This document shows, one piece after another, positions 1 through 64,000 of a stretch of 64,000 bases of DNA. How positions within the stretch are numbered: the first letter of the stretch is position 1; each line of letters opens with the position of its first letter. Origin of the DNA: Leptospiraceae bacterium (GTDB taxonomy: Bacteria > Spirochaetota > Leptospiria > Leptospirales > Leptospiraceae); NCBI GenBank assembly GCA_024233865.1, contig JACKPA010000012.1, forward strand, positions 64,001 to 128,000, written 5' to 3'. The notes beneath the pieces were generated by a model. The model did not search any database. It had not been told where the DNA came from and worked only from the letters and a program-made list of their open reading frames with translations. A program made the translations under genes and the position numbers.

Positions 1-813
1 CTTGATCCTTTTCTTGTGAAAGCTCCGAAATCCCAAGAAGGAGGTTACTTGATCACATCTCCCGAGTATTCTCTAAAACAAGCTCTCTCTATGGGTTTAG
101 AGAAGGTGTATGAAATTGCTCATGCTTTTCGTTCTGGAGAAAAAGGTGGAATACACACAAAAGAATTTCTTATGCTGGAATTTTACCAAACAGAAATCAA
201 TGAATTGGAATTGATGGACGTGTGTATTGAGTTTTTTTACTTTTTGAATTCCGAATTTAGAGACTTTGGTTTTGACAAAAATAACTGTCAGAAAGTCAAG
301 GTAGAAGATTTGTTTATCACTAACACGGGTAGTTCTTTTTCAAAATCGGAACTACTCCAAACGATTCAAAACAAAATGGATTATGATCCCAAAACCATTA
401 ACAATTTTTATTATGATGACCTTTTTTTTCTAGTCTTTTTGAATTTTATAGAACCACATCTTGACAAAGGACCAATTTTTGTTTATGACTATCCTGAAGA
501 ATTGGCATCTCTTGCTAAGGTAGAAAACAATAGAGCTAAAAGGTTTGAAATTTATTGGAACCGGGTTGAGTTAGGGAATGCTTTTTTTGAGAATATATCC
601 CAAGAAGTCCAAGTAGACAGATTCAAAGAGGAACAAAACAGAAGAAAAGAACTGGGAAAAGAAGTATTTCCTATAAATAGAGATTTTCTTTTAACACTGG
701 AAAGGGGTTTACCCGTTTCTTCCGGAATTTCCATTGGTTTGGACAGACTGCTTATGATCATACTTGGACACAATGACCTGAGACATCTAAGCCCTTATTG
801 GGGAAGGAAATAA
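1..813 (+). CDS. Class II aaRS-like catalytic domain, EpmA (EF-P lysine ligase)/LysRS-like; 5' end cut by window edge
   Basis: ORF open to position 1. Motif 2-like FRSGEKGGIHTKEFLMLEFYQ and motif 3-like GIGLDRLLMII are typical of the LysRS/EpmA family. The 265 aa in the window would fit EpmA (~325 aa) with ~60 aa upstream. Confidence 0.55.
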   Translation, partial: LDPFLVKAPKSQEGGYLITSPEYSLKQALSMGLEKVYEIAHAFRSGEKGGIHTKEFLMLEFYQTEINELELMDVCIEFFYFLNSEFRDFGFDKNNCQKVKVEDLFITNTGSSFSKSELLQTIQNKMDYDPKTINNFYYDDLFFLVFLNFIEPHLDKGPIFVYDYPEELASLAKVENNRAKRFEIYWNRVELGNAFFENISQEVQVDRFKEEQNRRKELGKEVFPINRDFLLTLERGLPVSSGISIGLDRLLMIILGHNDLRHLSPYWGRK

Positions 814-903
814 ACAGAAGTCAATCCCGAATTTACAAAAAAGGTAAAGATGCAAAAGAAGAAGGCTTATGGGTGGTTGCGGATAAGTCTTTGGTGATTC
901 ATA

Positions 904-2028
904 TCAATACCACAATCGAAAACCAAAAGTATACTGCAAGTTCATTCCTCCTGATTTGTAGTTATGACTTCGGACATAATAGATATTAGAGTAAAAGTTT
1001 AAATAAGCACTATCCCCTTTTGTTTGTACTTTGACAGGCTCATAAGGGTGAAACAAAAACAGGTCTGCAATATTCCACAAATAAAAGCCAAGCAGAATGT
1101 TTGAAACTTGATTCAATCTTGTTGTAGCTTGCTCTACTTGAGTATATTTCTGCTCGCTTTCTGCAAAATTTACAATTTGCAAAGGATTACTTCTCGGTAT
1201 CAAAAACGTCGTATTAATGCTTTCGTTATATTCAGCCAGTTTTTGATTATAATCTTTGTTTGTTTGGTAGTAGGCAACCAACAGTGCTATTGCTATAGCC
1301 GGATATACTTTTAATTTCCATTTTTCTTTTGTACCACATTGGTTTGATCTATGGTATTGCCCCCAACCGGGAACTACAGCAGACCTCCAAAGTGGCTCAT
1401 ATAGGGAACATCTTGTAAATTTATCTCTTTCTTTTACAACTATAAATCGCTTTTTTTGATAGGTTTTATTGTGAGGATTTTCCAAAACCAAGTCATACTC
1501 GCCAATGGATGCGTCTTCCACACCTAAAGTAGCTTCCAGTTTATTTTTAGTAATAAATTGAACGTCTTTTACGGGAAGACTTCCTTTGGAAGACAGGATT
1601 TGAACCTTAGTATCTTGAACAAAATTCTCACCTTCCAAAACAATATTTTTGGTTCCAACTTCTTTCTCTATATAAACCGTATCCTCATTTGTTAATCTGG
1701 GGACAGCACTAATTGTAACTTCAAAAGAAACCCAGTCTGTCCACGTTTTGGCTACTCCAAATTTATTCAAAACTCCAATTCTATGCTCATACATCCCCGG
1801 TTCAACATCCTTACCTAATTCATAAGAATTGGTTGTCACTTTTTTATCCAATATTATTTTTTGAGATTCGTTCCTTACTTGAACCTTATAGCCAGAAGCA
1901 TTTTTAATTGCTTCCCACTTGAGTTCTTGCGAGCTCGAATCAAATAAAAAGAGAAATATAACCATGATTAATAAATATTTAAAAAATTGGTAATATAATT
2001 TTTTCATTTCGCATCTTACATTATTCAA
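904..2028 (-). CDS. Secreted/membrane hypothetical protein with FN3-like beta-sandwich
   Basis: N-terminal hydrophobic signal (LLIMVIFLFLF). Motif 'GYKVQVRN' is typical of FN3-like folds. Stop overlaps the start region of the upstream gene, suggesting an operon. Confidence 0.45.
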   Translation of the reverse strand: MNNVRCEMKKLYYQFFKYLLIMVIFLFLFDSSSQELKWEAIKNASGYKVQVRNESQKIILDKKVTTNSYELGKDVEPGMYEHRIGVLNKFGVAKTWTDWVSFEVTISAVPRLTNEDTVYIEKEVGTKNIVLEGENFVQDTKVQILSSKGSLPVKDVQFITKNKLEATLGVEDASIGEYDLVLENPHNKTYQKKRFIVVKERDKFTRCSLYEPLWRSAVVPGWGQYHRSNQCGTKEKWKLKVYPAIAIALLVAYYQTNKDYNQKLAEYNESINTTFLIPRSNPLQIVNFAESEQKYTQVEQATTRLNQVSNILLGFYLWNIADLFLFHPYEPVKVQTKGDSAYLNFYSNIYYVRSHNYKSGGMNLQYTFGFRLWY

Positions 2029-4117
2029 TATAAAGTTTTTTAGGTGTATAGACCTCCGGCACCTTAAATTGTTCTTCTGGCAGTATTAACCTAAAACTAC
2101 TTTTGATCGGTTTCGTTTTAACAATTTCTCCGTCTTGCTTTTTGTAAACCGAAGATAATGTCCATACGTATTCACCACTATGAAGTCCTTCATAGTTTTT
2201 CAATTCCATTTTTGGTTTTTGAGATTGGATTTTGGATAAAAGTTTATTCTGCTTTTCTTTATCATAAAGTTCAATGTCGTAATACAAAACTTGACCTTGT
2301 TCTTTCCAATCAAACACAAGCCTTTGTACTTTTTGCATATTTACTTCTTCACCTTTTGTTGGGTAAATAGGAGAAGGAGATTGTAAAATTTTTGAAATTT
2401 GAAATTTGTTTATAACGCTCTGAGACAACTTTATATTTTCGACAAATTGTGTAGTTCTCCAATGGTATATGCCTGGTTTATCTAGTAAAATATTTGTGGC
2501 AACATTTGCCGTTTTAACCGAATAAATAACGTTTTCAAAATTTTTATCTTGAGATACTTCAACTAGAAAGTAGCCTCTTGTGTTTGTTTTTTTCCACCTA
2601 AGTTGTACACCTTGGTTGGCTTCAGGGTAGAGGCTACTACCATCACTAGGATACTCCAATTGTAATTTTTCAGAAACCTTAATCTGAAAAGAAAAAGCTT
2701 TCGAAAAGACAGTCTCTATACCACCATTGGTTTTTCCCTTCACCCTCCAGTAATAACTTTTTCCTATATCCGTAGCAAATTTTTCTTTAATAAAGTTTTT
2801 ACTAAGTTTACTCTCAAAAATGATATTCTGAAACTGACTGTCTTTAGCAACCTGGAATGTATACTCCTTTAAAAAAGAAGAATCTTCCCAGTTGAAAAGA
2901 AGTTCAGCGTTTACAATCAATTTTTGATCCACTTCCTGGTTGTTGGAGGGATTGAGTAACGCAGGTGGCGGAACCTTCGTTTTTTTGACTATTTGAAAAT
3001 AAATGACTGGTGAACTTTCCGGTTCCATTCCACGAATGTTATAATTCCGGATAACTTTAGCATAGTATTTTCCCTCTTTTAGATTCCTAACTCCTAAAAA
3101 GGTCTCTAGTGTATTGGAATCATAAACCGTTTTCTCAAAACCACTCGTCTGAGAAAGCAAAAGCCTGTAAGACGAATCTAGCTCTCCCCTTTTCCAAGAA
3201 AAGATAATAAAGGGCGGTGAGTCTATATAATAAATTGTATCTTTATCCTTAGGAGAAGTCAATCGCAAAGGACTTGTTTCAACCACAAAAAACTTTCTAA
3301 CTTCACTGTATTCTTCTTTAACAGAGTCCTTTTTAAAAACCCGCCAATAATAACGACCTTTATCCAAATTGATTCCAATACTATTTTGGTTTGTAGCCTT
3401 TCTCACAATAGTACTTCTAAAACTCATGCTTTTGGAGATTTCTATAGTAACATTTCCTTTTGAATTCCACTGAAAAGGAATAACGCTTCCTTTTTTATCT
3501 GACTTGAAATACTGGTTTCTCTCCGGACTTTGCAAAAAAATGGATGACTTTTCATTTTGAGCTTGTACGCTTTCCTTTCCGGCTGCTTTCAATAAGGTAA
3601 CTTTTCCATCTTTTAGCTTTCCGGATTCATTGTTAATTTTCAAATTGGAATCATTAGAAAGCCCCTCCCCTTCTACGGTCATCATACCATACTCAAAATT
3701 CACGTTGATATCTTTATCATTTATATCAATTCGAATCATGCTATTCTCATCCAATTTAATTTCTGCTCCACCGTTCAAGGTTAAAATGGCTTCCGAGTAT
3801 TCCGCAGTACGAATAGTATCTTTGTTGCGTATCGGTGTTGATTCCTTGATTTCTTTCCACACAACGCTTTTATCCGATCTTCTCTGTACAAGCTTATACT
3901 TAGCCTTCAGTTCACCTATCACAGGATTATCACCACCGTCTATTGCCGAACTTAAATTCAGGCATAACAATTTGGAAAAAATAATAATAACAAGAACTAA
4001 AAATAAAATTACATATTTTGTGTTATTTAAGTATCGCATTTTATTTCGTTGTTCTTGTAAATACCCCATCCCAATTCTGAGGTGGAGGACTCTGTCTATA
4101 GGTTTGGCATCTAGCAA
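2021..4117 (-). CDS. Large secreted repeat protein (multiple FN3/Ig-like modules with recurring 'YYWRV' motif)
   Basis: Signal peptide after internal Met (MRYLNNTKYVILFLVLVIII), so the likely true start is ~4039, just after the cyclase stop. 'G(K/R)YYWRV' recurs three times. Confidence 0.45.
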   Translation of the reverse strand: MLDAKPIDRVLHLRIGMGYLQEQRNKMRYLNNTKYVILFLVLVIIIFSKLLCLNLSSAIDGGDNPVIGELKAKYKLVQRRSDKSVVWKEIKESTPIRNKDTIRTAEYSEAILTLNGGAEIKLDENSMIRIDINDKDINVNFEYGMMTVEGEGLSNDSNLKINNESGKLKDGKVTLLKAAGKESVQAQNEKSSIFLQSPERNQYFKSDKKGSVIPFQWNSKGNVTIEISKSMSFRSTIVRKATNQNSIGINLDKGRYYWRVFKKDSVKEEYSEVRKFFVVETSPLRLTSPKDKDTIYYIDSPPFIIFSWKRGELDSSYRLLLSQTSGFEKTVYDSNTLETFLGVRNLKEGKYYAKVIRNYNIRGMEPESSPVIYFQIVKKTKVPPPALLNPSNNQEVDQKLIVNAELLFNWEDSSFLKEYTFQVAKDSQFQNIIFESKLSKNFIKEKFATDIGKSYYWRVKGKTNGGIETVFSKAFSFQIKVSEKLQLEYPSDGSSLYPEANQGVQLRWKKTNTRGYFLVEVSQDKNFENVIYSVKTANVATNILLDKPGIYHWRTTQFVENIKLSQSVINKFQISKILQSPSPIYPTKGEEVNMQKVQRLVFDWKEQGQVLYYDIELYDKEKQNKLLSKIQSQKPKMELKNYEGLHSGEYVWTLSSVYKKQDGEIVKTKPIKSSFRLILPEEQFKVPEVYTPKKLYIE

Positions 4118-6137
4118 TCAGCATCACAGCTGCTTTGTCTACTTTTCCTTTTGTTTTTTGGGATTCCTCAAATTTATCAATGGCTCGATCCCAATTCCTG
4201 CTTAAGTAATAAACCATACCAGCATCGTACAAATCCGTTGCTCTTAAAACACTTTGTGTAACTTCATTTTTGGAACAAATCAGTTCATAAACTTTTACCG
4301 GTTCATTTTTTCCCTTTACACGCACCAAATCCAAAAGCCTGGTAAACATTTCGTTTGATATATTGTATTTTACACTTTCACTAATGAGTATATTTACACC
4401 ATAGTCTTTACCAGCCGCTTCCAAACGAGCCGCCAAATTTACCGTATCACCCATCATTGTATAAGAAGCAAGAGCATCCGTTCCCATAAAACCCACCTTT
4501 GCCAAACCGGTATTGAGTCCAATACGTATATCCATAGATTGAGCCTCTTTAGAATACATGTTTTTAGACTTCCAATATTCTCTCAACTCTTGCAATTTCC
4601 GAATCATTTCTAAAGAAGCGCGAGCAGCTTTTTTGCAATGCTCTTCTACATCCACAGGTGCATTAAAAATTCCTACAATTGCATCACCAATATATTTATC
4701 CAAAACTCCATCGTGTTTTTTGAGTATAATTGTCATAGCAGAGAGATATTCGTTTAGTAGTCCTGCAAGATCAACAGAAGACAACTGTTCGCTTATGGTA
4801 GAGAAACTCGCCACATCAGAAAAAAAAGCAGTTATTTCTTGCTCCTTGCCTCTTTTGAGAACTTGGAGGTCCTTCATAGCTTCTTCCACAACCGTTGGGT
4901 CGATCATACTGCCCAAAATATTTTTGACCTTTTCTCTTTCTTCTAAACCCAATCCCATAGAAACAAAGTGTTTTGTTAGTAGTCCGACTTCGTCTTTTGA
5001 TTGTGGTTTTATATCTACTCGAAAATTTCCTTTTGTGATTTCTAAAGTTGCGGCAAGCAATGCCAAAATAGGAAGTGAAATCGTCTTGGCAAATAGATAC
5101 ACCACTATCAAAGCCACACAAAGAGAGATCACCATGATAAAAATGTTCCTATTTTGGATCATGTAAACGGCTTCAAAAGCTTTGTCTTCTGGAATAGTTG
5201 CCAAAATACCACTATTGGCAAACCCCAATTTTCGATATGAAACCAAATATCTTTTTCCACTTTCCTTTTCGATATAATCAAACTGTCCGTTATTCACTTT
5301 ACTGGTAAACGCACTTTGAACCGTATTGGTGTCCATAAAATTTGAACCGCTTAAGGTGACGGAACTATCCGGATGAGCAATCACAATCCCCTTATGATTT
5401 ACCATAAAAACGGTAGTAATACCTCTTTCCTTAAAAACGCTAATAATTCGTTCTAATTTTACAATTACAACCAATATCGTATTAATCTCTGTTTCTTCGG
5501 AAGAAGGTAAACTAATGGCAAAAATCGGATGAGAAGCACTTTGACTCATGTTGTGTAAAATAGACATTCCATAAAAAGATTCCATAAAAGAAGAACGTTT
5601 GGCTTGAATCAAATCTTCAAAAGATTCCTTTGTCATATTAAACTCATCCATTTCCAATTGATTATAGATCGTTTTTATGGGAACTAACGTTTCATTCTCT
5701 TTTTTATACAGTCCCAAAAACAAGAAATCTCGATCATTGGCAAAAAAATGCTCCATCCACGAGTTTTTGTCCGCGGCTGAAACTTTGGAATCATTTAGCG
5801 TTTTAACTAGTTGTAAAGATTTGTCTAATATAGATTGAACATCCGACTTTATCTTCTCCCCTATGGTATTTACCAGATCAATACTATTTTCTCGAATTCT
5901 TAGATCAATTTCTCGTTTAAAAAAAAATGTTGCAAGAATAATTATGATAGAAAGCGTTACCCCAAAAATAGCAGAAATAACAACCATCAACTTGACCTGA
6001 ATAGACCACTTAGGGGCTTCTGCCTCAATTTTCGGATCGTTTAACTGAGTAAGTAAAAATTTTAGCTTGTAATCAAAAACTTTTTTAAAATTTCTGATCA
6101 TTATGGAATCTAATACCATAAATAGTATTCTAATCAT
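4041..6137 (-). CDS. Class III adenylate/guanylate cyclase with extracellular sensor and HAMP domain; TPR-like C-terminus
   Basis: Two TM segments flank a ~280-aa periplasmic region, followed by a HAMP-like segment. Cyclase core: IRIGLNTG...GDTVNLAARLE...VNILISESV. The C-terminal segment is TPR-like, ending MLIARCQTYRQ. Confidence 0.8.
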   Translation of the reverse strand: MIRILFMVLDSIMIRNFKKVFDYKLKFLLTQLNDPKIEAEAPKWSIQVKLMVVISAIFGVTLSIIIILATFFFKREIDLRIRENSIDLVNTIGEKIKSDVQSILDKSLQLVKTLNDSKVSAADKNSWMEHFFANDRDFLFLGLYKKENETLVPIKTIYNQLEMDEFNMTKESFEDLIQAKRSSFMESFYGMSILHNMSQSASHPIFAISLPSSEETEINTILVVIVKLERIISVFKERGITTVFMVNHKGIVIAHPDSSVTLSGSNFMDTNTVQSAFTSKVNNGQFDYIEKESGKRYLVSYRKLGFANSGILATIPEDKAFEAVYMIQNRNIFIMVISLCVALIVVYLFAKTISLPILALLAATLEITKGNFRVDIKPQSKDEVGLLTKHFVSMGLGLEEREKVKNILGSMIDPTVVEEAMKDLQVLKRGKEQEITAFFSDVASFSTISEQLSSVDLAGLLNEYLSAMTIILKKHDGVLDKYIGDAIVGIFNAPVDVEEHCKKAARASLEMIRKLQELREYWKSKNMYSKEAQSMDIRIGLNTGLAKVGFMGTDALASYTMMGDTVNLAARLEAAGKDYGVNILISESVKYNISNEMFTRLLDLVRVKGKNEPVKVYELICSKNEVTQSVLRATDLYDAGMVYYLSRNWDRAIDKFEESQKTKGKVDKAAVMLIARCQTYRQSPPPQNWDGVFTRTTK

Positions 6138-6302
6138 AAAACAACAAGTTAGGCAACATTTTTTTATTCTCCGAGTTGTTTCTTAGAAGTTTATTTATGG
6201 TTTTTTATGAGACATATTCCTAAGTGTATTTAAATTATTGACGATAAATATAGTCTCATAAACAATTTTAAATTACAGATATCTCTAAAAAGGAATAGCA
6301 CT

Positions 6303-6602
6303 TTGAAAAATTTTTACTTATTTGCATATATTTCTATCATTTTAGTATCAAATTGCTTTCACAATAGAGTAACCTATGATCGAAATGCAACTCCAGGAGA
6401 CAAAAAAGAAATTAAAACTCACTTTTTTTTAGTAGGATTGTATCCTGATAGAAAATTCTCAGTGGAAGAATTATGCGGAAAAGACGGGATTTACCAAGTG
6501 CACGATATGACAAATTTTGAAGACGGGCTTTTAAGCTGCTTGACTTTTGGAATTTATACCCCTAGAACTTTAGAAGTAACTTGTATTAGGCAAAACAAAT
6601 GA
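6303..6602 (+). CDS. Small lipoprotein (hypothetical)
   Basis: Signal plus lipobox-like LVSNC. Confidence 0.35.
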   Translation: MKNFYLFAYISIILVSNCFHNRVTYDRNATPGDKKEIKTHFFLVGLYPDRKFSVEELCGKDGIYQVHDMTNFEDGLLSCLTFGIYTPRTLEVTCIRQNK

Positions 6603-7147
6603 AATTCTTTTTCACAACATCTTTCGCTACAACATTATTGATCATAAGTCTTATTGCTCTTTTTATATCAAACTGTTTCACCACAGAAATTATTGACGAA
6701 AACAAACCACAACAGATTAAAAAATCAGGTGGAGAAGACTGGTACAAATCTTATTTATTAGGTTTTATTGATTCAGAAGAAAAGATGGGCACAATTGCCA
6801 ACTGCCCTACCGGTGTTAGTCGGGTTGTATTAAAAAAAAGTGCTTCTAATACTTTTGCTGAGCTTGGTCTTCAGTGTATAAGCTACATCGTATCTCCTAT
6901 TGCACTAACATTCCGAACAAACGAAATTTACTGCGTTACTCCACAAAAAACCACAAAAGTAAAATCCAAAAAAGAAGAAGAAATGATTCAAAAAGGCTTT
7001 ACGGATACCGTAATTTTAAAAAATGGAACGACGTTTAAAAATGTAAAATCCATTAAAACGGAGGACTCTGTTATTGTCCAATCTCAAATAGGTCAAACTC
7101 TTACCTTTAAACTAGCTGAGGTATTTGATATTCAAAGCTCGGAATAA
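6599..7147 (+). CDS. Lipoprotein (hypothetical)
   Basis: Signal plus lipobox-like LFISNC. Start overlaps the previous stop by 4 bp (ATGA). Confidence 0.4.
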   Translation: MKFFFTTSFATTLLIISLIALFISNCFTTEIIDENKPQQIKKSGGEDWYKSYLLGFIDSEEKMGTIANCPTGVSRVVLKKSASNTFAELGLQCISYIVSPIALTFRTNEIYCVTPQKTTKVKSKKEEEMIQKGFTDTVILKNGTTFKNVKSIKTEDSVIVQSQIGQTLTFKLAEVFDIQSSE

Positions 7148-7186
7148 ATTCCTTTTCTCAATAACCCTTCTTTATATACCTATAAC

Positions 7187-8146
7187 TTAAAGAAAATTCC
7201 TTTGGTAGATTAAAAAGATTGTATAAGATGCGTAGAATACCAAAAATACAATTCCTGCAAATTTATCGAATTTTTCCTGAGTTTTCATCAAACCCACCAA
7301 TAATAGTGTAGATAAAATCAATACCCATGAGTCCCTTTGCAAAAACTCAGGGCTTATTGGGATTGGTTTTACCACTGCTGTTACACCTAAAATGCCTAAA
7401 ATATTAAAAAGATTACTTCCGACAACGTTTCCAAGAGCAATATCTGCTTCTTTCCGGTAAGCGGCAACAGCACTTGTTATCATTTCCGGCATAGAAGTAC
7501 CAACAGCAACAATAGTCAAACCAATAACCGCTTCGGATACTCCGTATATTTTTGCAAGAGCAACTGAACCTTCAACCAGTACATCGGAGCCGTAAGCTAA
7601 TGCCAATATTCCCATAAAAACGAGCAAGACTCCGTGCCACCATTTGTATTTTTCCAAAGATTTTAAGTCAACATCCACGTCTATATCTTCTTCCGGTTGT
7701 TTTCGAACTTTTTTAACCGTATACCAATTGTAAAAAATGATTGACCCAACGAGGAAAAGCCCTTCCAAACGATACAAAAAATCTCCCAAACAAAACAAAA
7801 CTAGTAAAACCGTATACAATAATAGCATAGGAGCATCAAATTTCAGGAGCTTTTTGTTGATATGGATCGGATAGATACAAGCCGTTAGACCAATGATCAA
7901 GAAAATATTACTAATATTACTCCCAATTACATTTCCAATGGCGATGTCAGAATGTCCGGATAACGCTGATTGAATACAAACAACCAACTCCGGAGCAGAA
8001 GTTCCCATAGACACTACGGTTAGTCCGATAACCAATGTAGAAAGCCCGAAGATTCTTGCCAAAATTACGCTCCCTCGAACCAATCCTTCCCCCCCTACCA
8101 ACAAAAGCAAAAGACCTCCAATAATTTTAGAAATAATAAGTATCAT
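7187..8146 (-). CDS. CaCA-family Na+/Ca2+ (cation/Ca2+) antiporter, YrbG-like
   Basis: Two alpha-repeat signatures, GNVIGSNISNIF and GNVVGSNLFNILGILG, in a ~10-TM protein with an acidic central loop (PEEDIDVDVD). Confidence 0.8.
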   Translation of the reverse strand: MILIISKIIGGLLLLLVGGEGLVRGSVILARIFGLSTLVIGLTVVSMGTSAPELVVCIQSALSGHSDIAIGNVIGSNISNIFLIIGLTACIYPIHINKKLLKFDAPMLLLYTVLLVLFCLGDFLYRLEGLFLVGSIIFYNWYTVKKVRKQPEEDIDVDVDLKSLEKYKWWHGVLLVFMGILALAYGSDVLVEGSVALAKIYGVSEAVIGLTIVAVGTSMPEMITSAVAAYRKEADIALGNVVGSNLFNILGILGVTAVVKPIPISPEFLQRDSWVLILSTLLLVGLMKTQEKFDKFAGIVFLVFYASYTIFLIYQRNFL

Positions 8147-8204
8147 AAATTCTCCTTGGGGATTTTAATGCACAAAAGTCATGGTTCCCTTCACCAGGAT
8201 CTGC

Positions 8205-9170
8205 TCACCATGGCACCGTACTCTTAAAGATATTTTCAACTATTTTGCTCTCAATATTTTCATATTGCTCATTAAAGTTTAATAGGTCTATGCTAGATTT
8301 ATAAATAGTTCTTAGTCCGAAATTCCCATATTCGCTTTTGACCCATTTACTTATTTGATATTTGGTCTCTTCTTCTCTATTTTTTTGTATTTTAATACTT
8401 AACATGAAGTCAAACAGTTCTCTGATACCGATTTGATTGATTACGCTTGTTTGAAATATTGGTGGAATTTCATGATTTAGAAACGTATCTTTTAAAAAAT
8501 CAAGGGAAGTTATAAGTGTATGGTAGCTTGCGGCAGCAAGCTCTTTTTCATCACATTTGTTGATAACAAAAGCATCCGGGACTTCCATAATTCCACTTTT
8601 CATAAATTGAATTTGATCACCCGCCAAAGGTTGTAAAATAAGAAAAGAATAATCCGTTAATTTGGACACTTCTATTTCATTTTGACCGATACCGACTGTC
8701 TCCACAATTACATAATCAAAAAAGTATCGCAATAACCGCAACACATGATAAGTAAATGGATTAAGCCCGCCAAGCTCTAGTTGACTGGGTTGAGAGCGAA
8801 AAAAAATGCGATTCTCTCTTGCCGGAATGGTTACTCTTGTTCGATCACCAAGTATGGAACCACCGCTAATATTGCTAGACGGATCAATGGCAAGTATTGC
8901 CAACCTTTTGTTTTGAGTGTGTTTCAAAAACTCTTGGCAAATCTGCCCGATCAAAGACGATTTACCAGCTCCTGGAGTACCTGTAAAACCTATGGTTATA
9001 CACTTTTTATCGGCTTGAGAGAAATTTTCTATTTCCTCAAATATAAATTTCCTAAACTCAAAAGAATCAATTCGTTCTATTTCCGAAATTAATTTTGCAA
9101 GAGGATACTTTTCTCCACTTGCGGTTTGTTTAATAAGATTTATTACTTGTTCTTTATCCACAGTTCCCAT
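8205..9170 (-). CDS. meaB: MeaB/ArgK-like G3E-family GTPase (methylmalonyl-CoA mutase chaperone)
   Basis: P-loop GFTGTPGAGKSSL. The size (321 aa) and overall pattern fit the G3E family. Confidence 0.7.
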   Translation of the reverse strand: MGTVDKEQVINLIKQTASGEKYPLAKLISEIERIDSFEFRKFIFEEIENFSQADKKCITIGFTGTPGAGKSSLIGQICQEFLKHTQNKRLAILAIDPSSNISGGSILGDRTRVTIPARENRIFFRSQPSQLELGGLNPFTYHVLRLLRYFFDYVIVETVGIGQNEIEVSKLTDYSFLILQPLAGDQIQFMKSGIMEVPDAFVINKCDEKELAAASYHTLITSLDFLKDTFLNHEIPPIFQTSVINQIGIRELFDFMLSIKIQKNREEETKYQISKWVKSEYGNFGLRTIYKSSIDLLNFNEQYENIESKIVENIFKSTVPW

Positions 9171-9262
9171 TTATATCATGATTAGAGTGATTTACATGAT
9201 TATTCACTTAACTTTAAAGGATTCTCTTAAAAAAAACTATATAAAGTAAAGCACTAAATGCC

Positions 9263-10639
9263 CTAAAAAACAAAATAGATAAATGGTTTTGTATCTCCAC
9301 TTAGCAATACAGCAACCATGATTACAATTGCAAAAAGCAGTCCGTTGTACCAAGTAAATCTTTTTCCTAAAACCTTTTCTATAGAATCGCCATAGCACCA
9401 ACCCAATAAATGGGCAATAACCATAAAAAAGATCACATAAAAAAGCCTCATACTCAAAAAATAATTACAATCTACTCCCACTCTCCTATCAAACAAGCCA
9501 GAAAAAAGGGAATAGGCTACTTGAAAATTTTCAGCTCGGAAAAATACCCACAAAAGGCAAACCATACACACCACAAATACAGCATACAAAACACGAAACA
9601 ATTTTGACAAAATAAGCAGTATGGTTCGACTCCGCTCACCAACCAAGTTAAGGAAGCAGTTATGGACATTGAGCGTAGTCGAAATGTTCATAAAAGATCG
9701 CTCTATTGTCAAAAACAAGCCATGCATTCCACCCCAAAAAATAAATGTCCAATTTGCTCCATGCCACAAACCACCTAATAACATCGTAAAAAGCAAATTT
9801 CGATAAGTTCTAAATTCTCCTCTGTGGTTTCCACCTAAAGATATATACAAGTATTCACGCAACCAAGAAGACAGAGAAATGTGCCACCTATTCCAAAAAT
9901 CCCTAAAACTAGTAGCCATATAAGGCAAACGAAAATTCTCCGGTAATTGAAACCCTAACAGAAAAGCAACTCCTACAGCAATATCTGAATATCCACTAAA
10001 ATCACAATAAATCTGAATGGAATAGGCAATAACACCTAACAAAACAAAACTCCAAGAGACTATGGTTGAATTTGCAAATACTATATCGGAGATAATCGCA
10101 ATATTATCAGCAATAACCGACTTTTTGATATAGCCCAACAAAATATAATAAAGAGATAATTTCAGGGGTATTTCAGATATTGTTTTGATTGGTTTAATTT
10201 TAAATTGAGGCAGTAATTCCTTTGCTTTTACAATCGGACCCGCAACCAATTGTGGGAAAAAAGATAAAAATAAAGCGTAATTTAAAAAGCTATTTTCCGG
10301 CTTGATTTCACTTCTATAAACATCAATAGTATAGCTCAAAGATTGGAACGTATAAAAAGATATACCTACAGGCAATACGGTATTTACGAGCTGATAAGAA
10401 ATACCCAAACCTATAACATTTGCAAATTGAATAAAACTACCTATGAAAAAGTTATAGTATTTAAAAACACAAAGAATCCCTAAATCAATAGAAATAGAAA
10501 TGGAAAGCAACCATTTTTGGTTAAGAGGTTTCTCGCAATAAATTTTTTTTGCGAGAAAAAAATCTGAAAGGGTAGTAAACAAAATAAGAAAAATAAATCG
10601 AACATCCCAAGCGGCATAAAACAAATAGCTGCAAATCAA
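9263..10639 (-). CDS. MBOAT-family membrane O-acyltransferase (AlgI/DltB-like)
   Basis: Polytopic protein. Conserved WHISLSSWLREYLYISLGG and WHGANW histidine motifs. Confidence 0.8.
   Translation of the reverse strand: MICSYLFYAAWDVRFIFLILFTTLSDFFLAKKIYCEKPLNQKWLLSISISIDLGILCVFKYYNFFIGSFIQFANVIGLGISYQLVNTVLPVGISFYTFQSLSYTIDVYRSEIKPENSFLNYALFLSFFPQLVAGPIVKAKELLPQFKIKPIKTISEIPLKLSLYYILLGYIKKSVIADNIAIISDIVFANSTIVSWSFVLLGVIAYSIQIYCDFSGYSDIAVGVAFLLGFQLPENFRLPYMATSFRDFWNRWHISLSSWLREYLYISLGGNHRGEFRTYRNLLFTMLLGGLWHGANWTFIFWGGMHGLFLTIERSFMNISTTLNVHNCFLNLVGERSRTILLILSKLFRVLYAVFVVCMVCLLWVFFRAENFQVAYSLFSGLFDRRVGVDCNYFLSMRLFYVIFFMVIAHLLGWCYGDSIEKVLGKRFTWYNGLLFAIVIMVAVLLSGDTKPFIYFVF
9621..9685. repeat. 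R1 palindromic element copy (GGTTCGACTcCGCTCACC ... TGAGCGTAGTCGAA) inside the MBOAT CDS
   Basis: Left and right arms match the intergenic copies at 30975-31028 and 41010-41092. Read in-frame as ..ISTTLNVHNCFLNLVGERSRTI.. Confidence 0.5.
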
Positions 10640-11027
10640 TAAAAAAACATTTGTTAGATTAATTTTTGTTTGTATCCAAATGCTCGTTTCTAAATAAGAA
10701 ACAAACCATCTAATAACAAAAACTAAGACAAAAAAAAAAGAAATTCCGGTGAAGAAAAGTTCATATCTAAATAACGATTTTTGGGCAGTTAATACTCACG
10801 TCTATACAAATTTTATTTTTCACCACATATAAAAGTCTGTTATTACAAGTAGTTTCGATATGCTAGCTTCGAAATCGCACTGCTCAACGACCGTTAAATC
10901 AAAAAACCACTTTGTGCTGAGAGTATGCTCTATCTTAAAAACTCTACTTAATGACCGTTCTATGGCATACGACAAAATGATTAAAATCAATCAAATTTTC
11001 AAAGCAACCAAATTGATTAATTTTAAT

Positions 11028-11279
11028 CTAAACAGAAAATTTACATTTAACACCGCAATGAGGGCATATACACATTACTTCTGCTTTTACAGTTCTACCC
11101 TTTGAAGTTTCAACCTTTCCAATGGCAACAAACTCAAAATCAACTCCTTCGGGAACATAATGCCCTTTCCCATATTTAGCACTTCCTTCTATAAACCCCG
11201 AACAAGCGTGGCATTTCACTTTAATTTTTAAAACATCAGCCATAACATCTCTCCTATAAGTGAACCAAAATACTGACAA
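11028..11279 (-). CDS. Small Cys-rich (CxxC...CxxC) zinc-ribbon-like protein
   Basis: CHACSG...CPHCGVKC. Probable start at internal MADVLKIK. Confidence 0.3.
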   Translation of the reverse strand: MSVFWFTYRRDVMADVLKIKVKCHACSGFIEGSAKYGKGHYVPEGVDFEFVAIGKVETSKGRTVKAEVMCICPHCGVKCKFSV

Positions 11280-11431
11280 ATAGTCATGCTTATAATTGTT
11301 TACACATATGACTATTTGTCAGTATTGCACGTCTCTTTTACTAAGCATATTATTTGTAAATTCATAAAATGGATTTGTAAGATAAACACAAATGAGGACT
11401 TTACCCAATTTCTTCATGTAATTACCCTACA

Positions 11432-11818
11432 CTACTTTTCAGATTTTGATTTAATCCCAGAATTTATAACTACCGTTGAAGATTCTATCTTCCTTTTTCT
11501 TTCTCCAGAAGGCTTTTTTATGTTTGCAGGCTCTGGTGAATCAGGAATATATACGTGTTTATTAACGCCTTGCTTTTCGTTTCTCTTAACCATATATATA
11601 AAATGTTTTACATATTGTGTGTACGGTTCCGGAATCTCTTTTGGCTCAAAATCCAAAGGCTTCTCCAATAAACTATTCACAACAAGCATATTAAGATCTT
11701 CTTTGCTCGTTAAAATTAGGCTTTCCAACCTTTTGCATATCTCATGATCATTAACTTCATTGCTCAATCTCTTCATTGCTTCTAATAATTTTTTGAACGC
11801 TGGTTGGTTTGTATTCAT
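11432..11818 (-). CDS. Hypothetical protein
   Basis: ORF co-directional with the regulator cluster. No recognised motif. Confidence 0.3.
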   Translation of the reverse strand: MNTNQPAFKKLLEAMKRLSNEVNDHEICKRLESLILTSKEDLNMLVVNSLLEKPLDFEPKEIPEPYTQYVKHFIYMVKRNEKQGVNKHVYIPDSPEPANIKKPSGERKRKIESSTVVINSGIKSKSEK

Positions 11819-11849
11819 TTTCTACCTCTCTTACAGATTTAAAAATATA

Positions 11850-12881
11850 TTATATTAATCTTCTTGCCCTATACTTCCATTCCCAAAGCATTATCTCATC
11901 TTCTATATTAACGGCTTGCTCCTGATATTTTTCAAGCAAAGCATAAACCATAGAAGCTACCTCTTTAGAAAACCCTTTCTCAAGTTCTTTTTCAAATTGT
12001 TCTTCATCTTGATCTATTATCATGATCGCAAGACGAAAGACTTCATCTAAGCTTTTTAACTTTTCTAATTCAATGGAAGAGCTATTTTTTTGAGCTTCAT
12101 CTTTAATCATCACAGACAAAAAGGTTCTAATAAATATAACATCTTCTGATTTTAAATTAAAGTCAAATAATAGTTGCTTTACTTTATCTAACTCCATCTT
12201 CCTCATATGAATCCTAGCAAGGAAAACCGGATTTTCCGAATACATATTTAGATTAGAATTAGAAGAAACCAATTCAGCCGCCCGAGCTTTTTCAGTATCA
12301 ATAATAGGTCTGGCATTATAATCATCATCATTTCGGTGAGCTTTGGACTCTATAACGGTTGATATTTTCTTTTTTAATATCAATATATTCAAACTAGGAT
12401 ACCTTATTTTTAAAGTAACCATATCGGTTCTTTTCAAGTTTTCATCCGCTACAATATGATGAAATTCAAGTCCTCCTTGTTCAACAGCTCCAATGATTTC
12501 TTTTACATCCTCGTAATGATAAATAACTACAGGCAAAACGTCACTTTCCGACCCGGAATTCAAAAATATAGTTTTGATGTCTCTAGAACCACCGTGCTGA
12601 TATGGAATCACTAATTTTCCCGATTTAACATTCACAAAACTAAGTTCCCCCAATCTAAAATGGGATAAATTAAAATCGTCCCCCAAAAAAACTACTCTAG
12701 GAACTGTCACTATAATCGAATTATTTTTTGCTCCTTTAGGGATTTCAGGACCTTTAGGAGTGAACACAACATAAGTCATTTTATTAAGCCTGACTTTCAC
12801 CAAATAGCCTGCCGGTGTTTTCCTCTCTTCATAAGTAGTTTGCTGTTCTTCATCAATTTCCATATTAAAACTCCAAATCAA
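11850..12881 (-). CDS. Hypothetical protein, co-transcribed with the bEBP-like regulator
   Basis: Overlaps the upstream gene by 17 bp. No recognised motif. Confidence 0.4.
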   Translation of the reverse strand: MIWSFNMEIDEEQQTTYEERKTPAGYLVKVRLNKMTYVVFTPKGPEIPKGAKNNSIIVTVPRVVFLGDDFNLSHFRLGELSFVNVKSGKLVIPYQHGGSRDIKTIFLNSGSESDVLPVVIYHYEDVKEIIGAVEQGGLEFHHIVADENLKRTDMVTLKIRYPSLNILILKKKISTVIESKAHRNDDDYNARPIIDTEKARAAELVSSNSNLNMYSENPVFLARIHMRKMELDKVKQLLFDFNLKSEDVIFIRTFLSVMIKDEAQKNSSSIELEKLKSLDEVFRLAIMIIDQDEEQFEKELEKGFSKEVASMVYALLEKYQEQAVNIEDEIMLWEWKYRARRLI

Positions 12882-14199
12882 ATTGCTTCATCTTATACTG
12901 TAATGATCCTCTTGAGATTCCCAAAGCTTTGGACATTCTCATTTGATTGCCTGCAAAAAGTTTACTGGCAAGAATAATTTTTTGTCTTTCCATATTCTCC
13001 ACACACTTTCTTAAGTTCAAATCCTCATTTGTAAGAGTTATAGGTTGTGGCTCGCAAGTAGAAGCAAGATAGTTTTCATCCAAATCAATTTCACTTCCTT
13101 TAGCTCTTACTATTGAATTTTCCAGCAGTCCCCTAAGCTCTTTTAAATTTTCGGAATAATCATGCTTAGCCAACAAATCCAAAGTCCTATTAGAAAGTTT
13201 CAGACCGGAACGACCATGCAAAAGTTTTAATTCATAAAACATCTTCCGTATTACTTCCAAGAGAACTATTTTATCCAATAAATTTAACTTTGGTAAAAAA
13301 ACAGAATTCTCATTCAAAATATCCCAAAATGGTTGATAGGTATCCACTCTACTTTCATTTCTATCAATAAAAAATAAACTACAAGCTTTTTTTTCTTTCT
13401 GTAAAAATTGATAAAACAAGTTTTGCTGTCCCACGTTAAAGGAATCCACACCGTCAAAAACAATTACTCCATGACGAATCATCTTAGTCCAATTTTCCAA
13501 AGATTTTTCCAACTTTCCAAGCTGTTCCGGTATTGAATTGATAAAAATAAAATCACCGCTATATTCAAATTTTCTGTAAATATATTTAGCCAAAGATTTT
13601 TTGCCGCTGCCATTTCCGCCACCTATCAATAAAACAGGTGGAAAAAAATCGCTATTGATTTTCTCAAAACCACTAGAAAAAGAAACCAATAATTCAATTA
13701 TTCCAAAATCGCTTTTGTCAGAAAACTCAATTGCCTTTTCTCCATCATCATTTTTGTATTTAAGAGAATATATCTGACCGACCCTATTGGCAAACATCCC
13801 TATGAATAAAGACATAATGTCTTTGCATACACCCGTAAACTCAAACAAAACAAACCCTACTACATTGCCTCTTTTAGCAATAATTCTTGAAACCAAAGCA
13901 AAATCCGAATAATTAAAATAAAGCTTAAACTCCTTTGCATAAAATATCAAAGGAAGAATTGAAGCTTCCACTTTCTCCAAATGCCCCCCCCCCCTCGATA
14001 AAAACCCATAATAAAAACCATCTTGCCCATAACCGGAAATGGCACATTCAATAAAATAATCTTTACCAACTGGTGCAAGAGCTATAGTCCCACAATTTGC
14101 TCCTACTGCATTCACAATTTGCTCAAAAACTAAAGACAATTCATTCTCTAAGCTTTCAGGAGTAAGGTTCTCATTGAACAATAAGTTATACAATATCAA
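12865..14199 (-). CDS. Degenerate sigma-54-activator-like (AAA+ central domain) regulator with C-terminal Fis-type HTH
   Basis: Walker-A-like GGGNGSGKKSLA. Central-domain remnants IVFDGVDSF..QQNLFYQFLQ, VFLPKLN.LDKIVLL and ENLKELRGLLENSI. C-terminal HTH MRMSKALGISRGSLQYKMKQF. No GAFTGA seen. The ORF contains a G11 tract. Confidence 0.55.
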   Translation of the reverse strand: MILYNLLFNENLTPESLENELSLVFEQIVNAVGANCGTIALAPVGKDYFIECAISGYGQDGFYYGFLSRGGGHLEKVEASILPLIFYAKEFKLYFNYSDFALVSRIIAKRGNVVGFVLFEFTGVCKDIMSLFIGMFANRVGQIYSLKYKNDDGEKAIEFSDKSDFGIIELLVSFSSGFEKINSDFFPPVLLIGGGNGSGKKSLAKYIYRKFEYSGDFIFINSIPEQLGKLEKSLENWTKMIRHGVIVFDGVDSFNVGQQNLFYQFLQKEKKACSLFFIDRNESRVDTYQPFWDILNENSVFLPKLNLLDKIVLLEVIRKMFYELKLLHGRSGLKLSNRTLDLLAKHDYSENLKELRGLLENSIVRAKGSEIDLDENYLASTCEPQPITLTNEDLNLRKCVENMERQKIILASKLFAGNQMRMSKALGISRGSLQYKMKQFDLEF

Positions 14200-14392
14200 C
14201 CACCAATAAAACTGCTACAACCTAGTTCAGTGTCGGACATCCGACAAAATATTCTTATAGACTAGAATATTCATCCCTTAGTAAGAATCACGCAAAAAAT
14301 ATAAAAATAAATTAAAAGTATTGATTTATTACAAGCTAAATATTTTAAACTCAAAATAGATTATTTTATAAAAAAATAACGAAATCTTTCCT

Positions 14393-15148
14393 ATGATTAT
14401 TGTATCGATAGCCAACCAAAAAGGTGGAGAGGGCAAAACAACCACTTCAATAAATCTAGCTGATGGAATAGCTAGAAGAAATAAGAGAACTTTGTTAATT
14501 GATATGGATCCACAAGCAAATTCGACCGGTATATTTTTAAATTCCGATCAAATAGAAAAATCAATGTACCATGTTTTTAATTCTTTTGCACCTGTAAAAG
14601 AAATTATCCACAAAACCAAAGTCGAAAATCTTGATATCGCTCCTTCTGAGCTAAAATTGGCCGAAATGGAAACAAGGAGTTCTAATACGGTAGAAGCTCC
14701 TTATATACTGAAAGACGCTTTGAGCAACCTAAATAATGAGTATGACATCTGCATAATCGATTGTCCTCCTAGTTTATCCATCTTTACCATCAATGCTTTG
14801 GTTGCTTCCAATTATATAATCATTCCTTTACAGGCAGAAAAGTTTTCGATTGATGGCATAATAGGACTACAAGGCACTGTTGATAATATAAAAAAGAGAA
14901 TCAATCCTCAACTACAGATTCTAGGAGCACTTATTACCCAATTAAAACCCCAGACATTATTAACAAAAACAATCGTACCAGTAATTGTAAAGTTTTTTAG
15001 GTTGTTTGATACAACAATTTCAGACGGTGTATCTGTTGGAGAAAGCAATATGGCAAGAAGTTCTGTTTACACCTATAATAAAAAAAGCAAACAAGCGCAG
15101 GAATATGAAAACTTTACAGAGGAAGTTTTAAATGAGCTCGAAAAGTAA
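14393..15148 (+). CDS. parA: ParA/Soj partition ATPase
   Basis: Deviant Walker A NQKGGEGKTTTS; 251 aa. Overlaps parB by 17 bp. Confidence 0.9.
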   Translation: MIIVSIANQKGGEGKTTTSINLADGIARRNKRTLLIDMDPQANSTGIFLNSDQIEKSMYHVFNSFAPVKEIIHKTKVENLDIAPSELKLAEMETRSSNTVEAPYILKDALSNLNNEYDICIIDCPPSLSIFTINALVASNYIIIPLQAEKFSIDGIIGLQGTVDNIKKRINPQLQILGALITQLKPQTLLTKTIVPVIVKFFRLFDTTISDGVSVGESNMARSSVYTYNKKSKQAQEYENFTEEVLNELEK

Positions 15149-15980
15149 AAGATTAGGGACTCTTGTTGATATATTTCAAGCAGAAACATTAGAAGGCTCT
15201 ATAAAAAAAATTAAAATAGACTCAATACAACCCTCTGATACTCAACCTAGAATAGATAGAAGGAAAGCAGTCGATGAATTAGCAGAAAGTCTAAAACAAA
15301 ATGGACTTCTGCAACCAATTCTAATAACAAAAAGAGATGGTGAAAGTAATTACAGAATTATAGCAGGAGAGAGAAGATATCATGCTGCCAAATCATTAGG
15401 GTGGACAGAATTAGAATGTAAAATATTAAATAAAACAGAAAAAGAAACCTACAAACTAGCCATTATAGAGAACTTACAAAGAGAAAACCTTACTCCCTAT
15501 GAAGAAACAGAAGCCATTGCATTTTTAAAAAGCAACTACCATTATACAGATCTGGAATTAGCAGAAATCTTCGGAAAAAGCCGAAGTTATATGACTGAAA
15601 TATTAAGCATCTCCACACTAAATAAAGATGAGATGCAAATTTGCAAAGAAAACGGTATAGGTACAAAAAACCTTCTTGTTCAGGCTGCACAAGCCTCTAA
15701 AAAAGGAGATTTCACTGAATTCATAGAGCAAATAAAAAATAAAGAAATCAAAACAGTTAAAGACGCAAAAAAATTTAATAAAAAGATAACCATTGAAAGC
15801 GATAACACTTTAAACGATGCTATCCCCCTCAATACCCCCAATGAAAACCACCAAGAAACCAAAAGTAATTATACAATAACAAAAGATTCCAATCAAATAA
15901 TTATACAAGTCAGCAATCATGAGCTTATCAATAAAATCTATGAGTTTATAAGCCAAGAATTAGCAAATCTTCAGCTATAA
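15132..15980 (+). CDS. parB: ParB/Spo0J partition protein
   Basis: ParB box IIAGERRYHAAKSLGW. The N-terminal ParB/Srx fold is followed by a divergent C-terminus. Confidence 0.85.
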   Translation: MSSKSKRLGTLVDIFQAETLEGSIKKIKIDSIQPSDTQPRIDRRKAVDELAESLKQNGLLQPILITKRDGESNYRIIAGERRYHAAKSLGWTELECKILNKTEKETYKLAIIENLQRENLTPYEETEAIAFLKSNYHYTDLELAEIFGKSRSYMTEILSISTLNKDEMQICKENGIGTKNLLVQAAQASKKGDFTEFIEQIKNKEIKTVKDAKKFNKKITIESDNTLNDAIPLNTPNENHQETKSNYTITKDSNQIIIQVSNHELINKIYEFISQELANLQL

Positions 15981-16115
15981 ATATACTATGATTAGATTCA
16001 CTTGATTTTAAAGGATTTTCTGCATTTCATATCTACAAACCAATCCGCGTTGTGTATAGTATCGCTCATTAGTTTATTCCAAATCACCTTAATCAAAATC
16101 GAAGGAATATTCATT

Positions 16116-16192
16116 CCTGTTGATTAAATTTAATCAACAGGAAATCGATCTTAAAGCACGTGTAATATGATTAAATTTAATCATATTACACG
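16116..16192. promoter_or_regulatory. Two perfect palindromes (26 bp and 34 bp) sharing core TGATTAAATTTAATCA; candidate centromere (parS-like) or iteron/operator
   Basis: Palindrome 1 is CCTGTTGATTAAATTTAATCAACAGG at 16116-16141. Palindrome 2 is CGTGTAATATGATTAAATTTAATCATATTACACG at 16159-16192. Both lie in the 660-bp gap between parB and the Rep-like gene. Confidence 0.5.
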
Positions 16193-16500
16193 CTACATTA
16201 TTTGCGAAAATTATTCGCTGTGATCCATACATCTTCTGTGTTATTAGAGAAAAAAATTCGCATATTCTTGACAGAAACTACCATGGCGAAATAATGAGAC
16301 ATAAGTTATGATATGTCTAGTAAACTTTTACTAAGGGGATTTATGAATAATGAGGCTTTTGTTTCCTTTTTATCAAAAAGATGATTCTTTCACTCGAAAC
16401 ATGATTATAGAAAATTTATATACAGAATCAAGATTATGAACAGCAAAACAATTTTTTATTTCAAATGGAACAAAAAAAATTCGCATAAAACAAAAAAAGT

Positions 16501-16522
16501 CTCCTGGGTGAAAACCCAGGAG
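16501..16522 (-). terminator. Intrinsic-terminator-like hairpin, minus-strand orientation
   Basis: CTCCTGGGT-GAAA-ACCCAGGAG: 9-bp GC-rich stem with a GNRA loop. On the minus strand it is followed by AC plus a T7 run. No annotated minus-strand gene lies upstream. Confidence 0.4.
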
Positions 16523-16550
16523 TCGGAATCTCCCGAGGGAATGTTGTTGG

Positions 16551-17609
16551 ATGAGACATAAATTAACTTATAATCGAAGGGTGTCAATAATTTTTGATTA
16601 TATTTTGCTTAATATTAGTTTTTTTTTATCAAAAGGAGAAGGTATGAGCGAGAATTTTCAGTATTTTAAGTTCATGACTGATATTATAGACTCTGGGACT
16701 TGGGCAAAGCTGTCTTCCGCTGCCAAAAGCTTGTATCCTGTGTTGCTAAAATTTAGTGACCAGACTTTCAAGTATGTATGGCCTAGCACGGAAACCTTGA
16801 TGAGGCTGACCGGCTTCAAAACTAAAAAGTCTGTCATCTTGGCAAAAAAAGAACTTATGAACGTAGGACTTATCCGCACAGTCTCAGGTTCTGGGAGAAC
16901 TAATTCCAGATACTATTTTTCTTTTAATTACGAGGGTTCCAAAATTACACCTCTGGGGGATAAAGAAATATACCGATCAGGTGTATTGAAATCAACCGCA
17001 GAGGCATGTCCGGCTACATCTTTAGGGGATAGCTCAGCAAACCCAAACAATATTAATATAACTATAACCAATAATCCAGGTCAAAAAGCAAAAAATTCGA
17101 GTAATAAAACCAAAAATACTGACAACTATTTTAAAAACAATTTTTCTGAAGATGTATTATCTTATGAATCTTTGCTAGATATTTATGGAATTGAAATATT
17201 AAACTACGCTTATTCCATAGCTCAAAAGAGAAATCTGGAAAATGATATTTCTCACATAAAAGATATCTGCAAAGCTCGTGTTAAAGAAATTAGCTCTACA
17301 CTTGTGGGAGCAAAGCAAACACCAAACAATAACCTCGAAATATCGAGTATATGGTCTAATTTTATTAGATGGACAGAGATTCACTTGACTTCAACATCGA
17401 TTGAAATGATAAAAAATGCAAATATTCTCATTGAAGGACGAACAATTATTGTTCAAGGGGAGTTGAATAAATATTTGCAGCAAGTTATTGTGAAATATTT
17501 TTCTGAAAAAGTTACTCCTAAAATATTTATTTCTTTTAGTAATAATGAAAAGATAAATGGTAAAGCTTTAAATGGTATCGAATTTTCAAAAAACGGACAT
17601 TTTGATTGA
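16551..17609 (+). CDS. Winged-HTH replication-initiator-like / regulatory protein
   Basis: Probable true start at 16644 (ATG preceded by AAAGGAGAAGG). The N-terminal wHTH resembles plasmid/phage Rep N-domains (..SAAKSLYPVLLKFSD..WPSTETLMRLTGFKTKKSVILAKKELMNVGLIRT), followed by a low-complexity linker. Confidence 0.45.
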   Translation: MRHKLTYNRRVSIIFDYILLNISFFLSKGEGMSENFQYFKFMTDIIDSGTWAKLSSAAKSLYPVLLKFSDQTFKYVWPSTETLMRLTGFKTKKSVILAKKELMNVGLIRTVSGSGRTNSRYYFSFNYEGSKITPLGDKEIYRSGVLKSTAEACPATSLGDSSANPNNINITITNNPGQKAKNSSNKTKNTDNYFKNNFSEDVLSYESLLDIYGIEILNYAYSIAQKRNLENDISHIKDICKARVKEISSTLVGAKQTPNNNLEISSIWSNFIRWTEIHLTSTSIEMIKNANILIEGRTIIVQGELNKYLQQVIVKYFSEKVTPKIFISFSNNEKINGKALNGIEFSKNGHFD

Positions 17610-17760
17610 TTTTAATCAAAAGTTAAATTCAGATTTTGATATATTATTCAAAAAATAACTTATAAATTTAATTGTAAATTGAATGATAAATCCATTATTG
17701 TAATATTTATAAAGGGTAAAACACAAAAAGATTCAAGAAAATCATTAAAAAGAGAGTACA

Positions 17761-20277
17761 ATGATAAAGAAGAATATTAGAATTAGCCATCCAGCAGATA
17801 TATTAATCAAACAAGTTGAGACAAAAGGAAAATATGATTTAGAAAATGGTAGTCTCAATCATTTTAGTTACGAATCTGCTTCTATCGAGATTTCAGCTAT
17901 TGCATTACAACTACAAGAAGATTCGGCTTTTAATTTAGTTCAATTTGAATTTATTGAAGGCGAAAAAGAGTTTTTACCGGAAATTTTTAGATTTGAGATT
18001 TCAAGAGACGGATTAGTTTGGGAACCTATTATTCAAGAGTATAAATACTCTAGTTTAAACAAAAATTTCTGCAAATGGAACTTTTCGTTGGTTCAAACAA
18101 ATTTTTTTAAATTGGTAATCAAACCAACAAGGAGAACCCAGAAGGGAGATTATAAAGTTTCATTCAAAAACTTCAAATTAAAAATATCCGGTATTGAGAA
18201 AATTATAGCCAGTTCTGAAAATGATAGGTATTGGGTAAAAGAAAACCTTGTTGATGGCAGAAAAGATTATGGTTGGTCTTCTAAAGAAAAGAAACAATCT
18301 AGTGAAGAGTTTGTTTTATTTGATTTGGGTTCTATTAATAAAATTGAGGAATTTCGCCTTTTAACTAAAAACGAATCCGAAACGAATTTTCCTGAAAATT
18401 TCGTTGTTTATTATAGCGAAGATGATTTGTCTTGGTTTCAATTGCTAGATGAACCTCACTTTCTCTCTGAGCCTGCAACTTGGTACTCATGGAAGTTTTT
18501 ACCTATAAATATGAGGTTTATGAAAATTGTATGTTTATGCGAAAATTTAAATTCCCAAGGTTTGTATGTAAGCCAGTTTGTTGAAGTTGAGATATATGCT
18601 TCTACTGATGAAATTAGTTTTTCTGGGAAAATTAATAGTTTGGATCCCCCCCCCTACTCTTCTATAATTAGGTCTGGTTTGGTTCGCCTTGCCGGTAATG
18701 GTGAATCAAGAGAAGGAGTTGTCGTCCAGGGTAATGATAGAAGACTAATGGATGCTACAATTGAGTTTAAAGGAATTGTAGAATTAGCCAGCGATGGCGA
18801 AGATAGAGAAGGAGTTGTCGTCCAGGGTAATGATAGAAGGTTAAAAATTGCTACTGAAAATAATTATGGTTTGGCAAAATTAGCTAAAAATAGAGAATGT
18901 AGAACGGGGATTGTTGTTCAAAGTGATGATGATAGACTAAGAACCGCAACTACGGAATATTCTGGGATTGTGGAATTGGCTGAGGACGGGGAAACTAGAC
19001 CTGGAACTGTTGTTCAAGGTAACGATAGCCGTTTGAAAAAAGCAACTACAAAAGATTACGGGTTAACTGTAATGGCTGAATTAGGTTCTGATTTACCTGG
19101 AAGAGTTATTACCGCTGATGATCCAAGAATTAAAAAAGCTACCACCACAAAAGAAGGAATTTTAAGATTTGCTCACAATGGCGAAAGTGAAGGATTATGT
19201 GCTGTTCAAGGCAGTGATAAAAGGTTAAAAGAAGCAACTACCGAAAGTTTTGGAATTGTGAAACTAGCTCACTCCGGAGAAGGAAATGAAGGAAAGGTCA
19301 TTCAAGGCAATGATAAAAGGTTAAAGGAAGCCACTGAAACTGAACCCGGCATTGTATCATTTGCCAAACATGATTCTAATGTAGCCAACAAAGCAGTACA
19401 AGCAAACGATCCAAGACTATATGATTCTAGAGAAGCGAAACCGCATACGCATGATTATGCTCCAAAAGTTCATGACTATAATTCTCATACCGGACTGATT
19501 CGCCTAAAAGGAGAAGTTCAGTCTCAGTTTAAACATATCGTTGTTCCACCTCAGAATCATGGAGTGATATACGGGAAAAATGAAGCAACATCGGGAGCTG
19601 GAATTGTTGGAGTAGGTGAAGATGAAGGGGTTTTAGGTTATTCTAATGATTATGGAGTTGTTGGCTATTCAGGAAGTTCAAAAGAAGATTCGGCTGGTAT
19701 ATGTGGGTTTGCTAAAAAAGGATTCGGAGGGGAATTTACTTCCCAGTCTTCTTATGCTTTATGCGCTAATGGTAAGGGAGTAAAGAAAAAAGATATATCC
19801 GGTTCCGGAAAAGCTGTATTGGCATTGGGAAACTCTGAATTTCATGGAATGATTAAAATTGAAGATGACAATGCTTCTCATTGTATTGCTGCATGTTTTA
19901 CTTTGCTTCAGAATGAAATTATCTCGGAAGGAGACATTATCGTTATTGGCGAAAAAGATGGTAAAATAGCAAAATCAAAAACAGCGTATTCTACTAGAGT
20001 TATTGGAGTTGCAGTTTCTTCAATGTCGATACAGCTAGGACGGGATAAAACAAAATCGGAAGATGTGTTAGTTGCTCTTTATGGCATGGTAAAAATTAAT
20101 GTAGATGCTTCCGATGGTGCTATTCATTTTGGTGATTTACTTGTTTCTGGTCTAACCAGTGGTCATGCAGTAAAAGCTGATACCAATAAACTAAAGCCAG
20201 GAATGATTGTTGCAAAGGCTTTAGGTGAATGTAAGAAAGATAGATTACTTATTCCAGCTATTCTAACTATTCAATAA
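17761..20277 (+). CDS. Phage-tail-fibre-like repeat protein with two N-terminal discoidin (F5/8 type C)-like domains
   Basis: ~9 tandem ~28-aa repeats (GIVELAxDGExRxGxVVQGNDxRLKxATT) resemble the tail-fibre 'GxVxLAT-xE-xxGTD' repeat. The protein also has a Gly-rich segment and a C-terminal beta-rich domain. A C9 homopolymer in-frame at 18646-18654 encodes PPP. Confidence 0.6.
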   Translation: MIKKNIRISHPADILIKQVETKGKYDLENGSLNHFSYESASIEISAIALQLQEDSAFNLVQFEFIEGEKEFLPEIFRFEISRDGLVWEPIIQEYKYSSLNKNFCKWNFSLVQTNFFKLVIKPTRRTQKGDYKVSFKNFKLKISGIEKIIASSENDRYWVKENLVDGRKDYGWSSKEKKQSSEEFVLFDLGSINKIEEFRLLTKNESETNFPENFVVYYSEDDLSWFQLLDEPHFLSEPATWYSWKFLPINMRFMKIVCLCENLNSQGLYVSQFVEVEIYASTDEISFSGKINSLDPPPYSSIIRSGLVRLAGNGESREGVVVQGNDRRLMDATIEFKGIVELASDGEDREGVVVQGNDRRLKIATENNYGLAKLAKNRECRTGIVVQSDDDRLRTATTEYSGIVELAEDGETRPGTVVQGNDSRLKKATTKDYGLTVMAELGSDLPGRVITADDPRIKKATTTKEGILRFAHNGESEGLCAVQGSDKRLKEATTESFGIVKLAHSGEGNEGKVIQGNDKRLKEATETEPGIVSFAKHDSNVANKAVQANDPRLYDSREAKPHTHDYAPKVHDYNSHTGLIRLKGEVQSQFKHIVVPPQNHGVIYGKNEATSGAGIVGVGEDEGVLGYSNDYGVVGYSGSSKEDSAGICGFAKKGFGGEFTSQSSYALCANGKGVKKKDISGSGKAVLALGNSEFHGMIKIEDDNASHCIAACFTLLQNEIISEGDIIVIGEKDGKIAKSKTAYSTRVIGVAVSSMSIQLGRDKTKSEDVLVALYGMVKINVDASDGAIHFGDLLVSGLTSGHAVKADTNKLKPGMIVAKALGECKKDRLLIPAILTIQ
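18700..19330 (+). repeat. Coding tandem repeats (~84 bp x ~9) of the tail-fibre-like protein
   Basis: Reiterated ..GTTGTTCAAGG(T/C)AATGAT(A/G)GA.G..TAAAA.. blocks encode VVQGNDRRLK units. Confidence 0.6.
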
Positions 20278-20290
20278 GGGGAGTATTTTT

Positions 20291-21160
20291 TTGAGTAAAA
20301 TTATTGATATTTATTTAAAATCCAATAAACCGGTTTTTTCTTTTGAATTTTTTCCTCCTAAAACAGTAGAAGGTGAAGAAAAATTATTTTTAACAATAGA
20401 GAATTTAAGCCAATTAAATCCTTCTTTTGTGTCCGTTACTTATGGTGCCGGAGGGACAACTCGAACTAAAACGGTTGAGATTTCACGAAAAATTCAAGAT
20501 GATTTTAAAATTGAAACTATGTGCCATTTTACTTGTGTAGGTGTGGATAGTAATCAAATCAAAGAAACTTTAGATTCAATCCATAATTTTGGTATTAAGA
20601 ATCTTATGGCTTTGAGAGGTGATCCTCCTAAAGGTGAAGGGAAATTTACTAAAACTAAGGGAGGGTTTGAAAATGCTACGGAGCTGATTTCATTTATTAA
20701 AAGTGAAGGCTATTCTTTTTGCTTGGGTGGAGGCTGTTATCCGGAAAAGCACCCTGATGCTCCAACCCTTGAAATAGATATTCAAAACCTTAAACATAAG
20801 GTAGATGCGGGAGCTGATTTTTTGATTACTCAATTGTTTTTTAAAAATAGTGTATTTTTTGATTTCTTAGAAAATACAAAAAAAACCGGGATCAACAAAC
20901 CTATTATTCCTGGAATTATGCCTATCACAAACTTTAACCAAATAGCAAGGTTTAAAGAAATGGCAGGTTGTGAAATACCAGAATCATTAGTTACTGAATT
21001 GGAAGCCTTAAAAGACGATCCAATCGAATTTCAAAAAAAGAGTTTAGCATATACTACCGGACAGTGTAAAGAATTGTTACAAAATGGAGTTTTCGGTATT
21101 CATTTCTATACGTTAAATCAATCTCGAGCTACTTTTGAAATTATGAAAAAACTAATTTGA
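20291..21160 (+). CDS. metF: 5,10-methylenetetrahydrofolate reductase
   Basis: SVTYGAGGTTR and MALRGDPP motifs; 289 aa. Confidence 0.85.
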   Translation: MSKIIDIYLKSNKPVFSFEFFPPKTVEGEEKLFLTIENLSQLNPSFVSVTYGAGGTTRTKTVEISRKIQDDFKIETMCHFTCVGVDSNQIKETLDSIHNFGIKNLMALRGDPPKGEGKFTKTKGGFENATELISFIKSEGYSFCLGGGCYPEKHPDAPTLEIDIQNLKHKVDAGADFLITQLFFKNSVFFDFLENTKKTGINKPIIPGIMPITNFNQIARFKEMAGCEIPESLVTELEALKDDPIEFQKKSLAYTTGQCKELLQNGVFGIHFYTLNQSRATFEIMKKLI

Positions 21161-21169
21161 GGGTTTGAT

Positions 21170-21790
21170 ATGTTGTATATAAAATTTGTTGTTATGGTTG
21201 TTTTGGCAAGTATGATTTTACTTTGTTCACAAACCAAACCTCAAGTTCAGGATGAACCAATGCCGAAGCATCCTCAACCGGAAATAAAAAAAGAGAACAA
21301 TAAAATAGAGATAAAGCCGGAAACTCCAAATAGAAGTCTAAACAGAACATCTGTCTGGAATTACGAAGGATGGGGAAATAATCCTGAAGATTATTTAAAA
21401 GGAGAGGATATGTTTTCTGTTGAATCGGGAGACTATTACTATAAAAAAGTTATTGGCTCAGCATCTCATAGAGCCATTGAATTAAACTCTCCTTCTTATA
21501 TGCAATCAACTTGTAAAATAAATGCTGGTAAGCAAAACCATAATTCTATTTTAGAATCTATGTACAATTCTGTTCTTGTAGATCGGATAAATGAGAAAAA
21601 AAATGAGAATATTAAGCAATTAGTCGAATTATCAAGTGATATACGAGTGGAACCTTTGTTGTGTAGAGCAATTGGAAAGGGAGCAACCTTTACACAATGT
21701 GAATGTGTAGTTTACATTCAATATAAGGGTGGAAAAGAAGAGGCATACAAAGACATTCAAAGGAGATTGGAAGTTGGTGTAGATGAATGA
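21170..21790 (+). CDS. Secreted/lipoprotein hypothetical; first gene of the helicase cluster
   Basis: Signal peptide (MVVLASMILLCSQ). Stop overlaps the next start by 4 bp (ATGA). Confidence 0.4.
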   Translation: MLYIKFVVMVVLASMILLCSQTKPQVQDEPMPKHPQPEIKKENNKIEIKPETPNRSLNRTSVWNYEGWGNNPEDYLKGEDMFSVESGDYYYKKVIGSASHRAIELNSPSYMQSTCKINAGKQNHNSILESMYNSVLVDRINEKKNENIKQLVELSSDIRVEPLLCRAIGKGATFTQCECVVYIQYKGGKEEAYKDIQRRLEVGVDE

Positions 21791-24237
21791 ATAAGTCAAG
21801 TTTATTGGAAACTTTTATCCAAGAAAAATTCTCAAGGGAATTGCTTTCGCACAAGAAAATTGCTTCTTCTGAAGGAAGTTTTTCCCCCCTACCCTATTCT
21901 TTGAACCCTATTTTACAAAAAACTCTAATAGAATCCGGCTACAGTCAACTGTACTCTCATCAATTGGCTGCTTTTGATTCTATCTCTCAAAAAAAAAATG
22001 TGGTATTAGTAACCAATACGGCAAGTGGAAAGACTCTATCTTTTTTATTGCCTTTGCTTAATGATTATTCCAATGCAAAAACACCATTTACGTCTATTCT
22101 TATGTACCCTACAAAAGCGTTATCAAGAGATCAAGAAAATACCCTAAGAAAATTGGTTGAAAGTGTATGCGAACAAAACAAAATTGGTACTTACGACGGT
22201 GATACTCCCCAAGAAGAAAGGACTAATATATTAAAAAAAGCCGATTTTTTGATTACCAATCCGGATATGTTACATTCCGGAATTTTACCAAACCACAATC
22301 GAAAATGGAAAGGTTTTTTATCTAGATTACGATATGTCGTGGTGGATGAAGTTCATTCATATCGTGGAGCTTTTGGTTCTCATGTTGCCAATGTTTTTAG
22401 ACGATTGTTACGTTTATGTGAATTGCATGGCTCAAAACCGGTTTTGATTGCTTGCTCAGCTACTATCGGAAATCCGAAGGAACATGTAGAGATGTTATTC
22501 CAGAGAGAGTTTTATCTTATAGACAAAGATGGTTCTCCGAAAGCTGGAAGAAATTTATACTTTATGAATCCTCCTATGGTTAAAAATTCAATAGATACAT
22601 TACATCGGAAGGGAGCTAATTCCATAGCCATACCTATCTTAAGATTTGCAACGGAAAAGGGAATAAGGACAATTTGTTTCTGTCGTTCCAGACAAGAAGT
22701 CGAAAGGCTTTATAGAGCGACAATTGACGGACACTGGTATATCGCTGAAAAGATTAAACCGTATCGTGGAGGACTTTTACCTAATGAACGGAGGCAGCTA
22801 GAGAAGGATTTATTTTCTGGTAAAATCAATACTATTATAGCAACAAATGCTCTCGAACTTGGGATTGATATAGGAAATATGGTACTTTGTGTTTTATCCG
22901 GTTATCCAGGAACTGTATCTAGCTTTTGGCAGAGGGTTGGTAGAACTGGACGCAGTGGCGACAAATCCATTGCGGTTTATATAGCTAAAGATTCGCCCAT
23001 TGATCAGTACATAGTGAATCACCCTGAATTTGTTACTCATGCTCCTATAGAGCAAGCATGGTTGAATGCTGATAATCCTTATATTCTATTGCAACATATT
23101 CCTTGTGCTGCCTATGAATATCCGATCGAGGTAAATGATAAAACTTTTTCAAAAGAAGTCCATCGAATTGCCATTGATGTTTTAAACAAAAATAAGACTT
23201 TATCCCAGTACAACAACTATTATAGATACGCTTTAGAAGACTTTCCTTCCAAAGGAGTTAATTTGAGGGGTATGACGGACTATAATATTCAAATTTCTTG
23301 TGAAGGAGAGATTATTGGTGAAATTGACCCTATTGGGGCGATGGATACACTCTATAAAGATGCAATCTATCAGCATTTGGGAACTCGGTATATGTCTTTG
23401 GATTTGGATATGGAAAAGAAGTTATGCCAAGTGAGTAAGGTTTCCATAGACTATTATACGGAATCTGTTTGGGAATCTATGATAAACATGTTGGATTGCT
23501 TGGAATCCAAAGAAATCAATGGAAGTTTTGTTAATCTTGGATATGTACAAGTCAATCGACAGCCCAAATTGTACAAAAAAATAAAAGAAAGAACTTATGA
23601 AAATATTGGTTACGGACCAATTACTCTCAAACCGTTTTTGTATGAAACTATGGGTTTTTGTATATTTCCACCTAAAACTTGGCTGGAAGCTATGGAAAAA
23701 ACGGACATTCGATTTATTGAATCCGGTTTGTTCGGGCTAAGCTATATTCTAAAAAAAACAGCACCTATTGTGTGTATGGGAGATATAGGAGATATTCAAA
23801 CGGATGTTTCTCTAGAGGATTTTACAAAGGTAGGTTGGAAAAGTTCTTTATTTTTGTTTGATTCTCATGAGGGAGGAGTTGGTTATTCAGAGAAGGTTTA
23901 TGAAAAGCTATCGGAAACTTTAGTATTATGTGAGCAAATTATTATAGAGTGTAGTTGCGGTGTCGGATGTCCGTCTTGTGTTCCACCTCTTCTGCCAGGA
24001 ATTGAGAACAAAGAGTTGGAAAGCTTTTTAGTGGAAACAAATGTTGCAGTAGAATCAACAAGAAGTCTGCTCATTATGTTGATTTATGGTAAATTGTATA
24101 CCCCAAAAGTCAAAGTTTTGGAAACAAAGCTGAAGTCTGCTCATACTACAGAAAAAGACTTGGAAAGAGAAAAGATGGAAAAACAACTGAATCGAGCGGC
24201 AGACCTACTTTCCAAAAAAAGGGAAAAAATCCATTGA
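21787..24237 (+). CDS. MrfA/YprA-like DExH-box helicase with C-terminal DUF1998 (Zn-binding 4-Cys) domain
   Basis: Motif I TASGKT, motif II DEVH, motif III SAT, motif VI QRVGRTGR. C-terminal CSCGVGCPSC cluster. 816 aa. Confidence 0.8.
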   Translation: MNKSSLLETFIQEKFSRELLSHKKIASSEGSFSPLPYSLNPILQKTLIESGYSQLYSHQLAAFDSISQKKNVVLVTNTASGKTLSFLLPLLNDYSNAKTPFTSILMYPTKALSRDQENTLRKLVESVCEQNKIGTYDGDTPQEERTNILKKADFLITNPDMLHSGILPNHNRKWKGFLSRLRYVVVDEVHSYRGAFGSHVANVFRRLLRLCELHGSKPVLIACSATIGNPKEHVEMLFQREFYLIDKDGSPKAGRNLYFMNPPMVKNSIDTLHRKGANSIAIPILRFATEKGIRTICFCRSRQEVERLYRATIDGHWYIAEKIKPYRGGLLPNERRQLEKDLFSGKINTIIATNALELGIDIGNMVLCVLSGYPGTVSSFWQRVGRTGRSGDKSIAVYIAKDSPIDQYIVNHPEFVTHAPIEQAWLNADNPYILLQHIPCAAYEYPIEVNDKTFSKEVHRIAIDVLNKNKTLSQYNNYYRYALEDFPSKGVNLRGMTDYNIQISCEGEIIGEIDPIGAMDTLYKDAIYQHLGTRYMSLDLDMEKKLCQVSKVSIDYYTESVWESMINMLDCLESKEINGSFVNLGYVQVNRQPKLYKKIKERTYENIGYGPITLKPFLYETMGFCIFPPKTWLEAMEKTDIRFIESGLFGLSYILKKTAPIVCMGDIGDIQTDVSLEDFTKVGWKSSLFLFDSHEGGVGYSEKVYEKLSETLVLCEQIIIECSCGVGCPSCVPPLLPGIENKELESFLVETNVAVESTRSLLIMLIYGKLYTPKVKVLETKLKSAHTTEKDLEREKMEKQLNRAADLLSKKREKIH

Positions 24238-25004
24238 TAGAAGAAGCGTTCTTGCATTTTAAGAGAGTTGGAAAAAAGACTCTTGAAAGGTTAAAAGGAT
24301 ATGGAATCCAAAATTGGTATGACGTATTAAAACTACAAAATACAAATGTTATTTCCAAGAATTTGGTTAACAGCTTGGTTGAAGAGATTCATTTTTATTT
24401 GGATGTATTAGAAACAGAAAATATATCGTGTTTAGTGAACAATTTTAAAGGAGAGGATAAGTGGAGAATACTGGGACGTTACTTCGATAGATTATCTTAC
24501 TTTGATATAGAAACGGATGGACTTGGATATGATAGCAGGATTACCCTTATTGTTTGTTATCACAAAGGTCGCTTGTACGAATTTGTAAGACATGAGAATT
24601 TGGAAGGTTTTTTGGATTTATTAAATGATATTGAACTCCTTGTTTCCTTTAACGGACAATCTTTTGATGTTCCTTGGGTTCGCCATGCCTTTCATATTCC
24701 AGAATTACCATGTCCTCATATAGATTTGAGGTGGGTATGTAAAAAGATAGGTTTGGAAGGGGGACTCAAGAGTATAGAGTGGGATTTAGGAATACAAAGA
24801 CCCAGTGATTTGATTGGAGTTGGTGGATACGAAGCCGTTTTGCTTTGGGATAGGTGGGAAAGATGGAATGATGTGGAAGCAAAAAGAAAGTTGATTCGCT
24901 ATTGTTCTGCTGACGTTTTGTCTTTGCAGATTGTTACTGCCAAAGTTTTAAAACTACAAGGTCTTGAAGTATATATAACAGAGGATGCTTTTCGCTTGTT
25001 ATGA
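24234..25004 (+). CDS. YprB/MrfB-like RNase-H-fold DEDD 3'-5' exonuclease
   Basis: Exo I YFDIETDGLG, Exo II FNGQSFDVPW, Exo III YCSADV. Start overlaps the helicase stop (ATGA). Confidence 0.65.
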   Translation: MIEEAFLHFKRVGKKTLERLKGYGIQNWYDVLKLQNTNVISKNLVNSLVEEIHFYLDVLETENISCLVNNFKGEDKWRILGRYFDRLSYFDIETDGLGYDSRITLIVCYHKGRLYEFVRHENLEGFLDLLNDIELLVSFNGQSFDVPWVRHAFHIPELPCPHIDLRWVCKKIGLEGGLKSIEWDLGIQRPSDLIGVGGYEAVLLWDRWERWNDVEAKRKLIRYCSADVLSLQIVTAKVLKLQGLEVYITEDAFRLL

Positions 25005-25768
25005 AAACAGTTATACTAACAATTCAAAATATATATGAATATATCGAAAAATTAGGACCCGGTAAGTCCATTCGAATTTTACAAGGTCTTGGTTATGGGA
25101 AAATTGCTCAATTATTGGAGAAAATACCAAAGGATCGATTGCTAAATTTATCCCATAGATTGTCTGATGAGAAAATTATTGAATTGATAAAACAAATTCC
25201 CGAAAAGCATTTGCTTGAATTGATCGAGCAAAATTCGGATGATGATCTGGATTATTTTATACATAATGTTCCCATAGACGATATTAAAAAATTGGCTATA
25301 TCACTCTCCCCTACTGAGCTAAAATATTTCTCTTCGGAATTAGGAAATGAAAAATCCGTATCTATTCTAAAAAGTGTTGGAATTGAGAAGTCTATAGAGT
25401 TAATTCATTATGTGAAAGCAGAAAAAGTTGTTTGGTTGGTAAATTCAATTGAAATAAATAATTTCTTGAAACTATTAGAATACTTAAGTGTGAGTCAATG
25501 CAAAAAATGGATCCGAAAACGCGGGATCGAAGAAATTCCTTATCTGGTTCATTCTTTAACAATCCAAAATATGATACAATTTATAAAAACAATAGGATTT
25601 GAAAAAAGTTTGAAAATCATCGAACTTTTGGGAGCTGATAAACTGATTGATTTGACACAAACGATTTCTTCCATGAAGTTTCCTAAAATGAATTTGGAAT
25701 ATACACCTCCGGTTTCTAAAAAAAAGAGAAGAATCCCCAAAAAGAAGCCGGTTACCAAGAAAAAATAA
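25001..25768 (+). CDS. Triple helix-hairpin-helix (HhH) DNA-binding protein with poly-Lys/Arg tail
   Basis: Three ~45-aa repeats each carry an HhH-like h-x-G-h-G-K-h motif (ILQGLGYGKIAQLL, LKSVGIEKSIELI, IKTIGFEKSLKII). C-terminus is KKKRRIPKKKPVTKKK. Translationally coupled to the exonuclease gene. Confidence 0.45.
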   Translation: MKTVILTIQNIYEYIEKLGPGKSIRILQGLGYGKIAQLLEKIPKDRLLNLSHRLSDEKIIELIKQIPEKHLLELIEQNSDDDLDYFIHNVPIDDIKKLAISLSPTELKYFSSELGNEKSVSILKSVGIEKSIELIHYVKAEKVVWLVNSIEINNFLKLLEYLSVSQCKKWIRKRGIEEIPYLVHSLTIQNMIQFIKTIGFEKSLKIIELLGADKLIDLTQTISSMKFPKMNLEYTPPVSKKKRRIPKKKPVTKKK

Positions 25769-25812
25769 GTGGAATGAAATATTTCTTGTAAATCTTACTT
25801 TTTAAGTAATAA

Positions 25813-27291
25813 TTACAAAATATGTGGTTGATGATACAAACTCAATGCTTTTTCTTTTTGTTTTTCATGCTCCACAATAGGCTTAGGGTACAATTTGTGA
25901 TCCAAGATTGGCTGGTGTAATTTGTTTGATTCCACATCTTTTAATTCCGGTACGTACTTGCGAATGTAGTCACCATTCGGATCAAACTTTTTACTCTGCA
26001 ACCAAGGGTTAAAGATTCGGAAATAGGGTTGCGGATCACATCCAGTAGAAGCTGCCCATTGCCAACCACCATTATTGGGAGCTAAATCTCCATCCAAGAG
26101 TTGTTCCATAAAATATTTCTCTCCCCACCTCCAATCGATCAAAAGGTCTTTGGTTAAAAATGATGCTACAATCATCCTCACTCGATTGTGCATCCATCCA
26201 GTCGTTTTTAACTCTCTCATACCGGCATCTACTATCGGAAAGCCGGTTAATCCATCCTTCCATACCGCAAACCATTTGGGATTGTTTTCCCATTGTATAT
26301 TTTTATATTTTAATAGAAAGCTTTCTGTTTCTACATAAGGATGTCGATATAAAATATGGTAGTAGAATTCTCTCCATATCAATTCGCTAAAGAACTTATC
26401 TCTTGGGCTATCCGGTTTTTTGTAAGGAGTTAAGCCAAAAAAGGCAATAATCTGGGAAACGGTGAGAGAGCCGTTTTTTAAAAACTGGGCAAAATGAGAA
26501 GTTCCATTAAGGAAAGGTATATCTCTACTTTTACTATAATTGCCAATCTTTTTTTGAAATGCCTTCATAAGCTCAAAGGCAACTGTAAATCCACTTTCTG
26601 GAATTGAGACCGTAACTTGTCTTTTGTTTTTTTGAGAATAGATTGCTAGATGATCAGGATAAGTTATAATATTGTGAAATAATTTATCCCAATTAATACA
26701 GAACGATTCTTTATGTTTGTCTATTTTAAAACTTTCTAATGCTTTTTTTTGAACTTCTATGCGTTTTTGAATTTTTTCAGTTTGGAAGATCTCAAGCCAT
26801 TTTTTTGAAAAAGGAGTATATATTTGATAACCATCTTTAGTTTTTTGATCTTTTATAAGTTCGTGTGGCTCAATTAGCAAATGGTCTCTTTCCGAATGAA
26901 TGTTTATTCCGTGTTTTTGAAACACGTTTGCTACTTGTTTATCCCTTTCGACTGCAAAAGGCTCATAATCTTTTCCCCAAGAAATGTATGTAGGAAGTGA
27001 GATTTCATGACTTTTGAGCTTGAAAAACAAATCAGAAAATGCATTTAAAGGGTCTTTGTCCAAAACCAGCAGGTCACTTCCGGCTGATTTTAAGTTTTTT
27101 TTTAGTTCGATTAGAGTCTCAATAAAAAATTGAAATCGGTTGATTGAAAAATCCGAGCGAGATAAAAATTTTTTATCAAAACAAAAAAATCCCAGAACAT
27201 TGCCATTGGTTTGATCCCGATTCCATTCCAAAGCATTATTACCCACTATTCGTAAATCCCTGCGAAACCAATGAATTCCATAATTTTCCAT
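25813..27291 (-). CDS. phr: Deoxyribodipyrimidine photolyase / cryptochrome family
   Basis: FAD-binding region WREFY...DGDLAPNNGGWQWAASTG. N-terminal alpha/beta domain. 492 aa. Confidence 0.85.
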   Translation of the reverse strand: MENYGIHWFRRDLRIVGNNALEWNRDQTNGNVLGFFCFDKKFLSRSDFSINRFQFFIETLIELKKNLKSAGSDLLVLDKDPLNAFSDLFFKLKSHEISLPTYISWGKDYEPFAVERDKQVANVFQKHGINIHSERDHLLIEPHELIKDQKTKDGYQIYTPFSKKWLEIFQTEKIQKRIEVQKKALESFKIDKHKESFCINWDKLFHNIITYPDHLAIYSQKNKRQVTVSIPESGFTVAFELMKAFQKKIGNYSKSRDIPFLNGTSHFAQFLKNGSLTVSQIIAFFGLTPYKKPDSPRDKFFSELIWREFYYHILYRHPYVETESFLLKYKNIQWENNPKWFAVWKDGLTGFPIVDAGMRELKTTGWMHNRVRMIVASFLTKDLLIDWRWGEKYFMEQLLDGDLAPNNGGWQWAASTGCDPQPYFRIFNPWLQSKKFDPNGDYIRKYVPELKDVESNKLHQPILDHKLYPKPIVEHEKQKEKALSLYHQPHIL

Positions 27292-27319
27292 AAAACTGTC
27301 CGTTATTTCTCATTTTCCC

Positions 27320-27817
27320 TTGCATTTATTTCCGTATAAAATAGCATTATTACAAGAAATTTTAATTTTCAAGGAGAAAAAATCAATGAAAATATATATT
27401 CTTATATTATTAGTTATTCTATCCCACCTAACAATTGGCAGCTTAGTTGCTCAAGTCCAACAAAAAGAATCGTTTGAATTACCACAAAGACCCAGAATTC
27501 GTTACAAAACAATTGATAAAAAACCAATTCGGTTGGAAGGGGTAGTTAAAAAAAAGATGTGGTCAAAATCTTTAAAAAGCTACTGTGCACAAGGTAGTGA
27601 TTATATCGTTCTTCAAACCAAAGACAAAGAATACGTTTTAGAGTTTAAAAATGATGAAATGAAAAGTAAATATAGTAATGGCAGAAAAAATGTAAAGCTG
27701 AAAGGGAAGAGAATGGTAAAAATCATTCCTACTTCAAAAAATCCAATGGAGCAACATCCCGTTAGTTATGGTGATAAAGATGAATTTAGCTGTGAAATAT
27801 TTAGGGTTCTTCCATGA
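27320..27817 (+). CDS. Secreted hypothetical protein
   Basis: Probable start at MKIYILILLVILSHL (~27383) with an upstream GGAG. Stop overlaps the next gene. Confidence 0.4.
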   Translation: MHLFPYKIALLQEILIFKEKKSMKIYILILLVILSHLTIGSLVAQVQQKESFELPQRPRIRYKTIDKKPIRLEGVVKKKMWSKSLKSYCAQGSDYIVLQTKDKEYVLEFKNDEMKSKYSNGRKNVKLKGKRMVKIIPTSKNPMEQHPVSYGDKDEFSCEIFRVLP

Positions 27818-29541
27818 AGTTATATATTCTTGTTTTCTTTTTTATTTTTGTTTTGCCCTTTATGTTATTCTCTCAAAACGTAGAAAAGCCTGCGGAAGAA
27901 ATTCCTGTTGATTCGATTCAGTCTCCTAATGATTTTCCGTTGCCTACTCGAATGGGTAGAAAAAAGTATCACAGATATGTCGAACTTCTTTCTGCTGAGC
28001 AGAGTGAAATTTTAATTAATTATTTTGAACCAAAAGATTTGATAGAAAAGGAGTTTATTTTATCTGTTAAACTTACCAATCCCCTACTCTTCCCAAAATA
28101 CTTCAAAAAAAAAGAAGGCATTGGAGTTATTCCGGATTTCGGCATTCGCCTAAATCGGAATATTAGATTGTATTTAGCTCCTTACCAGCATGAAGAAGAA
28201 ATGGGTAAAGCTATACCCAATACGGAAATTTCCAATAAAACCGATGAATACTACTTTTTTGCATCCACTGATTCCAAAATTCCAACAGGTCAAGTAGTTG
28301 ACGTATCTATCTATAAAACGGAAGAAGCAATTGAACCCATTCATTCCATCACCTATCAAATGCCAGACAGACCTCAAAACTATCCTATAATCAATGAAAT
28401 CACTCCTTCTGCAGGAATTGCCGGTGATACAATTACTATCCTCGGAAAATATTTGGGTAGCAGGGCTGAAAACATCACGATTCTACTGACACAAGGAAGC
28501 AAGAGTATAAAAATCCCTACTCTGTATCTATCTCATTCTGATAAGACAGGAATCGATGAGATTAAATTTGACATACCATATAACTTTAGCGCTGAGAGAC
28601 TCAAGCAATACCAGAGTATTAAGTCTATATGGGAGTTGACCTCTTTTAACGTAAAGGTATTTCACAATTACTATCCTTCTGTAAACGATGTGGAAGTTAA
28701 AATACTCCGAGAGAAATGGAGGATGTATATGTTTTTGATCAGTTTAAGCTTTATTGTACTGTTTATCGTTATGGTAGCCTTTATGACCAAAACATGGAAC
28801 TTTCTTCCAGATGTTTTGATTGATAGACGTTCCAATTCATATAGCTTATCTAAGTTTCAGGCTTTTTGTTGGACCATCACTCTGTTTGGAAGTTATCTTT
28901 TTGTGGCAATTTGCAATGGAGTTTTGATTGGGAAAATTCCTGATTTTAACCTGTCTTTGCTTGGTTTATTAGGGATCAGTTATGCTGGACTCATTGGTTC
29001 AAATACAATCGACAAACGGAATCCGAAAAATAAATTGAGAAAAACCAAACCATCACTGGGTGATCTAATTTCTCATAATGGTGAAATCGACATAACCAGA
29101 TTGCAAATGTTTGGATTCACACTCATTACGATTTTTTTATACTTTTTTAATCTTGCTAATTCCAATATTTTAGAAGGTTTACCCAGTATTCCCGATTCGC
29201 TACATACACTTTTGCTAACAAGTCAAGGTGGTTTTTTGGGTGGAAAATTGATGGGTGATAAAATAACCGTTATGCACATTGAACCTTCTGTGATTGATAT
29301 CTCGAATAAAAATGCAAGCATAAGTATTATAGGAAATGGCTTTATGGATGGGATAAAGGTTATGTTAGATGGGTATAAACCAATACGAGCTGATTTTGAT
29401 GACCCTAGTACGATTTCCGTTTCTCTACCTGAGATAAAAAAGGTAGGAGTAAAAAGCATTACCATAATTCCTACGTTTGGAAATACGTTTTTAATCAAAG
29501 ATGCTATTGAGTTTGTGGATGAAAAAATAGAACAAGTGTAG
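27814..29541 (+). CDS. Membrane protein with IPT/TIG-like domains
   Basis: Signal peptide. IPT-like ITPSAGIAGDTITILGKYLG and ISIIGNGFMDG. Central cluster of 3-4 TM segments. Confidence 0.5.
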   Translation: MKLYILVFFFIFVLPFMLFSQNVEKPAEEIPVDSIQSPNDFPLPTRMGRKKYHRYVELLSAEQSEILINYFEPKDLIEKEFILSVKLTNPLLFPKYFKKKEGIGVIPDFGIRLNRNIRLYLAPYQHEEEMGKAIPNTEISNKTDEYYFFASTDSKIPTGQVVDVSIYKTEEAIEPIHSITYQMPDRPQNYPIINEITPSAGIAGDTITILGKYLGSRAENITILLTQGSKSIKIPTLYLSHSDKTGIDEIKFDIPYNFSAERLKQYQSIKSIWELTSFNVKVFHNYYPSVNDVEVKILREKWRMYMFLISLSFIVLFIVMVAFMTKTWNFLPDVLIDRRSNSYSLSKFQAFCWTITLFGSYLFVAICNGVLIGKIPDFNLSLLGLLGISYAGLIGSNTIDKRNPKNKLRKTKPSLGDLISHNGEIDITRLQMFGFTLITIFLYFFNLANSNILEGLPSIPDSLHTLLLTSQGGFLGGKLMGDKITVMHIEPSVIDISNKNASISIIGNGFMDGIKVMLDGYKPIRADFDDPSTISVSLPEIKKVGVKSITIIPTFGNTFLIKDAIEFVDEKIEQV

Positions 29542-29542
29542 C

Positions 29543-29566
29543 ATGGTTCGGCTACGCCCACCATGT
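29543..29566. repeat. R1 element, degenerate left-arm copy (GGTTCGGCTACGCCCACCATG)
   Basis: Lies directly after the stop of the 27814-29541 gene. Confidence 0.4.
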
Positions 29567-29810
29567 TGTAAAAGTGCTGTTTGGATGGTAACCACAGATA
29601 CTGGATATTTTCCGTTCCTGTTTTTCCATACATCAGGTATCCAACCGTCTCACTGGAGCATCCCCAGTGCAACTCCACTGACGTTTTCTGGACGTTCAAT
29701 GCTCCAAAATACGTCACCTTCATTCTGTTAATATCATCCGACTTTTCCAGTGGTCGTTTGTTGCATCCTACAACCAAAATTGCCATGAATAGTATAAATA
29801 GTTTCAATAA

Positions 29811-29840
29811 CCCCCCTCGGTCCCCCCGTGAACGGGGGGA
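29811..29840. repeat. R2 G/C-rich hairpin element (CCCCCC-TCGGT-CCCCCCGTGAACGGGGGG)
   Basis: 6-bp G:C stem with GTGAAC loop, preceded by a second C6 run, in an otherwise ~35% GC region. Confidence 0.55.
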
Positions 29841-29842
29841 AG

Positions 29843-30472
29843 TCAAAAGCTCTTCAAAACAGACAGTTGCAAACCGCCGTTTCCGTAGCCGATGTATTTT
29901 TCTACAATTGCGTTTCCTCTCAGTCCCACTCGGACTACAAACCCTGCAAACTTTAGTCCCTGCCATCCGATTTCTGTCATAAACATTGGATCAGCACCCT
30001 CCGCGTGGTGAGCGGAGTCGAACCATACACCTCTTCTTCTTTTGAAGTTGATGTAAGATACTCCCACTCCAAAATTGCCATAAAAGTCGAGCATGGAACT
30101 TATCTTGTATCTGTATTGCAGGTAGAGTATGTTGTTCACCATTTTGTAGTCTGCGTCGGTCATCGAGCCTGGTCGAGATGTAGAGCGTGTGTATTCCAAG
30201 ATGTATCCCAATCGCATGGAATCCGATATATTCAAGAAATCCGGTTCAAACTGGAATCCTCCTCCAGCAGCAGCACCGTTTACCTTTCCTGCCGGTGTGC
30301 CATTTCCAAAATAGTGAAACTGTAGTCCGATCAAGTTTTCATCTTCTTCCTTTTTCACTGGTTCCGTCTTTTTGGTATCCGGTTTTTTTGCTTTGCTTGG
30401 CGGTGTTTTTTTTCCACTTTGAGCAAGCATCACACTTGGTAATAATAATACGATAAGCAATACTTTATACAT
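29843..30472 (-). CDS. Outer-membrane beta-barrel-like protein with Lys/Pro-rich N-terminal linker
   Basis: Signal peptide. Alternating hydrophobic beta-strand pattern, C-terminal aromatic (..KSF). Confidence 0.4.
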   Translation of the reverse strand: MYKVLLIVLLLPSVMLAQSGKKTPPSKAKKPDTKKTEPVKKEEDENLIGLQFHYFGNGTPAGKVNGAAAGGGFQFEPDFLNISDSMRLGYILEYTRSTSRPGSMTDADYKMVNNILYLQYRYKISSMLDFYGNFGVGVSYINFKRRRGVWFDSAHHAEGADPMFMTEIGWQGLKFAGFVVRVGLRGNAIVEKYIGYGNGGLQLSVLKSF

Positions 30473-30563
30473 ACGTTTTAATATCTACCACCGATACACA
30501 CAGATAAACACCGATAAAAATATCTGTGTACATCCGTGTTTATCTGTGGTGGAAAACCATATC

Positions 30564-30959
30564 TTAATCACAGTAATAATCTTCTTCACAATAGCCATAT
30601 TCGTCAATGTAGCAGACTTTCTCTTTGCTTGGGCAAGACGTTATGATGAGTGTGCTCCTTGTAATGGACGAAAACAATCCCACTACGAGTGTCACTACCA
30701 TGTCAACACCCGTTATCTTCTCTTGGAGTGCGTAAGGCTTATTTTTGTCCAAGCCGGAGAATACGGTTTCTGCGTCATTCTCTCCTAAGTCGGATGTGCC
30801 GTAGAATATCTTCCAGATCGTGACTTCTTTGGCAACTGCTCCACATACGTCAGACTTAGCTACCATTTTGATCCTGCCTTCTTTTGCCAAAGTAGCAGTG
30901 TCAACCGTCTGGCAATCAATCAACGCTAACAAACTAAATGTTAAAATCAAATATTTCAT
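30564..30959 (-). CDS. Small secreted Cys-containing protein
   Basis: Signal peptide; 131 aa. Confidence 0.35.
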   Translation of the reverse strand: MKYLILTFSLLALIDCQTVDTATLAKEGRIKMVAKSDVCGAVAKEVTIWKIFYGTSDLGENDAETVFSGLDKNKPYALQEKITGVDMVVTLVVGLFSSITRSTLIITSCPSKEKVCYIDEYGYCEEDYYCD

Positions 30960-30974
30960 ATAATCTCAATTGTA

Positions 30975-31028
30975 TGGTTCGACTACGCTCACCATGCGAG
31001 TCCGATCCCTGAGCGTAGTCGAAGGGAG
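30975..31028. repeat. R1 palindromic element, full copy, intergenic
   Basis: GGTTCGACTACGCTCACCATG-cgagtccgatc-CCTGAGCGTAGTCGAAGGGA: inverted arms with core TTCGACTACGCTCA. Confidence 0.6.
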
Positions 31029-31032
31029 CATT

Positions 31033-31941
31033 TTACGGCACTCCCAAGTCCCCTATCTGTATTGCACTGACTTCTTCCAGTTTACAAGTAAGTCCTGCTG
31101 CAAAGTATTCATTGAACGGAATATAGGTTGTTCCGCAAAGCGAAGCGGAAAGCAGACTGTTTATATTCACAATACTTGCTATGGGTACTACGGTTTCTAA
31201 TTTATTCAGGCATGCGTCCAAAGAACTTTTGGTATACTTTTTACTTCCTTCGATTTTAGAATACATAAATATTTGTCCGGCTAATGTAAAAGTTGCGTAA
31301 TCGGACATGGTACTGCCACTTGTGCTGGATGAAAAGTTTGAATTTGCACTAGAGCTGGAATCTACGAGTTGAGTCAAGGAAAACTCTATATCATAGGTAT
31401 AATCAGTGCCCCCTTTTTCGCATTTCATAAAAATATAATTAGATGTGGGTATGCTCTCATAATACTGATTTATGTTATTACTGATACTAGTATTGTAAGT
31501 AGAATATAAAGAACTTGAAGAATCATTTGTTAGCTCGTTAGAACTTGTTATATATATATAACAGGCAGCATATCCGCTTTTACCATTATAATAAAGAGTT
31601 CCTGCTGTTGTTACAGGCATATAGAACACATCCACGTCTGAGTCCGAACTGATTGTTCCTTTGATTCGAGTCGTTTTTTCCGATGTAGGATAAGTTGCCT
31701 GGTTTGCGGTTTTAAAGGTGTCGTTGCTTTCCGTATCGTTTGTTACATTATTGGTAGATGAGTCCGTAGGACAACTGTAGGTTGATGATGAAAATAACGT
31801 AGCTAATCCGATTCTGGAGTATTGGCTCACCTTTGCGGTGATCTTTTCTTTTGCTTTTTTCCCGCTTACGATCTCGTAACCTCCTGTATACATGCAACTT
31901 GATAGTATGAGTATGATTGTTAGAATAACTGTTTGTTTCAT
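31033..31941 (-). CDS. Ser/Thr-rich lipoprotein
   Basis: Signal plus lipobox LILSSC. Low-complexity S/T/N-rich sequence. Confidence 0.4.
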   Translation of the reverse strand: MKQTVILTIILILSSCMYTGGYEIVSGKKAKEKITAKVSQYSRIGLATLFSSSTYSCPTDSSTNNVTNDTESNDTFKTANQATYPTSEKTTRIKGTISSDSDVDVFYMPVTTAGTLYYNGKSGYAACYIYITSSNELTNDSSSSLYSTYNTSISNNINQYYESIPTSNYIFMKCEKGGTDYTYDIEFSLTQLVDSSSSANSNFSSSTSGSTMSDYATFTLAGQIFMYSKIEGSKKYTKSSLDACLNKLETVVPIASIVNINSLLSASLCGTTYIPFNEYFAAGLTCKLEEVSAIQIGDLGVP

Positions 31942-32699
31942 TTTATCTCCTTTTTTATTGAAGTGGTTAGTATCTGGTGGTTTGTGACAGGAAACTTTTT
32001 GCCACTCTCGCTTTTATCGTTGTTTTCTCCTTGAATTGCTTTGATGGTGTAATATCCGCCTGCTATTGGTACGAGTGCAGTTTTGATTATGTCGTGAGGG
32101 ATGTATATAACAATTTTAAAACCATTGCTTATAAGGTTGTAAAAGAAGTGTAAGGGTATTAAAAAAGTTAAACCTATAACCGGAGAACACTTTGTTGGTA
32201 AACCATCCTCTGAAATGGTGAGCACGTTTACACTGTACAATAAAAGATAGTCTATAATGCCAGTAACGATGCTAAATTCTGTCGATATTATTAAGATGTT
32301 GTCTTTGCAACATTCAGGGAGATTACAATTAGGTTGTTCATCAGGATGTTTGTAAAAATCACAGTTCTTATATAAATACCTCCCGCACTTAGAGAATACA
32401 GGGTAATTTTTAAAACTATCAGGATTTAATAAGACTTCAGGAGTCCTAAACCAAAGATAGTAAGGGTGTCTTTTTTCCTTATATATACAACGTCCAAAAG
32501 CTGATTTCAGTTTTTCTTTAGATACATTTTTATTAATAGATATGGCATCCCCTATCATCCAATCCCAAAAATTCTGTTTTTCATTAAATTGTATAGTAGA
32601 ACCTATCGTTACACAGTTCATTAAAAAGAGTTGTGTAATAAGGAAAATTATTAAATTTGTTTTGATATTTTTCACCTTTTTCGCTCTCTTTGATTTCAA
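31938..32699 (-). CDS. Hypothetical Cys-rich membrane-anchored protein; candidate immunity protein for the adjacent Rhs toxin tip
   Basis: Sits immediately downstream of the Rhs C-terminal ORF on the same strand. N-terminal TM segment. Stop overlaps the next gene. Confidence 0.35.
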   Translation of the reverse strand: MKSKRAKKVKNIKTNLIIFLITQLFLMNCVTIGSTIQFNEKQNFWDWMIGDAISINKNVSKEKLKSAFGRCIYKEKRHPYYLWFRTPEVLLNPDSFKNYPVFSKCGRYLYKNCDFYKHPDEQPNCNLPECCKDNILIISTEFSIVTGIIDYLLLYSVNVLTISEDGLPTKCSPVIGLTFLIPLHFFYNLISNGFKIVIYIPHDIIKTALVPIAGGYYTIKAIQGENNDKSESGKKFPVTNHQILTTSIKKEIK

Positions 32700-32772
32700 T
32701 TAATTGTCACACTTCTACACTCAGTGTGACAATTTAAGAAAAAATTATATCCTATCTAATTGGTTAAAAACG

Positions 32773-34059
32773 TCAACGGCAACGGCAAGGACAACATGGT
32801 AAAGGCTTCCTCTTTAAAGCATTAGCCCACTCTTTTTCCCATTTATCAAGACCTTCAGCTGGTGTTATTATAGGGCCTCCTCCTCCGCCTAATTCAGGAA
32901 AAGGATTACCAGATACATAATATTTACCCAAACCAGTTTGTTCTCCCATAAAACCTACAAATCCTTCAGACGCGAAACCCAGAGCACCTGCTATTGTGTT
33001 TCCTGTTGCACCTGCATTTTCCCCCAACGCTGCTCCTTCTTTCCCGTCTAAAACTCTTCCTAATTCCCTACCAAAGGTTTTCATAAAAGGTCCTGTAACC
33101 AACATTCCGATCATACTCGTACTTGCTATTGTAATAAGCCCACCCCAAGTAGTAGCACCAAATAAAATTGATGTGTGTAAAAAAACACCAGACAAGAAAT
33201 ATGAAGCTGTAGCTACGACTGCTATTTTGACCAAAGCCAATAATGCCCAACCTATAATAACAGCAGCTACTATCACAGCAATTCCAATTAAGATTTGTTT
33301 CAAACTCAACTTTGATAGTGGTTCAATGATTTGTCTATCTAGCCATACCCCAGCGTCAGAAAGTTGTTGACCACCCCATTTTCCAATACTACTCCGACTT
33401 ATTTGGTGTGATAAGCTATTTTGGTTATGGTGTTTCCCGAATATAAATTGATTAACCGTTTTTGCGGCTCTTTCAAGTCCTTTGGATGCCCACTTCAATC
33501 CTCCCGTTGCACTCTTAACCGCCCATTGTAGTCCACCAGTCATGTTTTTTACGATGTTACTAAACATCAAATCATACCTTGCATGACCGCTTGGGTCTCG
33601 GAAGTTGACGGGGTTTCCATTGGTATACATGTAAGGATTCATTCCCATAGCAGTGTTAGGGTCGGATTGGTTATCCGCTTGGATAAATCGACCGAGCATC
33701 GGATCGTAATATCGGCTTTTGTAGTAGTACAAACCGCTTTCGGAGTCTTCTTCCTGACCGGAATACTTATGTCGGAATATGTCCGGACCGCTTGAGTTTG
33801 TACGGTTGACTTCACCGTATGGTGTATAGGTAACGTAACTCCTTCCCGAATTGATGTCAACACCAGCTACCATCCTTCCGTTTCCATCTGTCAGCATACT
33901 CACACTACCCAAGTGATCGGGATGGATAAAGTGCATCCCCACAGTAGGTGTTCCCGCATAAACCGTTGATGGCGAAGGAGTTCCCAAAGGATCTGCTACG
34001 GAAGGTGTATCGGAAGTAATTCCCCCACCAGCCGCTTCCCAACAATCCGTCCGGTTCAT
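32773..34059 (-). CDS. Orphan Rhs C-terminal fragment: RHS repeat-associated core plus hydrophobic/Gly-rich C-terminal toxin domain
   Basis: DHLGS...YTPYGE...YYYKSRYYDPMLGRFIQADN is the RHS core signature. A DPSGH autoproteolysis-like motif is followed by ~280 aa with predicted TM helices, Gly-rich stretches and a C-terminal CCPCRCR. Confidence 0.65.
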   Translation of the reverse strand: MNRTDCWEAAGGGITSDTPSVADPLGTPSPSTVYAGTPTVGMHFIHPDHLGSVSMLTDGNGRMVAGVDINSGRSYVTYTPYGEVNRTNSSGPDIFRHKYSGQEEDSESGLYYYKSRYYDPMLGRFIQADNQSDPNTAMGMNPYMYTNGNPVNFRDPSGHARYDLMFSNIVKNMTGGLQWAVKSATGGLKWASKGLERAAKTVNQFIFGKHHNQNSLSHQISRSSIGKWGGQQLSDAGVWLDRQIIEPLSKLSLKQILIGIAVIVAAVIIGWALLALVKIAVVATASYFLSGVFLHTSILFGATTWGGLITIASTSMIGMLVTGPFMKTFGRELGRVLDGKEGAALGENAGATGNTIAGALGFASEGFVGFMGEQTGLGKYYVSGNPFPELGGGGGPIITPAEGLDKWEKEWANALKRKPLPCCPCRCR

Positions 34060-34237
34060 CCGAATGATAGACCAAAGAAAGGTTTGGCTGTACGTCTTTT
34101 GTTCCGGGTGGGACTTCTATTGGGTAAGAAGCATTTGCCTTTCCGTTGTCATCCACCACAACCTGTGGCATTGCTTGCGGAATTGTTCCTGTGGAATTCG
34201 TATCCAGATGTACCAATAACAAGCACAGTGCCATCAT
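33905..34237 (-). pseudogene. SpvB-type N-terminal fragment of a decayed Rhs/Tc-toxin gene, frame-shifted relative to the downstream Rhs core ORF
   Basis: ASYPIEVPPGTKDVQPNLSLVYHSDEPDGLLGSGWW matches the SpvB N-domain consensus (PievPpG..G..PsLsLsYsS...G..G.GW). Overlaps the 32773-34059 ORF in a different frame, implying a large internal deletion and frameshift. Confidence 0.45.
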
Positions 34238-34450
34238 AAGTATAGCATTAAGTGCCTTTTTAGTGTTATATATATATATGGTAATTGTGTTAATTTTGTG
34301 AAGAGTTTCATGTGAATCACCTCGTGTGTTATCGTCCTAAAGACAAAGTGATTGGAAACAAAAATTTTTTGCAAGTCTTTTATGAATTATTTTTCCAAGC
34401 GGAAAGAAAAAAATTACGTTTTTCCCCCGAATAGCTAAAATTCACTTTAA

Positions 34451-34486
34451 GCTTCATTTACCCCCGTTCACGGGGGTAAGTGAAGC
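34451..34486. repeat. R2 G/C-rich hairpin element (inverted orientation) embedded in a 16-bp-arm palindrome GCTTCATTTACCCCCG-TTCA-CGGGGGTAAGTGAAGC
   Basis: Core CCCCCGTTCACGGGGG is the reverse complement of the 29822 and 63741 cores. One mismatch in the 16-bp arms. Confidence 0.55.
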
Positions 34487-34682
34487 CAAAACCTGAATTT
34501 AAACCGAATGGGGGGGAATAAATTCGTTAATTATGTCTTTTTATTCAGTAATTTTTTCATTCTTTCCAATTCTTTTTTTAATGAAAGGAAAGAAAAGAGT
34601 TTTTTCAAAAACCTTATTGCCAAAAAATAGGAATATCCGTATACTAAAAAACAAGCATAAATCCCAAAAATCACGGTAAACT

Positions 34683-35516
34683 ATGTTAACTTATAAAGAA
34701 AAAAAGAACTTTAATATAGAAGAAATGGAGATTGAGGACAGTAAACCGGTGGACAACATTTTTTCTGAAAAGCAAATGAGACTACTTACCGAGCCTTTGT
34801 ATACCTCATGGAAACCCAAAGAGCACATAAATTTTTTGGTAACTGCCAATGTTGGAATATTCACCGAAATATTAGAAAACCCAATTGTTCCAGATGTTTT
34901 GCTAAGTCTGGAAGTAGATATACCGGAAAGCAGAAAAAAAAAGGAAGATTTATGTTACTATTTGGACAAAATCGGCAAAGCACCGGAGGTAGTGATAGAA
35001 ATCGTATCCAATAAGGAAGGAAACGAATTGGATAGTAAGCTAAAAGACTATGGGAAAATCGGAGTTTTGTACTATACCGTTTATGATCCCGATTTACACA
35101 TATTGAAAGGAAATCCGGTAAGTAGCTTTAAGTATAAAAAAGGAATGGCATTTAGAATAGAAAAATCTTGGTTTGAGGAAGTGGGTTTGGGACTCAGATT
35201 ATGGGATGGAATTTTTGAGAATCAACATGGAACATGGCTTAGGTGGTGTGACTACTTTGGAGAAGTGATTCCTACCGGAAAAGAGTTGGCAGAACTGGAA
35301 AGACGTAAAACGGCAATAGAGCAAAAACAGAGAATAGAAGCTCAAAAACAAAGAATGGAGGCTCAAAAACAAGCTGAAGTAGAGAAAAATTGCAGAATGG
35401 AAACTCAAAAGCAAGCTGAAATAGAGAAAAATTACAGAATGGAAGCACAAAGACAAGTTGAACATTTGGCTCAAAAGTTACGTGAACTTGGCTTTAATCC
35501 GGAACAAGATTTGTAA
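34683..35516 (+). CDS. Uma2-family (DUF820) putative endonuclease with C-terminal EAQKQ coiled-coil repeats
   Basis: PDVLLSLEVDIP...PEVVIEIVSNKEG..D...K...Y...GVLYYTVYDP is the PD-(D/E)xK Uma2 signature. 39-bp tandem repeats at ~35330-35450. Confidence 0.7.
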   Translation: MLTYKEKKNFNIEEMEIEDSKPVDNIFSEKQMRLLTEPLYTSWKPKEHINFLVTANVGIFTEILENPIVPDVLLSLEVDIPESRKKKEDLCYYLDKIGKAPEVVIEIVSNKEGNELDSKLKDYGKIGVLYYTVYDPDLHILKGNPVSSFKYKKGMAFRIEKSWFEEVGLGLRLWDGIFENQHGTWLRWCDYFGEVIPTGKELAELERRKTAIEQKQRIEAQKQRMEAQKQAEVEKNCRMETQKQAEIEKNYRMEAQRQVEHLAQKLRELGFNPEQDL

Positions 35517-35535
35517 AAATTGGATGGCAACAGAT

Positions 35536-35778
35536 TCAGAAAGAAGGCAAGTATTCTGATTTTTGGTTGCACTTTTTTTCATTTTGAAAGGCTTGCAAAC
35601 ATGTTGCCAGTGCTATAGGAAACAATTCATTGTAAGAACTTGGAGCTAAAATAACAATATCCAGATAACGAATACAAGTTTTTATGTTCTCTTTTTTGGT
35701 ATCATCTTCGCAAGCTGATTTCTGACTTGTACAACTTAATATAAAAATTAAGCTAAAAAGTAATGTCATTTTTTTCAT
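35536..35778 (-). CDS. Small lipoprotein
   Basis: FILSC lipobox; 80 aa. Confidence 0.3.
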   Translation of the reverse strand: MKKMTLLFSLIFILSCTSQKSACEDDTKKENIKTCIRYLDIVILAPSSYNELFPIALATCLQAFQNEKKCNQKSEYLPSF

Positions 35779-35814
35779 AATTACCCTCCGCGATCTCCGC
35801 GACTCCGCGTGAGA

Positions 35815-36444
35815 CTATTTCAACCAAGCTTCCCATTCTATCCGAACTTTATCTTTGATAGAAGTGAAAACAACCGACGGTCTCTCTACCTTAAAATCCG
35901 ATAGTAAAATATCAAAGGTTGCGTTTATTTTCAAACTACCATTTTCTTGCTTGGAGCTTGCCGTAAAACTAACGGGTTTGGTTGTTCCTTTGATCGTTAG
36001 ATCGCCTTGGAATGAATAGGTTCCTTTTTTGGTAAGTTCAAGGTTTTTGACAGAAAAGTTAATTTCTTTCTGGTCTGGATAGCCAAGAATTTCCCACATA
36101 TGAGAATCCCGATTTTCATCTCCGGTGTGCATATTCACAATAGTGCAACTAATTGAAAAAGGAACTTCCGCAGAAACACCATTCACATCCGGAATAACTT
36201 TCAGATTTTCTACCTTTGGTTTTATGCACTCCCCTTTTACCTTTTTGAATACGTGATCTGCAAAAAATTTGATCTTTAGCTCTTTGAAAACTACACCTGA
36301 TTTTTGTTCAATGGGTGCTTTCTTTTCTTGAGCATACAAAGAAAAAACAAAAAAACTAAACAAAAGAGCAATAAAATATTTCATAAAATCCCTCAAAAAT
36401 AAAAAGTAGCAATAGAAACAGATAAAGCCGCAAAGCCCAACCAA
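35815..36444 (-). CDS. YceI-family periplasmic polyisoprenoid-binding-like protein
   Basis: Likely start at MKYFIALLF (~36384). Motifs NRDSHM and GDLTIKGTTKPV. Confidence 0.6.
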   Translation of the reverse strand: MVGLCGFICFYCYFLFLRDFMKYFIALLFSFFVFSLYAQEKKAPIEQKSGVVFKELKIKFFADHVFKKVKGECIKPKVENLKVIPDVNGVSAEVPFSISCTIVNMHTGDENRDSHMWEILGYPDQKEINFSVKNLELTKKGTYSFQGDLTIKGTTKPVSFTASSKQENGSLKINATFDILLSDFKVERPSVVFTSIKDKVRIEWEAWLK

Positions 36445-36992
36445 CCTACATTACGCATATCAGTCAAGCCCTGGGCTGAAGCATTGTGAACCGCCTTTTC
36501 ACCAAGGTAAGGTAAGGCAAGCATACAAGGAAGGTGAATAAAGATCATTGCTTTATGAGTAAAGATAGTACTCCAGCCTTTTTGTGGTGTTACATCCACT
36601 TTTTTGGGAGCCATAAAAGATAGAAAAGCAGTAGCACCATAAAGAGTAAAGGTTAAAAAACCTAACTTACCGTGATTTCCCATTGGCTCTTCATAACCCC
36701 TTTTGGACATAGCATAAAGTAGCAATTTGTCATCAGAAGGTGCCATTAAGTATGACGTTAAAATATAATTGGGAAGTCTTCTGCTTAATTTGTATTTGCT
36801 GTATTCCTCTTTGTAAGAGGCTTCACCGGCAACATTGGTTGCAAGCCAGCTAACCCAGGTAGCCAATCCTAATGCCTGGTGCCATTCCAAATAAGAACGT
36901 CTTTTTTTAAGGTATTTGGATGAGATGGATTTTTCCTCAGCGTATAAGGAGAATGTAAATAAGCAAAGTAGAATTAAGAATCTATTTAACAT
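36393..36992 (-). CDS. Secreted/membrane hypothetical
   Basis: Signal peptide; His-containing hydrophobic segments. Confidence 0.35.
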   Translation of the reverse strand: MLNRFLILLCLFTFSLYAEEKSISSKYLKKRRSYLEWHQALGLATWVSWLATNVAGEASYKEEYSKYKLSRRLPNYILTSYLMAPSDDKLLLYAMSKRGYEEPMGNHGKLGFLTFTLYGATAFLSFMAPKKVDVTPQKGWSTIFTHKAMIFIHLPCMLALPYLGEKAVHNASAQGLTDMRNVGWLGFAALSVSIATFYF

Positions 36993-37053
36993 ATACCAAT
37001 CTTTTAACTGCCATTACAAGAATCTACAAAAATATATTTGACATGTTTGCGAT

Positions 37054-37269
37054 TTGAGGGCATTCTTGAACCGTATGAAAACCATAGGGAATAAAAGGAC
37101 TCGTACACCGGAAGAATGTCTGATTACCCAAAATAAGTTGATCTTTGAATTAGAGCAAATCAGACCCAATAAAAAGAAAAAAGGGATTATATTAAAATTT
37201 AAAACTTGGAAAGAATCGGAAGAGTTTGATTTAAAGAGAGCGGTTGATTACGTTGAACCCAAAGGATGA
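37054..37269 (+). CDS. Small hypothetical, overlaps the next gene
   Basis: 71 aa. 26-bp overlap with the next gene. Confidence 0.25.
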   Translation: MRAFLNRMKTIGNKRTRTPEECLITQNKLIFELEQIRPNKKKKGIILKFKTWKESEEFDLKRAVDYVEPKG

Positions 37270-37717
37270 TTTAACCATTGTTTGCAAGTTGTTTATAGAA
37301 AAGGATGTCAAATTTCTTATTTGTGGCGCCAGGGCATGTGCTCTCCATGGTTATATTCGAGCGACTGAAGACATTGATATACTAGTTCAAAATAATAAAA
37401 AGAATATAGAAAAAGTAATCGAATGTATAAATGAGTTATATCCCCACCTAGAAGAAGTTACCGTAGATGATTTGATTTCCAATATTGTCTTAAAAATTTT
37501 AGATGAACCTGAATTGGATATAATGCTTTCCGCTTGGTCGGTAACCTATGAAGAAGCTCAAAAAGATGTATGCAAAGTTGTTTTTAACAATCTGGAAATA
37601 CCTTTTCTTGGTTTGGAATCGTTGTTAAAAAGCAAGGAGACTGAGAGAGAACAAGACAAGTGGGATTCTAAGATACTAAGAGAGATTTTGAAAAAGAAGC
37701 ATAAAACAAAGGAATAA
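37244..37717 (+). CDS. Nucleotidyltransferase-fold-like small protein
   Basis: LICGARACALHGYIRATEDIDILV resembles the minimal nucleotidyltransferase GG/GS...D.D motif. Confidence 0.3.
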   Translation: MITLNPKDDLTIVCKLFIEKDVKFLICGARACALHGYIRATEDIDILVQNNKKNIEKVIECINELYPHLEEVTVDDLISNIVLKILDEPELDIMLSAWSVTYEEAQKDVCKVVFNNLEIPFLGLESLLKSKETEREQDKWDSKILREILKKKHKTKE

Positions 37718-37719
37718 AT

Positions 37720-39039
37720 ATGAAAAATATAGTAATATTACTTTTTATTGTAATTTTAAGCCTTGGTTGTGCCGGAAATCAAAAACCGGAAAAAAAAACC
37801 GAGATAAAATTATATGAACTGGATAGCTCCAATATTCGAACCGAAAGATTTAAAAATACTGGGAATTTGAAAGGCAAAGGACCGGTTCTTGTGAATACTC
37901 CTGCTAGCCAACTATCGGAGGATCAAATCAAGAACTTACCAAAACACGGAATTTGGGAAGAATACGCTGAAAAAGAGAACGTATCTACTAACGTGAAATA
38001 TAGTGTTTTGGAATCCAAGGGAGAATATAAAAACGGTAATCGAGAAGGTTTGTGGAAATATTTTTATGAAGACAAAAAGCTCTTTAAAGAAGTGAACTAT
38101 TCCAATGGTAAAAAAAACGGATTAGAAAAGAAATTTACCGGGAACGGTGATCTTATCAAGCAAGCAAGCTATATTGATGATCTGTTGCAAGGCGAATATT
38201 GGGAAAAATCGCAGAAAGGGATTTTGGAAAACGAAGGAGAATATACCGCCGGACAAAAAGCCGGAACCTGGAAAGAATACTACCCGGAAACGGGAAATCT
38301 TAAAAGTATAGCCAACTATTCCAATGATAAAAAAAATGGGAATTTTGTTCACTACTATGAGGATGGAAAAACCCAAATGGCTGTTGGAAAATACAGCAAT
38401 GATTTGGAAACCGGTCATTGGCAGTATTTTTATAAAAATGGAAACGTGCAAAGCGAAGGCGACTATAAACCAAGGAATTCCGATTTTCAAGACGAGCAAA
38501 AAGATACGCCGATGGCAAAAATTTCTCCCAAAGCGATCAAAGTGGGAACATGGAAACAGTACTACCAGTCCGGAGATTTATTTTCTACTGGTTTACGGGA
38601 AGGAAAACCCATGGGTGAATGGAAGTTTTATTACAAAGGAAACAAACTGGCTGCTAAAGGAATTATGACAAATGATATTATGATGAAGACAGGAGAAACG
38701 TTTACCAAAGACGGACTTATGGATAAAAAGGGCAATTTTATCCACTCCATTATCAAAATCGACCAAGAAAAAGATGAATTTTCCATGGATTATAAACCAT
38801 CAGCTCCTTTTATCTACTTTCGAGATGGGAAAAAGCATTTGGAAATCACAACTCGGAAAATTGGTGGGAAAAATGTTGCTTACGAATACGATGAAAATGA
38901 AAGCAAAATCGGAGAAGGTCCTTATGAGGCAATGATTGGAAAGAAAAACGGTTGCTGGACTTCCAAAGGTGAAAAGGTTTACTACGTTTTGGGAAAGGTG
39001 AGAAAAGGGGTCATGGCAAAAGCAGCCAATTGTGAGTGA
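37720..39039 (+). CDS. MORN-repeat (MORN_2/YwqK-like) lipoprotein
   Basis: Lipobox LSLGC. Many repeats of G.YKNG..EG.WKYFYE.G.L. Confidence 0.65.
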   Translation: MKNIVILLFIVILSLGCAGNQKPEKKTEIKLYELDSSNIRTERFKNTGNLKGKGPVLVNTPASQLSEDQIKNLPKHGIWEEYAEKENVSTNVKYSVLESKGEYKNGNREGLWKYFYEDKKLFKEVNYSNGKKNGLEKKFTGNGDLIKQASYIDDLLQGEYWEKSQKGILENEGEYTAGQKAGTWKEYYPETGNLKSIANYSNDKKNGNFVHYYEDGKTQMAVGKYSNDLETGHWQYFYKNGNVQSEGDYKPRNSDFQDEQKDTPMAKISPKAIKVGTWKQYYQSGDLFSTGLREGKPMGEWKFYYKGNKLAAKGIMTNDIMMKTGETFTKDGLMDKKGNFIHSIIKIDQEKDEFSMDYKPSAPFIYFRDGKKHLEITTRKIGGKNVAYEYDENESKIGEGPYEAMIGKKNGCWTSKGEKVYYVLGKVRKGVMAKAANCE

Positions 39040-39173
39040 AGTAAAATACCTGCATCGCCAAATTTCTTCACGGTGAAATTCATGCTTCGAGACAGAATTT
39101 TTATCTATTTCAAGATATTCTCACTCAGTTGTGATTTTGTCGCCGTATTTTCCATTTGCCACCCTTAAACCTT

Positions 39174-39737
39174 TTACAAAAGCATAGCTTTGATTCTTTC
39201 CAAAGTATTAGTTCTACCTTCGGATAAGGGTTCCAGTTCTTTCAACTTGTATAAATCAACATCCCTGGCAAGGTCAAAAATTTTATCATCTTCTACGTGG
39301 AGTAGAATGTCTAGAAGTTTGTTTGGCTTATTTTCCAATAGTAAATTGAATACTTTTGTAGAAAGCCTTTTGTTCAAGCGAAACAGGATCATGGCGGCTT
39401 TTTCTGCGTTTAGATAAACAATAGATTCATAGATGTATTGAGGCTCTAATCCGGCTACGATGTTCAAAAAAAGGGATGGTTCCAAACTTTCGGCTATCAT
39501 AGCACCAACGGGAGGGTCAATATAAGATCGAATTACATAATGGATAATAAAGTTCGGGATGTATTTTATTATAACGGTGTTGGCTTGGATAGACTTTCGG
39601 ACGGCTTCCATCTTGACGTTGTAAAAGCCTTCGATAAACAATCGAACTTCATGAATTGTTTCAGGTGGTAAGTCTGCGATGGAATGAGGTATATCTCCAC
39701 CAACTAATTCTTCCAAAAAAACTAAATCTTCTTCCAT
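39174..39737 (-). CDS. Hypothetical protein
   Basis: ORF only. Confidence 0.3.
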   Translation of the reverse strand: MEEDLVFLEELVGGDIPHSIADLPPETIHEVRLFIEGFYNVKMEAVRKSIQANTVIIKYIPNFIIHYVIRSYIDPPVGAMIAESLEPSLFLNIVAGLEPQYIYESIVYLNAEKAAMILFRLNKRLSTKVFNLLLENKPNKLLDILLHVEDDKIFDLARDVDLYKLKELEPLSEGRTNTLERIKAMLL

Positions 39738-39777
39738 GGTATTCAGCCATATTGCTTAAACCTTAGATAATTTTCAA

Positions 39778-40998
39778 TTAATTAAAAAAAAATTCCATTT
39801 CTTTTTTGAGCCAAAGGATACGAACGATAAGCATAGCCAAAAGCACAATGCCAAACCACAAAATTCCAAAATCATTGTAAGATTTTTTAGAATTTTTGTA
39901 CAAAATGATCATAGGGATGCTGAGAGTAAACATTCTCATTATGTTATCGTAAGTTAGCCAATAACCTTGTTCGGCAATCCCGGCAGTAAAAAGGATGAAT
40001 AAAATTGGAAGAAACCAAACAAAATCTTGAACCGTTTTAATATTTCTTAAATTCAAAAGCAGTAGCAGATAAAAAATAAAGATCGGATATTTTGCCAGTT
40101 CTCGAACAAAAGGTGATAGATTCATTGGAGTCGAAAACGAAATGCTTTTAAAAAAGCCAAAAAACGGATAATCGATCAAATCAAGAAATGTTAGTGGATA
40201 TGTTCCGGGATTGGCATCTAAAAAAAATCGAAGGTAGAAGACAAAGGCAAAATAAAAAATTATAGACCCCCCGACTAGTCCAAGCAAACTTTTAGTCTCA
40301 TTACTCCCCCCTGTTGGGGGGAGTATTTGGACTGAACTAGAACTAAAGCTATTTGGGGGGTAGCTTCTTTTCAGCCATAACAATAACAATAACATCCCCA
40401 TTATGCTGAGAGCTGATTCTTTGATCAAAACGAAAAAGCAGCCAAGCAGTAGCAAAACAGATATCTTTGCCGGTTTGTGGCAATCTTTTTGATTCAAAAA
40501 GTAGAATATAAAAATCGTCCAAGAGCATACCAAAGAATCGGATAGTAGTAATAGGTTTGAGTTGATTACAAAAGGCGAAAACAGATGGAAATTCGCCAAA
40601 TAGCGGATTTCTTTTTTGCAGAGTTTTTTGAGCATAACAAAGGACATAATGTGAGATAGGTGTAGTATTGCTAAAGTGATAACCGGATAGGCTTTTGTGC
40701 CAAATATTTTTGAAAAAATTGAGGTTAGCAAGGGAAGCCCGATTCGAGTAAATCGAACACTAAATGAGTCCAAAATCGGAAGTTGCGAAGAAACACCACT
40801 CAAATACTGATTGATCAAATAAAAAAATTGCCCATCATATCCACCACTTTTATATACCACAAAACCTTTATCAACAAAATCGGGATTCAGGTTCAAAAAT
40901 CCTTCCCAGATCCCAATCATCGAAGAAAGGTTGTAATCATAAGGTTTTATGCGATAATAAATTAAAATTACGTTTAAAATAATGTATAAAAATATCAT
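39778..40998 (-). CDS. Polytopic integral membrane protein (GT-C-like/unknown) carrying an in-frame G/C-rich hairpin insertion
   Basis: ≥9 predicted TM helices. Hairpin CTCCCCCCTGTTGGGGGGAG at 40304-40323 encodes ..LPPTGGS.. in-frame. Confidence 0.5.
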   Translation of the reverse strand: MIFLYIILNVILIYYRIKPYDYNLSSMIGIWEGFLNLNPDFVDKGFVVYKSGGYDGQFFYLINQYLSGVSSQLPILDSFSVRFTRIGLPLLTSIFSKIFGTKAYPVITLAILHLSHIMSFVMLKKLCKKEIRYLANFHLFSPFVINSNLLLLSDSLVCSWTIFIFYFLNQKDCHKPAKISVLLLLGCFFVLIKESALSIMGMLLLLLWLKRSYPPNSFSSSSVQILPPTGGSNETKSLLGLVGGSIIFYFAFVFYLRFFLDANPGTYPLTFLDLIDYPFFGFFKSISFSTPMNLSPFVRELAKYPIFIFYLLLLLNLRNIKTVQDFVWFLPILFILFTAGIAEQGYWLTYDNIMRMFTLSIPMIILYKNSKKSYNDFGILWFGIVLLAMLIVRILWLKKEMEFFFN

Positions 40999-41003
40999 TT
41001 TTT

Positions 41004-42152
41004 CTATGGGACATTTCGACTACGCTCAATGTCCGAATTATGCTTTCTCTTATCGTAGTCGTGCGTTCCCTGAGCGTAGTCGAAGGGAACAGCCATCACT
41101 AATTTCGCCAAAGTTTCTATAAACATCGGATAAATTCCCGATGCAGGAACTCGATAATATTCGATGATTCCATTTTTGTGGGCGATTTCTTTCAATTCTT
41201 CGCCAATTTCAAACAATGTTTCCAGATGATCACTCACAAAACTAATGGGAATAATAGCTACTCGTTTAACACCTTCGTTTCCCAGTTGTTTTAGCATGTC
41301 AATTGTATTAGGTTCTGTCCATTTTCCTTTACCTACCCTACTCTGAAATGATAAATAATCTCTCCCCATAAAGCCAGCTTTTCGCAAATTTGTCGTAATT
41401 TTAGCCCTACAATCCTCTAATTCTTGAACGTAAGTATCTCCTTTTTTGATCAACCTCATTGGTATTCCATGGGCAGAGTAAACCAAAGTGAGATTTTGCC
41501 AATCTTCAATCGGTTCTTTTCGATTCAATTGAATAAAGTTTTTTACCAATTTCCCATAAAAATAATCCAATATCAATTGAGTTGCTGCCTGTAAATAAGA
41601 TGGTTCTTTATAAAATGGTCCGATCCAACCTGGCTCTTTTCTTGGATCAGTCCCGATAATTTGTTCTATTATATTTACAACACTTAAAACGGTTGATCGA
41701 GAAAAATGAGGAAACAAAGGTAGTAAAATATTATCTTGGGAAGGAATTAACCTGGATTTTTCCATATCTCGCAAATTAGGATAACCGGCTGTCATTGCAA
41801 TATCAACAGACCAATCTTCACCTGTTTTGCTTTTTAGCAAAGTTTCGAGAGTTTTAGCTTGTTTTTCCGTTTCGGGAACAAGAGGAGAACCACCGCCAAA
41901 GCCCATTTTTAAATAACTTTTGGCAACTTCCGGAGTTCGTCTTTTGGTTATAAACTTTGCCAGCTTTAAACGAAAAAATTCCGGTAGAGGAACATCAAAA
42001 ACAAAAGGATCACTCAAAACATCCCAAAGAAACTTTTCTATTTCCGCAGGATTTCTTGGACCACCAAAGTTAATTAATAATACTCTTTTTTTCAAACTAT
42101 TATTCCGTTTTTTTTGGTTCCAGATAAAACTTTTTGATATATGCGACTTCAA
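41004..42152 (-). CDS. hemH: Ferrochelatase
   Basis: VLLINFGGP..FL.DVLSDP, GGGSPL, and C-terminal SDHLETLFEIGEEL. Confidence 0.8.
   Translation of the reverse strand: MKSHISKSFIWNQKKRNNSLKKRVLLINFGGPRNPAEIEKFLWDVLSDPFVFDVPLPEFFRLKLAKFITKRRTPEVAKSYLKMGFGGGSPLVPETEKQAKTLETLLKSKTGEDWSVDIAMTAGYPNLRDMEKSRLIPSQDNILLPLFPHFSRSTVLSVVNIIEQIIGTDPRKEPGWIGPFYKEPSYLQAATQLILDYFYGKLVKNFIQLNRKEPIEDWQNLTLVYSAHGIPMRLIKKGDTYVQELEDCRAKITTNLRKAGFMGRDYLSFQSRVGKGKWTEPNTIDMLKQLGNEGVKRVAIIPISFVSDHLETLFEIGEELKEIAHKNGIIEYYRVPASGIYPMFIETLAKLVMAVPFDYAQGTHDYDKRKHNSDIERSRNVP
41010..41092. repeat. R1 palindromic element, extended copy downstream of hemH
   Basis: TTTCGACTACGCTCAATG ... ATCGTAGTCG ... CCCTGAGCGTAGTCGAAGGGAAC. 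Confidence 0.6.
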
Positions 42153-43137
42153 TTCCGGCTTCTTTTGTATCTATATAATCTCTAAATGCACCTTGGTAAT
42201 TGGACAACATATCATTTAGAGTTAGCCCACCTTTGGTTGTGAACCCACCTCTTGTAAATTGTCTGTGAGCATAATAACCTATTCGAAATAAACTGTCATA
42301 TTGGGGTAGTTTATAAAAGAATTCAAAATTAACAAGAAAACCTAAACCGGAATTGCTGGATAAAAAATTTAAAGCTCTTTGGTAATGAAAATCTCTAGCT
42401 TTATTATAAGCATACAATATGTGCACAGAAGGTTCAATAGAGATATTTTTAAAAGAGAACAAATACCCTAAACCTAAAGGGAATTCAACCATTGTATGGG
42501 AATAAGATAAACCTAATCCGATAGGTCCATAATAAACCGGTTTGGAATCAATAAACTGAATCACGTCATACAGGTAATATTTAAAAAATTTATATCGAAC
42601 TCCTAAAGACGCAAAAAAACCGCTATTTATACTAAATGGGTCTGGCGTCGCTTTTCCAAAATAATACCTCATAAAGGCATCGCCTCCATATTCTTTCATG
42701 GAGGATCTTGTGTGACCGTCAGCAAAATTAACAGTTCCCGTATAAGTATGGGCTGTGTCGTACAAGGTAAAACGCTCTGGGGCAAATTTAGTCCCTTTTT
42801 CAGTTGAAATGCTTCCCATTACAAAATCTTCGTCTCTTGAATCTCCAGGGTTAATGTACCAACCTGTTGTTGTATATTTCATGGTGACCAAGAATTTGTT
42901 ATGATAAAATCCTAACTGAAATCCACCATAGTTAAAGTTTCTGGCATAGGTTATTCTAGAGCCTCCTTTGATTCCTGATAGATTCGGGTACTTATTTCCG
43001 GATTCAAAAATGTGATCTCCCTGGTTTCTTGCTCCAATTATAGAGACATATCCATCAGCAAATAATGGATGAAAAATGGAGATTAATAGAACTGAAAAAA
43101 TTTGTAATTTTGTCTTGAATTTAAAGCTGTAAAACAT
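42100..43137 (-). CDS. Outer-membrane beta-barrel-like hypothetical
   Basis: ORF runs to 43308 but the signal peptide starts at the internal Met (MFYSFKFKTKLQIFSVLLISIF), so the start is ~43137. C-terminal aromatic-rich beta pattern. Confidence 0.4.
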   Translation of the reverse strand: MFYSFKFKTKLQIFSVLLISIFHPLFADGYVSIIGARNQGDHIFESGNKYPNLSGIKGGSRITYARNFNYGGFQLGFYHNKFLVTMKYTTTGWYINPGDSRDEDFVMGSISTEKGTKFAPERFTLYDTAHTYTGTVNFADGHTRSSMKEYGGDAFMRYYFGKATPDPFSINSGFFASLGVRYKFFKYYLYDVIQFIDSKPVYYGPIGLGLSYSHTMVEFPLGLGYLFSFKNISIEPSVHILYAYNKARDFHYQRALNFLSSNSGLGFLVNFEFFYKLPQYDSLFRIGYYAHRQFTRGGFTTKGGLTLNDMLSNYQGAFRDYIDTKEAGIEVAYIKKFYLEPKKTE

Positions 43138-43217
43138 TATATAACAAAGGATAGAAAATGGTATCTTATGTCGATTTAATATTTCAAAAAACATCAAAAC
43201 TGTTTGTATTAATAATA

Positions 43218-43238
43218 GGGGTGAAATGATTTCACCCC
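43218..43238. promoter_or_regulatory. Perfect palindrome GGGGTGAAAT-G-ATTTCACCCC 17 bp upstream of second parA start; candidate ParA/ParB operator or centromere
   Basis: 10-bp arms. Contains GTGAAA/TTTCAC half-sites reminiscent of canonical parS (TGTTTCAC-GTGAAACA) but in inverted arrangement. Confidence 0.45.
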
Positions 43239-43254
43239 TACCAAAAGGATTTAC

Positions 43255-44031
43255 ATGAAAGAAGAAAAAAGCTCTAAAGAAGCAAATATAATTGCTGTAT
43301 CCAACCAAAAGGGAGGTGAAGGAAAAACTACTATTTCGCTTTTTTTATCAGAAGCGCTTTCGGAACATTTTAAAGTTTTACTTATTGATTGGGACGCACA
43401 AGCCAATGCAACAAGATTGTTTGTGAATAATCCGGAAAAGTCTATTTTTCACTGTTTAAAATATAGAAATAATTCACCAATTTCAATGAATGTGATAACT
43501 AAGCATATCACTGAGAATTTTCATTTGATTCCATCTTCTATTTCATTGGCTAACCTAACAACTCCTTTCGATATAGAAGATTTTGAATTATTAAAGGATG
43601 CTATCGAACCATTAAAACCTCTATATGATTATATTATTATAGATTGTCCTCCTTCTCTGGGATTGGTTTTGGAAAATGCTCTAATCGCAGCCGATTATGT
43701 AATTATACCAGTTCAAACCAGAGCTTTTAGTGTTCAGGGTTTACAAGATTTGTACAACTCTATTGAAAAAATTAAAAAAAGAGCAAATCCAAATCTTAAA
43801 TTATTGGGTGCAATCTTGAATCAATATGAAGAGAGTAGGGCATTGTCGGGTTTATCAAAAAATATTCGTAAATACTTTCCTGTATTCAAAACGATTATAT
43901 ATAGAAAAGAAAATATTCCGCAAGCTCAAGCCAAAAGAAAATTGTTGAAAGGATGTGATCCAAAAACAAGGAAGAATTTTTATGAACTTGCAAATGAAAT
44001 TCAGGAGCATATAAATGTCGAAAAAAAATGA
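43255..44031 (+). CDS. parA: ParA/Soj partition ATPase (second copy)
   Basis: Deviant Walker A NQKGGEGKTTIS. Overlaps parB by 17 bp. Confidence 0.85.
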   Translation: MKEEKSSKEANIIAVSNQKGGEGKTTISLFLSEALSEHFKVLLIDWDAQANATRLFVNNPEKSIFHCLKYRNNSPISMNVITKHITENFHLIPSSISLANLTTPFDIEDFELLKDAIEPLKPLYDYIIIDCPPSLGLVLENALIAADYVIIPVQTRAFSVQGLQDLYNSIEKIKKRANPNLKLLGAILNQYEESRALSGLSKNIRKYFPVFKTIIYRKENIPQAQAKRKLLKGCDPKTRKNFYELANEIQEHINVEKK

Positions 44032-44713
44032 ATTTGGAGCATTGGATTTAATTTCCGTATATGATGAAAAAAAGGAAAATCCTGATAAAATTCCAATTTC
44101 TGAAATTATATCAAATCCCAACCAACCAAGGGTATTTGGTAAAGATAATGTAGATGATTTGCTTGATTCTATAGAAAGGCTCGGTTTGATAGAGCCGATT
44201 GTTGTAAGAAAGGACTTAGATGGGTATGTCCTTGTTGCGGGAGAAAGAAGACTAAATGCTGCCACAAAATTAGGCTGGAGTGAAATTCCAGCCATTGTAA
44301 CGGATGCCAATCCTGATGTTTGTTATGAGATGGCATTGGCAGAAAATGAAAAAAGAAAGAGCCTTAATCCTTGGGAAGTGGGAAGAGCTATTGATTATTT
44401 AAGGAAGGAAAAAAATAAAACCGCTGATGAGGTTGGTAAGATACTCGGCTACACACCTAGATATATTAAACAGTTAAACGCTATTGCTAGAATTGAGCAA
44501 GATGTTGTGAATGAATTTATACAAAAAGGAAATGAGCCATCTATAAAAAATTTAGAAAGACTGCTTAAAATGCAAAGCGGAGAAGAACAACCAAAATATA
44601 AATATGTTCCAAAAAACAATAGGATAGTTATTGATTTAAAAAGAATTCCTGAGCAAGCCAGAGTTGATTTTATGGAAGAGCTTCAGAATTTAAAAATTAA
44701 GTATGGGATATGA
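44015..44713 (+). CDS. parB: ParB-like partition protein (second copy, short)
   Basis: ParB box LVAGERRLNAATKLGW; 232 aa. Confidence 0.8.
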   Translation: MSKKNEFGALDLISVYDEKKENPDKIPISEIISNPNQPRVFGKDNVDDLLDSIERLGLIEPIVVRKDLDGYVLVAGERRLNAATKLGWSEIPAIVTDANPDVCYEMALAENEKRKSLNPWEVGRAIDYLRKEKNKTADEVGKILGYTPRYIKQLNAIARIEQDVVNEFIQKGNEPSIKNLERLLKMQSGEEQPKYKYVPKNNRIVIDLKRIPEQARVDFMEELQNLKIKYGI

Positions 44714-44843
44714 AATAATCAAAAAAATTTTTTATTGAAAAAAAAATCTTTTTGATTATAGTATACACTAAAATTAGTGTAAATTTTGTATACTTTAAGA
44801 ATATGCTGATTTAAAATTTAAACGAAATATAAAAGGACTAAGT

Positions 44844-45764
44844 ATGAACCGTAATTTAAGGTTTAGTAATCTAGAAGACGTAGAAAAAGAACTAAAGAAA
44901 TTAGAAAACTCAAAAGTAGAGGCTAGTAGCTTTCTGAATTATTATCAAATTTTAAACCATTGTGCAGATCATATATACTTCTCTATGATGGGTTTTCCTG
45001 GAAGAAACTGGCCCTTTTTTATACGAAAAACTTATGGCAAGTATAAATTATCTCAAATCATGGAAGAAGGTTATATCCAACCGGATTCTCCTTTGCCTTA
45101 TGCTCCTAAAGAGAACGAAGATGGGAACGAAGATATTGCCATGGATAAACTAAAAAAAGCTATTGTAGATTTTAGAGATTATGAAGGTTCTTTGTCTGCT
45201 CATCCCTTTTATGATTTGTTAACCAAAGAATTATGGGAAAAATTTCATTCTATGTATATTGCAAATTTGTTAGGGTTTGTAAATGTAGTTGAGAAAGTTG
45301 AAGCAAAAGTTCCTAATACTAAAATGGTCGAGCCATCCAAACCAGTTATAGAAGAATCAAAACCTAAAAAAGCTGTTGTTAAAGAGCCAGAAAAAGTTCC
45401 TCAAAACAAAACTAAAATAGAGCAAATAACAACAACATCCTCACCTTCAAAAAAGAAACCGGTAAGTAAAAAAACTATTCCTGCTCCCGTTTCTAAAAAA
45501 TCTCTTATAAATACTTCTAAGAAAAAAGCTATAAAAGAAGTGGATAAACCTGCTGCAAAAAAGAAGCCTCAACAAAAATTGAAGCCGGATATTATTGCTA
45601 AAAAGAAACCGGTAAGTAAAAAAACTATTCCTGCTCCTGTTTCTACAAAATCTCCTATAAATACTTCTAAGAAAAAAGCTATAAAAGAAGTGGATAAACC
45701 TGCTGCAAAGAAAAAGCCTGCTTCTAAGCAGAAAATTAAGGAAACTGTAAAAAAGAAACGTTAA
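44844..45764 (+). CDS. Hypothetical protein with Lys-rich histone-H1-like C-terminal tail containing a ~130-bp tandem duplication
   Basis: Globular N-terminal domain. C-terminal KKKPVSKKTIPAPVSKKS.INTSKKKAIKEVDKPAAKKKP is repeated twice (DNA 45450-45579 and 45600-45719). Confidence 0.45.
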   Translation: MNRNLRFSNLEDVEKELKKLENSKVEASSFLNYYQILNHCADHIYFSMMGFPGRNWPFFIRKTYGKYKLSQIMEEGYIQPDSPLPYAPKENEDGNEDIAMDKLKKAIVDFRDYEGSLSAHPFYDLLTKELWEKFHSMYIANLLGFVNVVEKVEAKVPNTKMVEPSKPVIEESKPKKAVVKEPEKVPQNKTKIEQITTTSSPSKKKPVSKKTIPAPVSKKSLINTSKKKAIKEVDKPAAKKKPQQKLKPDIIAKKKPVSKKTIPAPVSTKSPINTSKKKAIKEVDKPAAKKKPASKQKIKETVKKKR

Positions 45765-46918
45765 CTTTGATTGTTTTGAATGGGAATTTTAAGCTTATAA
45801 AAAGGATAAAAAGCTGATTTCCAGAGTAGCAATGGAATAAATATGTTTATTAATAGTGTAAGTATCCATGCCCATAAGGGACCATACATTGTATAGGGAT
45901 CAAATTGGTGCATAAGGTGCATAATGATGGGATGCAAAAGGAATATTACCAAACTATTTTTTCCTATATAGATACAAGTGTGGTATATATAATTTAGAGA
46001 TGAATTGGTTGAGTTTTCAAGGTAATGACCCAAATAGATTAGGGTGATAAATGCAACAAAAGGATAAAATACGAATCGGCTTGAGTTTTCAAAAAAATTA
46101 AAAAACGTAAAATAAGCAATAAAGCTGTTATATATAATTATAGCTAAGACTAATAAATATAAATTTCTATTGCTGTGAAATAGTTCCATAAACTCATTTT
46201 TAAATAGAAGTTTTCTTTTCATAACCAAGCCTATTACAAAGAAAAAGAAGTAGTTTGTGCATGACAGAACTTGCCATCTATTAATTTCTTCGGAATGTTC
46301 TAAGGCAAAATATTGGTTTGAGAATATATTAATCAATAGAGAAAACAGAATCAAGATAGTTAAATTTTTGTTTTTTAGTTTTTCAATAACTTTATGAAAA
46401 ATAAAATAAAGAAAGTAGAACTGAAAAATCATGGGAATGAAGTAATAAGGCTCATATACTTTACCGAGTAATATTTGAATTATAAAATTCCATACTCCTA
46501 CCTTTTGAATATCATTGTATTTGATAAAAAATCCTAAAATTGCTATCAAAAAATAAGGTAAAAATAATTTATTGATTCTTGGCTTCCAGTAAGAAGATCT
46601 GGTTTTATAGTTTAAGAAGACAGCCGAGGAAAAAATAAAAATCGGAACGCAAAACCTATAATAATTAGAAAAGAGTCTTGTAATTTTTAGTTCAACGTTG
46701 TTTGGATGAAAATAGGTAAAATAGGAATCTATGTGAATGATAATAGTTCCTAAAGTGGCTACTCCGCGAATAAAATCAATTACTTCATTTCTTTTATAAT
46801 TTTCAACACTGGTGATGTTTTCATTATTTTGAAATAATGTTCTATAAGAGGGTGCAAACTTTAGCAAAAAAATACCTAGCAAAACACCTAAAATTTCAAT
46901 AAAAATATATGGATTCAT
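45761..46918 (-). CDS. Acyltransferase-3 family membrane protein
   Basis: ~10 TM helices. N-terminal DFIRGVATLGTIIIHI motif. Confidence 0.65.
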   Translation of the reverse strand: MNPYIFIEILGVLLGIFLLKFAPSYRTLFQNNENITSVENYKRNEVIDFIRGVATLGTIIIHIDSYFTYFHPNNVELKITRLFSNYYRFCVPIFIFSSAVFLNYKTRSSYWKPRINKLFLPYFLIAILGFFIKYNDIQKVGVWNFIIQILLGKVYEPYYFIPMIFQFYFLYFIFHKVIEKLKNKNLTILILFSLLINIFSNQYFALEHSEEINRWQVLSCTNYFFFFVIGLVMKRKLLFKNEFMELFHSNRNLYLLVLAIIIYNSFIAYFTFFNFFENSSRFVFYPFVAFITLIYLGHYLENSTNSSLNYIYHTCIYIGKNSLVIFLLHPIIMHLMHQFDPYTMYGPLWAWILTLLINIFIPLLLWKSAFYPFYKLKIPIQNNQS

Positions 46919-47037
46919 AATGAGAGTTCAATCATGTTAATCACGAAAATCATTCTAGTCATACTATAAAACGAGGTAAATTAATCATGTAAATCCTGAA
47001 AATCAGTTTGATCCTAATATAAAAATGTTGCTATTTT

Positions 47038-47496
47038 GTGAATCAAAATAAAATCTTACCCTATAATTCTATAGAAAGAAAACTAAATATGTCGATGTCT
47101 GCGTCTATAATAACTCAAAAAACAGGAAGATTGATTTTCAAGGAAGGTGACAAAGGAGACTCCATGTATATTATACTGGAAGGGACCGTTGATATTTATG
47201 TAATGGCAGATGGGCAAGAGATGCAGCTGGCAACTTTACATCCGGGAGATTTTTTTGGTGAAATGTCTTTGTTTCGTGATAAACCAAGAAGCGCAAGTGC
47301 CAGAGTTATCAAAGATGTTCGTTTGGCAGTAATACAAAGCAGACAACAATTAGAAAGATTCTTGGTGGATAATCCGTTGTTTGCTGCAAAAATGGTGACA
47401 ATTATGGCTGGTAGGCTTTCTAAAACTAATGAATTGTTGATCCAAAAGGTAAACGAACTGGCAGCCATTAAACTTGAATACCAAACTTCTCATTAA
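47038..47496 (+). CDS. Cyclic-nucleotide-binding domain protein
   Basis: GDFFGEMSLF...RSASARV is the cNMP-binding signature. Start probably at internal MSMSAS (~47089). Confidence 0.65.
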   Translation: MNQNKILPYNSIERKLNMSMSASIITQKTGRLIFKEGDKGDSMYIILEGTVDIYVMADGQEMQLATLHPGDFFGEMSLFRDKPRSASARVIKDVRLAVIQSRQQLERFLVDNPLFAAKMVTIMAGRLSKTNELLIQKVNELAAIKLEYQTSH

Positions 47497-47525
47497 AACT
47501 AATTGGATGTAGTAGGGTAGGGGAC

Positions 47526-47909
47526 TTATATTGGCTTTATTTCTATTACATTAAAAGGCAACTCATAGTCTTCTTGGTATTCATCACCCGTTTCTTTCCC
47601 AAAATCATTTTCCGGATCATAATGCCAATTAATGGTAATTTTTTTACCTGATTGGTAATAGGATTCAAGGATATCAAAAATATTCATGAATATTTTTGTG
47701 CTACTGGTGTTCAAATAGTCTATATTTATATCAAAAACGACGGGTTTATCCGATATTTTTACAAATTCATCTACCCAATAAATAATAGGTTCATAAAAAG
47801 CAGCAGGATTTTCCATATAGGATTTACCCTCTATTTTTAAGATACTGGTGTTTGCGTCAAATTCTATTTTTGGAGAAGACTTGCTTGCTTCTTTTTTTAG
47901 AGATTCCAT
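47526..47909 (-). CDS. DUF1987/SiaC-like partner-switch protein
   Basis: 127 aa. YEPIIYWVDEF...INIDYLNTSSTKIF...WHYDPENDF matches the SiaC-family 'YFNTSS' pattern. Confidence 0.55.
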   Translation of the reverse strand: MESLKKEASKSSPKIEFDANTSILKIEGKSYMENPAAFYEPIIYWVDEFVKISDKPVVFDINIDYLNTSSTKIFMNIFDILESYYQSGKKITINWHYDPENDFGKETGDEYQEDYELPFNVIEIKPI

Positions 47910-47923
47910 TTTATAAACCTTAT

Positions 47924-48481
47924 TTATAGCACTACTTTGATGGAAAAAAAGGAATGGTTTTCATTCAATTTCTTTATATGGTATTCGATAGGCTCAGTTG
48001 CTTGTCTCGCCATTTCAATTAAGCCTAAACCTGCACCCTTGGAACCGGATTCCGGCTCCTTTCTTCTCTGTTCTTTGAAGTAGGTTTTTAGTTCGTTTTT
48101 ATCCATTGATAAAATCTTTGTGAGTTTTACCTTAATGCTTTCAATTTCATCATTCAAAATAGAGTTTCCAGCGACACAGTATATCTTATCATTTTTTTCT
48201 CCAATGACAAATATGCCAGAAGGAACTTCACCGATTTTGGAGTTTGTTTTTATATCTTTCCCATATCTCATAATGTTTTGTACCTGCTCAACAAATACGG
48301 AAAAAACCCTTTCACTTTTACTTGCTTTATTATCTTGTAATTCTATATTTTTTCGGATAGATTCACCAATCTCTTCTAAAAGTCCCTGAGTAACAGGACC
48401 GGAATAACAGATAATTATTCCGTCCTGTTCTAGGATATTTTTAAAATTATGAACATTTTTGACATCCATACAAACCCTCAC
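47924..48481 (-). CDS. SiaB-like / anti-sigma-type small Ser/Thr kinase (HATPase-like fold)
   Basis: 185 aa. C-terminal G-box-like KGAGLGLIEMAR. Positioned between the STAS and DUF1987 genes. Confidence 0.45.
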   Translation of the reverse strand: MRVCMDVKNVHNFKNILEQDGIIICYSGPVTQGLLEEIGESIRKNIELQDNKASKSERVFSVFVEQVQNIMRYGKDIKTNSKIGEVPSGIFVIGEKNDKIYCVAGNSILNDEIESIKVKLTKILSMDKNELKTYFKEQRRKEPESGSKGAGLGLIEMARQATEPIEYHIKKLNENHSFFSIKVVL

Positions 48482-48485
48482 TCAT

Positions 48486-48520
48486 AGGTTGCTCCCTTCG
48501 GCTACGCTCAGAGGGAGCGG
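48486..48520. repeat. R1 element, single-arm copy (GCTCCCTTCGGCTACGCTCAGAGGGAGC)
   Basis: Matches the reverse complement of the R1 right arm with one substitution. Forms its own GCTCCCT/AGGGAGC hairpin between the kinase and STAS genes. Confidence 0.45.
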
Positions 48521-48531
48521 TGTTTCCTACC

Positions 48532-48909
48532 TCAGTTTCTGTATTCGCCTCTATGGAAAAATCGAAATGCTTCAATTTTTCCCGTAAGTTTTAGAGCTTT
48601 GAATTGAGTATTGTTGATGTTATTGATGTAGACGTTTTTTCCGTCCGCAACTACTTTATCGCCAAATTCTGACAACGCTCTTAAACCGGATGACTCCACT
48701 CTTTGACACTTATCAAAAAGGAGAATCACTTTATCATCTATTTCCGGTTTTGCTTCTTCATAAGCTTTTGTAACTGTTTCCATTGTTTCAATAGACAAAA
48801 TGGGTGGAACCAATATCTCTTCTTTTTTGGGTTTGGGTTCTGCTGCGATTGTATCACTTTGTCTGTCTAATTCACTAAATTCCGGTCCATCTAAAGTTAT
48901 GTCTAACAT
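48532..48909 (-). CDS. STAS-domain anti-sigma-factor-antagonist-like protein
   Basis: VILLFDKCQRVESSGLRALSEF...NVYINNINNTQFKALKLTG fits the STAS pattern. Carries a ~40-aa N-terminal extension. Confidence 0.5.
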   Translation of the reverse strand: MLDITLDGPEFSELDRQSDTIAAEPKPKKEEILVPPILSIETMETVTKAYEEAKPEIDDKVILLFDKCQRVESSGLRALSEFGDKVVADGKNVYINNINNTQFKALKLTGKIEAFRFFHRGEYRN

Positions 48910-48918
48910 ATTTCCTCT

Positions 48919-51630
48919 TTACCTTCTTATTTTATCCTTCTGAACTTTCCTACCATAATAAGCTTCTAAAAGCAAATCTTCCATTTCTGCTATCATAGGC
49001 ATACGAGGATTGCTTCTGCCGGAAGGGTCCAACATGGCGATACGAACCATCTCCGGTAATCTTTCCAAGTATACTTTTTCTTCGATACCATACTCAGCAA
49101 ATGTATGCTCGACGTGACACTTTTTAAGAAGGTCTTTAATGGCAGAGATGAGCAAATCAATTTTTCCTTCCACTGTGTTGGAGTGTCCTAAACCAGCCAT
49201 GTCTGCTATATAGGCATACTTTTTATGTGCTTTGTATGTTTTTACGTTTGGGCTTGGAGTGAATTTGGAAGGTATACTTGCATTGTAGCGTATCACGTAA
49301 GGCAAGAATATAGCGTTTGCTCTACCATGTGTTACACCGAAAGTCGCTCCCACCGCATGAGCCAAAGAGTGATTTACACCCACAAAGGCATTGGAAATTG
49401 CCATTCCCGCCATCGTAGAAGCATTGTGCAATCTCTGTCTCAACTCTACGTTATTTCCATTTTTGTAAACTTCTTCCAGATGATTAAATACAGTAATAAC
49501 CGTTTGCAACGCCAAACCGTCTGTAAAATCATTGCTCAGGCTCGATACCATGGCTTCAATAGCGTGAGTCAAAGCATCAAAACCCGTATCAGCCGTAACA
49601 ACCGGTGGAACGGAAATAGTCAAGTTTGGATCAATGATAGCTACGTCCGGAACAAGGCTATAGTCTGCCATTGTCAATTTTATATGAGCTTGATCATCTG
49701 TAATAACAGCCATTGGAGTCACTTCCGATCCTGTACCCGATGTAGTAGGGATGGCAACCAGTTTGATCTTCCTTTCGCCCGGATATTCCACAACCCTCTT
49801 TCGTGGGTCCAAAAATGCAATCTTTAGATCGTTGTAATCAAAGTTCGGATTCTCGTAGAAAAATCGAATGGCTTTGGCTATGTCTATAACCGAGCCTCCA
49901 CCCAACGCAATGATGGTGTCAGGATTGTACCTTGACATCATCTCAACCCCTTTCATCACCTGGCTAAAAGGAGGTTCCGGTGAAACATTGGAGAATACTT
50001 GTACTACCGGTATATGAGTTAATTGGCTCTTTATCATTTCCACATGACCGATTTTTACATTGATCGGTGTTGTGATGATGATGGTCGTGTTCGACTTGAT
50101 TTGTCTTAGGTGTTCAATACTGTGTTGATTAAAATAGATTTCATTTGGCACTCTAAACCACATACTTGCACTGGTCCTTTTGGCAACTCTTTTGACGTTT
50201 AAATAATGCTTGACATTGATGTTGTCCATCGTAATGTTTCCGCCACCCGTTCCACACCCAAAAGAAAATGTGGGAATTAGGTCATTGTAAACACCACCCA
50301 AAGCTCCAATGGATGAAGGAGAGTTGACAATAATCCTTCCCGCGTTGATTTTATCCGAAAATTCATCGATTACCTTTTGGTTTTCCGAAAAGATAGAAGC
50401 TGTATGACCTGTTCCCCCATAATAATTAATATCAATGCAGATGTTAATCGCTTCTTTGCTATTTTTTGCTTTGTACAAACCTAAAAGCGGAAACAATTTC
50501 TCACCGGAAAGAGGATGTTCTTTACCTATTCCCTTCAAAGGAGCAAGCAAAACTTTTGTTCCAACAGGTATATCAAATCCGGCTTTTTCTGCAAGGTAAG
50601 CAGCCGGCTTTCCAATCATGGAGGGCTTAACCATTCCTCTGTGGAATACCTTATTGGTCAGCTTTTTAACTTCTTCTTCATTACAAAGATAGGCACCATA
50701 GTGCTTGAATTTTTCGAGAACATCGTTGTAAATGAATTCATCAATTACAACCGTTTGCTCCGAAGCACAAATTGTTCCGTTGTCAAAGTATTTTGAGGTT
50801 AAAATGTCTATCACAGCCATTTCAATATCACCGCTGTTCTCAATATATACAGGTGTGTTCCCGGCACCGACTCCTAAAGCCGGTTTACCGGAGCTATAGG
50901 CTGCTTTCACCATTCCCGTTCCACCGGTAGCGTCCACCAAAGCAATATCGGGATGGTGAAACAGGTGATCCGTATCTTCAAAAGACGCATTGGTTATCAT
51001 CTGTATAACGCCTTCCGGTGCTCCGGCTTTTATTGCCGCTTGGTACATTAATTCAGCGGCTCTGGCTGAACACTGGGCTGCTCTTTGATGAGGTGAAAAA
51101 ATAATTGCGTTTCTCGTTTTTAGTGCCAATAAACACTTGAACAATACCGTAGAAGTTGGGTTTGTAACCGGAGTCAATCCGAAAATAACTCCATGAGGTT
51201 CAGCTACTTCTACAAGGTTCTTTTTAGGATATTCTTCAATAACTCCTACCGTTTTGACGTGTTTGATATGATCCCATACAAATTCTGTGGCAACCATATT
51301 CTTGATAACTTTATCTTCAATAATCCCCATTTCGGATTCTCTTACAGCCATTTCTGCCAATTCATACGAATTTGCAATCCCTACTACCACCATTGCTTTT
51401 ACAATTTTATCTACTTCTTCTTGTGTGTATTGTAAAAATAAGCCGGCTGCAACTTTTGCCTTTTCTACCATACCATCTAGATATGCTTTTCTGTCATCTA
51501 GCGCCTTTTCTTTGTCAGTTTTATGCCCATTGGTTGAGTTTGTTATATGTTCATTCGATTCTGTAGTGCTGCTTATTGCACTTTCTTGTGTTTCTTTCAC
51601 AGCTTCCATTCTGTTTCCCTTTTTTCCCAT
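48919..51630 (-). CDS. adhE: Bifunctional acetaldehyde-CoA / alcohol dehydrogenase
   Basis: 903 aa. N-terminal ALDH domain. C-terminal Fe-ADH domain with GGGSVIDIAKAI and a His cluster. Confidence 0.9.
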   Translation of the reverse strand: MGKKGNRMEAVKETQESAISSTTESNEHITNSTNGHKTDKEKALDDRKAYLDGMVEKAKVAAGLFLQYTQEEVDKIVKAMVVVGIANSYELAEMAVRESEMGIIEDKVIKNMVATEFVWDHIKHVKTVGVIEEYPKKNLVEVAEPHGVIFGLTPVTNPTSTVLFKCLLALKTRNAIIFSPHQRAAQCSARAAELMYQAAIKAGAPEGVIQMITNASFEDTDHLFHHPDIALVDATGGTGMVKAAYSSGKPALGVGAGNTPVYIENSGDIEMAVIDILTSKYFDNGTICASEQTVVIDEFIYNDVLEKFKHYGAYLCNEEEVKKLTNKVFHRGMVKPSMIGKPAAYLAEKAGFDIPVGTKVLLAPLKGIGKEHPLSGEKLFPLLGLYKAKNSKEAINICIDINYYGGTGHTASIFSENQKVIDEFSDKINAGRIIVNSPSSIGALGGVYNDLIPTFSFGCGTGGGNITMDNINVKHYLNVKRVAKRTSASMWFRVPNEIYFNQHSIEHLRQIKSNTTIIITTPINVKIGHVEMIKSQLTHIPVVQVFSNVSPEPPFSQVMKGVEMMSRYNPDTIIALGGGSVIDIAKAIRFFYENPNFDYNDLKIAFLDPRKRVVEYPGERKIKLVAIPTTSGTGSEVTPMAVITDDQAHIKLTMADYSLVPDVAIIDPNLTISVPPVVTADTGFDALTHAIEAMVSSLSNDFTDGLALQTVITVFNHLEEVYKNGNNVELRQRLHNASTMAGMAISNAFVGVNHSLAHAVGATFGVTHGRANAIFLPYVIRYNASIPSKFTPSPNVKTYKAHKKYAYIADMAGLGHSNTVEGKIDLLISAIKDLLKKCHVEHTFAEYGIEEKVYLERLPEMVRIAMLDPSGRSNPRMPMIAEMEDLLLEAYYGRKVQKDKIRR

Positions 51631-51853
51631 AATGTGCGTCCTATAATTATTATATAATTTCTTGCTATGATTCTATTTGTGTCACTTACTTTTTTAAAAA
51701 ATTTGTGATTTACAAAAGCAAAAATTAAATTTGATATTTAAAATTTCCTTTTTCCGAATTAAAGTCAATTTCAAAAAAAAATCTTCCATGGTATAAGTCT
51801 CTTTCATTTTTTTCTTGACGTAGATAAACTTTTTAGATTAGAATTTCTATGAA

Positions 51854-52687
51854 ATGAGAACTGGGCTTATAATTGTTTTTATTTGCTGTATTTTTACTCA
51901 AGTTCTTTTCTCCGAAGAAAGAATTAAAGTAATTGATCCAAAGAATTATCCGGAGTACTTAAAAGAAAGAGATTCTATTGGAAATAAGTGGCAAATTGCA
52001 GTTATTTCTCCATTTCCCGATTCTCCATTATCATATTCTTTAAATGTGAATTATCGAGCATTTTCAAAAATCAGCTTTGGTGTTTCGGCAATGAGGGATA
52101 TATACAAAAAGTCTACTGATGGGATTAACTCTGGTTCTTATCCAGGCTATGTTCAATTTGAGAATGGTTTTGCCCTTAATATCCCATTATCAGCAACTAC
52201 GATAACTGACGAAACAAGACCACAAGGTATCATTTTTGGACGCTACTATTTTAACGATTTTGATAAAATAGGTGAGTCTATATTGGTTAGTACTTATTTT
52301 AATTTAGGTTTGGGTCGTAATTTTGGAGGCTGGACTATAAAAGAACAGACGACTTCCGTATACAAAACAGGAACAAATGGGGGATTTCGATTAAGTCCGC
52401 TAACTGTAACCTATGATGTTTCTCCGTTAAATTTTATAGCGATGGCAATGGGAGTTCAATTATTTTTTACGAAACCAAAAGGTTTGTTTTTGACATTTGA
52501 ATTAGGGATTTCCCTTTATAATTCAAAGAGAACAATTTATGCATATAGTGATCCTGCACGGTTTTATGCTGAACCCATTTCGGTCGCAGAAGTTTTATTA
52601 GCTCAACTAATTGCAAAGCAGGAAGACCCTTATTTTTCACATTCTCTTTTTTTTATTCCTTGGATAGGTTATTCATTTAATTTTTGA
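51854..52687 (+). CDS. Secreted hypothetical, beta-rich
   Basis: Signal peptide. Confidence 0.35.
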   Translation: MRTGLIIVFICCIFTQVLFSEERIKVIDPKNYPEYLKERDSIGNKWQIAVISPFPDSPLSYSLNVNYRAFSKISFGVSAMRDIYKKSTDGINSGSYPGYVQFENGFALNIPLSATTITDETRPQGIIFGRYYFNDFDKIGESILVSTYFNLGLGRNFGGWTIKEQTTSVYKTGTNGGFRLSPLTVTYDVSPLNFIAMAMGVQLFFTKPKGLFLTFELGISLYNSKRTIYAYSDPARFYAEPISVAEVLLAQLIAKQEDPYFSHSLFFIPWIGYSFNF

Positions 52688-52690
52688 ATT

Positions 52691-53419
52691 ATGAAAAATT
52701 GTATTTGGTTTATTCTATTATTGTTTATACATTGCTCTGCTAAAACTATAAATATAGGGCATAACCAAAAAAAGTTTGGTTTACGTTACAGCTATAGAGT
52801 GGGAGTGTTACCATACAAAGACAGCCGAACAAATGAGATGCCAAAGTTGGTAGAATATCAAAATGTCCTTCAAGATTTTAAAAAAGTATTAAACGATCAA
52901 CCAATTAAAGTCAATTACTCTTGCAATACCAATAGCAATCGCTTTTTTTCAGTAGAGTATTTGGCTCAAGATTTAAAACAAGCTGAAGTGTTTCAGGATA
53001 TTATTGAACTTTCCGGTTTTCCTGAGTTAGATACTTCGGAACTTATTCAACGTTATCAACTAGACTTATTGATTCAACCTGAGCTAAAAGATATTTATTT
53101 GGAAAAAAGTTTTTCAATAGCAAATTTATTTGGCTATATGCTTCCACCAGCAGTTTTAATGGGATTAATCGGAATTCCTTTCCCATTACTTGTCGAATAT
53201 AATTTTGTTATTTATCTAGATATTAATTTTTATAAAAAAAATAATAGTAAAATGATTAAAAAAAATTATATACATAAAGGGATTAGATTCGCAGATATTG
53301 GAACTTCTTATTATGAATTTGACACTGAAAATAAAAAACATAATTTGGGATTGCTTATCAAGAATCTATATGAAAATTTAGAATATGAGATTAGTGAAGA
53401 AATGTTTACTGAATTATAA
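52691..53419 (+). CDS. Hypothetical lipoprotein-like
   Basis: Signal/lipobox-like LFIHCS. Confidence 0.35.
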   Translation: MKNCIWFILLLFIHCSAKTINIGHNQKKFGLRYSYRVGVLPYKDSRTNEMPKLVEYQNVLQDFKKVLNDQPIKVNYSCNTNSNRFFSVEYLAQDLKQAEVFQDIIELSGFPELDTSELIQRYQLDLLIQPELKDIYLEKSFSIANLFGYMLPPAVLMGLIGIPFPLLVEYNFVIYLDINFYKKNNSKMIKKNYIHKGIRFADIGTSYYEFDTENKKHNLGLLIKNLYENLEYEISEEMFTEL

Positions 53420-53786
53420 ATTTATACTTCTATTTTTCATCGTGAATTGTGCCACCTTATTTACAAAAGAAAGATTTGCAATTTCATTAGAATCGAATAT
53501 AGAAGGTGTTTTTTGTACCATTCGTTCTGACTTTGAAGTAGTTCCTGTGAGGGTTCAAATCCCTAGCGTTATTGAATTAAAATTTGATAAACACTATGAA
53601 TTACTATGTGAAAAAAAAGGATACCAAAGAAAACTTATTCCAATCGAAAACAATATAAAACCAATAACAGCTTGTAACGCATATCCATGTATGGGAATTC
53701 CATTTTATATTGATTGGTACGAATACTCATTTTATGAACCTAAATCAAATAGAATTCAAATTCAATTGGAAAAAATAAACCCCTGA
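53385..53786 (+). CDS. Small secreted hypothetical
   Basis: Signal peptide with FIVNC. Confidence 0.3.
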   Translation: MRLVKKCLLNYKFILLFFIVNCATLFTKERFAISLESNIEGVFCTIRSDFEVVPVRVQIPSVIELKFDKHYELLCEKKGYQRKLIPIENNIKPITACNAYPCMGIPFYIDWYEYSFYEPKSNRIQIQLEKINP

Positions 53787-53802
53787 CAATCATTACTAAT
53801 TA

Positions 53803-55206
53803 CTAAAAAGCAAAGTACAAAAAGTTTTGGCTTTCCGTTACTCCAAATATCAAAACAATAAACATACTCGCAATGTTTGCATAGATTAATTTGTTTCCTT
53901 GACCTGCCATATACTCGATGTTCTTTTTGGAAAAGATATAACTTGCAGTGTAACAAATCACAAGAAGAATTCCGTATTGGTAATTTGCGTAAGAGGTTAG
54001 GCTAGAAATTCCTTTGTCTATAAAAAGCATGGTTTTGAATATATCTATGGATTGGGACAGGTCTTGTACTCTAAACATAACAAACCCAAAACCCAAAGCA
54101 AACATCGTAAAAAACCTAGACCATAAATCATAAACCCAGCCCCCCCTTTCATTTAGCAGCTGCCTTAGATTTGTTTTGGCATATTCTCGATGGATAGAAA
54201 TCATAATGGCTTGCCATAAACCCCAGGCTACAAAATGATAAGCAGCTCCATGCCATACGCCTCCGAATAGCCAAGTTATAAAAATGTTTCTGTAAGTCGC
54301 AAAGGTTGAGCTACGAGAACCACCCAGGGGAATAAATATATAGTCTCGAATCCAGGTTGTAAAAGAAATATGCCACTTTGTCCAGTGATCAGAAATATTA
54401 GCTGTCGCCATGGGAAAGTTAAAATTCGGATCAAATTTGAACCCAAAAAGCCGTGCTACTCCGATGGCAATATCAGTATAACCGGCAAAATCGAAATAGA
54501 CCTGCCATCCGAAAGCGATTACACCCGTCCAAATTTCTATAGGGTTGAGCATGGCATAATTTTTAAAGGTAAAGTCTACAACTATACCCAGATTGTCTGC
54601 AAAAACGATTTTCCGCATAAAACCCATCAAAATTCGATTGATGGCGATTTGAATGTCTTCATTTAGAACGGGCAAACGATTGTCCAAGTCTCTAAAAAAA
54701 GTTGAAGCTCTGACAATAGGACCAGCTACCAATTGAGGAAAAAAAGCAACATACAAGGCAAAGTCTATAAAGTTTTTCCTTGGTTCTATTTGTCTCCTGT
54801 ATACGTCTATGGTATAGCTCATGGATTGAAACGTATAAAACGAGATCCCAACGGGTAAAATGATATTGTATACCGGAAAATTGGTAATACTAAGGTCGTT
54901 TGTTATACCCAAAAGAAAGTTTGTATATTTAAAATAACAGAGAAGCCCTAAATTTCCTATGAGAGATACCACAAGAAAAAATTTACGTTTTCGATTACTA
55001 TCATCTTCTTTGTGCATTTGCAAGGCAGCAAAGTAATCAATGAGAGTTGAAATCAAAATCAAGGTAATAAAGTAGGCATTCCATACCATATAAAAGTAAT
55101 AGCTTGCTAATAGGAGAAATATCTTTTGTTTCCTATTTTTGAGTAGGTGAGCGATTACGATTGTAATCGCAAAAAATATTAAAAAATGAATCGAATTAAA
55201 TAGCAT
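53803..55206 (-). CDS. MBOAT-family membrane O-acyltransferase (second paralog)
   Basis: WHISFTTWIRDYIFIPLGGS and WHGAAYHF motifs. Confidence 0.8.
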   Translation of the reverse strand: MLFNSIHFLIFFAITIVIAHLLKNRKQKIFLLLASYYFYMVWNAYFITLILISTLIDYFAALQMHKEDDSNRKRKFFLVVSLIGNLGLLCYFKYTNFLLGITNDLSITNFPVYNIILPVGISFYTFQSMSYTIDVYRRQIEPRKNFIDFALYVAFFPQLVAGPIVRASTFFRDLDNRLPVLNEDIQIAINRILMGFMRKIVFADNLGIVVDFTFKNYAMLNPIEIWTGVIAFGWQVYFDFAGYTDIAIGVARLFGFKFDPNFNFPMATANISDHWTKWHISFTTWIRDYIFIPLGGSRSSTFATYRNIFITWLFGGVWHGAAYHFVAWGLWQAIMISIHREYAKTNLRQLLNERGGWVYDLWSRFFTMFALGFGFVMFRVQDLSQSIDIFKTMLFIDKGISSLTSYANYQYGILLVICYTASYIFSKKNIEYMAGQGNKLIYANIASMFIVLIFGVTESQNFLYFAF

Positions 55207-55261
55207 AAATCAAAGACACTTTGCTTTTTGAGTATACATTTTATCTACAATTATTTCAGGT

Positions 55262-56317
55262 CTATTCTTTTTGAATTGAACCGGGGATTTTATCAATAAA
55301 ATCATTTCCTAATACCAAAGAAGGAGTCTGGAAACCGGACATATAATTGCCCTTTAAAACTTCCAAAACGGCAAGTATCGAAGAATCGACCGTAAATTGA
55401 TAACCTTCTTCCGTTTCATAGCGTATTTCTAGCTTGTCTCCGGCTTCGTTTTGGACTTCACCCCACAAATAACATTTGTCAGTCTGTCTTGCCAGCTCGG
55501 AAGGTCCTGTTACAAATTGATCTACCAAAAATTGAGAAAAATGGAGTAGGGGAGGGACCTTAAATAATCCTACCGTTGATCCTAAAAATTGGAGGGCATT
55601 GGTAAAGAGTCCTGGAAAAAAGGAATAGACTTCAATGTTGGGAATTTTTGTAGAATGATAAGCTGTAAAAACATCTCCCCATGGAATGGCGTGAAACTTT
55701 AGCTGTTTCCCTTTGTATTCTATCATTTTTGATTTGGAAAATTGTGGAATAGAGATAATTTCACCATTTTTTCTCATCTTTGAACCATCCGGAGCTTGGG
55801 CAAGCATACTTTTTAGAGTTCCTCGGCTAACACCAGCCAAGCCCATAAATGCCAAAGATAAAAACTTGGCATCTAACATCTTTTTGCTAAGTTTTGCTGC
55901 AATACAATCCGTAGGCACAATGTCAAAACCAACTCCTGGCAATAACATTACGTCTGCTGATTTGGCTTCGTTGTGTAAATCATAGAGTAGGGAGTAAACC
56001 GGAATTTCGCCGGTTATATCCAAATAATGGGTATGCGATTTGAGACACGCTCTTGCCATAACCTCGGAAGTTTCGGTAAAAGGTCCCGCACAGTGAAGAA
56101 CACAATTCATACCTTTAAGCCGGGAGGCTATCTTGTTCACGTCCTTGAGTGGGAAAACGTCAAATGGTAATTTTAATTCCGATGCAAGTTGAACTATTTT
56201 TTCCCTATTTCTACCGGCTATTGTAGGTTGTAAACCCAATTCACAGGCTTTTCGAGCAATAAGTTCACCCGTATAACCATTTGCTCCATAAATCATCCAA
56301 TGTTTTTCTTTTTGCAT
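55262..56317 (-). CDS. Saccharopine-dehydrogenase-like NAD(P)-binding protein
   Basis: N-terminal Rossmann motif IYGANGYTGELIARKA. Confidence 0.65.
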   Translation of the reverse strand: MQKEKHWMIYGANGYTGELIARKACELGLQPTIAGRNREKIVQLASELKLPFDVFPLKDVNKIASRLKGMNCVLHCAGPFTETSEVMARACLKSHTHYLDITGEIPVYSLLYDLHNEAKSADVMLLPGVGFDIVPTDCIAAKLSKKMLDAKFLSLAFMGLAGVSRGTLKSMLAQAPDGSKMRKNGEIISIPQFSKSKMIEYKGKQLKFHAIPWGDVFTAYHSTKIPNIEVYSFFPGLFTNALQFLGSTVGLFKVPPLLHFSQFLVDQFVTGPSELARQTDKCYLWGEVQNEAGDKLEIRYETEEGYQFTVDSSILAVLEVLKGNYMSGFQTPSLVLGNDFIDKIPGSIQKE

Positions 56318-56590
56318 AATTTCTTGCTAAATTTTTATGGGATTATATTTTATGATAACAGGATAAAATTTGATCTAATATCTGCAACAAAAATATACAA
56401 TGTTGAAAAACTCTTTCCACTCCTTTCATAACCAATTACATTGCCTATTATGCTGATTGCCAATCCTATTTATGACGTAGTTTTTAGATACTTGATGATT
56501 GCTAAGTGTGTTCGGGGAGATTTTTTTCTTTTCTTATCTGATAAATTTACTTGCATATTTACTATCTTTTTGCATAGCTAATTATACTAT

Positions 56591-57007
56591 TTGATTTTTA
56601 ATAAGGAATACATGAAAAGAATATCCAATCTATTAATTGCCTTCGTAGCAATCGAGCATATACTGTTTTTGATTATGGAAATGTTTTTGTGGCAAACACC
56701 TTTTGTAATTCAAAGGTTCAATATGACAGAACAAATTGCAAAAGACTCGGCTTTGCTTGCCATGAATCAAGGTCTTTACAACGGATTCTTGGCAGCGGGG
56801 CTTATATGGAGCTTGCTGATTCGATCTTATGTCGAGCAAGCATTTAAAATAAAGCTGTTTTTTCTCTCCTGTGTAGTTATCGCCGGAATTTTTGGTGCGT
56901 TAACGGTCAAAATTTCCATTTTAGTTATTCAAGCTCTGCCCGCACTTATAGGTTTGGTTGTAGTATACTTAAGCAAACCGCAAGAGAATTATGACGTGGT
57001 GATTTAG
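56591..57007 (+). CDS. Small 4-TM membrane protein (DUF1304-like)
   Basis: IEHILFLIMEMFLW pattern. Probable start at 56612. Confidence 0.4.
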   Translation: MIFNKEYMKRISNLLIAFVAIEHILFLIMEMFLWQTPFVIQRFNMTEQIAKDSALLAMNQGLYNGFLAAGLIWSLLIRSYVEQAFKIKLFFLSCVVIAGIFGALTVKISILVIQALPALIGLVVVYLSKPQENYDVVI

Positions 57008-60000
57008 TGCAAACAATGGGTAATTCTCAAAAAGGTATCGACTACTGCTCCGCAACGAATTTGAAAGACTTAGCGGATAATTTTATTCAAAAATCGCTTT
57101 CCTCCAAAAAAAAGGTGGAAGAAATCCTAAAACCCCACTTTGTTATTGTCCAAAATCGAAACATTCGCAAATGGCTTTATCTGGAAATTGGAAAAAAGCA
57201 GGGAATTGCAACTAATTTTGACTTTCATTATTTTGAACCTGGTTTATTCCAAATTTTATCCGACTTCACCCCTCAAAACCAATATGAGTATTTGGATACT
57301 ACACACTTCAAGCTATTTGTTATTTCCGCATTGCAAAACATTTCCAAACAAAAAGGTACAAATTTCAAGCGTTTTTTTTCCTATCTGCATTTGTCGGACA
57401 CTACCAAACGACCGGATTTTGCTCCCAGAATTTATCAGCTCTCATCCATGTTGTCCCGGTACTACAGAGAATACGAACTCCATTACCATTTAACAACCGA
57501 AACTTCCTTAACAAAAGTCAATCAGTTGAATTCTAATAGCAAGCTTTATGAAGAAGAGATGTTGATCTACAACGCCATTTTTCAAAAGGATGGACTCAGA
57601 GACAAATTTGGTAAATTTTATGGGAAAAAATTACTTACTCTACCTCAACTCAAAAATGAAGTTTTTTCCAATCCCTCTTTGGAATCTAACTCCAGATACA
57701 ATACAATTACGATTTTTGCTCTTCCTCAGGTGTCGAGTTTCCACTATGACTTGATTCAAAAACTCTCCAATTTCTATCAAATCAACGTATACCAAATCAA
57801 CCCTATTTATGCCTTTGAGATTCCCAAAGATGCCACAGCACAGAACATTCAAGAAAACAAGAGTTTGTTATATTTATGGGGAAAACCTTATTCGGACGGA
57901 GTTGAGATTTTAAGGAACTATCCAAATATTATTCCTCAGATAAAAACACAATCCGAAGTAAAACTACCCAAGCAGGAAAAACTCCTATCGTATTTGCAAT
58001 TTGCCATTCAAACCAAACAATATGATTACGAGATAAGTGTGCCACAAGACGATAGCTTACAAATTTTGTCTTGTCCTGGAATTTACCGGGAAGTAGAAAC
58101 TGTATACCAAAGTATTCTCACCAATATGAACCAGGACAAAGGATTAAAACTGACGGATATCGCCATACTTACAACGGATATGCAAAAATACAGCTCTACC
58201 TTACTGAGTGTTTTTCAAGGCAAAGTAGAATCAAACATAACTTTTAACATAAACGACTCCAATGCAAAAAAGGATAGTGTTTATGGAAACGCTGTTTTGT
58301 CCATTCTCAAACTTTCTCAAGGAGAATTTACCAGAAAAGAAGTTTTTGAATTAATCAAGAATCCGTGTTTTATTGCGTCGGCTGGAATTGATAGGGAGGA
58401 TACGGATGTATGGTTATCCTTGGTAAACCAGTTAAACGTTTTCCATAGCTTTGATTCTAAAGATCGCTCTAATAAAGGTTATCCGAGTGGTGACATATAT
58501 AGCTGGAACCAGGCTTTTCAAAGGCTACGTTTGGGAAAAATGATAGATACGGATTTTATCAGACAAGACAACTATTTTTCTGACTTTGAAGGAATTGTTT
58601 CCTACCAGAACTTTAACAGTTTGGGAAACGGGCAATTGGGAAAGTTTTTTGTGATTGTCGAAGATTTGTTCAAAAGGATAGAAAGGTTAAAAAAAGAATC
58701 AGGCAATTGGGACTCCAAAAATTGGAAACTCGAACTTGAATCACTTCTGGGCTCTTTTTTAAAAGTTCCGAATGACTACCAAGATGAGGCTATCATCTGT
58801 CAGACTCTTTATGATAGTTTGAACTATTTGGATATTTTTGATACAAAGGGGAATATTGACATCTCTTTTGTAATAGAATTTTTACAAGACTGCTTGGAAT
58901 CCATACCAACAAGCTCCGGAAACTATCTCACGGGAGGTATCACCATTGCTTCTTTGCTTCCTTTAAGACCTATTCCTTTTAAAATCATTTATATTCTGGG
59001 ATTGGGAGAAGGTCTTTTTCCTGGATCGGAAGACAATTCTCTTTTAAACTTGAAACCAGCTTTTCGTGCGTTAGGGGATATATCCAATCCCGAAAGAAAT
59101 ACTTATCTCTTCTTGGAAACCTTGCTATGTGCGGAAGAAAAACTTTATCTTCTGTACAATGCTTGGGATATTCAAAAAGATGAAGAAAAATACCCCTGTT
59201 CTGTTTTAAATCAACTCATAAGTTTTTTGGAAGAAAACATGTTAAAATGTGATTTTCAAAAAGTAAAAATTCCTTTAAAACCAAACGATCCCCTTTATTT
59301 TGACGTGTCAGCAACAGGGGAAATGAACCATACTGATGTTTTTCATGTTAGCTCCTTCCAAGAGAAACTCCTTTATCTTATAGAGAAAGCACCTAAAAAT
59401 TTTGATTGGAAAGATGTAGAAAATAAATACAGCCTAATCATTACACAAAATAAATGGAAACAAAACTTTGTTCCTCCTGTACCACATAACAATCTTAGTG
59501 AAAAAACGAGTGTTGGTCTCTATGAACTAAGAAAGTTTTTAGAAAATCCCATTGAAAGTAAGATGAATAGATACCTTGGAATTCGCAGCGGAGAAGAAGA
59601 AGACGTGTCTTTGGCAGAATCCGAGTCCTTTTTCTCTGATAATTTAACAAAATACCAAATTGCAATGGATTGTATCAACTATTACATACAGAGTGTAGAC
59701 TCCAAGAATAGAAACAATCCAAGTACAATGGAATTGTACATCGAATCTTTTTACAAACATCTAACTTTACAGAGCAAAACTCCGGAATCAAGCTTTGCGG
59801 AATTAGAAAAAAGCAATCTCAAAAAAGAACTATTACAAAGGATTTTCGAAAAGGAACTATCAGAACTTTTAAAAAAACTTGAAAGTGATTCCACCTTTTA
59901 TGCCAATATTAGCTTAGGAAATCCCCAAGGAAAAAGGAAGAAGTTTCTAATGTTCCAAGCAATCCAACTGCCACAATGGAATTTGGAAGTTCATGGAAGT

Positions 60001-60522
60001 GTTTCCAATTGTTTTGTAAACAAAGACCACATAGATATGCTGGTTGTTACAAACAGAAAAAGTTGGGATAACGGTATGTTAAAATTTATATTTGAGCCTT
60101 TTTTGTTTTATCTTTTTTGTTTATCCGGTTTTTCAAAAGAACTAACGTCCTTATTTGGCAAAGAAAACATCCATTTTTATATCTCTCATAAAGACGGCAT
60201 CCAAGAATTGTACTACCAATTCAGTAAAAAAGAAGCAAATGACTATCTATCCGAGCTACTAAATGACTTTACTCAACAGGATTCTTTTGATACAATCCCT
60301 TTTTCTGTCTTTGCACAAGAAAAAGGCTTAAACCCAAATTCGGAATTAGACGAGTCTACATATCGTAATCAATTGATAGAGAAAATCGAAACCGAGTCGG
60401 AAAATTCTTATAGCTTTACAGGTTTTCCGGAGTATATGGATTTGCTTCCGATTAATGTTCCAGTCAATGTCAAATCAATAATTCAAAAAAGGTTTGGAAA
60501 GATGTTTTCTTACGGTTCATGA
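57007..60522 (+). CDS. recC: Exodeoxyribonuclease V gamma subunit RecC-like
   Basis: The N-terminal stretch PHFVIVQNRNIRKWLYLEIGKKQGIATNFDFHYFEPGLF resembles E. coli RecC (ILVQS.GMAQWLQM..GIAANIDFPLPASF). A later motif, GGITIASLLPLRPIPFKIIYILGLGEGLFP, also matches RecC (MRSIPFKVVCLLGMNDGVYP). 1171 aa. Confidence 0.75.
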   Translation: MQTMGNSQKGIDYCSATNLKDLADNFIQKSLSSKKKVEEILKPHFVIVQNRNIRKWLYLEIGKKQGIATNFDFHYFEPGLFQILSDFTPQNQYEYLDTTHFKLFVISALQNISKQKGTNFKRFFSYLHLSDTTKRPDFAPRIYQLSSMLSRYYREYELHYHLTTETSLTKVNQLNSNSKLYEEEMLIYNAIFQKDGLRDKFGKFYGKKLLTLPQLKNEVFSNPSLESNSRYNTITIFALPQVSSFHYDLIQKLSNFYQINVYQINPIYAFEIPKDATAQNIQENKSLLYLWGKPYSDGVEILRNYPNIIPQIKTQSEVKLPKQEKLLSYLQFAIQTKQYDYEISVPQDDSLQILSCPGIYREVETVYQSILTNMNQDKGLKLTDIAILTTDMQKYSSTLLSVFQGKVESNITFNINDSNAKKDSVYGNAVLSILKLSQGEFTRKEVFELIKNPCFIASAGIDREDTDVWLSLVNQLNVFHSFDSKDRSNKGYPSGDIYSWNQAFQRLRLGKMIDTDFIRQDNYFSDFEGIVSYQNFNSLGNGQLGKFFVIVEDLFKRIERLKKESGNWDSKNWKLELESLLGSFLKVPNDYQDEAIICQTLYDSLNYLDIFDTKGNIDISFVIEFLQDCLESIPTSSGNYLTGGITIASLLPLRPIPFKIIYILGLGEGLFPGSEDNSLLNLKPAFRALGDISNPERNTYLFLETLLCAEEKLYLLYNAWDIQKDEEKYPCSVLNQLISFLEENMLKCDFQKVKIPLKPNDPLYFDVSATGEMNHTDVFHVSSFQEKLLYLIEKAPKNFDWKDVENKYSLIITQNKWKQNFVPPVPHNNLSEKTSVGLYELRKFLENPIESKMNRYLGIRSGEEEDVSLAESESFFSDNLTKYQIAMDCINYYIQSVDSKNRNNPSTMELYIESFYKHLTLQSKTPESSFAELEKSNLKKELLQRIFEKELSELLKKLESDSTFYANISLGNPQGKRKKFLMFQAIQLPQWNLEVHGSVSNCFVNKDHIDMLVVTNRKSWDNGMLKFIFEPFLFYLFCLSGFSKELTSLFGKENIHFYISHKDGIQELYYQFSKKEANDYLSELLNDFTQQDSFDTIPFSVFAQEKGLNPNSELDESTYRNQLIEKIETESENSYSFTGFPEYMDLLPINVPVNVKSIIQKRFGKMFSYGS

Positions 60523-60542
60523 TTGAACTCACCTTATATTAT

Positions 60543-61817
60543 TCAAAATTTAAACGAATAACTTATATTCAAACATCGTTCTCCAAGATTTGCTTTTCCA
60601 TACGATCTATAATCAAGTCCTATTGTCCAATGCTTTGTAGGATAATCGTTCGTTGATATCCTACCGTTGTTTTCATTTAAAGTTGTTAAACCGTCATAAA
60701 CATTAAAAAGATAAATAAGGGAAAAAAGTCCAATCGACAAATTCCTTTCTCCAGATTCTACTTTGGAAACATTGTTTTCAGCGTTCGTTCTATAGTTTAG
60801 TAGGTATAAGTTTCCCGGATCGTTTGTCTGAGGAGAATTGAAATTATAGAGCCCGAAAGCTTGATTGGCATTTTCATACTTTGTATAGGTTCTATTGTAA
60901 GGGGAAGTAGGGTAGTATCTATTGTAAACTTGGTAGTATCCGATTGCCAAAAACGAAGCGGTTGTAATTGCACTCGCTTTAAGTTTTTCACCTTTTTCCC
61001 ATTGAACATAGCCAGGCACAAGTGCTTTGTACCACTGAATGGAAGGTGGTTTTGGGTAGGCAAATGTCCGAAATTCCGTTAAATCTATACTGCCTTTCCC
61101 TTTGATATAACTGAGTGGAATTTGCTCGTATTTTAATTTATCAAAAATGTATTTGGATATTTCGCTATTTGTAACTTTGTTGTCCGTATCATAATCAGCT
61201 TCACCATTCAAGCCTTCAACAAGGTGTTTGGCAAACTTGCCCATGCTGCTTGAGTGGTCTTCACAGCTACATTTGCTAGGAGGTGTAGCGTAGAGCAAAG
61301 TTCTTGTTTTGTTTGCTTGTTCGGAGTTTAAACTGGGCCATTTGGATATTTCTTGATCTACACCTTTCCGAAAAGTATCAATTAGCAGTGTATAACCTTT
61401 AATTTTGGATTTGTCCAGATGGTTTATGATTTGTTTTAGGAGAATGTGTGTATCGGTCAAAGCCAAAGAGCCATTTTTCCCGTGGCCGGAAAAAAATATT
61501 AGAATCGAATCGTTTTCACTTGCCGTTTCTAAAATGCTTTCGAGCAAAGCTAAAACATTATCTTTGCGTGGATAATAGGCAGAATCGGTATTCATAATAT
61601 CTGTCATTTTGTAGGTTATTGTTGTTGGTTTCCCATATTTACTAAGAGTTGCAGTAAGATTATTGGCTTCATTTTGAGGGTAGTGCAAGGGGATATTTTT
61701 ATATTCGCCATAATGATACCTACCGATACCAATAATAATCGCATGGTTGATTCCGCTTTCTGCTAGTAAGGAAAATGAAAATAGCAATAAGGCAGAATAA
61801 AAGACTATTTTTCTCAT
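60543..61817 (-). CDS. Caspase-like (peptidase C14 fold) lipoprotein, probably catalytically inactive, with C-terminal beta-rich domain
   Basis: Signal peptide. HG motif FFSGHG is retained. The position of the catalytic Cys (D-A-C-R-G) reads LIDTFRKG, i.e. Cys replaced by Phe, in my manual alignment. Confidence 0.5.
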   Translation of the reverse strand: MRKIVFYSALLLFSFSLLAESGINHAIIIGIGRYHYGEYKNIPLHYPQNEANNLTATLSKYGKPTTITYKMTDIMNTDSAYYPRKDNVLALLESILETASENDSILIFFSGHGKNGSLALTDTHILLKQIINHLDKSKIKGYTLLIDTFRKGVDQEISKWPSLNSEQANKTRTLLYATPPSKCSCEDHSSSMGKFAKHLVEGLNGEADYDTDNKVTNSEISKYIFDKLKYEQIPLSYIKGKGSIDLTEFRTFAYPKPPSIQWYKALVPGYVQWEKGEKLKASAITTASFLAIGYYQVYNRYYPTSPYNRTYTKYENANQAFGLYNFNSPQTNDPGNLYLLNYRTNAENNVSKVESGERNLSIGLFSLIYLFNVYDGLTTLNENNGRISTNDYPTKHWTIGLDYRSYGKANLGERCLNISYSFKF

Positions 61818-62010
61818 TTGTATTTCGCTTTTTAGTAATGATAATTTTTCTTTTGTATTTAGCTATGATTTTTTTATTTAGGTGTAAAAAATATACCATG
61901 GGTAAAAAGACTTACAATTCGTTTATCGAGCTTAGCTGAAATAAACCTTATTTTATTGCTCATTTCGACAAGCTCAGGTGAGAGGTATCCTTAATTCATC
62001 AACATGCTTA

Positions 62011-62286
62011 TTATGTGGCACTAAAATTAAGTAACCAGCAAACAGTTCCCAAATCTTGATTTACTTTTACCTGTTTAAAATAATTCCAATCCTTTAGAGG
62101 TTCAAAAACACCTTCATAAACAATTAGTTTTTCTAAATTGATAACTCCCGAAATGCCATTTTCAAACTTTAAATAAGTAAGGATTTTCTTCTTAGTTTTA
62201 CATATATAATATCTACTAACATGTTTATACCAACCTTCTTCAATTTCTTGAGTTAGATTTATGGTTAGTGTTTTTTGTCTGCTCAT
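62011..62286 (-). CDS. Small hypothetical protein immediately downstream of the MTase
   Basis: 91 aa. Abuts the MTase stop with no gap. Confidence 0.3.
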   Translation of the reverse strand: MSRQKTLTINLTQEIEEGWYKHVSRYYICKTKKKILTYLKFENGISGVINLEKLIVYEGVFEPLKDWNYFKQVKVNQDLGTVCWLLNFSAT

Positions 62287-64000
62287 TTACCCTACTTTAA
62301 AAGTTTTGTTTTGTATGCCTCGATAATAATTATGGATTGTCGTTTTTTCTACGATGCTCATTTTCGGAAAACTGTCCAAGACTGTTAGCATCTCTTCTTC
62401 TGTAAGTCCATACAGATGGAACACCATTGCGTCGATCTGTGCTTCCCACTTGGAGGCCTCACCCCCGTCCCCTCTCCAATCTGGAGAGGGGAGTTGCTTT
62501 GCGGCAAGTATCTTGTCTACGAGGGTGATGAATGGCTTTTGCAAGTCTGAATTGTCGATTGGTGCTTTTGGGATTGGGAGTTGTTCAACATATTGAGTAA
62601 AAAATCTATATACATGGCTACCTAGTGAATTTGCTATTTTTTGGTAATAAAAATTTAACAAATTACTATTTAATATACCTAAAATATACTTTGAATTACT
62701 ATCTATGATATAAGATGTGTTATTAAAATAATAATTTTTTTCAACCATTGAGTACGAAACATTTTTAGATATATCCGGATATACAATTTTTGACTTTTCA
62801 AAAATAAAATAATAGTCACAATCCCTTAACTCCCACCAATAACTGCCTTGATCTAATCTTTCGTAAAGACCTTTTCCTTTTCCAATTCCAGAATCTCCAA
62901 GTTTTTTTAAATGATTGTAAATTTCAGGATAGGATTTTTTAAAAAACTGTTCCGGATTTTCATTTCTTCTATTTATGTTTGTCCACCCTGATGGTATTAA
63001 AATTAACCATAAATTATTCCATTCATAAGTATATCTGTGAATATCTCTCCCTCTTAAAATGGGTTTAATAATTTCATTGTTCTTTTTATCTTTTTTGCAA
63101 AGCAATTCTTTTGTTTCTGTATTAATGATAAATGCTTCATTAAAACCCGTTATAAGTCCCCTATAAATTTTTATACCTAAATCTTTTAATTTTACTCCTC
63201 CTTGTTCTATCTTCTTCTTTATATTTTGTTCCTTAAAATCTCCTAGAGAAAACGATGTATCCTCTAAATCATTTTGATTAATCAGATGACCTTCGATGTT
63301 AACATATTCTGGTATATTGAACTTATCGTAATCGGGTGAATCAATTGTTACAACACGTAATCCATTCGTAGGGACAGGTCTCAGACCTGTCCCTACATTC
63401 TCACGTTGAAATATCGTTACATTCGTATCCACCGTTGCAGATTCAAATACTTTTTGCCCTCCAAAATCTATAATTTGTAATAGCTTAGTTTTTGTCTTAA
63501 AAAATTTTCGTAAATTCTCTCCATAACGAGCTCGCATCCATTTATTACTTGTGATGAATGTTAAAACACCTTTATCTTTTAATAAATTAAATCCACTTTC
63601 ATAAAAATAAGTGTATAAATCGGAAATAGAATTAAAAACAGTATAATATTTTTGTAAAATAGGCTTAATTTCCTTAATAGATTCTTGTCTTACATACGGC
63701 GGATTTCCAATCACAACATCAAAGCCACCTTCCCCCCCAGCCCCCCGTGAACGGGGGGAGTTACTTGCGTTAGTTACTCCCCAGCTCGCGGGGGGCGGGG
63801 GGGAAATCCCAAACATGTGTTCAGGGTCGAACCAATCCGCAGATTTGAGTCTGTCGTAAGGATTCCATTCCGCAATCTTGCTAGCTGAATCTTTAGAAAA
63901 CTGATTTTTTAGAAGAAATTCAGAAATTTCTTTGCGTTTCTCTTTATCTTTCTCTCGCAGTTCTTTTTTCTCTTTATAAGTCCTTGCATCAAAGTGTTGT
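62287..64000 (-). CDS. Type IIG/PglX/MmeI-like N6-adenine DNA methyltransferase (N-terminus beyond window) carrying four in-frame palindromic insertions
   Basis: The reading frame stays open upstream of the listed Met to the window edge (..AEWNPYDRLKSADWFDPEHMFG..). Motif IV is FDVVIGNPPY. The C-terminus ends IDAMVFHLYGLTEEEMLTVLD, typical of Eco57I/MmeI/PglX-family enzymes. Palindromes at 62469-62491, 63368-63396 and 63741-63758, plus a G-run segment at 63781-63803, are all read in-frame. Confidence 0.65.
   Translation of the reverse strand, partial: QHFDARTYKEKKELREKDKEKRKEISEFLLKNQFSKDSASKIAEWNPYDRLKSADWFDPEHMFGISPPPPASWGVTNASNSPRSRGAGGEGGFDVVIGNPPYVRQESIKEIKPILQKYYTVFNSISDLYTYFYESGFNLLKDKGVLTFITSNKWMRARYGENLRKFFKTKTKLLQIIDFGGQKVFESATVDTNVTIFQRENVGTGLRPVPTNGLRVVTIDSPDYDKFNIPEYVNIEGHLINQNDLEDTSFSLGDFKEQNIKKKIEQGGVKLKDLGIKIYRGLITGFNEAFIINTETKELLCKKDKKNNEIIKPILRGRDIHRYTYEWNNLWLILIPSGWTNINRRNENPEQFFKKSYPEIYNHLKKLGDSGIGKGKGLYERLDQGSYWWELRDCDYYFIFEKSKIVYPDISKNVSYSMVEKNYYFNNTSYIIDSNSKYILGILNSNLLNFYYQKIANSLGSHVYRFFTQYVEQLPIPKAPIDNSDLQKPFITLVDKILAAKQLPSPDWRGDGGEASKWEAQIDAMVFHLYGLTEEEMLTVLDSFPKMSIVEKTTIHNYYRGIQNKTFKVG

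Follow-up and report, generated by a model that had tools for sequence, protein, structure and literature searches.

In bacteriophages of the T4 type, gp34 and gp12 (PDB IDs: 9f4a, 9x3r, 5iv5, 5lye and 9f4b; PHROG 972 and 910) form trimeric fibre shafts, and HxH motifs in T4 gp12 and gp37 bind metal. In phage phi29, the C-terminus of gp12, the pre-neck appendage or tail spike, acts as an intramolecular chaperone (PMC4690869), and the beta-tulip proteins are typically trimers (PMC7602432). Tandem discoidin or CBM32 domains are carried on receptors or enzymes, as in neuropilin (b1b2), factor V/VIII (C1C2) and C. perfringens ZmpB (CBM32-1/2). The gene analysed here probably assembles modules of the phage-tail-fibre type into a stand-alone homotrimeric fibre.

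Within Leptospira, chromosome II of L. interrogans opens with the orthologue LIC20001/LB001 (LB_001), which is annotated as 'discoidin domain-containing protein' (WP_001083715.1). In pathogenic Leptospira the gene figures among the candidate surface antigens, and until now it was a 'conserved hypothetical'. Its transcript level is equal in vitro and in the host, and it has served as a constant-expression qRT-PCR control (PMC3953431). The protein was detected by mass spectrometry in a ClpB-trap pull-down, while the evidence for its surface location in the literature consists of a bioinformatic 'OMP' prediction only. Our search of the literature on Leptospira discoidin proteins and the chromosome II origin found no functional study.

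The open reading frame at 17761-20277 on the forward strand was confirmed in the window, which is the whole 64,000-nucleotide stretch of DNA that was analysed. It starts with ATG and encodes 838 amino acids (92.5 kDa), a product best read, in our judgement, as a lectin-headed, phage-tail-fibre-like protein with two discoidin heads at its N-terminus. LIC20001/LB001 is identical to it at 52% of positions over 100% of the length and also consists of 838 aa. The two share the 8 x 32 repeats, the His cluster and the gene order parB-HTH-fibre-metF; however, the L. interrogans protein has PLPY in place of PPPY and hence no C tract. The protein matched no NCBIfam family and no PADLOC defence system. 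For this core spirochaete protein, a concrete structural hypothesis of trimer, metal site and glycan ligand can now be put forward.

Discoidin heads, repeat shaft and C-terminal module

Both N-terminal discoidin domains claimed in an earlier sequence-only reading were recovered by Pfam, AF2 and Foldseek. Domain 1 (aa 1-145; 17761-18195, forward strand, as for all parts of the gene) is predicted by AF2 as a confident beta-sandwich (monomer, pLDDT ~90). This agrees with weak CBM32 profile matches (3f2z/2jd9) and with Pfam F5_F8_type_C, which recognises both heads in long homologues and hits domain 1 in the homologue P0100. Domain 2 (aa 146-283; 18196-18609) matches Pfam PF00754 F5_F8_type_C over aa 148-260 with 57.1 bits (E 2.6e-15, gathering cutoff 28.2), and also neuropilin b1/b2 profiles. 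In Foldseek, the tandem pair aligned over 275-390 columns with discoidin/CBM32 structures of two domains (E ~3e-11). Fold and tandem order are thus shared with neuropilin, factor V/VIII and ZmpB, and by analogy the heads may act as a glycan-binding lectin pair. However, in our protein they are carried on a fibre and lack a signal peptide.

Hydropathy revealed neither a signal peptide nor a lipobox in the 838-aa protein, and its N-terminus belongs to the beta-sandwich. The label 'adhesin' given to it earlier is therefore unproven. As it has no Sec or lipoprotein signal, the protein may work at the surface, in the periplasm or in the cell interior. The missing signal peptide fits poorly with an extracellular lectin role.

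The heads are joined to the shaft by a low-confidence hinge (aa 284-302; 18610-18666), where pLDDT falls below 50 (aa 285-307) and the linker is poorly conserved. The shaft itself (aa 303-558; 18667-19434) consists of 8 units of exactly 32 aa, and not of the approximately nine 28-aa repeats counted earlier. The units have the consensus xxxGIVxLAxxGExxxGxVVQGNDxRLKxATT and D-x-R-L anchors at aa 326, 358, ... 550. In the homologue alignment the G, D and R positions of the repeat are invariant. DNA similarity among the repeats persists in repeats 1-2 only. Repeat number among 120 homologues is 8 in 80 and 16 in 35. The AF2 monomer prediction of the shaft reaches a pLDDT of just 55-79.

Profile comparison relates these repeats to phage fibres. 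They are matched by PHROG 910 (tail collar fiber) at 6.3e-10 and PHROG 972 (proximal long-tail-fibre subunit) at 2.7e-5, and a 305-aa profile of the repeat region found T4-type gp34 (1.7e-7) and gp12 (6e-4 to 8e-3) in the PDB. The profile of a single 32-aa repeat was too short and returned nothing useful from the PDB. With these matches in PHROG and PDB, the possible objection that the repeats resemble no known fibre repeat falls away, even though no Pfam-A fibre-repeat family matched at E<=1. Sequence comparison thus supports the assignment of the shaft repeats to the T4-type tail-fibre kind. They share the pattern AT-x3-G-[ILV]-x-x-[LF]-A-x3-E-x3-G with gp34 and gp12, whereas the second half of the unit reads VVQGNDxRL here and aVTPxxL in the phage proteins. 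In contrast to gp34 and gp12, the periodicity is strictly 32 aa in 8 (or 16) copies, and there is neither a virion attachment domain nor a phage context. The lectin heads are N-terminal, so the orientation is reversed with respect to phage fibres. The phage shafts are trimeric; for ours, a trimer is proposed.

Directly after the shaft, at 19435-19494, all 121 sequences compared preserve unchanged a cluster of histidines (H562-x-H564-x-Y566 ... H571 ... H576-x-G578). We regard it, in analogy to the HxH motifs of the T4 proteins gp12 and gp37, as a candidate metal site, which would lie on the three-fold axis.

The Gly-rich segment and beta-rich C-terminal domain proposed previously are both present. 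The former (aa 603-700; 19567-19860) contains many invariant glycines and belongs, with the domain that follows, to a widespread C-terminal module. The latter (aa 701-838; 19861-20274) folds like the phi29 gp12 auto-chaperone (PDB IDs: 3gqh/3suc), as do beta-tulip capsid decoration proteins and many phage tail proteins, and is the presumed trimerisation nucleus. Autocleavage at this end of the protein is doubtful, because the position that corresponds to the start of the phi29 fragment holds His707 in our protein and Asp in just 54 of 121 homologues (Glu in 18, other residues in the rest). Pfam PF11962 (Peptidase_G2) did not match the C-terminal domain, with a PDB profile E of only 0.78. A full HMMER scan gave the size of the module family as 6559 cluster representatives, always in C-terminal position; with the C-terminal 238 aa as query, a word-indexed search of proteins found only 3 matches. 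The family is unannotated, and in ten distant members every source name is 'hypothetical'. Downstream of distant C-terminal homologues (Bacillus, Paraburkholderia plasmids) there is no conserved cassette, the genes there being mutually unrelated.

From this architecture, a folding order can be proposed. The Gly-rich and beta-tulip module would fold first and put three chains in register, and a metal ion, held by the HxH...H...H cluster, would sit on the three-fold axis. The eight gp34/gp12-like repeats of 32 aa would zip up to give a rigid shaft whose length is fixed, and the flexible hinge (aa 284-302) would display three discoidin/CBM32 pairs for multivalent glycan binding. What the analysis establishes are the domain folds, the profile matches, conservation, synteny and the properties of the C tract described below; trimer formation, metal binding, glycan binding and the order of folding are all inferred here.

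Gene neighbourhood across the Leptospirales

On the forward strand, the gene is preceded by parA (14393-15148), parB (15132-15980) and, directly upstream, an HTH_36 'rep-like' gene (16551-17609), and it is followed 14 nt downstream by metF (20291-21160). As the gap is only 14 nt long and contains no terminator-like site, the fibre gene and metF are probably co-transcribed. The order of a divergent regulator gene followed by parA-parB-HTH rep-fibre-metF is conserved across the Leptospirales in ~70 of 80 loci, among them the beginning of chromosome II in L. interrogans and a 25-kb replicon of T. parva. A GC-skew switch marks this neighbourhood of the second-replicon origin, where the regulator points one way and parA, parB, HTH-rep and the fibre gene the other. 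The rep/par neighbour that the sequence-only reading called plasmid-like is therefore the conserved second-replicon origin module of the Leptospirales.

Homologues of ~838 aa and 50-63% identity occur in all Leptospira clades, and across the Leptospirales the gene is single-copy with fixed length and position. Orthologues in other Spirochaetota (16-repeat) lie in housekeeping contexts without par/rep. We consider it likely that the fibre gene is a long-standing, fixed cellular core gene of the Leptospirales rather than a mobile or phage gene, and it then exemplifies a phage fibre architecture kept as a stand-alone cellular gene.

Two other accounts of this setting have to be weighed. The shaft repeats and C-terminal module are both of phage-tail type, as would be expected if a tail-fibre gene of a mobile element, a prophage or tailocin remnant, lay beside a plasmid-type rep/par module by chance. 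However, phage structural genes are absent from the window, as the earlier reading had stated, and from the related loci. With tblastn, none of 50,697 phage records was matched, and a scan of IMG/VR turned up no relative. Position and length are the same order-wide, and the GC content resembles that of neighbouring genes. The absence of phage genes and phage relatives and the order-wide fixed position and length largely refute the remnant account, which we regard as extremely unlikely. It is also very unlikely, if somewhat less so, that the protein is an accessory of replicon maintenance which works with ParA, ParB and Rep when the second chromosome is replicated or segregated. Such a role is suggested by the adjacency to parA-parB-rep in the same orientation, which is invariant across the Leptospirales and holds even in the minimal 25-kb T. 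parva replicon. Against it stand the 16-repeat orthologues outside par/rep contexts, the absence of a DNA-binding or NTPase domain in the fibre protein and the lack of any relation between partition and modules of the lectin or fibre type; moreover, origin-proximal synteny can last without a functional tie.

The C-run at the hinge

Within the hinge, nine consecutive C residues (18646-18654) form the codons CCC CCC CCC of Pro296-298 in ..LDPPPYS... That this tract is in frame and that a slip of +/-1 would truncate the protein had been noticed earlier, and both points hold: tract lengths of 7, 8, 10 and 11 each lead to a stop at codon 301-303. Runs of C9 or longer are rare, with 0.17 expected per window in dinucleotide-preserving shuffles and 2 observed. 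The second is a lineage-specific C11 at 13984-13994, equal to a G11 in the neighbouring sigma54/Fis-type regulator gene and within 5 kb of the C9. No G/C run of at least 9 occurs in 1.37 Mb of homologous loci; the related loci contain 11 C8/G8 runs, 5 of them at the C9 site. Among Pro codons in the ORFs of the window, CCC is used least (15.7%). As a dispersed repeat, CCCCCCTACTC has no copies elsewhere.

PPP and the C9 are unique to the present genome, relatives having TPPY or PLPY. By comparison with them, the C9 is a lineage-specific extension by one codon (Thr to Pro, ACC to CCC) of a conserved CCC-CCC pair in the hinge. In the closest clade all 17 sequences are in frame and without indel variants: six have C8, seven only C6 and four an interrupted run, and the differences in length arise via substitution. 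The N-terminal 310 aa were also used to look for closer, possibly OFF-phase relatives, and no match exceeded 55% identity. The 12-nt stretch CCCCCC TAC TCT (18649-18660) comprises four consecutive minority codons which are near-totally conserved in this clade, while flanking synonymous sites are scrambled. Such conservation of synonymous sites indicates that, in the closest clade, the constraint on the C-run acts at the level of the nucleotides. It is limited to that clade, Leptospira proper having PLPY with mixed codons. The function at the nucleic-acid level that it implies is unaccounted for by the fibre explanation.

For homopolymer tracts of this kind, the known comparison is with contingency loci such as tpr poly-G of Treponema pallidum (PMC7864442) and the poly-G/C genes of Neisseria, Campylobacter and Haemophilus, which share a coding G/C run of at least 9 and truncation upon a +/-1 slip. 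Here, in contrast, no length polymorphism was seen in the relatives, the gene belongs to the conserved core and not to the variable surface or modification genes, and the C9 is flanked by conserved TAC TCT, which simple slippage does not need. Slipped-strand mispairing at the C9 could reversibly switch between the full-length fibre and a truncated ~33-kDa two-lectin product (or none), with the G11 of the regulator as a possible second switch. The in-frame position with its immediate stops, the rarity of such runs, the two long tracts within 5 kb, the clustering of C8/G8 runs at this site and the synonymous-site conservation would all suit such a mechanism. However, the clade is uniformly in frame and changes length by substitution, the C6 and interrupted runs are too short for switching although their codons are conserved, the gene belongs to the core genome, in single copy and with fixed length, and not to the accessory surface genes, and the transcript of the orthologue is constant (PMC3953431). 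Nor did our literature search find phase variation by homopolymer tracts described for Leptospira. We consider switching unlikely: the tract is slippage-prone in principle, with no sign so far of an on/off role. From the sequence-only proposal of a phase-variable adhesin or fibre, the fibre is retained on the strength of the repeat profiles, while phase variation and adhesin are not supported, given the in-frame clade, the core-gene status and the lack of a signal peptide.

CCC-C motifs are +1 frameshift-prone sites, so CCC-CCC-UAC-UCU might instead act on the RNA, where a +1 frameshift at CCC-C or transcriptional slippage would give a minor free-lectin isoform, or a Pro-Pro pause would part the folding of head and shaft. 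The conserved run of minority codons amid scrambled flanks, placed exactly at the hinge between head and shaft, is in keeping with this. However, RNAalifold found no conserved RNA structure or hairpin around the tract (-0.32 kcal/mol), the stop in the alternative frame follows after 3 to 40 codons and is not conserved in distance, and the constraint is confined to one clade with Leptospira proper using PLPY and mixed codons. Recoding or pausing is thus improbable too. In its boldest form, the C-run would be a selected recoding or slippage element (+1 frameshift, transcriptional or DNA slippage) that yields both the full fibre and a free tandem-lectin head from one gene, with C9 and G11 as contingency loci. 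We give this little credence, yet if true, C9 and the regulator G11 would lie on either side of the chromosome II origin as the first contingency loci of the homopolymer kind described for Leptospiraceae. Synonymous-site conservation at the C-run, together with the presence of two long G/C tracts in this genome, makes homopolymer switching or recoding in this family directly testable. A metagenome scan for C6+ tracts at the C9 site found two loci, both intact, and two truncated homologues (P0276 and P0277) carry their frameshifts at positions other than the C tract.

Domain organization of the fibre protein

The ORF at 17761-20277 on the forward strand encodes a protein of 838 amino acids, and the two N-terminal discoidin domains that the sequence-only reading proposed for it are supported by Pfam, AF2 and alignment with tandem structures. 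Domain 1 (residues 1-145) and domain 2 (residues 146-283) are both modelled as beta-sandwiches with pLDDT of about 90. Domain 2 matches Pfam F5_F8_type_C at 57 bits (cutoff 28), both head domains are recognised by Pfam in long homologues, and the pair aligns (E about 3e-11) with the tandem discoidin/CBM32 structures of neuropilin b1b2, factor Va C1C2 and ZmpB CBM32-1/2. The fibre protein is a bona fide discoidin-domain protein. Its N-terminus belongs to the domain 1 fold in the AF2 model, and the protein has no hydrophobic N-terminus, lipobox or transmembrane segment (maximum Kyte-Doolittle 19-residue score 1.16). A hinge of low model confidence, containing the PPP, spans residues 284-302.

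The shaft (residues 303-558) consists of eight units of exactly 32 residues (consensus xxxGIVxLAxxGExxxGxVVQGNDxRLKxATT; D-x-R-L anchors at residues 326, 358, ... 550) instead of the approximately nine 28-residue repeats counted earlier; Gly4, Asp24 and Arg26 of the unit are invariant. The likeness to phage fibres was recognised correctly. Profile searches match the repeats to PHROG 910 'tail collar fiber' (6.3e-10) and PHROG 972 'tail fiber protein proximal subunit' (2.7e-5), and the repeat-region profile matches T4-type gp34 (1.7e-7) and gp12 short tail fibres (6e-4 to 8e-3) in the PDB, with which the shaft shares the motif AT-x3-G-h-x-x-h-A-x3-E-x3-G. A form of ~1110 residues in other Spirochaetota (for example locus L085 at 8001-11354 and L086/L087 at 8001-11342) carries exactly 16 repeats in 35 of 120 matches and 13-15 in a few. 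One clade member, P0028 (774 aa), has six repeats and is exactly 64 residues shorter, though only this one sequence, on a short Logan contig, shows the difference, which may be an assembly collapse.

Following the shaft, H562-x-H564-x-Y566, H571 and H576 are invariant across 121 sequences. HxH metal sites are present in T4 gp12 and gp37, and by this likeness the cluster is probably a metal site on a three-fold axis.

A Gly-rich stretch (residues 603-700) and a compact beta domain (residues 701-838) make up the C-terminal module, as had been described; a model of the module by itself has an overall pLDDT of 84, rising to 90-98 in the beta domain. It resembles the C-termini of many phage tail proteins (E down to 3e-11, viral structure library). 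Its structural matches are the phi29 gp12 domain, an intramolecular chaperone of the tail spike (PMC4690869), and next trimeric beta-tulip capsid decoration proteins; proteins with the beta-tulip fold are typically trimers (PMC7602432). Where the released phi29 fragment begins in the alignment, the fibre has His707 and just 54 of 121 homologues have Asp, which makes autocleavage of the domain doubtful. The module family counts 6559 cluster representatives at E<=1e-3, always C-terminal in proteins of 200-1700 aa, and is unannotated, with no Pfam model. Short proteins of 285-334 aa with only Gly-rich repeats and the beta-tulip module are encoded on Bacillus plasmid pl626 (L088, 6887-7891) and a Paraburkholderia plasmid (L089, 6830-7687). 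These megaplasmid proteins are 51% identical and have integrase genes nearby, suggesting cross-phylum horizontal spread of the module; the genes downstream of the two are unrelated to one another.

The best explanation, which we hold with moderate confidence, is that the protein is a homotrimeric lectin-headed fibre. The beta-tulip module would nucleate three chains and set their register, the His cluster would hold a metal on the axis, the eight repeats would form a rigid shaft of fixed length and the hinge would display three discoidin head pairs for multivalent glycan binding. With its gp34/gp12-type shaft and phi29 gp12-type chaperone fold, the protein may act in the manner of phage tail fibres or spikes. 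The analysis shows the folds, profile matches, conservation and synteny, and we infer the trimer, the bound metal, the ligand and the cellular location. Phage-type fibre modules and discoidin domains are already known, and what would be new is a stand-alone, order-wide, fixed-length, lectin-headed fibre.

A core gene at the origin of the second replicon

The fibre gene is part of the Leptospirales core gene set. Pathogenic, intermediate and saprophytic Leptospira, as well as many Leptospiraceae MAGs, have homologues of ~838 aa that align along their whole length at 50-63% identity. At about 70 of 80 loci, leftward orf11850 and a sigma54/Fis-type regulator gene are followed by rightward parA, parB, an HTH 'rep' gene and the fibre gene, usually then metF. 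L. interrogans chromosome II opens with this same gene order, which also occurs on pTURPA.01, a 25-kb replicon of Turneriella parva. In the window, the divergent pair and par/rep genes occupy 11850-14199 (reverse) and 14393-17609 (forward), conserved with the fibre in L001-L077, L081 and L082, and the GC skew changes from one sign to the other at about 14-16 kb; this is therefore the origin region of the second replicon. Thus the plasmid-like rep/par module does adjoin the fibre gene, but it is not an incidental insert, and the conserved arrangement suggests an origin-proximal 'core' of the chromid. orf11850 has no Pfam match. metF starts 14 nt past the fibre stop, with no terminator-like site in the gap.

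Between parB and rep lie two perfect palindromes, at 16114-16143 (30 nt) and 16159-16192 (34 nt), near the skew switch. Both contain the 16-nt core TGATTAAATTTAATCA, the cores being 47 nt apart, and they are candidate parS/operator or iteron-like sites belonging to the second replicon.

A role of the fibre protein in replicon maintenance is very improbable, since the 16-repeat orthologues sit among housekeeping genes, with neither par/rep nor phage genes nearby. A prophage remnant is less probable still and is largely refuted: phage-like as its modules are, the gene differs from phage structural genes, among which we do not count it, in having neither phage context nor phage relatives. Phage structural genes are absent across the window, as noted before, and no relatives were found among 50,697 phage records or in IMG/VR. 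Directly downstream of the 16-repeat form is a conserved opposite-strand ORF of ~210 aa (52% identical between two genomes, no Pfam match), and further downstream are thioredoxin and D-Tyr-tRNA deacylase genes.

The L. interrogans orthologue, LIC20001/LB001, is an uncharacterised 91-kDa 'conserved hypothetical'. Mass spectrometry of a ClpB-trap pull-down detected it (PMC5979558), another study used it as a control whose expression did not differ between cells grown in vitro and host-adapted cells (PMC3953431), and it is an outer-membrane or surface protein by bioinformatic prediction only (PMC2387172, PMC5348505). No functional study was found in the literature on LIC20001/LB001.

The C tract and its conservation

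The C9 at 18646-18654 is in frame and encodes Pro296-298 within ..LDPPPYS..; setting the run to 7, 8, 10 or 11 C's brings a stop at codon 301-303, the truncation anticipated from sequence. C/G runs of at least nine number two in the window (this C9 and a C11 at 13984-13994) against 0.17 expected from dinucleotide-preserving shuffles. All these checks agree, and the earlier description therefore holds apart from the corrected repeats and rep/par module.

PPP is present in this genome only; the corresponding residues are T-P-P-Y in the closest clade and P-L-P-Y in Leptospira proper. The window's C9 originated by a Thr->Pro substitution (ACC->CCC). The clade site reads ACN CCC CCC TAC: six sequences, metagenome locus L083 among them, have C8, seven have C6 and four have a broken run, and in all 17 the tract is in frame and the ORF intact. 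Species thus differ in tract length through substitution and not through indels. The closest full-length match is 63% identical; a C-terminal fragment of 401 aa (88% identical) is too short to include the tract.

Across 15 clade sequences with a median pairwise identity of 66% (range 55-97%), codons 297-300 read CCC (12/15), CCC (15/15), TAC (15/15) and TCT (13/15). CCC is the least used Pro codon in the window's ORFs (15.7%). At the other seven invariant Pro columns codons are scrambled (CCC in 20/105), and invariant Tyr columns elsewhere have TAT, the preferred codon. A naive binomial ranking of 271 invariant columns places Tyr299 first, Pro298 second, Ser300 fifth and Pro297 seventh, the rest of the top seven being AGT serines trapped in a two-step codon family. 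Synonymous sites on either side are free to vary. Judged by these strongly conserved minority codons amid free neighbours, the C-run is under constraint as nucleic acid in the closest clade. No conserved RNA hairpin was found around the tract, and the CCC CCC TAC TCT motif is not repeated elsewhere. The homologous loci (1.37 Mb) contain no G/C runs of 9-11, and five of their 11 runs of eight are the fibre's tract site.

Tract length, rarity and nucleotide conservation speak for true phase variation at C9, but the 17 in-frame relatives, the retention of runs that are too short for switching, and the core-gene status speak against it. Phase variation is at present only a possibility, and an unlikely one; no OFF alleles were seen among the 17 clade sequences, which come from other species. 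An RNA-level recoding or pausing site at the C-run is, in our estimate, equally unlikely.

Two homologues from other lineages, P0276 (386 aa) and P0277 (192 aa), carry frameshift truncations after repeat 3 and inside domain 2, unrelated to the hinge, and are either sporadic pseudogenes or assembly errors. A one-mismatch motif copy, CCCCCCTACCC, at 21884-21894 (forward) in a DEAD-box/MrfA-like helicase gene encodes ..SPLPYS.. in another register and is probably a coincidence.

A second tract and other observations

The run at 13984-13994 is G11 on the coding reverse strand, in frame within ORF 12865-14199, which encodes the sigma54/Fis-type regulator with AAA+ and HTH_8. The tract is translated as R-G-G-G-H, against RGKGN or RGLGN in relatives, so G11 is also lineage-specific; a +/-1 slip would cut the regulator off at codon 83-91. 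G11 and C9 flank the origin region.

Two adjoining reverse-strand ORFs of 698 aa each, at 2021-4117 and 4041-6137, overlap by 77 nt and may be diverged tandem paralogues; the second has HAMP and adenylate/guanylate cyclase domains and the first has no Pfam match. At the window end, an Eco57I/TaqI-type restriction-modification methylase gene (62287-63816, reverse) contains a C7 run at 63732 and a G7 run at 63797.

Follow-up and report, generated by a model that had tools for sequence, protein, structure and literature searches.

A predicted MrfA/MrfB-type helicase–exonuclease gene pair within a run of four overlapping genes in a Leptospiraceae bacterium

Four consecutive overlapping genes of a Leptospiraceae bacterium most probably contain a functional unit of only two, a translationally coupled helicase–exonuclease module of the MrfA/MrfB type (positions 21787-25004), with the preceding lipoprotein gene and the following gene (gene 4) being neighbours by descent rather than repair components. 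The pair is a repair module of ordinary type, unusual in its location, and a new member of MrfAB, a known system. Positions refer to the window, the whole 64,000-nucleotide stretch of DNA that we analysed, which carries the following features.

17761-20277, + strand: gene for a discoidin (F5/8 type C) protein of 838 aa with 32-residue repeats; backbone gene
20291-21160, + strand: metF (methylenetetrahydrofolate reductase; Pfam MTHFR, 4e-98); conserved upstream backbone
21170-21790, + strand: gene 1, LipL21-like lipoprotein gene (206 aa; signal peptide with Cys19)
21787-24237, + strand: gene 2, predicted MrfA/YprA-type SF2 DExH DNA helicase (816 aa; PDB 6znp and Pfam matches)
23950-23979, + strand: four-Cys zinc motif CSCGVGCPSC (helicase aa 722-731) in the MZB/DUF1998 domain
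24234-24237, + strand: TTGA overlap of the helicase and exonuclease genes, with the helicase TGA stop inside the exonuclease TTG start region
24234-25004, + strand: gene 3, predicted DnaQ-fold DEDDy 3′-5′ exonuclease (256 aa; Pfam RNase_H_2 and predicted fold)
24234-24488, + strand: N-terminal helical HhH-like domain of the exonuclease (aa 1-85), with a G-h-G motif
24489-25004, + strand: DnaQ-fold DEDDy core of the exonuclease (D91, E93, D145, Y223, D227)
25001-25768, + strand: gene 4, MgtE-N/FliG-like alpha-solenoid protein (255 aa; Pfam MgtE_N and AlphaFold model)
25813-27291, convergent with the four-gene run: photolyase gene
39778-40998, − strand: homologue of a polytopic membrane-protein gene (tblastn E=3e-61; 35-46% identity)

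The preliminary description placed four consecutive genes on the + strand, and all four sets of coordinates are borne out by the list of open reading frames and by the gene calls of the source genome. It also gave ATGA as the overlap at every junction. All three are indeed 4-nt overlaps, in the order ATGA, TTGA and ATGA, with the helicase/exonuclease junction using a TTG start. A run of such overlaps is not unusual because they are common in the window, two more occurring at 27814-27817 and 31938-31941. The tight + strand block begins upstream of the four genes, with the discoidin gene, a 13-nt gap, metF and a 9-nt gap preceding the lipoprotein gene. The TTGA junction is predicted to couple translation of the helicase and exonuclease; it also occurs at four of the comparison loci (L010, L027 from Fibrobacterales, L028 and L030) and is shared by loci from different phyla. 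In the present arrangement, the pair probably shares a transcript with the lipoprotein gene and gene 4. A scan for promoters and terminators gave counts no better than in shuffled sequence, and Rfam and tRNA scans of the whole window returned no match. A link between the photolyase gene and the pair was also considered and rejected; L010, from the nearest relative, has an acyl-CoA dehydrogenase gene at that place.

The gene 2 product is predicted to be a full-length MrfA/YprA helicase of the repair branch and, by analogy, a putative 3′→5′ DNA helicase with a possible role in mitomycin C adduct repair. It matches Bacillus subtilis YprA/MrfA (PDB 6znp) with E=2.4e-159 and 535 bits (aa 1-744 against 3-742), along with the Pfam families DEAD (5e-31), Helicase_C (3e-20) and, above cut-off, WHD_HRQ1 and MZB/DUF1998. 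Motifs I, II, III and VI read SGKT (80-83), DEVH (187-190), SAT (224-226) and QRVGRTGR (382-389). The domain order is that of MrfA (NTR, RecA1, RecA2, winged helix, OB, CON, MZB/DUF1998), and the SF2 DExH core and C-terminal WH-OB-CON-MZB array expected of the repair branch lie on one polypeptide. Four conserved zinc-binding cysteines define membership for Burby & Simmons, and C722, C724, C728 and C731 all align with the C-x-C-x3-C-x2-C motif of MrfA, whose Zn2+ binding has been shown (PMC7797055). The full-length match, the motifs and the aligned cysteines bear out the earlier reading of this gene as a DExH helicase with the C-terminal four-Cys DUF1998 domain of MrfA/YprA. A C-terminal extension of ~70 residues, ending K/R-R-E-K-x-H, is conserved in 11 homologues and is common to homologues from Leptospiraceae, Fibrobacterota, Lentisphaeria and Victivallales. 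A helicase scan of the genome collection, which needed exact 8-mers, recovered six loci, none from cultured Leptospira.

The YprA family divides into a repair branch, whose helicases occur with or without MrfB, and several defence branches with extra domains and partners (10.1101/2025.09.15.676423). The preliminary description noted helicase-DUF1998 modules in anti-phage systems such as DISARM and left the choice between repair and defence open. As one alternative, the genes might form an anti-phage module with a YprA-family helicase at its core, akin to DISARM, Druantia, Dpd or ARMADA. PADLOC and NCBIfam do return partial helicase-core matches to BrxH, DruE, DrmA and DpdF, but these span the RecA core only (about aa 39-400), whereas the match to MrfA is full-length and a Druantia helicase reaches 86 bits against 535. 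In a search for the partners and helicase insertions of these systems (DrmB/DrmC/methylase, DruA-D/H, the Dpd cluster, a Vsr nuclease fusion), PADLOC gave helicase-core matches and nothing else; the exonuclease, gene 4 and the lipoprotein are without any PADLOC match, and the adjoining genes include no methyltransferase, no PLD or Vsr nuclease and no DrmB-like or BrxA-like element. The surrounding genes have housekeeping roles (metF, photolyase, parAB), and the exonuclease lacks homologues in 50,697 phage records and, among plasmids, has them on haloarchaeal megaplasmids only. With the helicase colinear with repair-branch MrfA and no defence partner beside it, a defence role is unsupported and, in our judgement, highly improbable.

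The gene 3 product is a predicted 3′-5′ exonuclease of the MrfB type. It had been assigned to the DEDD exonucleases of the YprB RNase-H-like family from the motifs YFDIETDG (89-96), NGQSFD (140-145) and YCSAD (223-227), and this assignment holds. The protein matches Pfam RNase_H_2 (2e-28); structure prediction for the 24234-25004 product gives a DnaQ-like fold with high confidence (pLDDT 95); and D91, E93, D145 and D227, invariant in 56/56 family members, align with D107, E109, D172 and D262 of MrfB, which is the closest solved sequence relative (PDB 8un9, ~23% identity). Leu97 occupies the wedge position. Where MrfB has the catalytic His258 of the DEDDh class, the aligned residue is Tyr223 (YCSAD against HNEMD), and all 56 members have Tyr there. 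In the DEDDy class, Tyr is the equivalent fifth catalytic residue. C108, H110, C160, H162 and C224 are nearly invariant and might form a metal site. The C-terminus lies 29 residues past D227, the last Asp, and no TPR match was found in the exonuclease, MrfB having a C-terminal TPR domain of three repeats. A TPR-less MrfB homologue is known in Pseudomonas aeruginosa, and distant MrfAB homologues, the Pseudomonas pair among them, failed in complementation tests of B. subtilis mutants (10.1101/426304). Given this failure, the replacement of His258 by Tyr and the lack of a TPR domain, function may have diverged.

The N-terminal domain of the exonuclease looks helix-hairpin-helix (HhH)-like. The family consensus of the motif is LHxxGIGxxxLxxLxxxGI, with RVG in this copy; G13, G24 and W28 never vary and G11 is kept in 53/56 members, and the model places helices at 14-22 and 28-36. 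Comparison of the domain profile with the PDB gave sub-threshold matches only, headed by HhH elements of Hel308 (E=0.04), Pol beta (0.08), Rad51 and RecG. The subfamily has at least 505 matching proteins, the named sources of which include Leptospiraceae, Planctomycetota, Verrucomicrobia, Fibrobacterales, Lentisphaeria, Deltaproteobacteria and Riflebacteria; haloarchaea have 30%-identical homologues, and it is on their megaplasmids that the plasmid-borne copies are found. With Tyr for His, no TPR and an HhH-like N-terminal domain, this hitherto uncharacterised MrfB subfamily could guide experiments on MrfA–MrfB cooperation. Its Tyr also fits the published remark that MrfB structurally resembles DEDDy enzymes (PMC11194089).

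On the model of B. subtilis MrfAB, the SF2 helicase would load on single-stranded DNA beside a bulky lesion and move 3′→5′, peeling the damaged strand away, and the DEDDy exonuclease would degrade the freed 3′ end. The outcome would be excision repair independent of UvrABC. Through its HhH-like domain, the exonuclease may be tethered to DNA or to the helicase.

Gene order sets this pair apart from its flanks. The helicase and exonuclease genes lie side by side, with an overlap or end to end, in L010, L012-14, L004, L027 (Fibrobacterales), L028 and L030, and in all of these but L010 they occur without the lipoprotein gene and gene 4; the pair with differing flanks is thus seen in four other Leptospiraceae lineages and one Fibrobacterales genome. 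In the loci that lack gene 4, what follows the pair varies (TrkH, a radical-SAM enzyme, a TerB-like protein or an opposite-strand pyruvate kinase). Homology, motifs and this adjacency across lineages support the original identification of genes 2 and 3 as an MrfA/MrfB-type pair. Conservation of the four genes as a unit was also checked in related genomes, and here the expectation essentially failed: all four genes are found together again only in the nearest relative (L010/L011), and the pair and its flanks occur apart. An extension of MrfAB by the lipoprotein and the fourth protein, as first proposed, is not supported, as both occur without the pair and the pair without both.

Gene 1 does encode a secreted lipoprotein, as first described, to judge from its signal peptide with Cys19 and the canonical lipoboxes (LLLIGC, LLSIGC) of its positional homologues. 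Against the NCBIfam LipL21 model (NF033162) it scores 49 bits (5.4e-13) where the equivalog cut-off is 200, and it is therefore a distant relative of LipL21 rather than an orthologue. One could suppose a four-component system in which this protein and an HhH DNA-binding protein act with the helicase and exonuclease, all four genes overlapping and their order being repeated in one relative. LipL21, however, binds peptidoglycan (PMC5764436), and the gene 1 product resembles it and is exported to the envelope. Its identity to the L010 counterpart is no more than 43%, as against 74% for the helicase, and its gene overlaps that of the helicase there by 14 nt rather than 4. In L015, L016 and L019, the lipoprotein gene directly follows metF with no helicase nearby. 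Judged by gene order, it is an ancestral neighbour of metF and not part of the repair pair. As the gene 4 product is not an HhH protein either (see below), we find a four-component system scarcely credible, and synteny largely refutes it.

The earlier account of gene 4, three HhH motifs and a poly-Lys/Arg tail, was correct as to the tail (aa 240-255, disordered, pI about 10.9) and not as to the HhH motifs. The protein matches Pfam MgtE_N (PF03448) above the gathering score (2.7e-13), and its AlphaFold model superposes on MgtE N-domains and FliG, with no HhH protein among the listed structural matches. Profile and model thus indicate that gene 4 is not an HhH protein; the only HhH-like element sits at the exonuclease N-terminus. 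The family motifs are KKWIRKRG (168-175) and MKFP (225-228). An exhaustive representative search found the family, an indexed search from the alignment giving three matches; metagenome loci were sought with a four-sequence alignment, broader alignments being too divergent. Orthologues with 40-49% identity have the same length, motifs and tail on contigs where neither a helicase nor an exonuclease gene is close by, and a distant member adjoins fliH, again with no helicase nearby. Gene 4 defines a small unstudied protein family near the origin of a leptospiral chromosome-II-like replicon.

Such a solenoid might have been captured into the mrfAB unit as a trans scaffold or DNA-tethering subunit that replaces the missing TPR, giving a lineage-specific three-protein repair complex. 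The ATGA overlap between the exonuclease gene and gene 4 is identical in the two genomes with the four-gene arrangement (the window and L010), gene 4 is conserved between them at 73%, near the 74% of the helicase, and a secondarily acquired functional link is conceivable on these grounds. The exonuclease is TPR-less, the role of the TPR in MrfB is described as unknown (PMC11194089), and gene 4 encodes a basic-tailed helical-repeat protein. Against this, gene 4 orthologues keep these features where the pair is missing, no helical-repeat gene lies downstream at any other TPR-less exonuclease locus examined, and overlapping starts are common in this genome. We consider a three-protein complex unlikely. 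Gene 4 is, by its distribution, an ancestral resident of the locus, joined to the transcription unit by the ATGA overlap.

The locus is near the origin of a chromosome-II-like replicon. L015, L016 and L019 carry discoidin–metF–lipoprotein, then a − strand membrane-protein gene, then gene 4, with no pair; L018 has the same arrangement without the lipoprotein gene, and in L017 gene 4 is present but no exonuclease gene precedes it. metF holds the same position in L010, L015, L018, L019 and L. interrogans chromosome II, and the discoidin gene is at the orthologous position in L015, L018, L019 and the same chromosome, which starts ParB–HTH–discoidin–metF and diverges thereafter. Since the lipoprotein gene and gene 4 both occur at this locus without the pair in relatives, they are neighbours by descent. 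The older block near the replicon origin would have been parA–parB–HTH–discoidin–metF–lipoprotein–slot–gene 4, and the pair would have come to lie in the slot in the ancestor that this bacterium shares with its nearest relative. The − strand membrane-protein gene fills the slot in related lineages; its homologue 14 kb downstream of the cluster in the window may be the displaced copy. This direction of rearrangement is suggested by parsimony over a few metagenomic contigs, with no rooted species tree. Recent transfer of the pair from another phylum found no support in a rough neighbour-joining tree without bootstrap, which is a weak test; in that tree the Victivallales/Lentisphaeria and Fibrobacter groups each cluster apart, and the window sequence is nested in neither. 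The apparent four-component 'extended MrfAB' reflects the landing site of a known two-gene module, and a false lead was averted.

Among known systems, B. subtilis MrfA (PDB 6znp/6znq/6zns) is colinear with the helicase over aa 1-744, with the motifs and all four zinc-binding cysteines kept; the helicase differs in its ~70 extra C-terminal residues, with a basic helix and an invariant His at their end. DISARM DrmA/DrmB, Druantia DruE, Dpd and ARMADA share with it the helicase superfamily and DUF1998. Unlike those defence-branch helicases, it carries helicase and DUF1998 on one polypeptide, with no BrxA-like insert, extra zinc modules, fused nuclease or partner genes. Gene 4 has the fold of the MgtE N-domain and no CBS or membrane domain, and is therefore not a Mg2+ channel; it superposes on FliG with no FliG_C or FliG_M at threshold, and adds KKWIRKRG, MKFP and the Lys/Arg tail to these armadillo-like repeats. 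The exonuclease shares with MrfB (PDB 8un9) the DnaQ fold, the long alpha-C helix typical of polymerase-B-like exonucleases, the D-E-D-D residues, the Leu wedge and a gene directly downstream of the helicase, here coupled by the 4-nt TTGA overlap. It departs from MrfB in being DEDDy rather than DEDDh, in lacking the C-terminal TPR, in the folded HhH-like domain of its N-terminal 85 residues and in the near-invariant Cys/His residues, some of whose cysteines are absent at the aligned MrfB positions. By description, the P. aeruginosa homologue of Burby & Simmons (10.1101/426304) resembles it in being TPR-less and paired with an MrfA homologue.

The locus had been described in a preliminary way as a translationally coupled, four-gene MrfAB-like operon. 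Four plus-strand ORFs were indeed found where the operon had been placed, and each matches a gene call of the source genome, an uncultured Leptospiraceae MAG (GCA_020440835.1):

21170-21790, plus strand, gene 1, LipL21-like lipoprotein
21787-24237, plus strand, gene 2, MrfA/YprA-type helicase
24234-25004, plus strand, gene 3, MrfB-type exonuclease
25001-25768, plus strand, gene 4, MgtE-N/FliG-like solenoid protein

Consecutive genes overlap by 4 nt at all three junctions. ATGA, initially assigned to every junction, is present at the first and third; the helicase/exonuclease junction reads TTGA, and TTG is the start codon of the exonuclease gene. Similar short overlaps are present at other places in the window, and a scan of the window for consensus promoters and terminators was uninformative. 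The packed plus-strand block opens further upstream, where the gene for an 838-aa discoidin-domain protein is followed after 13 nt by metF and, after another 9 nt, by the lipoprotein gene.

The assignments of genes 2 and 3 are well founded. The helicase is colinear with Bacillus subtilis YprA/MrfA (PDB 6znp, E=2.4e-159, aa 1-744 against 3-742), matches the Pfam families DEAD, Helicase_C, WHD_HRQ1 and MZB/DUF1998, and carries helicase motifs I, II (DEVH), III and VI, so that the DExH motifs and four-cysteine DUF1998 domain originally reported are both present. Each Cys of CSCGVGCPSC pairs in the alignment with one zinc ligand of MrfA, for which zinc binding has been demonstrated (PMC7797055). 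At its C-terminus the helicase is extended by about 70 residues (aa 745-816; window 23995-24237), which terminate in a basic segment, K/R-K/R-R-x-K/R-x-His, whose His is invariant in 11 of 11 homologues from four bacterial groups. The exonuclease gene starts inside the final codons of this extension. Purine-rich codons at this 3′ end of the helicase gene probably form, with the TTGA overlap, a ribosome-binding site by which translation of the two genes is coupled.

That gene 3 encodes an MrfB/YprB-type exonuclease is borne out by a match to Pfam RNase_H_2 (2.3e-28), by MrfB as its sole significant PDB sequence match (E=5e-4 with the single sequence, 1e-6 with a profile of the 56-member family), and by residues D91, E93, D145 and D227, which are invariant across those 56 members. 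Its structural neighbours are the ones that Manthei et al. gave for MrfB itself (PMC11194089). At least 505 proteins, spread over many phyla, belong to the subfamily. Residues 1-85 are confidently modelled as a helical domain, in which a G-I-G motif is conserved; searched against the PDB, a profile of this region gave only sub-threshold matches, led by the HhH elements of Hel308, Pol beta, Rad51 and RecG, and the domain is likely to contain an HhH.

Gene 4, by contrast, is not the HhH DNA-binding protein it had been taken for, the HhH-like element being located in the exonuclease instead. Its Pfam match is MgtE_N (2.7e-13, above the gathering score), which both halves match independently, and no HhH family appears among its Pfam matches even at E<=10. 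Only 26 relatives turned up when 1.84 billion representatives were searched exhaustively; they measure about 250 aa and have in common the motifs KKWIRKRG and MKFP and a tail rich in Lys/Arg. The structural model, with a mean pLDDT of 78, is built of 17 short helices plus a disordered tail; its C-terminal half scores >90, its N-terminal half ~60. The gene for a distant family member, P0146, and a FliH-domain gene stand tail to tail (L020 8001-9523), with no helicase nearby; taken with the FliG/MgtE-like fold, this neighbour hints that the family has a flagellar connection. The gene 1 product has a signal peptide up to Cys19, and canonical lipoboxes occur in its positional homologues. It bears a weak but genuine resemblance (5e-13, far under the equivalog cut-off) to LipL21, an envelope lipoprotein that binds peptidoglycan (PMC5764436).

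The genomic setting of this block includes the following features:

14393-15148, parA
15132-15980, parB
16551-17609, HTH_36 protein
17761-20277, discoidin-domain protein

The first three coincide with the minimum of the cumulative GC skew (~16 kb), which is also the point at which genes change orientation. The HTH_36 protein is 41% identical to its counterpart at 1327-2217 of Leptospira interrogans chromosome II (labelled 'plasmid'), which opens with ParB-HTH-discoidin-metF and then diverges. Given the par genes at the skew minimum and this shared order, the window looks like a stretch around the origin of a chromosome-II-like secondary replicon. The interval between parB and the HTH gene contains two copies of a perfect 16-nt palindrome, TGATTAAATTTAATCA (16121-16136 and 16168-16183), and a 14/16 variant lies directly past the HTH gene (17603-17618); these are candidate parS-like or initiator-binding sites. 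The discoidin gene, whose position is kept from L. interrogans chromosome II to the window genome, encodes consecutive 32-residue repeats with the pattern (G-x-V-x-L-A...Q-G-N-D-x-R-L) at aa 323-553; seven copies fit it, with one gap in register.

Synteny is the decisive evidence on the composition of the system. In L010/L011, the nearest relative found, the order metF-lipoprotein-helicase-exonuclease-gene 4 matches that of the window, with identities of 74% for the helicase, 66% for the exonuclease, 73% for gene 4 and 43% for the lipoprotein. To this extent the proposed four-gene unit stands, but elsewhere the pair occurs without genes 1 and 4, or gene 4 without the pair. Other Leptospiraceae carry the pair between different flanks, lacking the lipoprotein gene and gene 4, and in some genomes only one of the two, helicase or exonuclease, is present. 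Gene orders around the pair are:

L012-14: prfB, then the pair, then trkH
L028/L029: the pair, then a TerB-like gene
L030: the pair, then pyruvate kinase on the opposite strand
L004: the pair, in a locus cut by the contig end
Fibrobacterales genome (L027): the pair, then a radical-SAM gene

The TTGA junction recurs in L010, L027, L028 and L030. Conversely, metagenomic contigs L015/L016, L019 and L018 carry gene 4 orthologues (40-49% identical) in the order discoidin-metF-(lipoprotein)-membrane-protein gene-gene 4, with no helicase or exonuclease; the gene in the slot occupied by the pair in the window encodes a 409-428-aa polytopic membrane protein on the minus strand, a homologue of which (35-46% identical) is found at window 39778-40998. 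In L017, likewise, gene 4 is present but lacks an exonuclease gene on its upstream side. These arrangements are most simply explained if the lipoprotein gene and gene 4 are parts of an older backbone near the origin, and if the two-gene repair module entered the slot between them in an ancestor of the window organism and L010. A later recruitment of gene 4 as an accessory subunit of the pair seems to us quite improbable. A rough NJ tree gave no sign of the pair originating in another phylum. Downstream, a DNA photolyase gene (25813-27291, minus strand) converges on gene 4 across a gap of 44 nt; its proximity to the pair is not kept in L010/L011, where an acyl-CoA dehydrogenase gene takes that position.

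The choice between repair and defence had been left open. According to Bell et al., the YprA family comprises a repair branch, with the helicase solo or with MrfB, and defence branches, whose members are marked by inserted additional domains, nuclease fusions and characteristic partner genes (10.1101/2025.09.15.676423). The window helicase does match BrxH, DruE, DrmA, DpdF and Cas3, but these matches are confined to the RecA core, and among PDB entries MrfA scores 535 bits against 86 bits for the runner-up, a Druantia helicase. The window helicase fits the repair branch. PADLOC gave no match for genes 1, 3 and 4; the surroundings of the pair contain neither a methylase nor a PLD or Vsr nuclease, nor any other defence partner; no phage homologues of the exonuclease were found, and plasmid homologues occur only on haloarchaeal megaplasmids. 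Repair is thus much better supported than defence as the role of the pair. Eleven haloarchaeal megaplasmids carry an exonuclease homologue. The one on the Halorussus limi megaplasmid (NZ_CP096660.1, 336561-341607) is full-length, 30% identical and without a helicase, and adjoins an IS1595 transposase and a gene of 1,411 aa whose TaqI-like specificity domain is of the restriction-modification type.

Judged from sequence, the locus is an MrfAB-kind pair among unrelated neighbours; the preliminary description is thus borne out in part, both in what it observed and in how it read it. By homology with B. subtilis MrfAB (10.1101/426304, PMC7797055, PMC11194089), the helicase would translocate 3′ to 5′ on the damaged strand, which the exonuclease would digest from its 3′ end without the help of UvrABC. 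Distant MrfAB homologues did not complement B. subtilis mutants (10.1101/426304), so that the lesions handled here may be different ones, and the window proteins differ from their B. subtilis counterparts in several respects. The helicase extension, shared with its homologues, is absent from B. subtilis MrfA. The fifth catalytic position of the exonuclease is Tyr223 in 56 of 56 family members, and the subfamily is therefore DEDDy, whereas B. subtilis MrfB has His258. Only 29 residues follow the last Asp, and the protein is thus without the TPR domain that MrfB possesses; its subfamily is a divergent one. Finally, C108, H110, C160, H162 and C224 are invariant or almost so among the 56 members and may form an extra metal site, whereas B. 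subtilis MrfB has no Cys at the positions aligned with C108, C160 and C224.

Follow-up and report, generated by a model that had tools for sequence, protein, structure and literature searches.

A probably degenerate, orphan-like Rhs toxin/immunity module with a very rare C-terminal tip in a Leptospiraceae bacterium

On the minus strand of a locus of a Leptospiraceae bacterium, a 110-aa SpvB-type ORF is overlapped in the +1 frame by a 428-aa ORF for an Rhs core and a C-terminal tip. This arrangement raises the question whether the locus encodes a working toxin or what was left of a larger gene. The whole stretch of DNA that was analysed, 64,000 nucleotides in length, is called the window. In Leptospiraceae, arrays of truncated Rhs genes followed by small genes are frequently found, and such decay is ordinary in bacterial toxin loci; to our knowledge, the Rhs biology of this family is essentially unstudied. 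The explanation that is regarded as likely for the whole is a degenerate, orphan-like Rhs polymorphic-toxin/immunity module, of which the type of decay is known and the tip/immunity family is new. The features are listed in Table 1.

First, the identity of the two ORFs is considered. The 110-aa ORF (33905-34237) matched the Pfam profile SpvB (PF03534) with its residues 31-70 at profile positions 4-43 of 287 (E=2.4e-5, 24.1 bits versus a curated gathering cut-off of 22). With 40 of the 287 positions covered, the match is a fragment and not a domain. An SpvB N-terminal fragment overlapping an Rhs ORF in another frame had been proposed in the sequence-only reading, and this was confirmed. The SpvB start has 61% identity to the N-terminus of the 1488-aa SpvB/FG-GAP/RHS ORF of a full-length-type relative, L010, and 50% to the fragment in L004. 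The 428-aa ORF (32773-34059, minus strand) carries HPDHLGS, YYYKSRYYDPMLGRFIQADN and DPSGH, and its residues 78-159 matched the RHS-associated core (NCBIfam TIGR03696, Rhs_assc_core; E=3.3e-23, 82 bits, cut-off 32.5). Thus, the claimed order of a hallmark RHS core and a following DPSGH motif was verified, and the DHLGS motif is indeed present, but it is not the beginning of the ORF, which starts 48 residues earlier. The pre-core sequence reads GGGITSDTPSV..GMHFIHPDHLGS, and the autoprotease motif DPxG-x18-DPxG is present as DPNT-x18-DPSG/H, the first G being replaced by T. The 5' part of the ORF has 58-67% identity to P0002/P0007. An end-to-end alignment with a non-Rhs protein, which would have spoken against the sequence-only reading, was not obtained for the 428-aa product; besides P0003 and P0121, its homologues were annotated as RHS, had a YD-shell domain, or were aligned over the core. 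The NCBI annotation of the product type is 'RHS repeat-associated core domain-containing protein'.

Next, DNA alignment with L010 revealed how the two ORFs came together. The homology to the N-terminal side stops at GGC TGG, the homology to the C-terminal side starts at TGGTGGGGGAATT, the frames differ by +1, and the break is at a TGG(T) microhomology (34027-34030). Relative to L010, 4,651 nt (about 1,550 codons) are missing, which comprised the larger part of SpvB, the FG-GAP region, the whole YD shell and a TM insert. The loss of the shell had been noticed in the sequence-only reading, but its size had been given as 1-2 kb, while about 4.65 kb including the SpvB/FG-GAP part are gone. Neither ORF had an RHS_repeat or YD-shell match (PF05593 / PF25023), and a tblastn search of the window with the 1488-aa shell protein of L010 retrieved its first 82 residues only and no YD-shell sequence. 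An N-terminal trafficking/plug region and a shell in one continuous frame are not present, and the SpvB fragment meets the pre-core out of frame. The 110-aa ORF ends in a read-through tail, for which no function is expected; when its DNA is read in the +1 frame, homology to the pre-core in other Rhs proteins (ITSDTPSVADP..) is seen. The intact ancestor would have been similar to L010, with the conserved leader, a single long gene and the immunity gene. This gene would have encoded, in this order, an SpvB-type N-terminus, an FG-GAP propeller, a YD-repeat shell, a short TM-containing insert, an RHS core with the aspartyl autoprotease motif, the linker and a variable C-terminal toxin. The event itself, an illegitimate deletion at 3-4 nt of microhomology that took out about 4.65 kb, is regarded as established; it reached from just past the SpvB GxGW motif to just before the pre-core and left the two remaining parts out of frame. 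The proposal of a deletion derivative was therefore supported, with the junction mapped. As the shell and the trafficking parts were lost, the product cannot be packaged, shell-processed or delivered.

Table 1. Features of the Rhs remnant and its surroundings (positions in the window).
Feature	Position	Strand	Basis
Lepto_Lipo_YY_C-type lipoprotein, 302 aa	31033..31941	-	TIGR04452 E=1e-5, below cut-off
Conserved recombination handle at the 3' end of the immunity gene	31938-32110	-	Breakpoint at 32110 in L003, L007, L012
Immunity candidate, 245-aa predicted lipoprotein	31938..32675	-	Linkage to tip in three loci; co-variation
Hairpin, 12-bp stem, in the 97-nt spacer from toxin stop to immunity start	32703..32732	-	Spacer dG -21.1 kcal/mol, z -3.7
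Specific tip, residues 219-428 (~210 aa)	32776..33405	-	Hydropathy; divergence from other Rhs after residue ~218
Post-cleavage linker, residues 160-218 (ARYDLMFSNIVKNM..WASKGL..HHNQNSLSH)	33406..33582	-	Common to Rhs tips of different kinds
5' part of 428-aa ORF: ATG within SpvB fragment, pre-core, complete RHS-associated core	33583..34059	-	TIGR03696
Out-of-frame read-through tail of 110-aa ORF (GNYFRYTFRS...SLG*)	33905..34024	-	+1-frame homology
Deletion junction	34025..34032	-	DNA alignment of window to both sides in L010
First 71 codons of SpvB-type Rhs protein (MMALCLLL...PNLSLVYHSDEPDGLLGSGWW)	34025..34237	-	Pfam SpvB and identity to relatives
Conserved Rhs leader (promoter/5' region)	34238..34542	-	Repeat common to several Rhs units
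Strong leader hairpin on palindrome CCCCCGTGAACGGGGG	34446-34491	-	dG -31.8 kcal/mol, z -6.4

The source is a metagenome-assembled genome (MAG), and Rhs genes and the leader are repeats at which assemblies break, so that the junction might be an assembly or sequencing artefact of a gene that is really of full length. However, the same junction was found in three other assemblies (L012, P0127 and P0129), with zero mismatches from 34279 to 33905. L012, an independent ENA assembly, contains the exact 110-aa junction-spanning ORF, while on other contigs P0129 is a 134-aa variant and P0127 is a 439-aa variant of the downstream ORF with the same MNRTDCWEAAGGG start. Therefore, the junction is not an assembly or homopolymer error; in addition, its two sides share no sequence long enough for a de Bruijn graph jump, and an artefact is highly improbable. 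Equally improbable is the view that the frames are joined in expression, with a shell-less mini-Rhs as the product of programmed +1 frameshifting or of transcriptional slippage, for which the G5 run at 34022-34026 would be the site. Dropping one G would indeed fuse the frames, and in L004 the step from fragment to tip is also in the +1 frame. But the offset is explained by the position at which the deletion joined its two sides, and it is -1 in L008. In L004, a comparable slippery site is lacking, and the target frame contains a TAA at the junction. Moreover, no stimulatory stop or rare codon was seen downstream, and no function is known for an SpvB stub of 70 aa. Such a mini-Rhs would consist of the SpvB start, core and tip, and its fusion peptide would span ..GSGWWGITSDTPSV... 

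The leader has been conserved to a much higher degree than the gene behind it. It has about 95% identity to the L010 leader (over 286 aligned bases, 14 mismatches and three one-base gaps) and about 97.7% to that of L012, whereas the coding sequence behind it has only about 65% identity to L010. Three other assemblies are interrupted in this region: the end of L014 is at 34513, L010 begins at 34503, and the homology to L012 sets in at 34542. The upstream neighbour in the window is a divergent Uma2 gene, and its linkage to the leader is based on one MAG contig that crosses the repeat where other assemblies break.

The next part to be characterized was the C-terminal region, for which a domain of about 280 aa with several membrane helices had been proposed. 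Hydrophobic helix candidates are present, but the first 60 or so residues after DPSGH are a linker common to other tips and do not belong to the specific tip. The linker is kept in P0004 and P0009, which carry different tips with HExxH motifs; in P0127 it has an in-frame insertion of 11 aa. The tip itself is composed of a hydrophobic block, the motif FGRELGRVLDGKEGA, a Gly-rich part and the end PCCPCRCR, which verified the terminal CCPCRCR described before. The block comprises residues 255-326 (33082-33297) and is almost uncharged, with only K278 and H295. The Kyte-Doolittle mean over 19 residues was 2.97 at 256-274 and about 1.0-1.3 through 291-329, and, thus, hydropathy yielded one or two strong and one or two weaker membrane-helix candidates. 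GxxxG motifs (GRELG, GAALG, GENAG and GEQTG) exist, as had been claimed, but they are located in the Gly-rich part beyond the hydrophobic block and none is inside it.

Searches of 5.8 billion clusters and 1.84 billion representative proteins retrieved only P0003 and P0121 as homologues of the tip, both of which are partial, tip-only fragments. The tip family thus has three members in public data and is very rare and undescribed. No Pfam match was better than E=0.19, and the best hit in a profile search against all PDB chains had E=0.34, with no toxin among the matches. AlphaFold models (pLDDT 40 and 37) were unusable and too poor for a fold search. From its hydrophobicity, the tip would be a membrane-inserting, pore-forming or membrane-disrupting toxin. 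In the intact parent, cleavage at DPSG/H would free the tip, the block of about 70 residues would enter the cytoplasmic membrane of the target, and the inserted tip would dissipate the membrane potential, like Tse5-CT of Pseudomonas. Alternatively, the region could be a membrane anchor or a structural part, with the downstream lipoprotein as an unrelated neighbour. This would be in accordance with the lack of homology to known toxins in the Pfam, PDB chain and representative-protein searches, and with a distant homologue of the lipoprotein in L013, which follows an apparently unrelated ORF without Rhs resemblance. Nevertheless, this alternative is improbable, because the region sits past the DPxG cleavage motif, the usual position of the toxin in Rhs proteins, is polymorphic across loci (one immunity family follows at least two types of tip, and the linker also bears tips with HExxH), and has retained its linkage to a co-varying small gene.

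This small gene had been proposed as the positional immunity candidate, in the form of a downstream, co-directional, Cys-rich membrane protein (31938-32699). The gene is real; its likely start is a GTG at 32675, and the product of 245 aa, identical to the NCBI-annotated P0130, has eight Cys, a lipoprotein-type signal (..LFLMN/C) and hydrophobic segments. Members of its family were found directly after the same tip in three loci (the window, L003 and L004), and the adjacency was kept in L003 and L004 although the identity is 60-65% for the tip and 47-50% for the immunity protein. The N-terminal three quarters of the protein vary with the tip type, whereas P0123 and P0124 do not differ in the last 50 or so residues. 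In L001 and L007, the other immunity subtype stands behind a second Rhs tip (P0025/P0071), which is hydrophobic as well. The tip adjacency in diverged loci and the N-terminal co-variation make the 245-aa lipoprotein the best candidate for immunity, and, as judged from its sequence, it is probably a membrane-located cognate immunity protein.

The gene behind it encodes a 302-aa lipoprotein that is conserved next to these Rhs units and could alternatively be an immunity or accessory protein. It is translationally coupled to the immunity gene by a 4-nt overlap (ATGA) and has a good AGGAG ribosome-binding site. In L008 and L010, the gene right behind the Rhs gene encodes a homologue of it (39% identity), no homologue of the 245-aa protein is present, and the tips have the TM part and the (F/I)GRE(L/I)GR motif in common with the tip of the window. 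The 302-aa protein might thus be the true partner, and the 245-aa lipoprotein might have another role, such as that of an accessory protein or of a second immunity protein. This is rather unlikely, because the 302-aa protein is 100% identical in L005, L007 and L012, where it stands behind a different tip/immunity pair, and, thus, does not co-vary with the toxin there, while the 245-aa family adjoins the tip in three loci and co-varies. 

Is the remnant still in use? It is conceivable, though unlikely, that the 428-aa product or a shorter one from an internal start is made without a shell and forms, together with the lipoprotein, a toxin-antitoxin-like or addictive module inside the cell, comparable to the orphan Rhs toxins of Salmonella. 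A TTG is the start used for P0121. The 428-aa ORF is intact in all copies, and the P0127 variant differs by two indels, both in frame; this fits equally to continued coding use and to recent decay. L004 has kept only the TM part of the tip, and yet its 175-aa ORF is intact, with a dN/dS of 0.13 versus the window. Overall, the tip had a dN/dS of 0.13-0.22 and the immunity protein one of 0.24-0.43, and both have been under purifying selection over most of their divergence. However, dS was saturated, and thus the low values mostly reflect the time before the deletions. Furthermore, no Shine-Dalgarno-like sequence precedes ATG 34059 or TTG 33309, and the ATG is a chance start inside the out-of-frame SpvB fragment. 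A lipoprotein on the periplasmic side would also be an odd antidote to a cytoplasmic toxin, although the inner membrane could be the meeting place.

A degenerate module is thus preferred, and such a module can still take part in exchange. Strain-level cassette swapping occurred via the fixed breakpoint inside the immunity gene. In an alternative strain (L007 and L012), the identical remnant is located downstream of another Rhs unit, which comprises a type-2 tip, P0124, the lipoprotein and a Kelch-like gene; this supported the earlier idea of a displaced cassette. The locus would be kept since the leader still drives the immunity gene, which would protect against relatives that still fire the toxin. 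The remnant would also stay a recombination cassette, with the leader as 5' handle and the immunity end and the lipoprotein gene as 3' handle.

All related loci that were found have retained the leader and the first 43-70 codons, and all are broken. The three independent internal deletions (the window, L004 and L008/L009) have their upstream breakpoint within these codons of a gene with a pre-core part of about 5 kb, and their tip ORFs are intact. Two of the three upstream breakpoints, just past GxGW, are no more than about 5 nt apart. It is conceivable, though improbable, that leader, SpvB stub, tip and immunity gene are a regular, maintained type of module in this Leptospiraceae clade and not random wrecks. 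It may be a shell-less unit of the addiction or TA-like type that is expressed internally, with the conserved Rhs leader driving it, or it may be a two-handle cassette, by which whole tip/immunity units are looped out, swapped, or re-joined to shell-coding genes. In the cassette form, the 5' handle would include the N-terminal stub along with the leader. Should it be more than chance that leader and first codons were retained repeatedly, these loci would be a model of how immunity expression is preserved during the decay of a toxin gene. 

Taken together, a product annotated as an RHS core protein is in this case the 3' leftover of a gutted gene and not a working, delivered toxin. The locus adds a candidate toxin/immunity pair that is new for Leptospiraceae; the lipoproteins of the putative immunity family fall into at least two subtypes, each after a different hydrophobic tip.

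Close parallels are the orphan rhs-CT/rhsI modules of Enterobacteriaceae (Poole et al. 2011, PMC3150448; Starsta et al. 2020, PMC7043789), which also consist of a core piece, a variable tip and an immunity gene without the delivery part, and lie in polymorphic loci with cassettes exchanged by recombination. In the L007 and L012 strain, the remnant is downstream of another Rhs unit, and the leader is a repeat at which assemblies break. In contrast to the orphan modules, no full-length rhs gene lies upstream of the remnant in the window, the 3' recombination handle is within the immunity gene, and the remnant has kept its own leader, start codon and first 70 codons, and therefore it originated by internal deletion and not by C-terminal displacement.

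For the tip, Tse5 (RhsP1)-CT and Tsi5 of Pseudomonas aeruginosa are a precedent of a hydrophobic, pore-forming Rhs tip with a membrane-integral immunity protein (PMC9637101, PMC10684867). Both tips have several predicted membrane helices, no enzymatic signature and a position after a DPxG-x18/19-DPxG autoprotease motif, and Tsi5 and, by prediction, the 245-aa lipoprotein are membrane-located. However, sequence similarity of the tip to Tse5-CT or homology to another described pore-forming effector was not detectable in the Pfam and PDB chain searches. Tse5 is an intact PAAR-Rhs protein delivered by a T6SS, whereas here a shell-less remnant of an SpvB/FG-GAP-type Rhs is found in a spirochaete lineage, and no T6SS genes were seen among the ORFs examined. 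Tsi5 is a small protein with two TMs, in contrast to the 245-aa lipoprotein.

In the T6SS orphan immunity arrays of Vibrio cholerae, which arose from effector displacement (PMC5361080), immunity genes likewise persist after the loss of a usable toxin, and recombination with conserved flanks leads to the exchange of alleles. They belong to another toxin class and delivery system, and here most of the toxin tip was also kept. Lastly, the L010 parent has the fused TcB-TcC architecture of SpvB-N/FG-GAP/RHS proteins, the TcB-TcC-like shells of ABC toxin complexes (PMC7861908, PMC11067744), of which only 70 SpvB residues survive here; the predicted tip/immunity pairing indicates an antibacterial rather than an insecticidal use.

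The Rhs locus is a degenerate toxin/immunity module with a new, very rare hydrophobic tip family. It is located on the minus strand of a contig of 204,607 bp from a Leptospiraceae metagenome-assembled genome. The three open reading frames named in the sequence-only reading were all found on this strand, and with the SpvB and RHS core matches the observation of a remnant was confirmed. The proposed orphan toxin tip with a candidate immunity gene was also supported overall, but three corrections were necessary, which concern the size of the deletion, the extent of the C-terminal domain and the immunity protein. The SpvB match of the stub is confined to the extreme N-terminus of the profile. The 428-aa product is 100% identical to NCBI MCP5496746.1, annotated as 'RHS repeat-associated core domain-containing protein', and contains the motifs HPDHLGS, YYYKSRYYDPMLGRF and DPNT-x18-DPSG-H. 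The last of these corresponds to the aspartyl-protease motif of Rhs proteins (motif according to PMC10684867), except that one G is substituted. At 0.47-0.48, the G+C content of the core remnant exceeds that of the flanks and of the immunity gene (0.30-0.37).

Coordinates of the Rhs remnant and of the features around it
Feature	Position	Strand	Description
SpvB stub ORF	33905-34237	-	Pfam SpvB, residues 31-70 against profile positions 4-43 of 287, E=2.4e-5, 24.1 bits (cut-off 22)
Core/tip ORF, 428 aa	32773-34059	-	+1 frame overlap with stub ORF; TIGR03696 Rhs_assc_core, E=3.3e-23, residues 78-159
Linker	33406-33582		about 60 aa after DPSG/H
Junction	34027-34030		TGG(T) microhomology
Chi octamer GCTGGTGG	34025-34032	-	2 copies in the window, 0.5 expected
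Leader	34238-34542		about 300 nt
Spacer hairpin	32703-32732		perfect 12-bp stem (AUUGUCACACUG..AGUGUGACAAU)
Immunity candidate, likely start	32675		GTG
REP-like palindrome CCCCCGTGAACGGGGG	29823-29838, 34461-34476, 63742-63757		3 copies in the window, 0 expected
Uma2-family gene	34683-35516	+	putative restriction endonuclease-like
Chimeric ORF, 247 aa	29223-29966	-	Kelch-like homology ends at 29565
TIG-domain gene	27814-29541	+	convergent
Inverted repeat, 28 nt	30002-30029 / 30971-30998		93% complementary

The break was located by aligning the window DNA against both ends of L010, a 7.5-kb contig of the metagenome-assembled genome GCA_020440835.1 with a gene of the full-length type. The leader of L010 and window 34503-34215 share about 95% identity (286 aligned bases with 14 mismatches and 3 one-base gaps). 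The following ORF starts with MMALCLLL.., comprises 1488 aa, and has matches to SpvB, FG-GAP and RHS_repeat. Next comes P0002 (391 aa), with a TM-containing insert, PPFWLAAS, the pre-core, the core, the linker, and the first part of a hydrophobic tip, and further 3' are a 144-aa piece with ..FGRELGR.. and a Lepto_Lipo_YY_C lipoprotein. An insert between shell and core was also seen in the Leptospiraceae Rhs proteins P0004, P0007, P0008, P0009 and P0025 (in L010 at 4731-5110). It is composed of two hydrophobic helices, the second of which is lipoprotein-signal-like (..LFTFTQCG), followed by PPFWLLAS..DTPSV. The protein P0010 (483 aa) starts with the same kind of signal-like piece and thereafter contains core and tip only.

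The N-side homology to L010 ends at GGC TGG, which encodes the GW of the SpvB GxGW motif, and the C-side homology begins at TGGTGGGGGAATT, which corresponds to AAT GGA GGA GGT CTC (NGGGL) in L010. The two ends meet in the microhomology, and 4,651 nt are missing in comparison to L010, so that the deletion is about 4.65 kb long and not 1-2 kb, as had been estimated for the missing shell. Shell sequence was not found elsewhere in the 64-kb window. BLAST carries the SpvB match in the frame of the stub past W71 to about residue 85 (R..SFG), but beyond W71 this match is weaker and gappier in the DNA than the pre-core match in the +1 frame, and therefore the junction was set at 34027-34030. On one side the TGG forms a complete codon, but on the other it occupies codon positions 3,1,2, and, thus, the join is out of frame by construction and did not arise via an error in the G5 run.

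The 110-aa ORF that crosses the junction was found exactly in the ENA assembly ERZ27309393 (contig L012), whose sequence agrees with the window at every position between 34279 and 33905. Other ENA contigs contain variants of both ORFs: that of the 110-aa ORF has 134 aa (P0129), and that of the downstream ORF has 439 aa (P0127) and begins with MNRTDCWEAAGGG, as does the downstream ORF of the window. The junction is shared with these other assemblies, showing that the deletion is a property of a natural population. A sequencing error in the G5 run was ruled out by the positions of the two homology ends together with the agreement of three other assemblies, and programmed frameshifting as a link between the two frames was judged unlikely. 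The junction lies on an E. coli Chi octamer, which was taken as probably a coincidence; two copies were reached in 10 of 100 shuffles.

Every locus found with this leader and of the MMALC family is broken, and these loci were reached via tip or core homology, not via the stub. In L004, which was present in two samples, the SpvB stub extends to GVGWSL and is followed in the +1 frame by the TM part of the tip only. In L008/L009 (two assemblies) a 47-aa stub ending with ..SIPINLP is followed in the -1 frame by the last about 135 shell residues, the core and another tip. L010 itself is broken at 5880-5910 and 4700-4760, by a frameshift directly before DLVAQLT and a G9 homopolymer that splits the tip; the independent Logan contig L011 matches it with 100% identity and stops at the G-run. 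Three upstream breakpoints fall into the first 210 nt, for which p is roughly 1e-4 if breakpoints are uniform over the about 5 kb before the core, a rough estimate without a formal test. The survival of the leader would be explained by the keeping of a promoter for the immunity gene. A kept promoter does not fully explain how little else of the 5' part remains, and this loss is the basis of an unlikely reading, in which the remnants would be no random wrecks.

The leader is a repeat that is found ahead of several Rhs units. Contigs of three other assemblies break off within it (end of L014 at 34513, start of L010 at 34503, start of the L012 homology at 34542), and the upstream neighbor of the remnant is less certain than the junction. 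The contigs L007 and L012 overlap with 100% identity over 927 nt and jointly show how the genes are arranged in another strain: an Rhs tip that differs from the one in the window (C-terminus of P0071/P0025), the immunity variant P0124, the lipoprotein gene of the window and the next two genes (99.3% identity), a complete Kelch-like gene, the leader, and the same remnant. In that strain the remnant thus lies downstream of another Rhs unit, orphan-like. The order in the window (Uma2, leader, remnant) could be derived from the other order by leader-leader recombination, or it could have been produced by an assembly collapse across the leader. The only Rfam match in 30500-35500 was to a snoRNA; it lies on the leader hairpin, is below the threshold and was regarded as noise. 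In consensus scans promoter and terminator sites were no more numerous than in shuffled sequence.

Several further features were observed around the module. Two copies of the REP-like palindrome flank the entire Rhs remnant module, and the copy in the leader folds as a hairpin (-31.8 kcal/mol). The divergent Uma2-family gene ends with a C-terminal run of (M/I)E(A/T)QKQ.. repeats. The 247-aa ORF is a chimera, the middle of which codes for the first about 74 residues of a Kelch-like lipoprotein that is whole (327 aa) in L012. The Kelch homology ends at the point at which this ORF enters the 3' end of the TIG-domain gene, which indicates a second rearrangement boundary. The inverted repeat encloses about 940 nt with a 131-aa LIC_13076-like gene.

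The C-terminal domain had been read as about 280 aa long, but the specific tip comprises residues ~219-428. Residues 160-218 (ARYDLMFSNIVKNM..WASKGL..HHNQNSLSH) recur in P0004 and P0009, whose otherwise different tips contain HExxH motifs, and therefore represent a shared post-cleavage linker, which may serve the different tips as a module for entry or translocation. Within the linker a GG(L)xWAxK unit is repeated, and this repeat is 11 residues longer in the variant P0127. Residues 255-326 of the tip form a hydrophobic block with almost no charges; the tip also contains a conserved FGRELGRVLDGKEGA motif and a stretch rich in Gly, and its end is rich in Cys. Homology was confined to P0003 (a partial sequence, 60-65% identity) and P0121 (62-65%), both among 5.8 billion protein clusters and, with HMMER, among 1.84 billion representatives. 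A word-indexed search with the tip gave three matches, and the full HMMER profile search of the 1.84 billion representatives gave the same three and P0126, a repeat protein that was rejected as spurious. The TM block and (F/I)GRE(L/I)GR give a weak, motif-level likeness to the tips of P0007 and L010. Comparison of the tip with Pfam (E up to 10) and PDB sequences yielded only insignificant membrane-protein noise, and the AlphaFold2 model (3 sequences, mean pLDDT 40.5) was unreliable. The composition suggests that the tip might insert into membranes and form pores. In the Tse5-CT/Tsi5 pair, a hydrophobic Rhs tip depolarises cells, and the immunity protein is membrane-integral (PMC9637101).

The downstream gene was retained as the positional immunity candidate, but its product was corrected to a predicted lipoprotein of 245 aa, because the GTG is the likely start and yields the NCBI-annotated protein (P0130, 100% identical). 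Its signal is of the lipoprotein type (MKNIKTNLIIFLITQLFLMN/C), it contains eight Cys, and it is hydrophobic around residues 127-154 and 163-205. In L003 a homologue lies directly 3' of the tip homologue (spacer 38 nt; tip 60%, immunity 47% identical), and in L004 a family member follows P0121. A second immunity subtype (P0124, P0125) is found 3' of another, likewise hydrophobic, Rhs tip in L007 and L001. The N-terminal three quarters change with the tip, while the window protein, P0123 and P0124 do not differ from one another in the last about 50 residues, and at the DNA level the switch inside the gene is at window 32110 in L003, L007 and L012. The pattern matches that of a polymorphic toxin/immunity cassette that is swapped by recombination, with the 3' handle within the immunity gene. 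The dN/dS values of the tip (0.13-0.22) and of the immunity protein (0.24-0.43) mostly reflect the long time before the deletions, because dS is at or near saturation. AlphaFold2 with four immunity sequences gave a mean pLDDT of 36.8. A metagenome scan with the immunity family detected one distant homologue, outside of an Rhs context; a metagenome scan with the N-fragment and scans of genome contigs with the N-fragment alignment A1 and the immunity alignment A3 gave no match.

A 302-aa Lepto_Lipo_YY_C lipoprotein gene overlaps the immunity stop with ATGA. The gene is conserved next to the Rhs genes of L008 and L010, does not differ between loci with different cassettes, and its product was ranked second as immunity candidate. 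The spacer between toxin stop and immunity start folds with -21.1 kcal/mol (z -3.7), and the hairpin in it could be an attenuator, a processing site or an operator. The related metagenome-assembled genome H7A23 contains three immunity-like lipoproteins, i.e., P0130, identical to the window protein, P0123 (53%) and P0125 (31%). The 3' ends of the first two are the same, pointing to gene conversion between paralogous loci.

Leptospiraceae commonly have truncated Rhs genes that are followed by small genes. The complete genome of Leptospira sp. GIMC2001 (CP115468.1; L015, 533-12453) contains a 1276-aa Rhs gene, a small gene, a 737-aa orphan Rhs gene, a Kelch-type beta-propeller gene, a 678-aa orphan Rhs gene and small genes, and a JGI contig has three truncated Rhs genes in a row. 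In L015 a repeat of about 250 nt was also seen ahead of both orphan Rhs genes. Orphan rhs-CT/immunity modules of enterobacteria recombine with the main genes and are possibly expressed internally (PMC3150448; PMC7043789), and in Vibrio immunity genes outlast their toxins (PMC5361080). The remnant is without shell, continuous frame and trafficking domain and, thus, fails the tests for a functional Rhs protein. Taken together, it belongs to the general kind of orphan rhs-CT/immunity modules, but, in contrast to the classical orphans, it has kept its own leader and start.

Follow-up and report, generated by a model that had tools for sequence, protein, structure and literature searches.

Palindromic repeats that are read in frame within genes are known from Rickettsia. 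Two published accounts describe these RPEs (Ogata et al. 2000) as palindromic repeats, approximately 100-150 bp in length, that reside in frame in genes (PMC3733652, PMC10969869). A second group, the REPs, has units defined by a 5' GTAG or CGTC head tetranucleotide, and intragenic examples are documented (PMC3733652). REPINs are REP doublets that fold into one hairpin and are RAYT-mobilised (PMC3116915, PMC3733652). The RAYT is a Y1 transposase, encoded by a single-copy gene that the repeats typically flank. MITEs fused in frame with host open reading frames (ORFs) include QMITE1 of Coxiella, the Correia elements, and ERIC/BOX (PMC10969869). In mitochondria of fungi and sponges, GC clusters, double-hairpin elements, and repetitive hairpin-forming elements have been described (PMC4478555, PMC2800124).

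We analysed a 64-kb stretch of DNA (hereafter, the window) from a metagenome-assembled genome (MAG) of a Leptospiraceae bacterium. The G+C content is 35% overall, and between 30 and 40% throughout. Four related elements, named A to D, are listed with their host genes in Table 1. Our favoured reading, to which we assign a probability of roughly 0.7, concerns element C. We think that it belongs, as one copy, to a family of palindromic repeats that are short (~72-96 nt), non-coding, and clamped by G/C runs, and that have colonised this AT-rich chromosome. The family would be non-autonomous, of the same general kind as RPEs, REPs, and MITEs, and kept wherever it is harmless.

As with RPEs, the window elements are short palindromic repeats of an AT-rich genome, present in frame in unrelated and apparently functional genes, and also between genes. 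The intragenic copies are palindromic in-frame insertions, absent from orthologues, that encode surface or loop segments. Unlike RPEs, they are found in a Leptospiraceae MAG, measure 72-96 nt, have homopolymer C/G clamps with nested C6-loop-G6 hairpins, and contain a core that recurs across phyla. Comparing the two by description only, we regard the window elements as an analogue of RPEs rather than as members of that group. Element D, in which two inverted units of ~33 nt fold into one long hairpin, has exactly the layout of a REPIN. Furthermore, imperfect palindromic units of 20-40 nt coexist as solo copies (element A) and inverted doublets (element D). However, no RAYT was seen in the ~75 kb examined. 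Moreover, REPINs are overwhelmingly extragenic and near-identical within a genome, whereas the copies here have diverged. No unit of elements A to D has a 5' GTAG or CGTC head; all begin with C-runs. Note that the only GTAG, made by the last G of the outer G-run of element C and the flanking TAG, is at the 3' end of that element.

The likeness to MITEs lies in size class, terminal inverted repeats, the absence of any coding capacity of their own, and occasional in-frame residence. Where MITEs are non-coding sequences of ~50-500 bp with terminal inverted repeats, the window elements span 72-96 nt and their C-run and G-run termini pair. They differ in that these termini are homopolymer runs, and neither a target-site duplication nor a matching parent insertion sequence (IS) was found. 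For the mitochondrial elements, the common ground is G+C-rich (double) hairpins in AT-rich genomes, placement in intergenic and variable gene regions, and retention in transcripts. Those are organellar, whereas the elements here are in a bacterial chromosome, and the likeness is one of description.

Table 1. Elements, host genes, and in-frame relatives. Coordinates are positions in the window; contig handles denote loci elsewhere.
Feature	Position	Strand	Description
Element A	29811..29839	no strand	Solo unit, C6-TCGGT-[C6 GTGAAC G6]
Element B	34424..34516	no strand	93-nt sister of C: C5, 32 nt, C5-GTTCAC-G5, 33 nt, G7
Element C	40267..40360	no strand	C6, 33-nt arm, C6-TGTT-G6 apex, 33-nt arm, G6
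Apex hairpin of C	40304..40323	no strand	CTCCCCCC-TGTT-GGGGGGAG; feature first noted
Outer C-run clamp of C	40267..40272		Gene-strand reading: GG of ..VGGS..
Outer G-run clamp of C	40355..40360		Gene-strand reading: PP of ..SYPPN..
Host gene of C	39778..40998	-	Intact ORF, 406 aa, polytopic membrane protein; element C encodes residues ~213-244
Element D	63732..63803	no strand	C7-AG-[C6 GTGAAC G6]-AGTTACT..AGTTACT-[C4 AGCTCGC G6]-C-G7
Host gene of D	62287..64000	-	Eco57I/TaqI_C-type N6-adenine DNA methyltransferase (Pfam); runs past window end
L180			In-frame D-plan element; Eco57I/MmeI-type methyltransferase
L174			In-frame D-plan element; linker of flavodoxin-FAD reductase
L201			In-frame D-plan element; CzcA/ZneA-type RND pump; 24 residues more than PDB 4k0e, exactly between the two Pfam stretches
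L222			In-frame D-plan element; aldehyde dehydrogenase inter-domain linker; ~19-24 extra residues vs PDB 6mvr
L229			In-frame D-plan element; NACHT ATPase

Attention was first drawn to element C by its apex hairpin, which the earlier note took for a perfect 8-bp G:C stem. Direct reading of the sequence confirms eight perfect pairs, but only seven are G:C and the eighth is T:A. The hairpin is also real, but it is only the apex of something much longer. A map of C- and G-runs places the two outer clamps 33 nt either side of the apex, and the clamps are mutually complementary. Hence, element C is an interrupted palindrome of 94 nt. The same clamps had been spotted previously as short G/C runs, flanking the hairpin and encoding VGGS and SYPPN; we find that they pair with each other. 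If an outside A...T pair is counted, the palindrome reaches 40266-40361, equivalent to 96 nt or 32 codons. Inverted repeats and dissection of the arms resolve an outer G:C clamp, A/T-rich arms with imperfect pairing, and the apical G:C hairpin. As single-stranded DNA, element C folds with energies of -22.5 kcal/mol (plus strand, z = -4.7) and -22.7 kcal/mol (minus strand, z = -4.6), and none of 200 shuffled sequences matched this. Since the two strands fold equally well, there is no hint of RNA-specific structure.

The ORF hosting element C encodes a protein 100% identical to NCBI entry H7A23_19570, from an uncultured Leptospiraceae bacterium. By its homologues, and the names given to them in source databases, it belongs to an AZOBR_p60025 / GT39-like cell-surface glycopolymer family. 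Translation of the ORF gives ..ILPPTGGS.. at the hairpin, in agreement with the in-frame LPPTGGS reading proposed originally. Only two of the six frames of element C are free of stop codons, and the host gene uses one of these. In an alignment with 18 orthologues, the host protein keeps 49 invariant columns. The PPTGGSNETKSLLGLVGG / PPTGG stretch, however, is absent from all 18, which are 32-65% identical and include the closest orthologue known to us from the alignment. The DNA of that orthologue, a 1.7 kb Logan contig of 31% G+C, is free of C- or G-runs of at least 5 along its whole length, and the site has no hairpin. The peptide encoded by element C has no relative among 1.84 billion representative proteins, except a fragment of itself. 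Hence, the search for an indel recommended at the outset bears out an insertion relative to every orthologue. One could suppose instead that PPTGG is an ordinary conserved protein loop, with codons that are G/C-rich by chance, and the in-frame reading is what speaks for this. Nothing else does. The orthologue alignment, the DNA of the closest orthologue, and the peptide search refute it, and the DNA itself forms a 94-nt palindrome, of which a sister copy exists in non-coding sequence. We give this explanation practically no credence.

Compared with the closest orthologue, the membrane protein has a net excess of 17 residues, and the figure is 24 against the others. Both are smaller than the 31-32 residues that element C encodes. 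Either the element was not simply added, or the alignment, in low-complexity transmembrane and loop sequence, is ambiguous. An AlphaFold model, built on the orthologue alignment, is confident overall, with a mean pLDDT of 88.4 and a pTM of 0.90. Its longest coil, residues 213-231, lies between predicted helices 196-212 and 232-259, consistent with the original placement of the site between transmembrane helices. This coil, together with the sole segment having a pLDDT below 50 (residues 219-225), corresponds to the first ~20 residues encoded by element C. In the model, the last ~14 (SNETKSLLGLVGGS) begin helix 232-259. Ambiguous alignment aside, the net excess may therefore be smaller than the element because the 3' arm replaced the original start of this helix.

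A search of the window for C5+-N2-10-G5+ returned seven overlapping matches at four loci (29822, 34461, 40306, and 63741). In 100 dinucleotide shuffles, the expected number was 0.09 and the maximum was 2. The count is far beyond chance. Thus, the genome-wide census advised in the earlier note, here run over the 64-kb window, recovers four related elements. Element B is intergenic, has stop codons in all six frames, and folds with z scores of -6.2 and -5.7. It has the same layout as element C, with arms of 32/33 rather than 33/33 nt, and the two are ~65% identical overall. One arm of B is ~70% identical to the matching arm of C (shuffle P ~0.01). A profile built from B and C (nhmmer) found only these two at full length in the window, and no degenerate copies. 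Similarly, the window has no near-identical second copy of element C, and there is no further such element in an additional 10.7 kb from a sibling contig. Element A is also intergenic. It lies 3 nt beyond the stop codon of ORF 29843..30472 (minus strand) and is without an outer G-run partner. A 16-nt core, CCCCCGTGAACGGGGG, is common to elements A, B, and D. Within 64 kb, there are hence two copies of the B/C type and three with this core.

We rejected the idea that A and B are terminators; they have no T-tail and were not flagged by a terminator scan. Elements C and D are both inside ORFs, and do not fit a terminator either. At the gathering threshold, Rfam 15 has no match in the window or in 11 related loci. 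For C and D, the best sub-threshold matches (E<=10) were to generic hairpins, namely twister-P3 (20.4 vs 39.9 bits) and miRNA precursors. A full-text literature search for the core sequence found no paper. The elements constitute a new family among the palindromic repeats that coding sequence is known to tolerate, and neither Rfam nor the searched literature holds a description of it.

Behaviour like that of element C had been claimed for a hairpin in the methyltransferase gene. This is correct: the hairpin, at 63741-63758, is within element D and is read in frame. Element D is a 72-nt palindrome in which two inverted units of ~33 nt, each with a C-run/loop/G-run hairpin, are enclosed by a C7/G7 clamp (fold energy -32.6 kcal/mol, z = -6.1). 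It is inserted between the WFDPEHMFG and GFDVVIGNPPY motifs of the methyltransferase. In 13 orthologues the sequence reads WFDPEWMFG-x-xDG-FDVVIGNPPY, and the window protein has exactly 24 extra codons, ISPPPPASWGVTNASNSPRSRGAG. These amount to 72 nt, the length of element D. Here too, only two of six frames are free of stop codons, and the gene uses one. Note that solved-structure alignments of the methyltransferase begin at FDVVIGNPPY, just past the insertion, which was placed using the orthologue alignment. Judged by these sequence comparisons, the insertion is a cleaner case than that in the membrane protein. A concatenated query for the element D peptide, which is short for a word-indexed protein search, gave no match.

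In 21 kb around the orthologous gene, in each of three related Leptospiraceae/Spirochaetota lineages, there are no such hairpins. Hence, the element family is lineage-restricted within Leptospiraceae, as one would predict for an invading repeat. We also scanned for the core, CCCCCGTGAACGGGGG, in one genome per species. The matches listed, which are mostly from GC-rich genomes, were pooled with those from viral contigs and the three copies in the window. Among the matches listed, a second C-run is found no more than 30 nt upstream of the core in 101 of 170 occurrences. The equivalent numbers for a G-run are only 3 of 170 upstream and 14 of 170 downstream. This upstream bias defines 'C-run, spacer, T-C5-6-GTGAAC-G5-6-A' as a recurrent, strand-asymmetric unit. 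Also among the matches listed, the unit is present in Myxococcota, Chloroflexi, SAR116, cyanobacteria, Dehalococcoidia, and many Alphaproteobacteria. Such recurrence across phyla is unexpected. The spacer holds a small covarying hairpin in some lineages, and the core is also matched on viral contigs. Element D and a SAR116 contig (L038) agree in the two hairpin loops, GTGAAC and GCTCGC, and in the arrangement of their parts. Element A resembles copies from Caldilineaceae and Myxococcota (L010 and L044) beyond the core used for searching. The 3' arm GGGGGAGGA lies close upstream of start codons in contigs from Alphaproteobacteria and phages. Around the multi-copy core matches (L020, L022, and L025) we found no linked gene, only intergenic repeats and spurious GC-rich ORFs. 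A scan for the B-type apex with A/T shoulders gave no match in a metagenome collection, which implies that the collection does not include this lineage.

The plan of element D can be written as C6-NN-[C6 loop G6]-linker-[C6 loop G6]-NN-G6. We scanned metagenome and viral contigs for the double clamp, C6-NN-C6...G6-NN-G6, where N was allowed to be C or G. Most matches (100 of 145) are less than 150 nt from a contig end and are mostly poly-C...poly-G artefacts. Approximately 14 genuine elements of this plan, 67-80 nt in length, could be salvaged, and their flanks range from 26% to 69% G+C. One of them, at 5921-5993 of contig L011, is from another Spirochaetota MAG and almost matches element D in size. 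It has 71 nt between the clamp runs, or 73 nt with the flanking G...C pair, and the same clamps as element D with a completely different interior. Another locus, L249, has an element nested within another clamp. Five genuine elements, on unrelated contigs, are in frame within long ORFs that represent real genes (final rows of Table 1). Therefore, in-frame residence in loops or linkers is a habit of this type of element, not a peculiarity of the window.

The abundance of contig-end palindromes in that scan brings up the possibility of a sequencing or assembly artefact, caused by poly-G/poly-C chemistry or chimeric hairpin reads in MAG contigs. Similarly, two Logan contigs of the locus end inside palindromes, one in the outer G-run of element B and one, at 41038, in the 41009-41090 palindrome. 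Such ends fit with hairpins and homopolymers disturbing assembly. We initially took the contig ends in B as a sign of repetitiveness, and have downgraded this since loss of coverage at homopolymers or hairpins explains them equally well. Against an artefact, elements C and D are internal, their runs are short (6-7), their A/T-rich arms are structured, and long ORFs are preserved. Furthermore, positions 34513-41038 of the window, element C included, are reproduced with 100% identity in an independent Logan assembly (SRR12358676). The same species is also represented by a second MAG (GCA_020440835.1), 99.83% identical over 11.7 kb without gaps, whose contig carries element D with two substitutions. 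Homologous plans are also in frame in five bona fide genes. We consider an artefact very improbable.

If element C is a copy of a repeat family, as we favour, its history might be as follows. Copies would insert with little regard to site, probably moved in trans by an enzyme whose gene is not close by, and selection would remove each copy that breaks a gene. Those surviving inside genes would be a multiple of three bases in length, in one of the two stop-free frames, and within a tolerant loop or linker. There, C-runs and G-runs would become Pro-Pro and Gly-Gly, and the arms would become a disordered loop. In the membrane protein, the 3' arm would also supply the first turns of the next transmembrane helix. 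No function in the host protein has to be assumed for the hairpin. Elements C and D occupy open frames within genes, and element B has no open frame and is intergenic. This is the pattern expected from random landing followed by selection. The earlier note had suggested a mobile hairpin family that tolerates coding insertion. The family and its insertion into coding DNA are borne out by four loci, the 24-codon methyltransferase insertion, and five further genes, and we infer that it is mobile.

Several marks of transposition were looked for. No near-identical strain with an empty site was found; of the elements, the sibling contig covers D alone, and D is present there. None of elements A to D has a direct target-site duplication. 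Rather, in 15 of 16 elements, the palindrome continues for 1-2 nt into the flanks. In 6 of 16 the flanks are AT...AT, which is self-complementary, and the others (G..C, A..T, and TT..AA) are inverted, not direct. According to Pfam, none of the 30 ORFs in the window encodes a transposase or RAYT, and neither do the annotated flanks of two related loci (L120 and L155). No parent IS or transposon with matching ends was seen among the loci from the collection scans or the ORFs of the window.

These results are also consistent with a local origin. In this case, fold-back or template-switch errors at a G/C run would make the palindrome in situ, by inverted duplication of host DNA, and lookalikes would arise independently. 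The absence of a target-site duplication, transposase, or near-identical copy is as such a scheme would have it. So is a net insertion smaller than element C, and so are elements with the same clamps and wholly different interiors, such as D and its L011 counterpart. Yet the arms of B and C are alike in length (32/33 and 33/33) and significantly similar in sequence, and the 16-nt core is common to A, B, and D. Likewise, D and L038 agree in both loops and the order of parts, A resembles L010 and L044, and the asymmetric upstream C-run accompanies 101 of the 170 core matches listed. Independent origin does not predict so much common sequence, and this counts against it. Hence, we think that a local origin is quite unlikely.

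A further explanation is that the host selects the elements and keeps them for their structure. They might then be mRNA structures that make translation pause between transmembrane helices, regulatory RNAs, sites for binding of proteins or the nucleoid, or signals for recombination or replication. The structures are indeed very stable, with z scores between -4.6 and -6.2. Conservation of the core unit extends over several phyla, some lineages having a middle hairpin that covaries, and GGGGGAGGA is positioned just upstream of start codons in the alphaproteobacterial and phage contigs. In addition, one of the two substitutions in element D between siblings changes C6-GCGAGC-TGGGG to C6-GCGAGC-GGGGG, restoring a pair in hairpin 2. 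The excess of substitutions in D (P = 0.007) was considered as evidence of relaxed or structural selection and rejected, because 11 of the 20 differences cluster just upstream, at 63855-63988. Other observations also weigh against a role for the host. The elements are absent from all orthologues of both host genes, and from the related Leptospiraceae loci, and are present in unrelated genes and intergenic DNA. Rfam matches at gathering thresholds are lacking, both in the window and in the 11 related loci, and there is no terminator T-tail. Finally, with the same fold energy on both strands, nothing points to the RNA level. A host-selected cis-element is, in our opinion, improbable.

The wider recurrence of the core leads us to a more tentative proposal. 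Briefly, the elements of the window could belong to a previously undescribed superfamily of tiny, G/C-clamped, nested hairpins that crosses phyla, spreads horizontally, and routinely colonises coding sequence in frame. Mobilisation might be by a widely conserved enzyme that recognises the clamps, or by self-nesting as in the small dispersed repeats (SDRs) of cyanobacteria. We see this as possible, though clearly the less probable outcome; presence on viral contigs is our basis for suggesting horizontal spread. The unit may be a C-run, a short spacer or covarying hairpin, and T-C5-6-G-NNNN-C-G5-6-A, with a form of ~70 nt that reads C6-NN-[hairpin]-linker-[hairpin]-NN-G6. SDRs are reportedly cyanobacterial repeats of 21-27 nt, from Nostocales. 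They are said to be tiny hairpins that insert into genes and into their own copies, so making nested structures. The nested C-run...[C-run loop G-run]...G-run layout seen here, and the nesting at L249, are similar by description, and we treat this as a lead only.

Few bacteria are known to have selfish palindromic DNA that is demonstrably read as part of proteins, and these elements add a free-living spirochaete lineage to them. Proteins are reshaped as a result. The membrane protein has a new disordered loop and the start of a transmembrane helix, according to the model, and the methyltransferase has a loop of 24 residues beside its NPPY catalytic motif. A ferrochelatase with a replaced C-terminus is a further case. 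Such elements swell protein families with low-complexity inserts of the PP...GG type. They may also help to break assemblies at palindromes, and can be mistaken for poly-G/poly-C artefacts. If the relationship across phyla is true, this would be a very small and very widespread kind of mobile, or structure-selected, DNA, and the origin of REP-like elements would become more directly testable. Note that several of the metagenome relatives encode PPL.KGG peptides, which we call cyanobacterial-style.

The ferrochelatase gene ends, at its 3' side, in a palindrome (see table) that lies 10 nt upstream of the start of the membrane protein gene carrying element C, the in-frame G/C-clamped repeat. The loops of its two hairpins are perfect, mutual inverted repeats of 14 nt. 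When the ferrochelatase is compared with its orthologue, homology ends at residue 353. The last 29 residues (AVPFDYAQGTHDYDKRKHNSDIERSRNVP) are encoded by the repeat. Note that one Logan contig, from the independent assembly covering this locus, terminates within the palindrome.

Palindromes and tracts other than element C
Feature	Location	Description
Double-hairpin palindrome, type distinct from element C	window 41009-41090	82 nt; GGACATT-12nt-AATGTCC + GTTCCCT-12nt-AGGGAAC
G/C hairpin, third kind	window 62458-62484	CCCCTCTCCA-ATC-TGGAGAGGGG; inside MTase ORF
Small G+C island	window 35784-35811	CTCCGCG three times in direct repeat; lies between two convergent genes
Small G+C island	window 29992-30020	hairpin CTCCGC-GTGGTGA-GCGGAG inside ORF 29843..30472
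Isolated C tract, C11	window 13984-13994	coordinates within long ORF 12865..14199 (-)
Isolated C tract, C9	window 18646-18654	coordinates within long ORF 17761..20277 (+)
Isolated C tract, C7	window 8089-8095	
Isolated C tract, C7	window 54140-54146	
Isolated C tract, C6	window 21884-21889	
Unit variant, alphaproteobacterial or phage	L125, L126, L128, L144, L148	GCCCCCTCC, covarying hairpin, then CCCCCTCCCCCGTGAACGGGGGAGGA; viral contigs, 64-72% G+C
Nested element	L249 816-893	double-hairpin element within another clamped hairpin (CCCCCGAGAAGA...TCTTCTCGGGGGG)

The MTase gene contains a further hairpin, read in frame as ..LPSPDWRG.., in the variable C-terminal linker of the protein. Some orthologues are ~7 residues shorter there, and a substitution in the sibling strain, at 62456, adjoins the hairpin. 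Over the 11.7 kb shared with the sibling-strain contig (L120, 99.83% identity), 11 of the 20 substitutions fall within 134 nt, at 63855-63988. This part of the MTase gene is just upstream of element D, the in-frame double-hairpin palindrome. Such clustering points either to a tract of recombination or to diversifying selection acting on the restriction-modification gene.

Many metagenome and viral contigs (L162-L306) also have poly-C...poly-G palindromes of 60-150 nt at their ends or close to them; 100 of 145 matches are at most 150 nt from a contig end. These palindromes almost certainly arose as artefacts of sequencing or assembly, and may be confused with hairpin elements or telomeres. Two other forms were seen. 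Each of the viral contigs has several copies of the unit variant, which sit shortly before an ATG or GTG codon. Because of this position, the 3' arm of the variant overlaps a Shine-Dalgarno-like GGAGG. The nested arrangement in L249 is an element within an element.

The window may adjoin the replication origin. The cumulative GC skew has its minimum at ~12.8-16 kb, where ParA-size and ParB-size ORFs are found beside a sigma-54-type activator, judging by synteny with L157, L159 and L161. Elsewhere in the window, the 2 kb at 2029-4040 has no ORF of at least 110 aa and no Rfam match at the gathering threshold.

The isolated C tracts are long homopolymers for a 35% G+C genome. They may act as slip-strand (phase-variable) sites, or may be what is left of decayed elements, as solo clamps. 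Three of the five are followed by TAC.
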